A stretch of 27,966 nucleotides of DNA from Erysipelotrichaceae bacterium. GTDB taxonomy: Bacteria > Bacillota_I > Bacilli_A > Erysipelotrichales > Coprobacillaceae. The position numbers were made by a program, and so were the translations under genes. The notes beneath the pieces are model-generated. The model was not told where the DNA came from. It did no database searches and worked only from the letters and a program-made list of their open reading frames with translations. Below are positions 1 through 27,966 of this stretch, one piece after another. Each line of letters starts with the position of its first letter. Position 1 is the first letter of the stretch. The stretch is taken from the NCBI GenBank assembly GCA_021200395.1, contig JAJQGQ010000103.1:2747-30712 (forward strand), in the 5' to 3' direction.

Positions 1-415
1 CATCACTCATTCTGATTGTATAATCATATTCATAATTTCCACTTGTGAATTCTAATTCATAAACCTTTACACCATCTTCTGTATCAGTCTTAATTGTATA
101 GTTAGATACGCTTGTTACACCAGCATGATTCATAGCGATTGATTTTGCTTTATCTTTTGTGATAGAAGATGTTGTCGTTGTTGAAGAAGTTGTAGATGAA
201 GAAGTTGTATTGTTAGTTGTCTTTACTGCTTCTTTATCAACATCTAAGATCTTTCCATCACTCATTCTGATTGTATAATCATATTCATAATTTCCACTTG
301 TGAATTCTAACTCATAAACCTTTACACCATCTTCTGTATCAGTCTTAATTGTATAGTTAGATACACTTGTTACACCTGCATGATTCATAGCAATTGATTT
401 TGCTTTATCTTTTGT
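1..415. repeat. Intragenic 255-bp-period tandem duplication (one PepSY unit plus linker, 85 aa)
   Basis: 1-160 is repeated almost identically at 256-415. The differences seen are synonymous (e.g. GAA/GAG, GCT/GCA, ATC/ATT). Confidence 0.95.
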
Positions 416-835
416 AATTGTAGAAGTTGTTGTCGTTGTATCAGTAGTCGTTGTATTAGTTGTTGTCGTTGTAGCAACTACTTTTGTTTCACGTTTGATT
501 ATTTCACCTGTTTGAGCATTGATTTCGTAATCATATTCAATACCATCACTTGTAAAATCTACATCATAAACTTGTACACCATCATCATAATCTAATTGAA
601 CATCTTCCATTGTTGCGTCCGTCACATTAGCATCTTTCAATGCAACTTCTTTAGCTTCATCGACTGTCATAACATCTGTTGTCGTGTTTGTATTTTCTGC
701 GTCTGCTTCTACTTGTTCTACTTTAGGTACGAATGTTAATAATGATACTAGCATAACACCAGCTAATCCAATAGCTCCAATTTGAAAGTAACGATTTGAT
801 TTTAATTTTGCAAACATTTCCTTTAATTTTTTCAT
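1..835 (-). CDS. Secreted/anchored multi-PepSY-domain protein with Thr/Ser-rich linkers (3' end runs off the window)
   Basis: Not in the ORF track. Manual translation from ATG at 835 (RBS GAGGAGG at 843-849): MKKLKEMFAKLKSNRYFQIGAIGLAGVMLVSLLTFVPK..., then PepSY-like units (MTVDEAKEVALKDA...YDVDF...EYDYEINAQTGEII; ITKDKAKSIAMNHAG...YELEF...EYDYTIRMSDGKIL) separated by poly-Thr/Ser linkers. The frame is open to position 1. Confidence 0.9.
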   Translation of the reverse strand, partial: MKKLKEMFAKLKSNRYFQIGAIGLAGVMLVSLLTFVPKVEQVEADAENTNTTTDVMTVDEAKEVALKDANVTDATMEDVQLDYDDGVQVYDVDFTSDGIEYDYEINAQTGEIIKRETKVVATTTTTNTTTTDTTTTTSTITKDKAKSIAMNHAGVTSVSNYTIKTDTEDGVKVYELEFTSGNYEYDYTIRMSDGKILDVDKEAVKTTNNTTSSSTTSSTTTTSSITKDKAKSIAMNHAGVTSVSNYTIKTDTEDGVKVYELEFTSGNYEYDYTIRMSD

Positions 836-916
836 GATTTTGTCCTCCTCTAAAATGTTTTTGCGTTTTGGGGAGTGGCAAGATACTTGAGCTCGATCTT
901 TTTTCCCTCTTTACTT

Positions 917-1091
917 ATTTAATGCATTTTATTAATGAATTATTGAATTAAATTTTATTTTTTTTAAGAGTTTTATCTCTTTTCATTAATTTAATGCTTT
1001 GTATTGATAAATTATTGCATTAAATTTTATTTTTTTAAGAGTTTTTATCTCTTTTTATTAATTTAATGCATAAACATAATATTTTATTGCA
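917..1091. repeat. About 2.5 copies of a 72-bp tandem repeat upstream of the PepSY gene
   Basis: ATTTAATGC starts at 917, 989 and 1061; TTATTG starts at 940, 1012 and 1084. The 60-bp blocks 938-997 and 1010-1069 differ by 2 substitutions and 2 homopolymer length shifts. Confidence 0.85.
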
Positions 1092-1098
1092 AGAAAAT

Positions 1099-1125
1099 AA
1101 AAAAACCGTAAATTACGGTTTTTTT
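1099..1125 (-). terminator. Intrinsic terminator of the ABC transporter gene
   Basis: Perfect 13-1-13 inverted repeat AAAAAAACCGTAA-A-TTACGGTTTTTTT abutting the stop codon. Confidence 0.85.
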
Positions 1126-4100
1126 ACTCATTTCTTAAAGCTGTTACTGGATCTTCATTAGCAGCTTGTCTTGATGGAATAAATCCACCAATCAATGTTA
1201 AGACTGTACTTAATATAATCAATACAACTCCACCCATGACTGGAAGTTGAGCATTAACACTAGTATTACCTGCAACAGTGTGAATAATATAGTTACCAGG
1301 TATCAATAGTAATAAACTAATCACTATACCTAAAACACCAGCAAGTAATCCAATAATAAATGTTTCAGCATTGAATACCTGAGATATATTATTTTTACTA
1401 GCACCCATAGCACGCAAGATACCAATTTCTTTCTTTCTCTCTAATACACTTATATAAGTAATAACACCAATCATAATAGATGAAACAACTAATGAAATAG
1501 CCACAAATGCCATTAATACATAACTTAATGTATTAATAATATCAGTAACAGATGTCATTAATGTACCAACTAAATCTGTATAAGAAATAACCTTATCTTC
1601 ATCTCCGTTAGCTTCCATACGGTCATTATAAGCATCTAAGATATTAATAACTTCTTCTTTGCTTTCAAAATCTATTGGATAAATATCTATTTCAGAAGGT
1701 GTATCATAATCAACATATCCTAATGTAGATAAATTACTATCATACGTAGAAGTTGTAGAAGTCATAAGAGTTGTTAATAACTCTGTCATATCATCTTCAT
1801 CCATATTCATTTGGAATGCATTTGCAAAAGCATCAGTATCAATACTTAATGCATTAGCCATTGAAGAACTTAATGAAGAAAGTTGAGATGTCAATTGCTG
1901 TTCTAAGCTTGAACTCATAGATGACATAACTGATGACATATAGTTTGTCATAATAGCAGTTATTTGATCTTCTAAACCACTTGAAGTCATCCAATTTGTT
2001 AGATAGTTTGTAATAATATTACTTGCTGTATCTGAATTTAAATAATCTGTGATATAAGTTGTTAAATCTGTCATATTTGATAGATTATTTTCATCAGCAT
2101 AATCATTATAGCTAGCCATTAATTGATTTAATATTTCTTCCATTTGTTCAGTAGTAATCGTTAATTCTCCATTTTCGCTAATAGCTTCTTGAATTAATTG
2201 TTGCATTTGTTGATTAACTTCAGTAGAAGTTAAATAACTTTGTAAATCTTCTGAGAAAGAATTAATATTAGAATCGCTATTACTTGCATAAGATGCATAA
2301 CCATCAACAAGTTCATTTACTAATTCTGTCATATCATCACTAGACATATCAAAATTTAATTGCGATATGATATCACTCATATCCAATTCTGGTAAATCCA
2401 TTTGTGTCATAACACCATTTAACCCACTCAAATCAATACTCATAGCACTCTCATCAAATTGGAAAGCACTCGTTAAAGCATCTTCATCAATAGAAAACAT
2501 TGAACTAAAATCAAAAGAACTATCATCATCAGCATCAAAACTTTCACCTGTAAAAACATTGATATCTGGATTAGCTAATTGTTCTTGGACAATTTCACTA
2601 TTATATGCTTCATCAATAATATATGATGTTAATGCTGAAGTATAATAGATACCAGATGTTAACATTGTAGCTGTAACATCTTCTTTAGGTTGAACAATAC
2701 CAACAATTGTTAAATCTTCTCCATTATCAATAATATCTTTCATATAATCATCATCATCTGATTTATCTTTCCAAACATTATATTCTTCATCATATTCATA
2801 ATAATCAGCTGAATTAACAAGCTTAAATGTAATACCTAATATATCATCATAAGTATACGTACCATCTGTTGTAGTAACAGTTATCTCTTCATCATTAGAA
2901 AATTGTTCTAACATATCTTCCAATTCTGTATAATCTCTTAAACCTAATGGGTATAATAAGAAATCACTTATGCTACCACCACTTGATAAAACCAATACAC
3001 ATTCATTGTAACTTGTTGGCCAACTTCCTGCCACTACATCATATTGATCATCATATAATGAAGTGTTTTCAGGCATTTGATAGAAAACATCTGTACTCAT
3101 CATACTAGACATAAGACTGTTTGAGCTTGAAGAAGAAAGGCCCAAAGCACTAAATGAACCATCAGGATTAACTTGATGTATGGTACTTGTATCAGAACTA
3201 AAAATTTGTGGTGTAACATCATAAATATATTCTATAGCACTTGTATATTCTTCTAAACCACTTTCTCCACTGTCAATATATTCCTTCAATGATTCCAAAT
3301 CATTTGACCCAATAGTAGAAAACATAGTAGAAACAGTAGAATTAACTTGTATTTCATCTTCTGAACTACCACTTCTAGCAGTTTCTGCAATGCCTGTCAT
3401 ACCAGAAAGCATCGATGTCATATCAAAACCTGTACTTGTAATCGATATTGGATATTCTGACATAGTTTCTTCTTCAACATCAGCAATATAAGCATTAACA
3501 CCAGTAGATAAAGACAATATTAAAGCGATACCTATAATACCAATAGAACCAGCAAAAGATGTTAAAATTGTTCTAGCTTTCTTAGTATTAAGATTGTTAA
3601 AACTCAATGTTAGTGATGTTAATAAAGACATACCTGTTTTACCCATGTTCTTATGAACTGGTTTAACTAATGATTGTTCAATTTTATATGGATCACTATC
3701 ACTAGTAATCTTACCATCTTTTAAAGTAACAATTCTTGTTGCATAATCTTGAGCCAATTCAGGATTATGTGTTACCATAACAACCAATCGATCATTTGCT
3801 ACTTCTTTTAATAAATCCATAACCTGAACACTCGTATCACTATCTAATGCTCCTGTAGGTTCATCAGCTAATAAGATATCTGGATCATTTACCAATGCTC
3901 TAGCAATGGCTACTCTTTGCATCTGTCCACCAGATAATTGATTAGGTTTTTTATGCACTTGATCGCCTAAACCTACTTTATCTAACGCTTCTTGTGCTCT
4001 TTTCCTTCTTTCAGCCTTTGATATACCTGAAATAGTAAGCGCCAATTCAACATTAGATAAAATCGTTTGATGTGGAATCAAATTGTAACTTTGAAAAACA

Positions 4101-4360
4101 AAACCAATCGTATGGTTACGATATGAATCCCAATCTCTATCTTTATATTTTTTAGTAGAAATACCATTAATAATCAAATCACCTTTATCATAGCGATCTA
4201 ATCCACCAATAATATTCAACAAAGTTGTTTTACCCGAACCACTAGGTCCAAGTATAGCAACAAACTCATTATCCCTAAGATTTAAACTTACCCCATCCAA
4301 AGCTTTTTGAACAAGAGCCCCAGTTTTATATTGCTTATGAATATTCTTTATTTGCAACAT
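1124..4360 (-). CDS. Fused ABC transporter ATP-binding protein / FtsX-MacB-type permease with a very large acidic extracytoplasmic domain
   Basis: Walker A GPSGSGKT, signature LSGGQ, Walker B ILLADEP, switch MVTH, TM1 (FAGSIGIIGIALIL), C-terminal FtsX motif ERKKEIGILRAMGA. Start moved to 4360 (MLQIKN) because AGGAG at 4370-4374 is 9 nt upstream. Confidence 0.93.
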   Translation of the reverse strand: MLQIKNIHKQYKTGALVQKALDGVSLNLRDNEFVAILGPSGSGKTTLLNIIGGLDRYDKGDLIINGISTKKYKDRDWDSYRNHTIGFVFQSYNLIPHQTILSNVELALTISGISKAERRKRAQEALDKVGLGDQVHKKPNQLSGGQMQRVAIARALVNDPDILLADEPTGALDSDTSVQVMDLLKEVANDRLVVMVTHNPELAQDYATRIVTLKDGKITSDSDPYKIEQSLVKPVHKNMGKTGMSLLTSLTLSFNNLNTKKARTILTSFAGSIGIIGIALILSLSTGVNAYIADVEEETMSEYPISITSTGFDMTSMLSGMTGIAETARSGSSEDEIQVNSTVSTMFSTIGSNDLESLKEYIDSGESGLEEYTSAIEYIYDVTPQIFSSDTSTIHQVNPDGSFSALGLSSSSSNSLMSSMMSTDVFYQMPENTSLYDDQYDVVAGSWPTSYNECVLVLSSGGSISDFLLYPLGLRDYTELEDMLEQFSNDEEITVTTTDGTYTYDDILGITFKLVNSADYYEYDEEYNVWKDKSDDDDYMKDIIDNGEDLTIVGIVQPKEDVTATMLTSGIYYTSALTSYIIDEAYNSEIVQEQLANPDINVFTGESFDADDDSSFDFSSMFSIDEDALTSAFQFDESAMSIDLSGLNGVMTQMDLPELDMSDIISQLNFDMSSDDMTELVNELVDGYASYASNSDSNINSFSEDLQSYLTSTEVNQQMQQLIQEAISENGELTITTEQMEEILNQLMASYNDYADENNLSNMTDLTTYITDYLNSDTASNIITNYLTNWMTSSGLEDQITAIMTNYMSSVMSSMSSSLEQQLTSQLSSLSSSMANALSIDTDAFANAFQMNMDEDDMTELLTTLMTSTTSTYDSNLSTLGYVDYDTPSEIDIYPIDFESKEEVINILDAYNDRMEANGDEDKVISYTDLVGTLMTSVTDIINTLSYVLMAFVAISLVVSSIMIGVITYISVLERKKEIGILRAMGASKNNISQVFNAETFIIGLLAGVLGIVISLLLLIPGNYIIHTVAGNTSVNAQLPVMGGVVLIILSTVLTLIGGFIPSRQAANEDPVTALRNE

Positions 4361-4585
4361 AATTATCATCTCCTAACTATGAGTATAAAGAATTATTGTA
4401 AACTAAAAATAAACAATTGTTAAATTATGTGAAATAATCCACGTTATCGAAGGTTATCTTAAAATGTCAACAAGAACAAAAGATTTCATTATGATTATTG
4501 ATAAAAAAACATACTGTATAATTTGGTTATATTATGCTAACTATATACTTTATGAATGAATTTGTTAGCACACAACAAAGGAAAG

Positions 4586-5386
4586 ATGGACTATGGGAAA
4601 AAACTTAAATTAGGAGATGTTCAAGAAACTGCGCTTATTCCACTGTCGAACAGAGCAACAGAAACATTAAGGAAAAATCCAAGAGTACGAGATCCTAAGG
4701 CTGTTCAGGTTATAAATGAACTATGTATAACAACCAAAAAATATGATAAAACCATAACACATGAATGCGTGATTGCTCGAACAATCATGTTCGATGATAC
4801 TGTAAAGTCTTTTATAGAAAGATACCCCAATGCACTTTGTCTTAATATTGGTTGTGGACTAGATGATCGTTTTAACAGAGTCGATAATGGACATATTCTT
4901 TGGTATGACATCGATTTAAAGGACTCTATCGCCGTAAGAAATAAGATATTTGAAAATACGGACCGAAGGAAAATGGTTGTAGGATCTGTTTTAGAAACAG
5001 AATGGTATAAGCATATATTTGATTCTGACAATGAGGCTCGCAAGGTACTTGTAATTGCTGAGGGTCTTCTTATCTATTTTTCTAAGGAAGATAACCAAAA
5101 AATATTAAAGAATATTGTATCACTTTCTCCACATGGAACCTTTATAGTGGAAATGATGCGACCATCTACGATGGACGAAAAAAAGCATGATACAGTTAAA
5201 GAAACTAACGCAAAGTTTGGGTGGGGAACAACATCTGGACATGAATTTGAACAATTAGAGCCAAAGATGAAATTGGTCAGTGAACATAGTTTTTCAGAGC
5301 AGATGATGAAGTCAACATTAATAAGCAGAATTATAGGACTGGTAAGCAAGAAGATTAATAATCGTATAGCTATTTTTGAATGGTAG
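4586..5386 (+). CDS. Class I SAM-dependent methyltransferase (leucine-carboxyl MTase/TcmP-like family)
   Basis: Motifs VQETALIPL, ARTIMFD, LNIGCGLDDR, WYDIDL, IAEGLLIY. ATG at 4586 follows AAGGAAAG; the ORF track starts at 4556. Confidence 0.85.
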   Translation: MDYGKKLKLGDVQETALIPLSNRATETLRKNPRVRDPKAVQVINELCITTKKYDKTITHECVIARTIMFDDTVKSFIERYPNALCLNIGCGLDDRFNRVDNGHILWYDIDLKDSIAVRNKIFENTDRRKMVVGSVLETEWYKHIFDSDNEARKVLVIAEGLLIYFSKEDNQKILKNIVSLSPHGTFIVEMMRPSTMDEKKHDTVKETNAKFGWGTTSGHEFEQLEPKMKLVSEHSFSEQMMKSTLISRIIGLVSKKINNRIAIFEW

Positions 5387-5497
5387 GAAATTGCAACAAG
5401 ACCTATATTGTTTTAGTGGACGTATATATTTTTTCTTTGCGTTTTAACTATATCAGCTATAATAAAAATATAATTATTTTATATTTCAAACAACAAA

Positions 5498-5534
5498 TGT
5501 AATATTTGACATTACAATAAAGTGGGAATATAAT
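5498..5534 (+). promoter_or_regulatory. Consensus SigA promoter of the nitroreductase, overlapped by a TGTAAT-N7-ATTACA palindrome
   Basis: TTGACA 5506-5511, 17 bp spacer, TATAAT 5529-5534. Palindrome arms at 5498-5503 and 5511-5516 straddle the -35. Confidence 0.8.
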
Positions 5535-5557
5535 TTAACCAAGGAGGTTGATTAACT

Positions 5558-6085
5558 ATGGAAAATGTTGTTTTAGATAGTTTAAAAACACGTCGTAGTG
5601 TACGCAAATATTTAAATAAGCCAGTAGAACAAGAAAAAATCGATGCCATTCTCGAGGCAGCTACTTATGCACCTACAGGTGCTGGTTCTCAATCACCAGT
5701 GATTGTATTTGTACAAACACCAGAACTTGTTAAAAAAATTAGTAAGATGAATGCTCATGTAGCAGGTAGAGATGATTTTGATCCATTTTATGGTGCTCCT
5801 TGTGTAGCAATTGTATTTGCAAACAAAAAGGGTTCACCATCATGGTTTGAAGATGCATGTTTGGTAGCTGGAAATCTTTTAAATGCTGCTCATGCAGTAG
5901 GAGTGGATTCTTGTTATATTTATCGTGCAAAAGAAGTCTTTTCTTCAGATGAAGGTTTAGAGCTTTTAAAGAGCTGGGGATTAGATGAAAATTATGTTGG
6001 TGTTGCCAATTGTATTCTTGGCTATGGTGACGGTGATGCCCCAGTAGCTAAACAACGTAAAGAAAATTATATCTTAAAAGTATAA
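5558..6085 (+). CDS. Nitroreductase family protein
   Basis: TRRSVRKY, AATYAPTG, GNLLNAAHAVGVDSC motifs; RBS AAGGAGG. Confidence 0.92.
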   Translation: MENVVLDSLKTRRSVRKYLNKPVEQEKIDAILEAATYAPTGAGSQSPVIVFVQTPELVKKISKMNAHVAGRDDFDPFYGAPCVAIVFANKKGSPSWFEDACLVAGNLLNAAHAVGVDSCYIYRAKEVFSSDEGLELLKSWGLDENYVGVANCILGYGDGDAPVAKQRKENYILKV

Positions 6086-6106
6086 AACGTCAATTTGACG
6101 TTTTAT
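6082..6106 (+). terminator. Intrinsic terminator after the nitroreductase
   Basis: Perfect ATAAAACGTCAA-T-TTGACGTTTTAT followed by Ts. Confidence 0.8.
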
Positions 6107-6188
6107 TTTTATACAATAATAACAATGCAAAGAATACATGAATATGTATAAAATAATGTTTAATATTAATAAGTAAGCAAATTGCAAA

Positions 6189-6224
6189 TTTACGATTGAT
6201 TTTTAAGCCTATATAATGTATAAT
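6189..6224 (+). promoter_or_regulatory. Orphan SigA-like promoter(s) facing the 3' end of the antitoxin gene
   Basis: TTGATT 6196-6201, 17 bp, TATAAT 6219-6224. An overlapping TTTACG 6189-6194, 17 bp, TATAAT 6212-6217. Confidence 0.45.
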
Positions 6225-6313
6225 TTTTGCGAAATGAAAATATTTGGCCATGTTTGTAACTAACTACTTTATACAATTAAACAACTCATGCTTTTATATA
6301 TTTTCTTTTCATA

Positions 6314-6342
6314 AAAACACTCATGTTCATCATGAGTGTTTT
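6314..6342. terminator. Hairpin overlapping the antitoxin stop codon (probably a bidirectional terminator)
   Basis: AAAACACTCATG-TTCAT-CATGAGTGTTTT, 12-bp perfect stem. Confidence 0.75.
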
Positions 6343-7337
6343 AACATATCTCTTATATATAAATTTATTCCTTCTTCACAACTTAGATCGTATTTTTTTG
6401 AAACTGTTCGATAGTAATCTTTAATCATTTGTTTGGATAGTATTTCATGGGATGAAATATGATCTGAATATCCTTGTCTAGCAGTTTTCCAAGGATCTTC
6501 TTTATGTGTAATTCTTTCTAACATTTTTCCACTATACATACCAAAGGTATTAGAAACCAAATCAATGATTTTTTTATCTTCTATCGTTAATTCATCGGTT
6601 ATACCTTCAAATATGACAAACCTAACATCATCTATTGGATTATACTTAAAATCTTTAAACATATCATATACTTCACGATATACTGGACCATGGACCCATG
6701 CTTCACATTCTTCATAAAACATAGGTTTATTATTAATAGCATATGATAATCCTTGGATAAAATATAGTATCTTTTGTAACATGAGTGGTGTAACCTCTTC
6801 TAATTCTTCAAATACATATGCTATAACTTGTAACATTTTATCAGAAACAGAGAATTGATTTTCCATTTGTATTGCTACATTCATAGCTTTATTGAATGAT
6901 GACTCAGCTATTTTATCTTTATTTTGTATTAATAGTTTTTTCATATATGTTGGTGAAGACAAAGCTAATCTTATAATGTCTGAATACTCTTTAGAGGGAA
7001 TTTGTCCGGAAAGATAGCGAGTAATCGTTATTTCTCCAAAACCTAACGCTAAGGATAATGGAGCTTTTCCTAATTTATATATATGCATTAATTTATAAAT
7101 ATCACTTATTGAGACAATACCTTCATATGCTCTATATTGTTCATCTATTTCCTGAATATTTTTATCGATTAGACCTTGAATATTCATTTCTTCATGACAT
7201 TCACTACATTGAGCAATCGTTACATTAAAACGATATTCTTTATTTTTAATAGTTTTTATAATATTCTTTTTTTGTAAAAAATATTCAGTTTCTTTTCTAC
7301 AATTTATGCAATACTCTTTTTCTCTTTCTTGAGCCAT
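6330..7337 (-). CDS. Type II antitoxin: MqsA-like Zn finger + HTH fused to a Panacea (DUF4065/SocA-like) domain
   Basis: N-terminal CINC...CSEC; HTH region LSLALGFGEITITRYLSGQIP; C-terminal TPLMLQKILYFIQG...CEAWVHGPVYREVY...LERITHKEDPW, typical of DUF4065. Confidence 0.85.
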   Translation of the reverse strand: MAQEREKEYCINCRKETEYFLQKKNIIKTIKNKEYRFNVTIAQCSECHEEMNIQGLIDKNIQEIDEQYRAYEGIVSISDIYKLMHIYKLGKAPLSLALGFGEITITRYLSGQIPSKEYSDIIRLALSSPTYMKKLLIQNKDKIAESSFNKAMNVAIQMENQFSVSDKMLQVIAYVFEELEEVTPLMLQKILYFIQGLSYAINNKPMFYEECEAWVHGPVYREVYDMFKDFKYNPIDDVRFVIFEGITDELTIEDKKIIDLVSNTFGMYSGKMLERITHKEDPWKTARQGYSDHISSHEILSKQMIKDYYRTVSKKYDLSCEEGINLYIRDMLKHS

Positions 7338-7734
7338 TATTCTTTCTCTCCTTATAATAATATTTTAATGGATATTTTTGTTCATGTAACGATACAATTA
7401 GAACTAAACAATTATCTAATTTATTTATTTTTATGTATAAAGGTACTTTCTTTTGACCTTTACCAACTCTATATAACAATTGCACATCTTTACCAAATAC
7501 ATATAACATTTCATGTTCAAATCCAACATGTTCATTAGGTAAAATCTCTGAGAAATCCAATGGTGTTAATTGTAACAATATATCCTTTACCATTGTTTCA
7601 TCAATCACATAATTCATAAATAAATCTAAATTATCTTGTCTTTTATCATTTTTAGCAATGATATATTGATCTTTTTGTATAGATTCCTTAACTTCTATTA
7701 AATATTGATTTATATCGCTCATTGGTACATTCAA
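7297..7734 (-). CDS. Putative MqsR/RelE-superfamily ribonuclease toxin, upstream of and overlapping the antitoxin
   Basis: Toxin-first order; LYVFGK...LYIKIN...IVSLHE resembles the MqsR-type YxK...SFH arrangement. Start taken as TTG at 7734, 6 nt after GGAGGTG (the ORF-track start at 7749 lies in the RBS). Overlaps the antitoxin by 41 nt. Confidence 0.7.
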   Translation of the reverse strand: MNVPMSDINQYLIEVKESIQKDQYIIAKNDKRQDNLDLFMNYVIDETMVKDILLQLTPLDFSEILPNEHVGFEHEMLYVFGKDVQLLYRVGKGQKKVPLYIKINKLDNCLVLIVSLHEQKYPLKYYYKERKNNGSRKRKRVLHKL

Positions 7735-7761
7735 AGACTTCACCTCCAAACATATATTTTC

Positions 7762-7790
7762 ATTATAACCATACGATAGACTTTTTTCAA
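7762..7790 (-). promoter_or_regulatory. SigA promoter of the TA operon
   Basis: Minus strand: TTGAAA (7790-7785), 17 bp, TATAAT (7767-7762). Confidence 0.7.
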
Positions 7791-7851
7791 TATTCTATCA
7801 CAACTTGATTTTTGTGTTATGAACGTTTAATATAATACATGGAGGTTTAAT

Positions 7852-8955
7852 ATGAATAAAGATAGAATTGTTCATGAATTTTTAGAACTTACAAATATTG
7901 ATTCAGAAAGTTTTCATGAAAGAAAAATGGCTGATGTTTTAATAGATAAATTAAATGAATTAGGATTTGATGTTATAGAGGATGATGCTTATAAGTATTA
8001 TAATAGTGAGGCTGGTAATATTTATGGTTATTTAAAAGGAGAATTAGATAAACCAAGTATTTTGTTGTCTGCTCATATGGATACTGTTTCACCAGGGAAT
8101 CATAAGCATCCAATTATTGATGGAAATATTATCAAAAGTGATGAAACTACAGTACTTGGCGCAGATGATGTGGCTGGGCTAGTAGAAATATTGGAAGGTA
8201 TTAGATATGTACAAGAAAATCATATACCACATAGAGATATAGAGATATTATTTCCAATTGCTGAAGAACAATATGATAAAGGAACTCAAGTTTTTGATTT
8301 TAGTCAAATCAAATCTAAACAAGCTTATGTATTAGATTTAAGTGGTGATATTGGTACAGCAGCTATTAAAGCACCTTCCATTCTTTCTTTTGAAGTTAAA
8401 GTGATTGGCCAAGCATCACATGCTGGTTTTGATCCTGAAAATGGGATTCACGCTATCATGATTGCATCTCAAGCTATATCGAAATTAAGATTAGGTCATG
8501 TCGATGAAGAATCAACGCTCAATATTGGTACAATTCAAGGTGGTATTGCTAGAAATATTGTTCCTGAAGAAACAATCTGTTTAGGAGAAATAAGAAGTTA
8601 TGATCATAGTAAAGCTATGAAATATTTAAAAGAAGTTGAAGATATATTTAATGAAACTGCTAGTAAATATCATGGTCGTATTGAAATGAATGATGAAATA
8701 CATATGGAAGCTTATGAAAATGATATGAATAGTAATACAGTTAAAGATTTTATGAAAGCATGTAATAATATAGGCATTGAAACAAAGTTTATCCATACTT
8801 TTGGTGGTAGTGATAATAATCATTTTATGGAAAATGGTATTGAGGGGTTAGTTATATCAAGTGCTATGTATCATGTTCACTCTACAAAAGAATATACAAA
8901 AATTGATGAATTAGTAAAAGGTGCAAAACTTGTTGCACAATTAATTTGTGAATAA
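7852..8955 (+). CDS. M20/M25/M40 family metallopeptidase, peptidase T-like
   Basis: SAHMDTV, LGADD, AEE, GQASHAG, GGSDNN, HVHSTKE motifs; RBS GGAGG. Confidence 0.9.
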   Translation: MNKDRIVHEFLELTNIDSESFHERKMADVLIDKLNELGFDVIEDDAYKYYNSEAGNIYGYLKGELDKPSILLSAHMDTVSPGNHKHPIIDGNIIKSDETTVLGADDVAGLVEILEGIRYVQENHIPHRDIEILFPIAEEQYDKGTQVFDFSQIKSKQAYVLDLSGDIGTAAIKAPSILSFEVKVIGQASHAGFDPENGIHAIMIASQAISKLRLGHVDEESTLNIGTIQGGIARNIVPEETICLGEIRSYDHSKAMKYLKEVEDIFNETASKYHGRIEMNDEIHMEAYENDMNSNTVKDFMKACNNIGIETKFIHTFGGSDNNHFMENGIEGLVISSAMYHVHSTKEYTKIDELVKGAKLVAQLICE

Positions 8956-9005
8956 ACAATTTACTTTTACTATTTGTTTGAGTATAATGATTAATGCTGA
9001 AATGA

Positions 9006-10147
<1,142 letters not shown>

Positions 10148-10148
<1 letters not shown>

Positions 10149-11173
10149 TGAAAATAAGTGAATTTGATTATGATTTACCTGAAGAACTGATAGCACAAAC
10201 ACCTTTAGAAAAACGTGATGCTTCAAGACTTATGGTTGTGGATAGAGCTTCTCGAACTTACTCTGATAAGCATTTTGATGATATTTTAGATGAATTACAT
10301 CAAAGTGATATATTAGTAAGAAATAATACAAAAGTTATTCCTGCTAGATTATATGGATTAAAAGAAGAAACCAATGGTCATTGTGAAGTATTATTATTAA
10401 AAGATAAAGGTAATGATATATGGGAATGTTTGGTAGGTAATGCAAAAATCGTAAAATTGAATACGCTCATTACTTTTGGTGATGGTTCTTTAAAGGCTCA
10501 ATGTGTTGAAGTGAAAGATGAAGGTATTCGTTTATTTAAGATGATATATGATGGTATTTTCTATGAAATATTAGATAAGCTAGGCACCATGCCTTTACCA
10601 CCATATATTAAAGAAAAGCTAGAGGATAAAGATCGTTATCAAACTGTCTATGCAAAGGTTGAAGGTAGTGCAGCTGCTCCTACTGCTGGACTTCATTTTA
10701 CGGATGAAATTATCGAAAAGATAAAAGATAAAGGTGTAGAAATACTTGATATTACTTTACATGTGGGTTTAGGTACATTTAGACCTGTTAAAGTAGATGA
10801 TGTATTGGATCATCATATGCATAGTGAATATTATATGATTGATGAAGAAGTAGCTGATAAATTAAATCAAGCTAAAGAAAATCATCAACGTATTATTTCT
10901 GTTGGCACAACTTCTACAAGAACTTTAGAAGCTAATTATTCTAAATATGGAAAATTTCAAGCTACGCATGAAAATACCAATATCTTTATTTATCCAGGAT
11001 ATGAATTTAAAGCTATAGATGCTTTGATTACTAATTTCCATTTACCTAAATCAACTTTAATTATGTTAGTGAGTGCTTTTGCCGATAAGGAATTAATTAT
11101 GGAGGCTTATAATCACGCTGTTGAAGAGAAGTATCGTTTCTTTTCATTTGGTGATTGTATGATGATAAAATGA
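10148..11173 (+). CDS. queA: S-adenosylmethionine:tRNA ribosyltransferase-isomerase
   Basis: [80 protein letters not shown]. Confidence 0.97.
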
Positions 11174-11799
11174 GTGAAAATTATGATTTAAAGTTTCAAG
11201 AAGAATTAAAAAAAATAGAAGGTCAACAACCTACACTTTTATTACATGTATGTTGTGGACCTTGTTGTAGTAATGTTGTTAAGGAATTATGTGAAAAGTT
11301 TAAGATTACAATTTATTATTCTAATTCTAATATTTATCCAGAAGAGGAATACTATCGTAGACTTAATGAATTAAAGAGTTTTATTATAAAATTTAATGAA
11401 GATTATCATCAAAATATTGAAGTTATTGAAGATATATATACTCCTAAAGATTGGATTACAGATACTTATCCTTTAAAAGATATACCTGAAGGTGGTATGC
11501 GTTGTCGTTTGTGTTATATGTTAAGAATGCGTAGAGCTTTTGACTTTGCTAAAAAGAATAAGTTTGATTATTGGACAACTGTTTTAAGTGTATCACCACA
11601 TAAGAATAGTCAATGGATTAATCAAGCTGGAGAACAATGGTATACTGATACAACAAAGTTCCTGTATGCTGATTTTAAAAAACGTGATGGTTATTTAAAA
11701 TCAACACAAATGAGCAAGGAATACAATATGTATCGTCAAAACTATTGTGGATGCATGTATAGTTATCGTGATATGTTAGAACGTGAAGCTAAAAAATAG
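11170..11799 (+). CDS. queH: Epoxyqueuosine reductase (DUF208 family)
   Basis: [35 protein letters not shown]. The start at 11170 gives an ATGA overlap with queA. Confidence 0.93.
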
Positions 11800-11823
11800 A
11801 TTCACGTTTTTTAGTTATTTTCA

Positions 11824-11871
11824 AGTTAACGATACCTAAATTGAATTTTTTTAATTTAGGTATCGTTAACT
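11824..11871. terminator. 19-bp perfect inverted repeat between convergent queH and carB (bidirectional terminator)
   Basis: AGTTAACGATACCTAAATT-N10-AATTTAGGTATCGTTAACT. Confidence 0.75.
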
Positions 11872-11907
11872 ACCATTTTTTCGTATTTTAAAAGGCAGCT
11901 GTGCTGC

Positions 11908-14900
11908 CTATTTAAGTTTTGTAATATCAATCAATGATACATCACCACTATGACGTTTTTCCAAACAGTTGATAAGTGCTTGAGCTGTATCTAATGATGT
12001 GTAGATTGGAATACCTGCTTCTACTGCAAATCTTCTAATCATAAATCCATCTTTTAAGTTATTATTTCTTGTAGGAATATCAATAACTAAATCTACAGTA
12101 TCTGTTAACATTAAATCAAATAATGTATTACTCTTAGCATCAATACGATTAACAATATGGACAGGTACACCATGAGCTTTTAAGAAATTATATGTACCTT
12201 GAGTAGCATATAAATCATAACCAAACATATAATATTGTTTAGCAATTGGTAAGAATTCTTCTTTAGATGAATCTTTAATAGTACAAATAATATTTTTACG
12301 TTTTGGTAAATTCACACCTGCACCCATAAACGCTTTATATATAGCTTCATCAAAGTCTTTAGAAATACCTAAAACTTCACCTGTTGATTTCATTTCAGGA
12401 CCCAAGCTAATTTCTGCCCCTGTAATCTTTTCAAATGAGAAGATTGGCATCTTAATCGCAATCGTTTCTTTTTCAGGTTGTAAACCATATTCATAACCTT
12501 GTTCCTTAATTGATTTCCCCATAATAACATGCGTAGCCACATCAACAACAGGTATATCTGTGACTTTAGAAATATATGGAATAGTACGTGAAGAACGTGG
12601 ATTAACTTCAATAACATATACTTGATCTTCATAAACAATAAATTGAATATTAATTAAACCAATAACATGTAAAGCTTTCGCAAGTCTTGCTGTATAATCA
12701 GCAATGACTTCTTTAATTTCAGGTTTTAACTTTTGGGTTGGATAAACTGAAATACTATCACCACTATGGACACCTGCACGTTCTACGTGTTCCATAACAC
12801 CTGGAATTAAAATACCATCCTCATCACATACAGCATCAACTTCAACTTCTTTACCAGCTAAATATTTATCAATCAAAATTGGATGCTCCTGATATTGACG
12901 ATTCACAATCTTCATAAACTTCTTAATATCACCATCATTTAAAGCAATCTCCATACCTGCTCCACCTAACACATAAGAAGGTCTTACTAATACTGGATAA
13001 CCAATTTCATTAGCAACCTGAATGGCTTCTTCCGTCGTAAATACTGTTGAACCTCGAGGTCTAGCAATATGGCATTTCTCTAAGATTTCATCAAATCTTT
13101 CTCTATCTTCAGCAGCATCTACATTATCTGCAGATGTTCCTAAAATTTGAACACCCATTTCCATTAATGCTTTTGTAAGTTTGATTGCTGTTTGTCCACC
13201 AAATTGAACAATAGCTCCATCTGGTTTTTCAATATCAACGATACTTTCAACATCTTCTGCAGTTAATGGTTCAAAATATAATCTATCTGCAATATCAAAG
13301 TCTGTAGATACTGTTTCAGGGTTGTTATTCACAATAATTGTATCATAACCAGCTTCTTTTAATGCCCATACACAATGAACTGAACAATAATCAAATTCAA
13401 TACCTTGACCAATACGAATAGGTCCTGAACCTAATACCATAATCTTTTTCTTTTTATCTTGTGGATCAACTTCGTTGTATCCACCATATACTGAATAATA
13501 GTAAGGTGTTGAAGCATCAAATTCTGCAGCACATGTATCAACTGTTTTAAATGCTGCAACAATGTTATTGTCTTTACGCATTTGATGAATTTCTTCAGTT
13601 GTTTTTCCCGTGTACTGGGCAATGACTAAATCAGGGAATTCTAAACGTTTCGCAGTTTTTAATAATTCAGGTGTTAAAGGTTCTGATTTGATACGATTTT
13701 CTACTTCTACTAAATGTTTGATTTTATCAATAAACCAAATGTCTATTTTGGTAATATCATGAATTTCTTCTTCACTAATACCTTTTCTTAAAGCTTCAGC
13801 TATCGCAAAGATACGATGATCATCAACATCTTTAAGTTTCTTTCTTAATTGATCATGATCTAAACAATCAATTTCTTTCAAATGCAAATCATAAACATTT
13901 TGTTCTAATGAACGAATAGCTTTCATTAAAGCTCCTTCAAAGTTATTACAAATACTCATAACTTCTCCAGTAGCTTTCATTTGTGTGCCTAATTCTCTAG
14001 AAGCCCCTACAAATTTATCAAATGGCCATTTTGGAATCTTACATACAATATAATCCAATGTTGGTTCATAAGAGGCATATGTTTTACCTGTAACGGCATT
14101 AACTATTTCATCTAATGTATAACCCAAGGCTATTTTAGCAGCTAATTTAGCAATTGGATAGCCTGTCGCTTTAGAAGCTAATGCAGAAGAACGAGAGACT
14201 CTTGGATTGACTTCAATAACAATATATTCGAAACTATCAGGATCCAATGCAAATTGAACATTGCATCCACCTTTAATATTCAAAGCTGTAATAATATTTA
14301 AGGCAGAACTTCTAAGCATCTGATATTCTTTATCACCCAATGTTTGTGAAGGTGCCACAACAATACTATCACCTGTATGCACACCTACAGGATCTAAGTT
14401 TTCCATATTACATACCGTAATACAGTTACCATGACTATCACGCATTACCTCATATTCGATTTCTTTCCATCCTGCGATGCATCTTTCTATCAAACATTGA
14501 GATACTCGTGATAATCTTAAACCATTACTACAAATATCATGGAGTTCCTTTTCATTATGAGCAATACCTCCACCAGTACCACCTAATGTATAAGCAGGTC
14601 TTACAACGACTGGATAACCTATTTCCGCTGCAAATTCCAAAGCATCATCTACATGATTAACAACAACAGATGCAGCCACTGGTTCATGAATGCGTTCCAT
14701 TAAATTTTTGAATTCTAATCTATCTTCAGCTAGTTTAATTGTATCAGTATTTGTTCCTATTGTTTCTACATCATGAGCTTTTAAAAATCCTTCATCTGCT
14801 AAAGCCATCGCAATATTTAAAGCATTTTGACCACCTAATGTAGGTAATATACTATCAGGCTTTTCAACTTCTATTAAATGTTTCACAACTGGTACTGTTA

Positions 14901-15105
14901 AAGGTTCAATATAAACTTTATCAGCAATATCTTTATCAGTCATAATTGTTGCTGGGTTAGAGTTAATTAATACAACTTCAACACCCTCTTCTTTTAAAGC
15001 ACGACAAGCTTGTGTTCCAGCATAATCAAATTCAGCTGCTTGTCCAATGATGATTGGTCCTGAACCAATAACCAATACTTTTTTGATATCTTCTCTTTTA
15101 GGCAT
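11908..15105 (-). CDS. carB: Carbamoyl-phosphate synthase large subunit (copy 1, in an operon with carA)
   Basis: MPKREDIKKVLVIGSGPIIIGQAAEFDYAG, two ATP-grasp halves (EVNPRVSRS, EVNPRSSRT) and a C-terminal MGS-like domain. Confidence 0.97.
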   Translation of the reverse strand: MPKREDIKKVLVIGSGPIIIGQAAEFDYAGTQACRALKEEGVEVVLINSNPATIMTDKDIADKVYIEPLTVPVVKHLIEVEKPDSILPTLGGQNALNIAMALADEGFLKAHDVETIGTNTDTIKLAEDRLEFKNLMERIHEPVAASVVVNHVDDALEFAAEIGYPVVVRPAYTLGGTGGGIAHNEKELHDICSNGLRLSRVSQCLIERCIAGWKEIEYEVMRDSHGNCITVCNMENLDPVGVHTGDSIVVAPSQTLGDKEYQMLRSSALNIITALNIKGGCNVQFALDPDSFEYIVIEVNPRVSRSSALASKATGYPIAKLAAKIALGYTLDEIVNAVTGKTYASYEPTLDYIVCKIPKWPFDKFVGASRELGTQMKATGEVMSICNNFEGALMKAIRSLEQNVYDLHLKEIDCLDHDQLRKKLKDVDDHRIFAIAEALRKGISEEEIHDITKIDIWFIDKIKHLVEVENRIKSEPLTPELLKTAKRLEFPDLVIAQYTGKTTEEIHQMRKDNNIVAAFKTVDTCAAEFDASTPYYYSVYGGYNEVDPQDKKKKIMVLGSGPIRIGQGIEFDYCSVHCVWALKEAGYDTIIVNNNPETVSTDFDIADRLYFEPLTAEDVESIVDIEKPDGAIVQFGGQTAIKLTKALMEMGVQILGTSADNVDAAEDRERFDEILEKCHIARPRGSTVFTTEEAIQVANEIGYPVLVRPSYVLGGAGMEIALNDGDIKKFMKIVNRQYQEHPILIDKYLAGKEVEVDAVCDEDGILIPGVMEHVERAGVHSGDSISVYPTQKLKPEIKEVIADYTARLAKALHVIGLINIQFIVYEDQVYVIEVNPRSSRTIPYISKVTDIPVVDVATHVIMGKSIKEQGYEYGLQPEKETIAIKMPIFSFEKITGAEISLGPEMKSTGEVLGISKDFDEAIYKAFMGAGVNLPKRKNIICTIKDSSKEEFLPIAKQYYMFGYDLYATQGTYNFLKAHGVPVHIVNRIDAKSNTLFDLMLTDTVDLVIDIPTRNNNLKDGFMIRRFAVEAGIPIYTSLDTAQALINCLEKRHSGDVSLIDITKLK

Positions 15106-16177
15106 TTGGATGACCTCCCATCATTTCAATAAATTCATCAAATAAGAAACCAGTATCCAAAGGCCCTGCACATGCTTCAGGATGGAATTGTACTGTTCTA
15201 ATATTTTCATTGATATATTCTAACCCTTCAATAGTTCCATCATTAACATTTTTAAACCAAGGTTTCGCAATACTTGAATCTATTTGATCTTCTACGACCA
15301 CAAAGTTATGATTTTGTGTAGATATGTAAACGGTATTTGTATTTAAATCTTTAACTGGGTGATTAGCTCCATGATGTCCATAAACCATCTTTTCCGTTTT
15401 AAAACCATGAGCCAAAGCCATTAATTGATGTCCTAAGCAAATTGCAAAAATTGGTTTCCCACTTCGCGCAAGTATTTGCATTTCATGGATAATATCTTCA
15501 CATTCTTCAGGATCTCCTGGCCCATTTGATAACATAATACCATCATAGTTTTCATTTAATATGACAGAAGCTTTTGTAAAAGCAGGATAAATTGTAACTG
15601 CACATCCTCTATTTGCTAATTCTTTTCCAATATTGTTTTTTGCTCCAAAATCATATAACGCAACTTTCAAATCACCATCACTTATTGTATAAGGTTTATC
15701 ACATGTTGTTTGTTCTACTACTCCAGTCACTTTAAAAGATTTAATACGTTCCATTACTTCATCTAAGCTATCATAATGTTTGGTTGTAATCATACCATTC
15801 ATACAACCATCAGTTCTAATAAGCTTAGTCAAATATCTTGTATCAATACCTTGAATACCTGGAATATCATGTTGTAATAAATATTCTTCTAAATCTAAAT
15901 TCTTTCTAAAATTACTACCTAAACGGGCTAGTTCATTTACTACAAAACCTTCTACATATGGTTTTCTAGATTCCTGATCTTCTAAACATACCCCATAATT
16001 TCCTATTAATGGATAAGTCATGACAACACTTTGACCTGCATATGAGGGATCTGTTAATACTTCTAAATAACCTGTCATAGATGTATTAAAAACAAATTCA
16101 CTCACAACTTCTTTTTCAGCTCCAAAATGTTCACCTTCAAAAACATGACCATCTTCTAAAATTAAATAAGCCTTCAT
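15098..16177 (-). CDS. carA: Carbamoyl-phosphate synthase small (glutaminase) subunit
   Basis: EFVFNTSMTGY, LSNGPGDP, catalytic ICLGHQ, QNHNF, QFHPEA; 8-nt overlap with carB. Confidence 0.97.
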   Translation of the reverse strand: MKAYLILEDGHVFEGEHFGAEKEVVSEFVFNTSMTGYLEVLTDPSYAGQSVVMTYPLIGNYGVCLEDQESRKPYVEGFVVNELARLGSNFRKNLDLEEYLLQHDIPGIQGIDTRYLTKLIRTDGCMNGMITTKHYDSLDEVMERIKSFKVTGVVEQTTCDKPYTISDGDLKVALYDFGAKNNIGKELANRGCAVTIYPAFTKASVILNENYDGIMLSNGPGDPEECEDIIHEMQILARSGKPIFAICLGHQLMALAHGFKTEKMVYGHHGANHPVKDLNTNTVYISTQNHNFVVVEDQIDSSIAKPWFKNVNDGTIEGLEYINENIRTVQFHPEACAGPLDTGFLFDEFIEMMGGHPNA

Positions 16178-16196
16178 AAGTGCCTCCTATACTCAT

Positions 16197-16225
16197 AAAA
16201 AAACATATCAAATTAAATGATATGT
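16197..16225 (-). terminator. Attenuator-type intrinsic terminator in the carA leader
   Basis: mRNA ACATATCA-TTTAATT-TGATATGT-TTTTTT lies between the promoter and the carA RBS. Confidence 0.75.
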
Positions 16226-16302
16226 CCCACCAAATATAAAAAATAAGAATAAAAAGTATTATTATCAATCATATGTTTTGATGTCATAGTCTTCGCTTTC
16301 AT
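16213..16302 (-). CDS. Putative 29-aa leader peptide of carA (MKAKTMTSKHMIDNNTFYSYFLYLVGHII)
   Basis: ATG at 16302 with AAGGGA 9 nt upstream (in-frame ATGs also at 16311 and 16320). The stop TAA lies in the terminator loop. Translation is unproven. Confidence 0.5.
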   Translation of the reverse strand: MKAKTMTSKHMIDNNTFYSYFLYLVGHII

Positions 16303-16332
16303 ACTTCTCATTCCCTTCATTTTCAAATATAT

Positions 16333-16361
16333 AGTATAGCCAAAACATTCTTATGATGCAA
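16333..16361 (-). promoter_or_regulatory. SigA promoter of the carA-carB operon
   Basis: Minus strand: TTGCAT (16361-16356), 17 bp, TATACT (16338-16333). Confidence 0.7.
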
Positions 16362-16405
16362 GAGTTTTTTATCAATTTTATTATTTTTTATCAAGGGATA
16401 TTTAT

Positions 16406-16595
16406 AAAAAAAATAATCGTCCTAAGCCTAGAAAACAATGGGCGATTATTTTCATTATAAGTCTTTGAAAGGAATGGTAACTTTCAGTATATTTATTGAA
16501 TTTGTGCTTATGCTCCATGCATCTGCAATATTGATAATAGTTTTTGCTGTTATATAAATGGAAACAAAATAACTTATATCAAAAACTTCCTTTCG
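16406..16595 (-). ncRNA. Putative ~190-nt sRNA paralogous to the type I antitoxin RNA
   Basis: Minus-strand TATAAT at 16607-16602 in a context like that at 17012-17030 (TTCCTTT...ATTATAC). Ends in a terminator (16408-16450) that is 40/43 identical to 16926-16968. The -35 TTGCAA is only 15 bp away, so the promoter is uncertain. Confidence 0.4.
16474..16557 (+). CDS. Possible 27-aa hydrophobic peptide (MVTFSIFIEFVLMLHASAILIIVFAVI), toxin-like
   Basis: N-terminus resembles the neighbouring toxin (MVT.....F..ML). The RBS is poorly spaced (AAAGGA directly before ATG); an in-frame upstream ATG lies at 16438. Confidence 0.3.
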   Translation: MVTFSIFIEFVLMLHASAILIIVFAVI

Positions 16596-16709
16596 AACTT
16601 AATTATACTCACTTCAAAGATTTTGCAATACTTTCATCAAATATATTTGCTTATATTTTCTATATATATTTATTTATAGCAATTTATTATTTAAAATAAT
16701 GCTAATACG

Positions 16710-16718
16710 TGATATAAT
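16710..16718 (+). promoter_or_regulatory. Extended -10 promoter of the type I toxin mRNA
   Basis: TGaTATAAT, about 117 nt upstream of the toxin ATG. Confidence 0.65.
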
Positions 16719-16835
16719 TGATTTAAGGGACTATCATAGGTGATAGGCGATTGTTCATCTTTGATCTATCAGCATAATTGCAGTGATGCTGATATGTAAT
16801 CTCATATGAGAAATACAAACTGCTTGAGGTGAACT

Positions 16836-16934
16836 ATGGTTACATATCCTGATTTATTTCAATTTATAATCATGTTATGTGAAATTGTTGCAGTAACGAT
16901 AGCCATAATTATTCTATCGCAAGATAAAAAATAA
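16836..16934 (+). CDS. Putative holin-like type I toxin, 32 aa (MVTYPDLFQFIIMLCEIVAVTIAIIILSQDKK)
   Basis: RBS GAGGTG 5 nt upstream; single TM helix with a C-terminal KK. The MVTYxDLFQF start is typical of Firmicute Hol_Tox-type peptides. Missing from the ORF track because of its size. Confidence 0.8.
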   Translation: MVTYPDLFQFIIMLCEIVAVTIAIIILSQDKK

Positions 16935-17017
16935 TCGCCCTAAGCCTAAGAAACAATGGGCGATTATTATAACTTTAATTTTCTATAAGAACAATCGCTT
17001 ATCGATAGTTCCTTTTC
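16926..17017 (-). ncRNA. Putative ~90-nt antisense antitoxin RNA, convergent with and overlapping the 3' part of the toxin mRNA
   Basis: Minus-strand TTGTAA (17051-17046), 16 bp, TATAAT (17029-17024). Terminator stem AATAATCGCCC/GGGCGATTATT with a U-tail on the minus strand only. Ends are approximate. Confidence 0.6.
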
Positions 17018-17079
17018 ACTTTTATTATACACATTTTATTTTTTTTTACAATCATTTTTAATAATCTTATTGCAAAAAG

Positions 17080-17643
17080 TTATTTTAATTTCAATCCGTC
17101 TTTAAATGCTTCTCCTACTCTTTCACTTACTTTATAGTAACCATGAGTATAAGGATCAAAAGCTATTGCTCCTACTTTAGAAATATCAACTTTGCCATCT
17201 TCTAAAATAGATTCATCTGCAGTTACATTTACAACTTTGCCTATAACACCACATCCATATGGGCCATCTTGATATTCTACATACTCACATTCCATACATA
17301 ATGGAAATTCCTTGATAATTGGGGCATCAACATTCCCTGATTTAACAGCAGTTAACCCACTTTTTTCAAACTTGTTTGGAGTATTATTGGCAGAAACAAC
17401 ACCAAAATAATCAGCTTCTACAACATGTGCAGCGTCGGCAATACTAACAGTAAAGGCTCTTCTTTCTTTCATATTCTTCACTGTTTTATGTGTTTCTGTC
17501 AAACTCAAAACTACATGATCTCTTGCTTGCATAGTACCCCATGCTGCATTCATAACATCCACACTACCATCTTCATTATAAGTAGCAATCATTAATACAG
17601 GCATTGGAAAAATTGCTTCAGTCACTTTTATATTTTTTCTCAT
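17080..17643 (-). CDS. Flavin reductase-like (FMN-binding split barrel) protein
   Basis: IFPMPVLMIATY, NAAWG, HKTVKN, FTVSIA, APIIKEFPLCMEC; RBS AGGAGG. Confidence 0.88.
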   Translation of the reverse strand: MRKNIKVTEAIFPMPVLMIATYNEDGSVDVMNAAWGTMQARDHVVLSLTETHKTVKNMKERRAFTVSIADAAHVVEADYFGVVSANNTPNKFEKSGLTAVKSGNVDAPIIKEFPLCMECEYVEYQDGPYGCGVIGKVVNVTADESILEDGKVDISKVGAIAFDPYTHGYYKVSERVGEAFKDGLKLK

Positions 17644-17703
17644 GTCATTTATCCTCCTTGTTTTATGACTAAAACCATGTTATCATTAAACCATATTAAA
17701 AAC

Positions 17704-17730
17704 AAGTACCCACTTTTATGTTAGGTACTT
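17704..17730. promoter_or_regulatory. Candidate operator between the divergent flavin reductase and HxlR genes
   Basis: AAGTACC-N13-GGTACTT inverted repeat just upstream of the regulator RBS. Confidence 0.45.
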
Positions 17731-17745
17731 ACTTGGAGGAAAGTA

Positions 17746-18075
17746 ATGAGTAAAACCATTGAAAATGCTAATTTTGAAGATACAGGATATAGCTATACAT
17801 TATCTCTTATATCTGGAAAATATAAGCCTATTATTCTTTATTGTTTGATGGAATATGAACCTGTTAGATTCAACGAAATGCAAAGATATTTAAAAAAGAT
17901 TTCGGATAAAACTTTAAGTCAAAATTTAAAAGAATTACAAGCAGACGACTTAATCGAACGTCATGTATATCCACAAATACCACCTAAAGTAGAATATTCT
18001 TTAACTGAAAGAGGCCATTCTTTAGTTAAAGTATTGGATCAATTATGTGAATGGGGTATTCAAAATAGAAAATAG
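17746..18075 (+). CDS. HxlR-family winged-helix transcriptional regulator
   Basis: LSLISGKYKPIIL, RFNEM, ISDKTLSQNLKEL, VYPQIPPKVEYSLT. Confidence 0.92.
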   Translation: MSKTIENANFEDTGYSYTLSLISGKYKPIILYCLMEYEPVRFNEMQRYLKKISDKTLSQNLKELQADDLIERHVYPQIPPKVEYSLTERGHSLVKVLDQLCEWGIQNRK

Positions 18076-18093
18076 CATCATTGATGCTATTTT
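18069..18093. terminator. Bidirectional terminator between hxlR and kptA
   Basis: AAAATAGCATCA-T-TGATGCTATTTT, overlapping both gene ends. Confidence 0.8.
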
Positions 18094-18623
18094 TTGATAA
18101 ATATTTCTTGTTTTATATATTGAACAGGAACTTGTTCAATGCACCACACACCATTATCTGAAACACCAAATTCATAACCATCTTGTACCATTTGATAAGC
18201 ATCAATCTCTAAAACAACAGGTGTTTTATGCCATCTTGTAGCTGATTGAATGGATTTATCCATAGTTGCTTGCATATGCACAGCATGTCTTTCCATCTTA
18301 CTAATATATCCTGTTTCTAATATAAGTTGATAAGCTTCATGCGTTGTACCATGATATAAAATATTTGGTGGATTTTTATAAGTGAGCTCAGGTATGACCC
18401 AAGGAATACTATGTCCTTGACAAGCTTTAATGAATAAGCCATCACTACTATATTTAAAACGTTGTTTATTATCAGTCGCCACGATTTGATCTAATTGAGA
18501 TTTTGTTAGAGAAAGCCTATCTAATAATTGATCTACTTTGACATAACCATGAATATCCATATCTAAATCTTCATCTTCAGGATGATGTCTTAATAAATAT
18601 GTTAAATAATGACCTTTACTCAT
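18087..18623 (-). CDS. kptA: RNA 2'-phosphotransferase (Tpt1/KptA)
   Basis: LLRHHP, KQRF, QGHS, LYHGT, MERHAVH and VLEIDA motifs. Confidence 0.92.
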   Translation of the reverse strand: MSKGHYLTYLLRHHPEDEDLDMDIHGYVKVDQLLDRLSLTKSQLDQIVATDNKQRFKYSSDGLFIKACQGHSIPWVIPELTYKNPPNILYHGTTHEAYQLILETGYISKMERHAVHMQATMDKSIQSATRWHKTPVVLEIDAYQMVQDGYEFGVSDNGVWCIEQVPVQYIKQEIFIKK

Positions 18624-18658
18624 TCTATCACCTTCTTGGATGTATCATAGCATAACAC

Positions 18659-18686
18659 AAAAAATACCACAAGTTGATGTGGTATT
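18659..18686 (-). terminator. Intrinsic terminator after the MFS gene
   Basis: Stem AATACCACA/TGTGGTATT with a 6-nt loop and a U-tail on the minus strand. Confidence 0.7.
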
Positions 18687-18687
18687 A

Positions 18688-19881
18688 TTAATAAGCTCTT
18701 TCGGCAACATTAACTTTACCAATTTTGCCTTTTAATGTCGTAAACATAATGGCAAAACCAATCACAGTGAGCGTACATGCAAATAGTTTCATACTGAATA
18801 AACCGAACGTATCTTGCAATACACCTCCGACAACATTTCCCACAAATGATCCTATTCCTGTAGACATCATCGCAATCAAAGTTTGTCCCATCATTTGATC
18901 ACTTGCATCTAAGTAATCATTCACATAATAAGTAATCGTTGCAGTAAACATGCCATAAGAAATACCTTGAAACATCATACCAACAATCAATATTGGTAAA
19001 GCAGGTGCAAAACTAATCGTAAAGTTTCTTAACAAATAAAAGAACGACGCTACTAAAATAATCGTTTCACTTTTATATCTCTTAAGCAATGTGTGTGTAA
19101 TTGCCATAAATGGCAATTCACTTGCTGCCATCGCAAAGATTGCAACTCCATATAAAGATGTACTACCACCTAAGTTTGTAACAATGTTAACCAAATAAGT
19201 AGAAAGTGAAGAGGCTGCACCAAATTGAAAAGCAAAAGCACATAATATTAATACAAACACTTTATACTTCTTAAACAAATCAAATACAGATCCTTCTTCT
19301 TTTGTTGAATCTTCACTTTGAATATCACTATCAGGCATAGAATACAGTAATATTAATAATGCAATAGAAGATATGAGATGAACCCACCCAATAATAGATG
19401 CATTAATTATCTCAATAAGTTGCCCCAATACAAAGGCACTAATGGCATAAGATAATGACCCCATACCTCTAGATAATCCAAAATCTACATATTGTCCACC
19501 TTTAATATAATTCATACAAATCATTGATAAAATGGGTACCACAGAAGCCATCATACAAATCAAAGCAATATATAAACCCATCAATAAAAATGTAGGTAAA
19601 GAAAATAAATTCATAGATTCAAAAAATACAAACATTAATAAGTAAAGAATTGTCATCAATTTTTTAATTGTTAAACCTTTAATCTTTGATAATAACGAAG
19701 AAATAAATGGTGAAACAAAAACGGATGACAAAGCAGCTCCACCAGTAACAATACCAATAAGTGTATTACTCAATCCCTTATATTGTAAATACACTGCAAC
19801 ATAACCATAAACAGTACAAGATGTTATCCAATAAAGAATATGTACAAAATTGTACTTCATCTGCAACCCTTTCAAATCCAT
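18688..19881 (-). CDS. MFS transporter (MFS_1-like / LacY-NupG-type)
   Basis: About 12 hydrophobic segments; DFGLSRGMGSLSY, ASELPFM, FQGISYG motifs. The start may be at 19860. Confidence 0.88.
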   Translation of the reverse strand: MDLKGLQMKYNFVHILYWITSCTVYGYVAVYLQYKGLSNTLIGIVTGGAALSSVFVSPFISSLLSKIKGLTIKKLMTILYLLMFVFFESMNLFSLPTFLLMGLYIALICMMASVVPILSMICMNYIKGGQYVDFGLSRGMGSLSYAISAFVLGQLIEIINASIIGWVHLISSIALLILLYSMPDSDIQSEDSTKEEGSVFDLFKKYKVFVLILCAFAFQFGAASSLSTYLVNIVTNLGGSTSLYGVAIFAMAASELPFMAITHTLLKRYKSETIILVASFFYLLRNFTISFAPALPILIVGMMFQGISYGMFTATITYYVNDYLDASDQMMGQTLIAMMSTGIGSFVGNVVGGVLQDTFGLFSMKLFACTLTVIGFAIMFTTLKGKIGKVNVAERAY

Positions 19882-19990
19882 CTTCCTCCCCTTTATTTAT
19901 CCTAATCAAAGTATACAAAATATTTTTATTCAAATCAAATAATCTCACTCAATTTCAAATACAAAAATAGGATTCTTTCACAAGAGTTCC

Positions 19991-20008
19991 ATACCAAATT
20001 GGTATATT
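19991..20008 (+). promoter_or_regulatory. 7-1-7 palindrome overlapping an extended -10, upstream of the XRE gene
   Basis: ATACCAA-A-TTGGTAT (19991-20005) and TGgTATATT (20000-20008). Confidence 0.45.
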
Positions 20009-20032
20009 GTTGTAAGGAGGAAAAGCACAAAT

Positions 20033-20669
20033 ATGGACATAGGTAATAATTTAAAAGAATTAAGGGAAAGCAATCATTGTACAATCAATGAATTATCATT
20101 AAGTATTAACATAAGTGAAGAAACTATTATTTCTTGGGAAAATAATGAAAATGAACCATCAGTAGAAGAAGTATTATTATTGAATGAGTTTTATTTAAGC
20201 AAAGCGAAAAAGACAAATATAACTACTCAACATTTACCAATATTATTTATTATAAGTATTATTTGTATTATGCGAAATCGCTTCTCTTCGCTCGCGCTTT
20301 CGCGTAATGAGCTTGAAACTATTCCGTTTTATTATGCGTGAATCATGCGATTTCGCATAATATAACTAAAGCAACCTTCACATCACATGTTTGAATATGA
20401 TATATTCACCATGTGAAGCTTGCCTTAGTTTCAAGCTCATTATATTATTTGGTTCAATCTATATGATTGAACGCTATATTTATTCTTCTTCGTTAAGTCT
20501 TGGCTATACTTTATATCGCTATATGATGGTTGGAGAATATGTCAATCCTGGTAATCCTAATTTAGAAAATATATTTAATATTTCTTCGATGGTACTGCTA
20601 ATTATCCTTATCATTACTATCATAATCGCTATTTGTCTTTTTATAAAAATCAGAAAACAATCTAAATAA
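20033..20669 (+). pseudogene. XRE-family HTH + two-TM membrane regulator, interrupted by a 172-bp insertion
   Basis: ORFs 20033-20341 and 20391-20669 join in frame into one 154-aa protein (...FIISIICI/ILFGSIY...) when 172 bp between two ATTAT copies are removed. Confidence 0.75.
20267..20443. mobile_element. 172-bp non-coding, multi-palindromic insertion flanked by ATTAT direct repeats (non-autonomous element, family unknown)
   Basis: ATTAT at 20267-20271 and 20439-20443; locally GC-enriched left part; perfect 16-bp and 17-bp internal inverted repeats; no terminal inverted repeats and no transposase. Confidence 0.7.
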
Positions 20670-20714
20670 TCACCAATAAACCTCAATTATGATATAATAA
20701 TTGAGGTGATTTTT

Positions 20715-21107
20715 ATGGATAAAAAAGCTTATCAATACAGTAGCATTGTTTTAACGATAGTGACTGGTATTTTATCAATATATTATTTGATACATACTAG
20801 TTGGATGTTGTTATCATTTGTGTTGTTTTATTATATTTGTTTTTTGATATTACATATATTAAATATGAATAAATATATGACTATTTCTCAAAGTATTGTA
20901 TTACTTATGATTATAAGTTTAATGAATATGATAGTATCCTATTTTATAATAGGTAGTACCATTATAACTGATTTGATTTTTATGTTGTTTATGCCTTTTA
21001 TTATATGTTTTTATGGAGTTAAAGGATATTATGAAGATGAGCATTATTTGTTTATAGCTGTGTGTTGGTTTATATTATTGATAATAAAAATAGGAGGAGA
21101 TTTTTAA
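20715..21107 (+). CDS. Hypothetical integral membrane protein (~4 TM)
   Basis: Almost entirely hydrophobic. ATG at 20715 lies 6 nt after GAGGTG (the ORF-track GTG at 20706 is inside the RBS). Confidence 0.7.
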   Translation: MDKKAYQYSSIVLTIVTGILSIYYLIHTSWMLLSFVLFYYICFLILHILNMNKYMTISQSIVLLMIISLMNMIVSYFIIGSTIITDLIFMLFMPFIICFYGVKGYYEDEHYLFIAVCWFILLIIKIGGDF

Positions 21108-21121
21108 ATCTCCTCCTATTT
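21088..21121. terminator. Bidirectional terminator overlapping both convergent stop codons
   Basis: AAATAGGAGGAGATTT-TT-AAATCTCCTCCTATTT, 16-bp perfect stem. Confidence 0.8.
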
Positions 21122-24100
21122 AATTGCTTTATGATATTCTTGTAAAGATTTGACTTCATGATATCCATGAATATTTGTTTCAATAATACCTTCTAAGGCA
21201 GCCTTTGCAGCCGCAATATTTGTCATATAAGGTAATCCCATTTTAATAGCATTCTTTCTAATATAACTGTCATCATGAGCACTTTGTTTGCCACTTGGGG
21301 TATTGATAACCATTGCAAGTTCTCCATTGATCAATGCATCATTGATGTTTGGTTGACCTTCATATAGCTTTTTAATCTTTGTGACAGGAATACCTGCATC
21401 TTTAATCAGTTGATATGTTTTTCCTGTTGATACAATTTCAAAGCCTGCATCATAATATCCTTGAGCTAAAGATACAACCTCTGGTTTATCTCTATCATTT
21501 ACACTAATCAATACTTTACCACTTGTTGGTAAAGGTGTTTTAGTTGCTTCTTCAGCTTTATAGATAGCTGCACCAAATGATGATGCAATACCTAATACTT
21601 CACCCGTTGATCTCATTTCTGGTCCCAAAATTGGATCAACTTCAGGGAACATGTTGAATGGGAACACAGCTTGTTTAATGCCTACATGAGGTATTTTCTT
21701 TTCTGTCAAGCTTGTCACAGGAGAAGGTCTGCCAGTTAAATCATCAGTAATGATTTCTGTTGCAATTTTTACCATGTTGATATTACATACTTTAGATACT
21801 AAAGGTACAGTACGAGAAGCTCTTGGATTAGCTTCTAAGACATAAACCTTATCATCTTCAATCGCATATTGCATGTTCATTAATCCACGTACATTCATTT
21901 CTTTAGCTATCTTTTTTGTATATTCTTTGATTGTATTTAAATGTCTTACTGGAATATGTTGTGAAGGTAAGATACATGCTGAATCACCTGAGTGAATACC
22001 AGCTAATTCAATATGTTCCATAACAGCTGGTACAAATACATTTTCACCATCACTAATCGCATCTGCTTCACATTCCATGGCATTATGTAAGAATCTATCA
22101 ATAAGGATAGGTCTATCAGGTGTTACACCAACAGCAGCAGCCATATATTCTTTCAATTGTTCATCATCATAAACAACTTCCATACCTCTACCACCTAACA
22201 CATAAGAAGGTCTTACCATTAATGGATAACCAATGCGTTTAGAAATTTCTAATGCTTCTTCAATATCTACTGCCATCCCTGATTCAGGCATAGGGATGTT
22301 CAATTTTTCCATCATAGCATTAAATAAATCTCTATCTTCAGCCATATCAATGGTTTCAGGTGTTGTACCTAAGATATTAACTCCATTAGCTTTAAGTTGA
22401 GAAGCTAAGTTTAATGGTGTTTGTCCACCAAATTGAGCAATAACGCCTAATGGTTTTTCTTTGTGATAGATACTTAATACATCTTCTAATGTTAATGGTT
22501 CAAAATATAACTTATCAGAGGTATCATAATCAGTTGAAACTGTTTCAGGGTTACAATTAACAATAATTGTTTCGAAACCTAATTTTTTTAGTGCTAATGC
22601 CGCATGAACACAACAATAATCAAATTCAATACCTTGACCAATTCTATTAGGTCCTCCACCTAATATCATAATCTTCTTATTATCTGAAACTATGTCATGA
22701 TCTTCATCATTATATGTAGAATAATAGTAAGCATTATCTTTCGTTCCACTAACATGAACTGGTTGCCAAGTTTGTTCAATATGATTATCTAATCTTTCGT
22801 TTCTAATCATATCTTCATCCATATCTAATATTTGACTTAAATACTTATCAGAAAAGCCATCTAACTTTGCTTGTTTTAATACTTCTACAGGTAATTCTTT
22901 ACCTTTATAAGTTAATATATTCTCTTCTTCTTCAACCAATTCCTTCATTTGTTCAATAAAATAAGGCTTAATAGAAGTTAATTCATACAATTCATCAACT
23001 GTTGCACCCTTTCTTAATGCTTCATACATAATAAATTGTCTTTGACTAGTAGGCACAATCAATAATTTCAATAGCTCTTCTTTAGACATTTCATGATAAT
23101 TTTTAGCATAACCCAAACCATATTGACCAATCTCTAAAGAACGAATAGCCTTTTGGAATGCTTCTTTATATGTCTTACCAATACTCATAACTTCTCCAAC
23201 AGCTTTCATCTGTGTACCAAGCTTATCCTGCGAACCTTTGAATTTTTCAAAAGCCCATCTTGCAAATTTAATAACAACATAATCTCCATCAGGAACATAT
23301 TTATCTAAAGTACCATATTTACCACATTCAATTTCATCTAATGTTAAACCAGCAGCTAACATTGCTGATATTAAAGCAATTGGAAAACCTGTAGCTTTAG
23401 AAGCTAAGGCAGATGATCTAGATGTACGAGGATTAATCTCTATAACAATGATTCTTCCACTCTTAGGATCATGAGCAAATTGGACATTTGTACCACCAAT
23501 AACCCCAATCTTTTCAACAATTCTAAATGCTTGATCTTTCAAAGAATCTTGAACTTCTTGAGAAATTGTCAACATTGGTGCACTACAGAACGAATCACCA
23601 GTATGAACACCCATTGGATCAATATTTTCAATAAAACATACTGTAATCATATTGTTTTTTGCATCTCTAACAACTTCAACCTCTAATTCTTCCCAACCCA
23701 AAACGGATTCTTCGATTAAGCATTGATGCACTAAACTAGCAGCTAAACCACGTGATACAACTGTTTTGAGTTCATCAATATTGTATACCAGGCCCCCACC
23801 AGCCCCGCCCATCGTATAAGCAGGTCTAACAACAACAGGATACCCTAATCTATCTGCAATAGCTAAAGCTTCATCCACTGTATTAGCAATTTCACTTCTG
23901 GCCATTTCAATGTTAAGTTCATTCATGGTTTTCTTGAATTCCAAACGGTCTTCCCCACGCGTAATGGCATCAATTTGGACACCTAAGACTTGCACACCAT
24001 ATTTATCCAATACACCATTGTTACTTAATTCTTCACTTAAGTTTAATGCTGATTGACCACCTAGGTTTGGAAGTAAAGCATCTGGTCTTTCTTTTTCAAT

Positions 24101-24331
24101 AATCTGTGTTAATCTTTCTAAATTAAGTGGTTCAATATATGTTACATCAGCCACTTCTGGATCTGTCATAATTGTTGCAGGATTAGAATTGACTAATATA
24201 ATCTTATATCCTAAGCTTCTTAACGCTTTACATGCTTGTGTTCCAGAATAATCAAATTCACAAGCTTGACCAATAATAATTGGTCCTGATCCAATAACCA
24301 ATACTGATTGAATGTCATCTCTTTTTGGCAT
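21116..24331 (-). CDS. carB: Carbamoyl-phosphate synthase large subunit (copy 2, stand-alone, diverged paralog)
   Basis: MPKRDDIQSVLVIGSGPIIIGQACEFDYSG, EINPRTSRS, EANPRASRT, MGS domain. True start at 24331 (AAGGAGG upstream); the ORF-track extension to 24373 crosses the leader terminator. Confidence 0.96.
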   Translation of the reverse strand: MPKRDDIQSVLVIGSGPIIIGQACEFDYSGTQACKALRSLGYKIILVNSNPATIMTDPEVADVTYIEPLNLERLTQIIEKERPDALLPNLGGQSALNLSEELSNNGVLDKYGVQVLGVQIDAITRGEDRLEFKKTMNELNIEMARSEIANTVDEALAIADRLGYPVVVRPAYTMGGAGGGLVYNIDELKTVVSRGLAASLVHQCLIEESVLGWEELEVEVVRDAKNNMITVCFIENIDPMGVHTGDSFCSAPMLTISQEVQDSLKDQAFRIVEKIGVIGGTNVQFAHDPKSGRIIVIEINPRTSRSSALASKATGFPIALISAMLAAGLTLDEIECGKYGTLDKYVPDGDYVVIKFARWAFEKFKGSQDKLGTQMKAVGEVMSIGKTYKEAFQKAIRSLEIGQYGLGYAKNYHEMSKEELLKLLIVPTSQRQFIMYEALRKGATVDELYELTSIKPYFIEQMKELVEEEENILTYKGKELPVEVLKQAKLDGFSDKYLSQILDMDEDMIRNERLDNHIEQTWQPVHVSGTKDNAYYYSTYNDEDHDIVSDNKKIMILGGGPNRIGQGIEFDYCCVHAALALKKLGFETIIVNCNPETVSTDYDTSDKLYFEPLTLEDVLSIYHKEKPLGVIAQFGGQTPLNLASQLKANGVNILGTTPETIDMAEDRDLFNAMMEKLNIPMPESGMAVDIEEALEISKRIGYPLMVRPSYVLGGRGMEVVYDDEQLKEYMAAAVGVTPDRPILIDRFLHNAMECEADAISDGENVFVPAVMEHIELAGIHSGDSACILPSQHIPVRHLNTIKEYTKKIAKEMNVRGLMNMQYAIEDDKVYVLEANPRASRTVPLVSKVCNINMVKIATEIITDDLTGRPSPVTSLTEKKIPHVGIKQAVFPFNMFPEVDPILGPEMRSTGEVLGIASSFGAAIYKAEEATKTPLPTSGKVLISVNDRDKPEVVSLAQGYYDAGFEIVSTGKTYQLIKDAGIPVTKIKKLYEGQPNINDALINGELAMVINTPSGKQSAHDDSYIRKNAIKMGLPYMTNIAAAKAALEGIIETNIHGYHEVKSLQEYHKAIK

Positions 24332-24363
24332 AAATATATCCTCCTTATTTATATAGTTTTTAC

Positions 24364-24392
24364 AAAAAAACATATCTTATTAGATATGTTTT
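24364..24392 (-). terminator. Attenuator-type intrinsic terminator in the carB2 leader
   Basis: mRNA AAAACATATCT-AATA-AGATATGTTTT-TTT lies between the promoter and the carB2 RBS. Confidence 0.78.
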
Positions 24393-24451
24393 AAAGAAAT
24401 AGTAAAAAGATACTTCAATTTATTCAATTTTACGCCACTTGACTTACACAT
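24380..24451 (-). CDS. Putative 23-aa leader peptide of carB2 (MCKSSGVKLNKLKYLFTISLKHI)
   Basis: ATG at 24451 with AAGGGG 9 nt upstream; tandem TAA TAA spans the terminator loop. Translation is unproven. Confidence 0.5.
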   Translation of the reverse strand: MCKSSGVKLNKLKYLFTISLKHI

Positions 24452-24476
24452 TTTACCATTCCCCTTTTTCTAAAAC

Positions 24477-24515
24477 AGTATATTTTAAAATGACAAACTA
24501 TTCAAGAAAATGACA
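24477..24515 (-). promoter_or_regulatory. SigA promoter of carB2 with a direct repeat flanking the -35
   Basis: Minus strand: TTGAAT (24505-24500), 17 bp, TATACT (24482-24477). AAAATGACA at 24487-24495 and 24507-24515. Confidence 0.7.
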
Positions 24516-24535
24516 TAAAATTATCATTATGATTA

Positions 24536-25870
24536 TTATTCGTTAAATTCTTTCATACATCGTATCAATAAGAATATTGATATAAATATGGAAATATAAT
24601 CAGCAACTGTTTGTGTATACATAATACCATTTAATCCAAACAAGACATCTAAGATATATAATAATGGTATAAATATAAGTCCTTGTCTACATACTGATAA
24701 CAGTGTAGCAGGTAAGGAATGCTCCATTGCTTGCATACTATTAATACTTAAGAATAATATACCTAATATAGGCCCTGCTAAAGATGTCGCAATGAGCATT
24801 GATTTTCCATAGCCTATAACTTCCACATCATTAATAAATAATTGAATAATTTGACCACTAAAAACAATATAAATAATTGTTAGTACTGATCCTATACCAA
24901 TACTTAATATTGCACTAAATTTTAAAACTGATTTAAATCTATCTTTAAGCTTCGCTCCAAAACAATATCCCAATAATGGTTGAATACCATTAGCAATACC
25001 CATATGTGAAAAAGCAATCAACATATAGGCTTTTGTAACAATACCCATAGCTGCGACAGGATTATCCCCATATTTCACTAATGCATTATTTAATAGAATT
25101 GTAGCAACACTCATTAAAGCAGAATTAATACCTGAAGGAACACCAATACTAACAAGTCTTCCTAGTAAATTCTTACCTTTATTACATAATTTCAAGCTTA
25201 AGCCCAACAATGGACTCTTAAATTTAAAATAATACAAATAATAGATACAACCTAACATATTACCTAAAACAGTCGCAATAGCAGCTCCTGCTACACCCAT
25301 ATCGAGTACTAAAATAAATATCGGATCCAACACAATATTAGCAATCGTTCCAATCATACCACCTAGCATAGCTGACTGAGCAGCGCCTTCACCTCTTAAA
25401 GCATGTCCAAACGTATTGGCAAATAAAATAAATGGTGCACCTGCAGCAATATAATACAAATAGTTTCTAGCATACTCTATTGTATTTTCACTACTACCCA
25501 AAATATTGAGAAGTGGATCCATAAATACAAAGATAATCACCGCAAAAATTATCCCAACCATAAATGATCCAAACCCACAAAGTGATGATACTTGTTTTGC
25601 TTCTTCTTTCTTGTTTTGACCTATTAATATGGATATCAATGCACTACCACCAATACCAAACAAATTAGCAACAGCCATAAACATCACAAATACAGGATTT
25701 GTAAGCGATACAGCAGCTACTTGCAACGCATCATTAGTTTGTCCTACAAAGAATGTATCTGCCAAGTTATAACAAACCGTTACTAACGACATAACAATAG
25801 TTGGTATGGCCATTTTTAAGACTGCCTGGGACACAGGTGCATCTCTAAAAACTTGTTCATTATCGTTCAT
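24536..25870 (-). CDS. MATE family efflux transporter
   Basis: KMAIPT, YNLADTFFVG, NLFGIGG, LRGEG, NIVLDPIFI, GVAGAAIATV, GIQPLLGY; ATGA-coupled to marR. Confidence 0.93.
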   Translation of the reverse strand: MNDNEQVFRDAPVSQAVLKMAIPTIVMSLVTVCYNLADTFFVGQTNDALQVAAVSLTNPVFVMFMAVANLFGIGGSALISILIGQNKKEEAKQVSSLCGFGSFMVGIIFAVIIFVFMDPLLNILGSSENTIEYARNYLYYIAAGAPFILFANTFGHALRGEGAAQSAMLGGMIGTIANIVLDPIFILVLDMGVAGAAIATVLGNMLGCIYYLYYFKFKSPLLGLSLKLCNKGKNLLGRLVSIGVPSGINSALMSVATILLNNALVKYGDNPVAAMGIVTKAYMLIAFSHMGIANGIQPLLGYCFGAKLKDRFKSVLKFSAILSIGIGSVLTIIYIVFSGQIIQLFINDVEVIGYGKSMLIATSLAGPILGILFLSINSMQAMEHSLPATLLSVCRQGLIFIPLLYILDVLFGLNGIMYTQTVADYISIFISIFLLIRCMKEFNE

Positions 25871-26295
25871 ATAGTTTCCTCCAATCCTTTTATTATTTTT
25901 TGACTTATTGATTTAAATTGCGTAATTTCCTCATCAGTTAAAGATGCTGTTAATGTATCTTCTAATTTTTTTCTTACATCGACAGCTGTTTGACGTAACT
26001 CTAATCCTTTATCTAAAAGAATGATTTTCTTTAACCTTGCATCGTTTTCAGAAGGTATACGCTGTATCATTTGTTTATCTTCCATCAGTTTAAGCATCTT
26101 TGATGCAGTTGCACGATTAATTGAGAATTCTTTTTCAATATTTTTTTGATAAACATCATTTTCTTGATCATATAAAAAATCAATAACCCATAGATGATTA
26201 ATAGAACATTCTTTTTGATCATAAAGTGTATAATGAAGTTTTTCGATATAGTTATTTAATATCTTTATATAGTAATGAATATCTGTGTTTTTCAT
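25867..26295 (-). CDS. MarR-family transcriptional regulator
   Basis: YQKNIEKEFSINRATASKMLKLMEDKQMIQR...DARLKKIIL. ATG at 26295 follows AAAGGAGGA (the ORF-track start at 26358 runs through the promoter). Confidence 0.9.
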   Translation of the reverse strand: MKNTDIHYYIKILNNYIEKLHYTLYDQKECSINHLWVIDFLYDQENDVYQKNIEKEFSINRATASKMLKLMEDKQMIQRIPSENDARLKKIILLDKGLELRQTAVDVRKKLEDTLTASLTDEEITQFKSISQKIIKGLEETI

Positions 26296-26310
26296 AGTTC
26301 CTCCTTTTTT

Positions 26311-26354
26311 GTTTGCTTGCAAACTAATTATATAGAAATATCTAGGAATGTCAA
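26311..26354 (-). promoter_or_regulatory. marR-MATE promoter with a candidate MarR operator over the start site
   Basis: TTGACA (26354-26349), 16 bp, TATAAT (26332-26327); palindrome GTTTGC-TT-GCAAAC at 26311-26324. Confidence 0.7.
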
Positions 26355-26727
26355 TCATATCATTTATTTCAGTTGTAGTTTTTGCAACTCAACTAAATTC
26401 TTCCATTCCTCCCACTTCATAAAATTGTCTACGTATTCCATTTTTCAACACGCATTTTTTGCGTATTGCTCTCATAGGGTAACGAGCTTTCTCTAAAAAT
26501 ATTATTTATATACTTTCTTGTTTTTTTAATCTTGTGCAATTGTTGCAAATTATAAGACAACTATATATTTCTTTTTAGCCTTTCTTTAAATATATTTTCT
26601 TATCGTCTTATCACCATTACCATATGATCTTGATAATCAATTGACATTTGACTACAAAGTATCTTCTTTTAATGAAACAGTCACATCTAAGTTTAGTCCA
26701 CCATTATCAAAAGTAACAAAACATTTA

Positions 26728-26756
26728 AAAACATGGAGTTATGATCTCCATGTTTT
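26728..26756. terminator. Orphan terminator-like hairpin
   Basis: AAAACATGGAG-TTATGAT-CTCCATGTTTT; no intact gene ends here. Confidence 0.55.
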
Positions 26757-26855
26757 ATTACAACCAATCAGTTTCATAAATTAATGAATATTTGATATCA
26801 TTTCACGATTAATCGATTAATCTTTTTTAATCATTGAGTATAACAATTTTTTCTA

Positions 26856-26884
26856 TTGAATTTATTTTGATAATCAAGTATACT
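26856..26884 (+). promoter_or_regulatory. SigA promoter of the abiE operon
   Basis: TTGAAT 26856-26861, 17 bp, TATACT 26879-26884. Contains palindromes TTGAT-A-ATCAA (26867-26877) and AAGTATACTT (26876-26885). Confidence 0.65.
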
Positions 26885-26937
26885 TTATTTATATCTTATT
26901 TTAGTTTAAATAAAGCCTATTTTAAAATGAAAGCGAA

Positions 26938-27702
26938 GTGATTTATATGAATTTATATCTTTATTTATCTAGTAAGCCAACATTCAATATGAATGATGTC
27001 AATAGATTTTATGACAATATTGATAGTGCACGTTCAGCAGTTAAACGTTTACTAAAACAAAAACTCGTTTTAAAAATAAGAAACAATTTATATACATGTG
27101 CTAATGGTATGGGGCCATTAGCTAATCGTTTTCAAATAGCTAGTGCTATTACTGATACCTCTTATGTCTCCTATCATACAGCCATGGAATATTATGGTAC
27201 ATACAATCAGGTATATTATGAAGTATATGTATCTTCAGATACTAAATTTAATAATTTTGAATTTGATGGTTATCGCTATATATATGTTCCTTCAAAATCA
27301 AAAATAGGAATTATCAATCAATCAAATAATATTAAAATAACTGATTTGGAACGGTCCATAGTTGATTGTATAAAAAATATGGACAAAATATCTGGTATTG
27401 AAGAAATTATATCTATTATTGAAGATTCACCACTATTAAACGAAGAGAAAATACGTATTTACTTAAAAGAATATAATAATCAATTTTTATACCAAAAAGT
27501 TGGATTCTTATTGGAAAATATATATTCTGCTAGTAACTTATCAGAAGATTTTTTTGAATCTTGTCTTTCACATATAGGTAAAAGTTGTCGTTATTTAACT
27601 AGTGATTATAAAAAAGGAACTTTCAATAAAAAATGGAATCTAATTATACCAGATCCAATTTATTATTCTAAGAACGGAGAGTTACCAAATGAAATTATAT
27701 GA
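26938..27702 (+). CDS. abiEi: Type IV TA antitoxin, AbiEi-like (winged-HTH N-terminus)
   Basis: LVLKIRNNLY, SYVSYHTAMEYYG, ITDLERSIVDCI, YQKVGFLLE, KKWNLII; adjacent to an AbiEii gene. The start may be the ATG at 26947. Confidence 0.85.
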   Translation: MIYMNLYLYLSSKPTFNMNDVNRFYDNIDSARSAVKRLLKQKLVLKIRNNLYTCANGMGPLANRFQIASAITDTSYVSYHTAMEYYGTYNQVYYEVYVSSDTKFNNFEFDGYRYIYVPSKSKIGIINQSNNIKITDLERSIVDCIKNMDKISGIEEIISIIEDSPLLNEEKIRIYLKEYNNQFLYQKVGFLLENIYSASNLSEDFFESCLSHIGKSCRYLTSDYKKGTFNKKWNLIIPDPIYYSKNGELPNEII

Positions 27703-27966
27703 TAAGGAAACGCTAGAAAACATATCTAATAATTATGATTTTTCAAGAGATATGTATGAAAAAGTATTAAGATTAAGAGATGTTTTAAGTTATTTTTCAT
27801 GCGATGATGTATTGTCAAAGCATTTGGCATTAAAAGGTGGCACTGCCATAAATATGGCTATTTTTGACTTGCCAAGATTATCAGTTGATATTGATTTAGA
27901 TTATATTCCTAATGACACTAAAGAACAAATGTTAATTAACAGAGAATTAATTACAGATTGTATAAA
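27689..27966 (+). CDS. abiEii: AbiEii/AbiGii nucleotidyltransferase toxin (5' part; truncated by the window edge)
   Basis: Manual translation from ATG 27689 (GGAGAG 7 nt upstream): MKLYDKETLENISNNYDFSRDMYEKVLRL...LALKGGTAINMAIFDLPRLSVDIDLDY, containing the KGGT...R.S.D.D motif. 14-nt overlap with abiEi. Confidence 0.9.
   Translation, partial: MKLYDKETLENISNNYDFSRDMYEKVLRLRDVLSYFSCDDVLSKHLALKGGTAINMAIFDLPRLSVDIDLDYIPNDTKEQMLINRELITDCI

Follow-up and report, generated by a model that had tools for sequence, protein, structure and literature searches.

The window, a 27,966-nt stretch of DNA, carries a carA-carB operon and a solitary gene for a large carbamoyl-phosphate synthase (CPS) subunit, carB2, each preceded by a leader; all genes and elements described here are read on the minus strand (Table 1). 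Profile matches assigned carA to NCBIfam NF009475 (517.7 bits) and carB to NCBIfam NF003671 (1547.8 bits), and the true start of carB2 is the ATG at 24331, which is preceded by AAGGAGG. The promoters, SD/AUG regions, 29- and 23-codon ORFs, U-tracts and ACAUAUC/GAUAUGU terminators that the initial annotation had ascribed to the two leaders were confirmed at the positions in Table 1. The consensus scan listed the carB2-leader promoter with 9/12 matches, whereas the carA-leader promoter is missing from that list because TTGCAT fits just 3/6 positions; the arrangement TTGNAT-17-TATACT is also kept in the leaders of relatives. Both leader ORFs contain CAT-ATC in frame. In the MFE fold of the carB2 leader, the U-box UUUUUACUAUUUCUU pairs with AAUGGUAAAA and with the GGGG of the SD, forming a helix termed P1.

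Table 1. Positions of the two CPS leaders and the genes downstream of them in the window.
Feature	Position	Strand	Details
carA-leader promoter	16333..16361	-	-35 TTGCAT (16361-16356), spacer 17 nt, -10 TATACT (16338-16333); read from sequence
carA-leader AAGGGAA	16317-16311	-	followed by leader ATG at 16302
carA-leader 5' box	16301..16324	-	purine-rich extended Shine-Dalgarno GAAAAUGAAGGGAAUGAGAAGUAU through leader AUG; predicted 5' strand of P1 (MFE fold)
carA-leader ORF	16213..16302	-	29 codons, MKAKTMTSKHMIDNNTFYSYFLYLVGHII; stop TAA 16215-16213 inside terminator loop
carA-leader U-box	16232..16259	-	19/27 U over 16257-16231; predicted 3' (anti-SD) strand of P1
carA-leader weak intrinsic terminator (predicted)	16197..16228	-	GGGACAUAUCA-UUUAAUU-UGAUAUGUUUU + U7 tail; -9.8 kcal/mol
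Controlled operon carA-carB	11908..16177	-	carA 15098-16177 (ATG 16177), carB 11908-15105
carB2-leader promoter	24477..24505	-	-35 TTGAAT (24505-24500), spacer 17 nt, -10 TATACT (24482-24477)
carB2-leader 5' box/SD	24451..24466	-	AAGGGGAAUGGUAAAA through leader AUG; predicted P1 5' strand 24465-24451; MFE fold z = -4.76
carB2-leader SD tract	24466-24456	-	AAGGGGAAUGG; leader ATG at 24451
carB2-leader ORF	24380..24451	-	23 codons, MCKSSGVKLNKLKYLFTISLKHI; stop TAA 24382-24380
carB2-leader U-box	24393..24413	-	14/21 U; 24407-24393 predicted 3' strand of P1
carB2-leader weak intrinsic terminator (predicted)	24364..24392	-	AAAACAUAUCU-AAUA-AGAUAUGUUUU + U-tail; -9.9 kcal/mol
carB2, solitary large-subunit CPS gene	21116..24331	-	NCBIfam NF003671, 1497 bits

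One leader family upstream of carA and carB2

The two leader sequences had been described as otherwise unrelated, with a merely shared design. This view fails, as a single covariance model matched both leaders (E 2.7e-11 and 1.9e-4), which implies that they are homologous; they are paralogous, diverged copies of one conserved leader family. A covariance-model scan of the Bacillota family found the leader in 76/81 genomes, with one or two copies each and three in one genome. In the relatives sample, model R1 matched 22 of the 24 family genomes and gave no convincing match in the sampled members of the sister families f2 and f3. All matches at E<1e-3 in this sample lie directly upstream of carA or carB2, as checked by coordinates, while weaker R1 matches were ordinary gene-end terminators or unrelated sequence. 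The leaders extend over about 110-135 nt with ORFs of 20-44 codons, and the leader ORF, the position of its stop at the terminator and the U-rich box are retained across the family. As the same layout is kept family-wide, the pattern is far beyond chance. No Rfam family was matched in the leaders, and neither Rfam nor the literature searched contained a description of them, in line with the earlier remark that the design was not recognised as described for Firmicute CPS genes.

The leader AUG stands at a fixed spacing from the SD across the family and the 5' box consensus GAAAGGAAUGAGAA is conserved; indeed sequence conservation in the 5' box and the U-box, and even in the terminator stem, goes further than pairing demands. 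Such conservation would be expected if a trans-acting factor, either a protein replacing PyrR or a small RNA, bound the 5' box or P1 and made leader translation or termination responsive to pyrimidines or carbamoyl phosphate, and the loss of PyrR from most of the family is also compatible with such a factor. However, the conserved sequences are accounted for by their complementarity with one another and with the putative 16S tail, the carA leader of G016 has the same architecture although its sequence and terminator stem differ, the loop between 5' box and U-box varies in sequence and length, and no regulator gene was seen as a conserved neighbour. We therefore consider a trans-acting factor rather improbable.

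Leader ORF, helix P1 and terminator

Between AUG and terminator stem, the 28 non-redundant leaders contain 4 stop codons in frame 0 versus 85 and 50 in frames +1 and +2. This bears out the proposal of a leader ORF kept open under selection, with its end overlapping the terminator, and supports the prediction that the ORF is translated. Over all leaders the stop lies between 8 nt before the stem start and 51 nt past it, the commonest placement being an overlap with the first stem base (12/28 non-redundant leaders). The initially noted stop in the loop and His-Ile codons are present in the two leaders of the window but are specific to the genus.

Among the amino acids of the leader peptides only Phe (UUU/UUC codons) is enriched, about 3-fold and through the U-tract, while Arg is at 0.58-fold. 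With no alternative 2:3 hairpin besides, a classical amino-acid codon attenuator of the trpL, hisL or pheL type was rejected. In a nascent-peptide sensor, which the initial annotation had offered as an alternative, the C-terminal F-S-H/R-F-L-Y segment would stall the ribosome on or close to the stop codon once a metabolite is bound, as in TnaC, SpeFL and the fungal arginine attenuator peptide, and the stalled ribosome would keep the terminator open. The tight placement of the stop codon at the terminator fits this idea, as does the reading of the core box as F-S-H/R-F-L/Y in one frame in 12 of the 15 leaders that have this box. It is weakened because the box lies in another frame in each of the remaining three and because the N-terminal parts of the peptides show no conservation, even among leaders of the genus; in many leaders the motif is absent altogether. 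Moreover, the decision at an intrinsic terminator is taken a single time, when the polymerase passes it, so that prolonged arrest would add little, and metabolite-induced arrest would switch expression on at high ligand, opposite to what an end product calls for. Taken together, these points make a peptide sensor distinctly unlikely.

P1 is predicted as a long-range helix in which the U-box, as the 3' strand, pairs, largely by G-U, with the SD/AUG region of its own leader. In family alignment A2, which was fitted to the model's structure, P1 is 89% paired with 6/12 pairs changed on both sides, compared with 47-67% paired for the whole structure in slid controls. Each leader's own 5'-box and U-box partners pair better than swapped ones (permutation p = 5e-5), shuffled U-boxes still pairing at about -10 kcal/mol. 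MFE folds yielded P1 together with the terminator in 5/6 leaders folded, including the carA leader of G016 (z -3.0 to -4.8). Covariation thus supports a double role of the U-tract, which would also serve as the P1 strand that sequesters the extended SD and AUG of the leader. The initial annotation was right in placing a U-rich tract just upstream of the terminator, with a U fraction of 0.62 in the 30 nt before the stem versus 0.31 in the ORF interior, but overlooked this second, anti-SD role. Part of the U-richness follows from the U-box having to pair with the purine-rich SD.

Pairing between the leader SD and the putative 16S tail GGAUCACCUCCUUUCU averages -10.3 kcal/mol, and the U-box resembles a C-to-U weakened copy of this tail: opposite the two SD guanines it has U instead of C in 36/39 cells. 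A long, strong SD for which 30S and the U-box would compete could also belong to the same ribosome-gated attenuator working without metabolite sensing, which would report translational capacity (free 30S, growth rate) or keep the basal level low. The leader shows no obvious ligand pocket or protein site, and it coexists with PyrR in one genome (G011), both as expected from such a device. However, a general growth-rate device should also turn up at other genes, while in the genomes checked the element is confined to CPS genes, and the genomic context points toward pyrimidine supply. We regard attenuation without metabolite sensing as unlikely.

Family-wide, pairing in the terminator helix reaches 96.6%, and the hairpin with its U7-8 tail is conserved. 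In most members the hairpin has just 1-2 G-C pairs and fails the consensus terminator scan; ordinary genes of the relatives end with the same hairpin type. Pairing of the ORF interior with either terminator arm was no better than in shuffles (mean z = -0.1), revealing no conserved RNA antiterminator, and the separate carA antiterminator suggested earlier is not conserved.

Known regulators and the pyrimidine context

Neither a PyrR motif (regex) nor an Rfam match was found in the leaders, although Rfam at gathering score also missed evident PyrR sites in PyrR-positive relatives. No PyrR above cut-off was found in this genome (G000) or in 22 of 24 sampled family genomes, its presence in 2/24 contrasting with 15/16 in the sister families; PyrR-type attenuation exists in those families and, within this family, in two genomes. 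Both the absence of a PyrR site and that of a T-box were noted initially and stood up to this search, and a PyrR attenuator of the Rfam RF00515 type was rejected. In G011, the carA leader persists alongside PyrR and a pyrB-carB operon of the PyrR type, which implies that the leader is not simply a PyrR substitute.

The window contains no RF00230-type match, while the positive control, the arg operon of relatives, gave an RF00230 score of 130 bits. In two relatives the arg operon is preceded by a T-box, which argues that arginine is sensed elsewhere. ArgR was not found in this genome, nor in any of 5 genomes searched. The co-occurrence of carAB with the arginine pathway in most genomes would fit an arginine codon attenuator or a leader under ArgR, PyrR or T-box control. 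These options are already contradicted by the Arg content of the peptides, the missing 2:3 hairpin and the searches for argR and pyrR genes, PyrR motifs and T-boxes, and also by the persistence of the leader in genomes without ornithine carbamoyltransferase (OTC), and we assign them a negligible probability. G005, G008, G023 and G024 have carB2 with its leader in the absence of carA and OTC, and G015 has carAB with the leader and no OTC, which leaves ATCase as the sole known consumer of the CPS product in these five genomes. The scarcity of PyrR, the failure to find ArgR, the arg T-box and the OTC-less genomes together direct attention to pyrimidines, and this context suggests UTP or pyrimidines as the most likely signal.

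Proposed attenuation mechanism and comparison with known systems

We propose, with about even confidence, that the leaders are ribosome-gated transcription attenuators that probably sense UTP kinetically, the signal being suggested by context. A sigma-A promoter is followed by the extended SD and AUG and by an ORF that reaches or enters a weak A/U-rich terminator directly ahead of the carA or carB2 SD; the ~30 nt that precede the terminator form the U-rich box able to close P1. In the ON state, a ribosome would bind the still-free SD, trail RNA polymerase and, on arrival at the stop codon, cover the 5' arm of the terminator, which would allow transcription to read through. In the OFF state, RNA polymerase would complete the U-box first, whereupon P1 would shut the SD/AUG, no ribosome would load, the terminator would fold and transcription would end. 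Pyrimidine nucleotide supply may set the balance: low UTP would slow RNA polymerase across the U-box (62% U), lengthening the ribosome-loading window and keeping the ribosome close behind, as at E. coli pyrBI and pyrE.

The E. coli/Salmonella pyrBI leader (pyrL) and rph-pyrE are reportedly, from the work of Turnbough and Jensen, subject to UTP-sensitive, translation-coupled attenuation. They present promoter, leader ORF, U-rich tract, an intrinsic terminator reached by the ORF and a pyrimidine-pathway gene in the same order as the CPS leaders, which have the pyrBI/pyrE-type features of a leader ORF with its own RBS, a terminator occludable at the ORF end and no antiterminator. Neither system requires a repressor protein, and as both lack an RNA antiterminator, the ribosome itself would block the hairpin. 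The CPS leaders differ in having no sequence homology to the pyrBI/pyrE leaders, a low-GC Bacillota host, CPS in two paralogous copies as the target, a much weaker terminator (about -10 kcal/mol) and no reiterative-transcription motif. Their U-tract would also be the anti-SD strand locking their own ribosome-binding site in P1; such a role is not known from pyrL.

In B. subtilis-type Firmicutes, transcription is reported to run ahead of translation (PMC12407708), and this would oppose a coupling mechanism. A Firmicute precedent is B. subtilis tlrB, where pausing brings RNA polymerase and a ribosome into step and the ribosome then blocks the terminator (PMC6851288). The tlrB (yxjB) and vmlR leaders are Firmicute leaders as well, in which, as proposed for the CPS leaders, a ribosome translating a short ORF keeps an intrinsic terminator from forming, and T-rich pause sequences synchronise polymerase and ribosome through NusG-dependent pausing (PMC6851288; PMC9226507). 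They differ in sensing antibiotics by drug-induced ribosome stalling and in controlling resistance genes, whereas the CPS leaders have no conserved arrest motif and biosynthetic targets.

PyrR attenuation of Bacillota pyr operons and solitary carB does the job proposed for the CPS leaders, pyrimidine control of CPS/pyr genes by premature termination, but needs PyrR, a binding hairpin of the ARUCCAGAGAGGYU type and an antiterminator, none of which the CPS leaders have. The uORF for the fungal arginine attenuator peptide (CPA1/arg-2) is likewise a short ORF upstream of a CPS gene; this is an analogy only, as that system is eukaryotic and translational and depends on arginine-dependent arrest by a conserved peptide. 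In the mgtCBR and mgtA leaders, coupling of a short ORF to transcription reads nucleotide or amino-acid supply. These Salmonella leaders resemble the CPS leaders as proposed here in that a short ORF is read out by ribosome position relative to RNA polymerase (PMC3641672), and differ in their alternative stem-loops, signals and host organisms.

Conserved leaders upstream of carA and carB2

All relevant genes of the window lie on the minus strand, where carA and carB form a single operon and carB2 is a solitary second large-subunit carbamoyl-phosphate synthase (CPS) gene. Each unit is preceded by a leader composed of promoter, SD and AUG, ORF, U-rich tract and terminator, and reading of the minus strand confirmed every element that the initial annotation had listed for both. 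By sequence reading, the true start of carB2 is the ATG preceded by AAGGAGG; the longest listed ORF (1085 aa, from 24373) starts at an in-frame ATG within the terminator 3' arm (24373-24371, minus strand), a likely annotation pitfall. The terminator hairpins are weak (-9.8 kcal/mol for carA and -9.9 kcal/mol for carB2), and both fail a consensus terminator scan requiring three G-C pairs.

Features of the CPS units in the window and T-boxes of two relatives
Feature	Location	Strand	Basis or remark
carA	15098-16177	minus	NCBIfam curated cut-off for CPS subunit reached
carB	11908-15105	minus	NCBIfam curated cut-off for CPS subunit reached
carB2, solitary large-subunit CPS	21116-24331	minus	NCBIfam curated cut-off reached; start = ATG 24331
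carA leader, promoter TTGCAT, 17 nt, TATACT	16361-16333	minus	sequence reading
carA leader, SD AAGGGAA and AUG	AUG at 16302	minus	sequence reading
carA leader, ORF, 29 codons	stop 16215-16213	minus	sequence reading
carA leader, U-tract, 19/27 U	16257-16231	minus	sequence reading
carA leader, hairpin GGGACAUAUCA/UGAUAUGUUUU and U7 tail	16228-16197	minus	sequence reading
carB2 leader, promoter TTGAAT, 17 nt, TATACT	24505-24477	minus	sequence reading
carB2 leader, AUG	24451	minus	sequence reading
carB2 leader, ORF, 23 codons	stop 24382-24380	minus	sequence reading
carB2 leader, U-tract, 14/21 U	24413-24393	minus	sequence reading
carB2 leader, hairpin	24392-24364	minus	sequence reading
T-box RF00230, 130 bits, before arg operon of G009	L214:1773-1979	plus	
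T-box RF00230, 128 bits, before arg operon of G021	L215:481-689	minus	

The carA upstream regions of relatives have in common a TATACT -10 element, a purine-rich box (GAAAGGAAUGAGAA) followed by AUG, the box CUUUUUCUCAUUUUUUAUAUUU and a terminator (ACAUAUCA/UGAUAUGU); the 45-75 nt between the purine-rich box and the CUUUUUCUCAUUUUUUAUAUUU box are unrelated. The same blocks precede the carB2 orthologues. A covariance model built on 28 leaders (R1) matched in 22 of the 24 genomes sampled from the window's family and gave no convincing match in the two sister families searched. Matches were obtained in 76 of the 81 genomes of a wider family scan, with one or two copies each and three copies once. 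Comparison of coordinates in the sample of relatives placed all matches at E<1e-3 directly upstream of carA or carB2, and the weaker matches fetched were either unrelated sequence or terminators at gene ends whose stem is similar. Within the window genome (G000) a terminator regex, used to look for further regulon members, matched the two leaders only.

R1 detected both window leaders, that of carA with E 2.7e-11 and the more diverged one of carB2 with E 1.9e-4. The earlier view of a shared design on otherwise unrelated leaders therefore needs correcting: judged by their sequences, the two are paralogues. In Lachnospiraceae and many anaerobic phyla, carB2 has close homologues (74-84% identical within the first 400 aa) with which it forms a highly conserved clade; no leader was found before the carB2-type genes of Lachnospiraceae and other anaerobes.

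Directly upstream of the carA -35 element, two copies of the direct repeat TTGATAAAAAA lie 19 bp apart (window 16365-16394, minus strand), and a similar A/T block (ATAATAAAAAATTATAAA) is kept at carA promoters but not at carB2 promoters. This block may act as an UP element or bind an unknown factor. A reading of it as tandem ARG boxes was rejected, since a search of five genomes (two with 100% completeness by marker count) found no ArgR (TIGR01529) and the arg operon carries a T-box. A G/C-containing terminator (AATCGCCC..GGACGATT and U-run) upstream of the carA promoter (window 16408-16450, minus strand) is kept in two genomes of the same genus. Elsewhere, the window encodes a MacB-type ABC protein in which ATPase and permease are fused (1081 aa, 1124-4369, minus strand).

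Probable translation of the leader and proposed sequestration of its SD

Alignment of the relatives' upstream regions bore out that the leader ORF is kept open to the terminator. Between the AUG and the first terminator-stem base, the 28 non-redundant leaders (722 codons) contain 4 stops in frame 0 versus 85 and 50 in frames +1 and +2, and each of the 4 is the ORF's own stop, directly 5' of the stem. The ORFs comprise 20-44 codons, and the stop falls between 8 nt ahead of the stem start and 51 nt beyond it; in 12 of the 28 leaders it overlaps the first stem base (UAA-ACAUAUC / UAG-ACAUAUC), and two ORFs read across the whole terminator as far as the carA AUG, where they end. A stop in the loop with His-Ile in frame, noted initially for the window, holds within its genus and is peculiar to it. 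On these comparative grounds, selection acts on the leader ORF to keep it translatable as far as the terminator.

A rival explanation takes the leader as a nascent-peptide sensor. The C-terminal peptide often reads F-S-H/R-F-L-Y because 12 of 15 leaders read the conserved U-rich box (U-box) in the same frame and three in another; many leaders are without this motif, and N-terminal parts are unconserved even inside the genus. Only Phe codons (UUU/UUC) are enriched in the leader peptides (3.1-fold), and Arg stands at 0.58-fold.

The U-tract described in the initial annotation is present, but its role as anti-SD strand, now visible from covariation and partner swapping, had been missed. The U-box is complementary to the region from SD to AUG (5' box), and the resulting long-range helix P1 has the consensus pairing AAGGAAUGAGAA with UUCUCAUUUUUU. 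Compensating pairs occur in divergent members (AUGAGG/CCUCAU; GUGAG/CUCAC; GGUAA/UUACC; GAAAGGG/CCCUUUC; AAGGGGGU/ACCCUCUU) and in the carB2 leader of the window (AAUGGUAAAA with UUUUACUAUU). In the model-fitted alignment, which leans towards the model, P1 is 89% paired with changes on both sides in 6 of 12 pairs, and 92.5% of cells in the whole structure are paired, versus 47-67% with partners slid by 1-3 columns. Independently of this alignment, the 5' box paired with its own U-box at -13.45 kcal/mol, compared to -11.62 kcal/mol with the U-boxes of other leaders (permutation p = 5e-5).

MFE folds contained P1 and the terminator for both window leaders (z = -3.0 and -4.8) and for three of the four relatives folded, including the G016 carA leader (z = -4.5), which was undetected by R1 and has another terminator stem; P1 was not recovered in the fourth, L035 (z = -1.9). 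Compared to shuffled U-boxes, P1 energies gave modest z-scores only, since U-rich strands in general pair with purine-rich ones. The case for P1 was therefore built on counts of covarying pairs, on partner swaps and on G016 with its divergent leader.

The 5' box constitutes an extended SD, and its pairing with GGAUCACCUCCUUUCU averages -10.3 kcal/mol. The latter sequence is present in 5-7 copies in complete family genomes and absent from the reversed control, as the 3' end of 16S rRNA should be (copy number in four family genomes; the 16S 3' end of G000 is not assembled). Given this pairing, the U-box resembles a C-to-U version of the putative 16S tail; of the 39 U-box cells facing the two SD guanines, 36 are U.

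No RNA antiterminator was detected, as the ORF interior paired with the terminator arms no better than dinucleotide shuffles (mean z: 5' arm -0.12, 3' arm -0.16). In G000, carA AAAACAUAU pairs with the 3' arm of the terminator (z = -2.1); this candidate was rejected because relatives do not keep it (family mean -0.16).

Known regulators and the fate of carbamoyl phosphate

Rfam returned nothing meaningful for the whole window at the gathering score or, under permissive settings, for either leader, and it holds no family for this leader. For PyrR sites this negative is weak in this lineage, since RF00515 was unreported at the gathering threshold on two leaders of PyrR-positive relatives (L122, L126) that visibly carry AGUCCGAGAGGCU/AGUCCGGGAGACU sites. 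PyrR itself, which the initial annotation had left to a check of genomes, gave no match above cut-off in G000 and is present in 2 of 24 family genomes, versus 1 of 1 genome in one sister family and 14 of 15 in the other. In the PyrR-positive genomes (G011, G012), pyrB carries the classical AGUCCGAGAGGCU site, the PyrR-binding hairpin, together with antiterminator and terminator. PyrR-less members kept the antiterminator/terminator pair (AAGGUAUAU / AAUAUACCU..AGGUAUAUUUUUUUU) and lost the hairpin (pyrB upstream regions L064, L066, L063, L120 and L065). At pyrB of the window's genus only the terminator after an upstream cytidylyltransferase-family gene is left (L062:1120-1156). G012 has PyrR and no leader; G011 combines PyrR and a pyrB-carB operon with a leader still on carA.

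Two relatives, G009 and G021, have a T-box-preceded operon ending in argJ-argB-argF, whose first three genes were read, from ORF size and order only, as argG-argH-argC. The T-box and the lack of a detected ArgR suggest that arginine synthesis is tRNA-sensed there. In genomes that make arginine, its sensing appears to fall to a device other than the CPS leader. OTC was found in most genomes with carAB and is absent from the carB2-only genomes (G005, G008, G023, G024) as well as from G015, where carAB with its leader is the sole CPS unit. ATCase was present wherever tested. Leader-controlled CPS in the OTC-less genomes can therefore feed only pyrimidine synthesis. Five family genomes (the four carB2-only ones and G020) have carB2 without any carA, which suggests a CPS working without glutaminase subunit.

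The tests run exclude control of the CPS leaders by Arg codons, ArgR, PyrR or a T-box. An unknown trans-acting factor is a further rival explanation. The leader reads as protein-independent and sits exactly on the enzymes making carbamoyl phosphate.

Proposed mechanism and significance

Sequence comparison establishes the leader's anatomy, its restriction to CPS genes, selection for its translation to the terminator, the SD/anti-SD helix and the lack of an antiterminator. That the leader is a ribosome-gated attenuator we consider very probable. A ribosome would load before the U-box is made and trail the polymerase, and at the stop codon it would cover the terminator 5' arm, leading to read-through; with no ribosome loaded, P1 would close, lock the SD and leave the weak terminator to act. 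The most economical signal would be UTP: given a U content of 62% in the anti-SD strand and the stretch leading to the terminator, low UTP is proposed to delay P1 closure and to keep the polymerase within the ribosome's reach. A general translational-capacity sensor is a rival reading of the same leader, and for the whole statement, ribosome gating with UTP as signal, we put the chances at about even. More tentatively, and rather doubtfully, the leader may be a self-closing kinetic UTP sensor, in which the strand made from UTP is the anti-SD strand itself and the loaded ribosome is the sole antiterminator; the speed of the polymerase over the U-box would set the window for a 30S subunit to capture the extended SD.

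Textbooks assign pyrimidine control in low-GC Gram-positives to PyrR, and attenuation that relies on coupling is seen as a speciality of enterobacteria. The UTP logic proposed for the CPS leaders is that of E. coli pyrBI and pyrE, where low UTP keeps the polymerase near the ribosome. For the proposed ribosome blockade there is a Firmicute precedent, tlrB, with pause-synchronised blockade of a terminator (PMC6851288). We found no description of this leader in the literature searched; it is set apart by an SD that the leader itself sequesters, by its occurrence in Bacillota, by its duplication onto two CPS genes and by an inverse relation to PyrR.

These data add an RNA family absent from Rfam and help to annotate these genomes better, for instance through the corrected start of carB2 and the marked leader ORFs. 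At ~130 nt, the leader offers a clean test system for asking whether ribosomes gate intrinsic terminators in Firmicutes beyond antibiotic sensing, whether an anti-SD strand can act as a timer, and how regulation is rewired once a regulator is lost. A search of sequencing runs for the locus matched two, neither of them registered as RNA. A Bacillota family that seems gut-associated from the type of runs matched, without PyrR (22 of 24 genomes) and ArgR (five searched), carries a well-conserved leader on its carbamoyl-phosphate enzymes. If the kinetic UTP sensor is true, this would be a nucleotide-sensing attenuator in Bacillota that depends on transcription-translation coupling, recruited twice, to carAB and to carB2, in a family that lost PyrR and ArgR, and it would imply effective transcription-translation coupling in this lineage.

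Follow-up and report, generated by a model that had tools for sequence, protein, structure and literature searches.

Elements of the IS91 family have two distinct ends, lack inverted repeats and insert without target duplication at a specific target word that lies beside oriIS, with one or two subterminal palindromes at oriIS and one at terIS, beside the cut (PMC13181058). For IS801 and IS1294, the ter word equals the target (PMC13181058). The functional intermediate of IS91 is a bottom-strand single-stranded circle, and 89 bp of terIS together with 82 bp of oriIS are enough for a mini-IS91 to be mobilized in trans (PMC13181058). Natural gene-less derivatives include the IS801 miniatures of Pseudomonas syringae (229, 360 and 679 nt), which are right-end fragments that arise anew by one-ended transposition, with the transposase supplied in trans (PMC3189936). 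These fragments have no conserved left hairpin and form no stable high-copy family. To our knowledge, published IS91-family biology concerns few proteobacterial elements with tetranucleotide targets, and its natural miniatures are mainly fragments produced by one-ended transposition.

The window analysed here, a 27,966-nt stretch of contig JAJQGQ010000103.1 from an Erysipelotrichaceae bacterium, carries a 172-bp insertion that interrupts an XRE-HTH/membrane gene. This insertion is almost certainly a mobile element without genes and, judged by its sequence, very probably belongs with the IS91-type elements. The reading favored here, to which a probability of roughly 0.78 is given, is that it is a gene-less miniature that stems from a rolling-circle insertion sequence (IS) of the IS91 family in the Coprobacillaceae and is most likely mobilized in trans by it. 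The first-pass annotation had regarded the family as unassignable, but the matching autonomous relatives are IS91-family Y2 HUH elements, which makes it assignable. Its analogy with HUH elements was sound as regards hairpins in place of terminal inverted repeats, a short target word and non-autonomy, and misplaced as regards the groups it named, IS200/IS605 and REP/RAYT.

At the sequence level all the IS91-family features are found in the miniature, the absence of a duplication being only consistent with the data given the ATT at both borders. Palindromes of the IS91 type (PMC13181058) lie where expected, helix H1 stopping at the element terminus and helices H4 and H2 occupying the ori side. 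A ter palindrome beside the presumed cut is likewise shared with IS91, IS801 and IS1294/IS1294b, and the ter word of the miniature resembles the target, as in IS801 and IS1294. The size is similar to that of mini-IS91, in which about 170 bp of ends suffice for mobilization in trans. On the other hand, IS91-family targets are GTTC/CTTG tetranucleotides whereas the word used here, (TGN)TATAAT, has six letters or more, and a Xer-like tyrosine recombinase is encoded in addition by the related autonomous element. Unlike IS91 and mini-IS91, the miniature occurs in nature as an amplified family without genes, and it has a selected internal splint and, nested inside it, an inverted mini-copy; unlike the IS801 miniatures, it has kept its two ends together with a conserved fold and has persisted in several genera. 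Non-autonomous Helitrons resemble it in being rolling-circle, gene-less elements without duplication, with a hairpin near the terminating end and a short AT-rich target word, but they belong to a RepHel transposase lineage with a helicase, inhabit eukaryotic hosts and are far larger and more variable in size. The family would extend IS91-type miniatures to gut Firmicutes-type bacteria, where it has been recently active.

The 172-bp insertion, its copies and their distribution

Deletion of the 172 bp (Table 1) fuses two open reading frames, 20033-20341 and 20391-20669, in frame as halves of one gene, as the first-pass annotation had observed; the N-terminal part of this gene matches Pfam HTH_3 (E = 1.9e-9). 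The empty allele that the annotation had proposed to look for exists in a genome of the same genus (G043), where the gene is intact with a single ATTAT and reads TTTGTATTATATTATTTGG, i.e., the window sequence minus 172 bp. Because ATTAT is repeated at the borders, the position of the element boundary is ambiguous over up to 5 nt in the window copy and over 3 nt in relatives.

Table 1. Coordinates of the features discussed (window positions unless a contig of the window's draft genome, G000, is named)
Feature	Location	Strand	Remarks
Host gene split by the insertion	20033..20669	+	XRE-type HTH domain, then membrane segments
Inserted miniature element	20267..20438	-	172 bp; defined by the G043 empty site and the G000 copies
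Helix H1, terIS-like terminal hairpin	20267..20308		ATTATGCGAAA ... TTTCGCGTAAT; element end at stem foot
Internal splint	20296..20321		H1 3' arm running directly into B' (20305-20321); complements the joined element ends
Nested 53-nt mini-copy, inverse orientation	20309..20361	+	ori-like start GAGCTTGAAACTA, ter-like end CGCATAAT
Helix H3, mini-copy hairpin	about 20326-20366
Helix H4, ori-side long hairpin	20364..20430		inner hairpin 20392-20408; base AAACTAA / TTAGTTT
oriIS-like terminus	20426..20438		TAGTTTCAAGCTC; 3' arm of long-range helix H2
Host target hexamer TATAAT	20439..20444	-	ATTATA on the plus strand; adjoins the ori-side end
2.5-kb IS91-like copy (L077)	C160:907-3410
2.5-kb IS91-like copy (L078)	C296:2813-5491		includes a 172-bp miniature in its own 5' leader
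Further 2.5-kb element ends	C36, C45, C148, C222, C254, C81, C248

In agreement with the earlier description, the element has no transposase gene and a repeat finder returned no pair of terminal inverted repeats. The same program recovered the internal complementarities that had been pointed out: an exact 16-nt pair (20266-20281 with 20347-20362), contained in a longer one (20259-20281 with 20347-20369, 91% over 23 nt); an exact 17-nt pair (20305-20321 with 20426-20442); and a long stem of 20 nt (20364-20383 with 20411-20430, 90% complementary) that encloses a TGAATAT-GAT-ATATTCA hairpin. Compared with dinucleotide shuffles, the two strands fold as single-stranded DNA with z = -9.8 and -10.8, and none of 200 shuffles did as well.

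The draft genome to which the window belongs (G000; 2.45 Mb in 320 contigs) contains six complete copies of the miniature, 100% identical to one another, and five more that run off contig ends, three of them represented by their left and two by their right ends. This gives a total of at least nine, and the element is not single-copy. All six complete copies have the same internal orientation and give no sign of the invertible cassette suggested in the first-pass annotation. A second empty site lies within G000 itself, where the C296 miniature occupies the 5' leader of a 2.5-kb repeat whose paralogue on C160 lacks it. Since the complete copies are identical and a gene is disrupted, the miniature must have been active recently. 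Additionally, an unrelated public sample holds a miniature with one mismatch and different flanks; among sequencing runs, the element was found in two low-coverage contig sets only.

Five other genera of the Coprobacillaceae harbor relatives with about 73% identity, in genomes that include Coprobacillus, Thomasclavelia saccharogumia, Fimiplasma and Massilimicrobiota. A covariance model based on seven copies identified full-length 172-nt relatives in four genomes (G002, G020, G039 and G072, the last with at least 10 copies) and single copies or remnants in three others (G001, G075 and G016). The model found no miniature in 76 sampled genomes from the order's two other families, and plasmid and phage collections gave no match. 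Partial family matches in G043, G075 and G072 (L034, L035 and L037) have no transposase nearby, and 21-nt partial matches to the inner hairpin elsewhere in G000 look like chance, apparently inside coding DNA. Within its range, the miniature is a source of promoter-proximal mutation and of assembly breaks in Coprobacillaceae genomes.

Size variants were also noticed in G072 (Thomasclavelia saccharogumia), one of 200 nt (C26:6586-6785) and one of 161 nt (C102:5824-5984). In the window, a bidirectional terminator-like hairpin of 11 pairs (20680-20707) separates the XRE-family gene from the small membrane-protein ORF that follows.

Asymmetric ends and the TATAAT target

The two ends of the miniature are unlike: compared in inverse orientation, six of the first eight nucleotides agree in the window copy and four of eight in relatives. 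The asymmetry extends to the flanks. On the ori side, the element adjoins TATAAT in 19 of 21 independent insertions, the other two reading GATAAT and TAAAAT, whereas the flank at the ter-side end varies among insertions. The hexamer occurs once in the empty allele of G043. In 11 of the 19 TATAAT sites it is preceded by TGN, the extended word often being TGNTATAAT; for comparison, the background in G000 (30% G+C) is a frequency of 0.034 for TAT before AAT and of 0.08 for TGN before TATAAT.

Empty sites contain one ATTAT and filled sites read ATTRT ... ATTAT. At the left border, the window lineage has ATTAT and relatives have ATTGT; this ATTRT lies inside H1 and covaries with its pairing partner, which makes it part of the element; consequently, the ATTAT beyond the other end is host DNA. 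Insertion without target duplication is consistent with these data, and a fixed 3-bp duplication of ATT would also be compatible: because ATT is common to both borders, the absence of a duplication is unprovable from sequence.

TATAAT is the -10 promoter consensus, and TGN-TATAAT is the extended -10 word. With such a target, insertions often fall between promoter and gene. Indeed, 9 of the 21 sites show a Shine-Dalgarno sequence and a start codon within 30 nt downstream on the TATAAT strand, so that the miniature often stands between a -10-like word and a gene. Boxes of the -35 type upstream of the targets are only mildly enriched (33% versus 18% with at least 4 of 6 matches), and for this reason true promoter homing, as opposed to simple word recognition, is not claimed. 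The 5'-leader insertions are L038, L040, L051, L055, L065 and L068, together with those on contigs C88, C271 and C296 of G000; the genes at these nine sites now carry a 170-nt hairpin-rich leader. A search of the element for an outward-facing promoter or terminator gave nothing above shuffles.

Conserved fold, nested mini-copy and internal splint

The consensus fold comprises four helices: H1; the long-range stem H2, in which B', the segment directly after H1, pairs with the opposite terminus B; and the hairpins H3 and H4, which lie inside H2. Across nine distinct sequences, 19 of the 62 pairs show compensated double changes, and in H1 the pairs at columns 4/39 and 6/37 are compensatory. In H2, the seven pairs nearest to ori exist in five sequence versions across lineages, one of them with a G-T wobble. 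As the sequence of these seven nucleotides varies, the covariation argues for selection on pairing and not on a protein-binding word, although gene conversion between the two arms may offer an alternative explanation. Two copies in G002, L052 and L045, differ by a double compensatory change in H2 (GCG/CGC versus GGG/CCC), a difference that suggests ongoing selection or conversion maintaining the pairing.

Shorter natural forms of 69, 71, 120 and 158 nt retain both termini. The 69- and 71-nt forms consist of H1 and H2 closed by a short loop, and the form in G075 (115 nt, or 120 nt with the host ATTAT) consists of H1, H4 and the terminus, without B' and H3. The ends are minimal, forms of only 69-71 nt retaining both termini, and the family provides a compact natural substrate for studying how IS91-type enzymes recognize ori, ter and target.

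A nested, inverted mini-version of the element had been described in the first-pass annotation as 58 bp long (20305-20362); it is real and measures 53 nt (Table 1). It stands directly after GTAAT, in the place of which relatives have TACAAT. Without the mini-copy, the element would be a 119-nt form that comes close to the 115-nt one occurring naturally in G075. In the simplest history, a simple miniature of about 119 nt received a mini-copy in its ter hairpin, in reverse orientation, and the composite then spread.

The idea that internal segments match the junction of an excised circle was correct in substance and wrong in its details. Segments 20305-20321 and 20347-20362, which had been proposed to form this complement together, are not contiguous and hence do not; the true contiguous complement is the internal splint, which includes one G-T pair. 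In predicted folds of the excised strand, for both strands, the splint pairs with the first and the last nucleotide at neighboring positions, as if the element ends were held as a nick on the splint. Because compensatory changes are present, the pairing of the ends appears to be selected. Judging from these models, the splint may serve to hold the ends of the released strand together; internal pairing that joins the ends in this manner and is preserved by compensatory change would be an addition to known IS91 biology.

A resident IS91-family element and the proposed mode of transposition

A search for end-like motifs in G000 revealed a 2.5-kb repeat with about seven copies, several of whose left ends lie at contig breaks, and with three subfamilies (93% and 77% identity). 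It encodes an Xer/IntI-like tyrosine recombinase followed by an IS91-family Y2 transposase. The recombinase (about 300 aa) has its best matches among Xer and integron integrases, all below cut-offs. The transposase (386 aa) scores 403 bits against NCBIfam NF033538 (cut-off 125), matches Pfam Y2_Tnp and Zn_Tnp_IS91, and has readable HIH and YxxxY motifs. Related IS91-like copies are present in G002, G020 (decayed), G037, G038, G044, G069, G072 and G075. Across the 81 family genomes, the transposase was found in five of the eight that bear the miniature and in 6 of the 73 others (Fisher p = 8e-4, a value that overstates independence because the genomes are related). Three genomes, G039, G016 and G001, have the miniature and no detectable transposase; the first two are incomplete and G001 has a single old copy.

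The 2.5-kb element and its related copies all start ATTGTACTAAA. The 2.5-kb element of G000 starts ATTGTACTAAACCG and shares its ATTGTAC terminus with the relatives of the miniature. In the tail of the IS91-like elements, the complement TTTAGTACAAT is located about 130-140 nt before the right end and is directly followed by the stem AAACTTAA ... TTAAGTTT; the right end comes 12 nt after this stem and adjoins host ATTAT(A). The layout of the miniature matches: it starts ATTGTACGAAATCG, continues with TTTCGTACAAT and the AAACTAA ... TTAGTTT stem, and ends after 12 nt at host ATTAT. Between the IS (ATTGTACTAAACCG) and the miniature relatives (ATTGTACGAAATCG), 12 of 14 positions of the terminus match, as do 10 of 11 positions of the internal complement, and the tail of the C296 IS has the inner hairpin word ATATATGATATTC in common with the miniature. 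The terminus of the G000 miniature itself, ATTATGCG, is less like that of the resident IS, ATTGTACT, than the relatives' terminus is. A 14-nt inverted repeat was also noted within the 2.5-kb element, between its left terminus and a site about 130-140 nt before its right end.

The target is shared as well. Empty sites for the C296 IS in two genomes of the same genus, G042 and G043, read ggaca-ATTATATCATAAAA in host DNA, and the IS sits immediately 5' of ATTATATCA, i.e., 3' of TGATATAAT on the other strand, without duplication. The IS and the miniature therefore use the same target on the same side, and the genome harbors related IS91-family elements with the same terminus and target. Similarity between the ends of the two is at motif level only: global alignment of the miniature with the trimmed ends of the IS scores weakly (z of 1.4 to 4.4 relative to shuffles), so that the link between them depends on the anchored terminal motifs, the layout and the target. 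Neither the family genomes nor single scans of a genome collection and of a metagenome yielded an autonomous element whose ends are exactly those of the miniature. The genome-collection pattern, with 16 specified bases, was unspecific and returned mostly chance matches, only three known family loci being real; the metagenome scan, for an IS tail with the complement of the miniature, returned just two ordinary IS copies.

By comparison with IS91, the acting enzyme, the cut positions and the transferred strand would be as follows. The transferred strand is presumed to be the minus strand of the window, running from a 5' ori-side end (20438) to a 3' ter-side end (20267). The former would act like oriIS and adjoins host TATAAT; the latter would act like terIS, with a hairpin whose 3' arm ends (C/T)A(T/C)AAT. 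At the ori junction, immediately 3' of TATAAT, the minus strand would be nicked by the Y2 HUH transposase and then displaced by replication. At the foot of the ter hairpin, where the element has a TATAAT-like word, a second cut after this word would free the strand, probably as a single-stranded circle, and the released strand, folded by its internal complementarity, would have its 5' and 3' ends side by side on the splint. It would then be inserted 3' of another TATAAT without target duplication.

Insertion is probably carried out by the Y2 enzyme rather than by the companion recombinase. In the two-enzyme pathway that would involve the latter, the Y2 transposase copies out a single strand, the splint duplex forms, and the IS-encoded Xer/IntI-like recombinase integrates the element by exchanging the paired junction with (TGN)TATAAT-type sites, acting on a folded strand or on a double-stranded circle in a manner that resembles integron attC cassettes or the hairpin substrate of CTX phage. 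It is consistent with such a pathway that the recombinase gene, with its Xer- and integrase-like best matches below cut-offs, is part of the same 2.5-kb element, that a duplex across the element junction is maintained under selection and that ATT(A/G)T is present at both borders, as for a crossover core. However, B' pairing is missing from the simple 115-nt form and from the IS itself, so a junction duplex is not general; moreover, the ends are asymmetric with a conserved word at one end only, as in IS91, and no inverted recombinase-binding arms were seen around the target. Recombinase-mediated insertion is therefore considered unlikely; were it to occur, the family would be a promoter-homing one with a hairpin substrate, combining IS91-like with integron/CTX-like logic and rewiring the 5' leaders of genes. 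The family allows the part played by the companion recombinase to be tested.

The strong fold with compensatory changes and the position of 9 of the 21 copies in 5' leaders, in the interval between TATAAT and the ribosome-binding site, could alternatively reflect a structured RNA, whether a riboregulator that is mobile or an element that is excised from the transcript like an intron. Against this, the Rfam scan proposed in the first-pass annotation returned no known RNA family at E up to 10, giving only chance microRNA models far below gathering scores; the two strands fold equally well; copies in coding DNA are found in antisense, and the window copy breaks the frame; and the insertion polymorphism exists at the DNA level. 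At 172 nt, the element is also well below the size of any self-splicing intron, all those we know of being far larger. An RNA of either kind is thus scarcely credible. A classical miniature element with terminal inverted repeats was rejected, as such repeats are lacking and the bordering repeat is a fixed word, not a variable duplication of fixed length.

Hairpin ends without inverted repeats and insertion 3' of a short word are also what an IS200/IS605-type PATE or a REP/REPIN moved by a Y1 transposase or RAYT would show, as the first-pass annotation had envisaged, and these elements share with the miniature an HUH-type single-strand logic. Y1 transposase genes do occur in G000. Nevertheless, neither its complete IS605 (C207) nor its two IS200 fragments (C196 and C225) show ends related to those of the miniature or occur in association with it, which rules them out as partners; the end hairpins of the miniature are dissimilar, H1 differing in sequence from H2/H4; and terminus, layout and target are common to the miniature and its autonomous relatives, which are of the Y2 IS91 type. 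Mobilization by a Y1 enzyme is accordingly very improbable, and the IS91-family Y2 transposase remains the favored agent. The IS605-type element at C207:9361-12720 (L042) is single-copy and encodes divergent TnpA (Y1, 142 aa) and TnpB-like (453 aa, open-ended) proteins.
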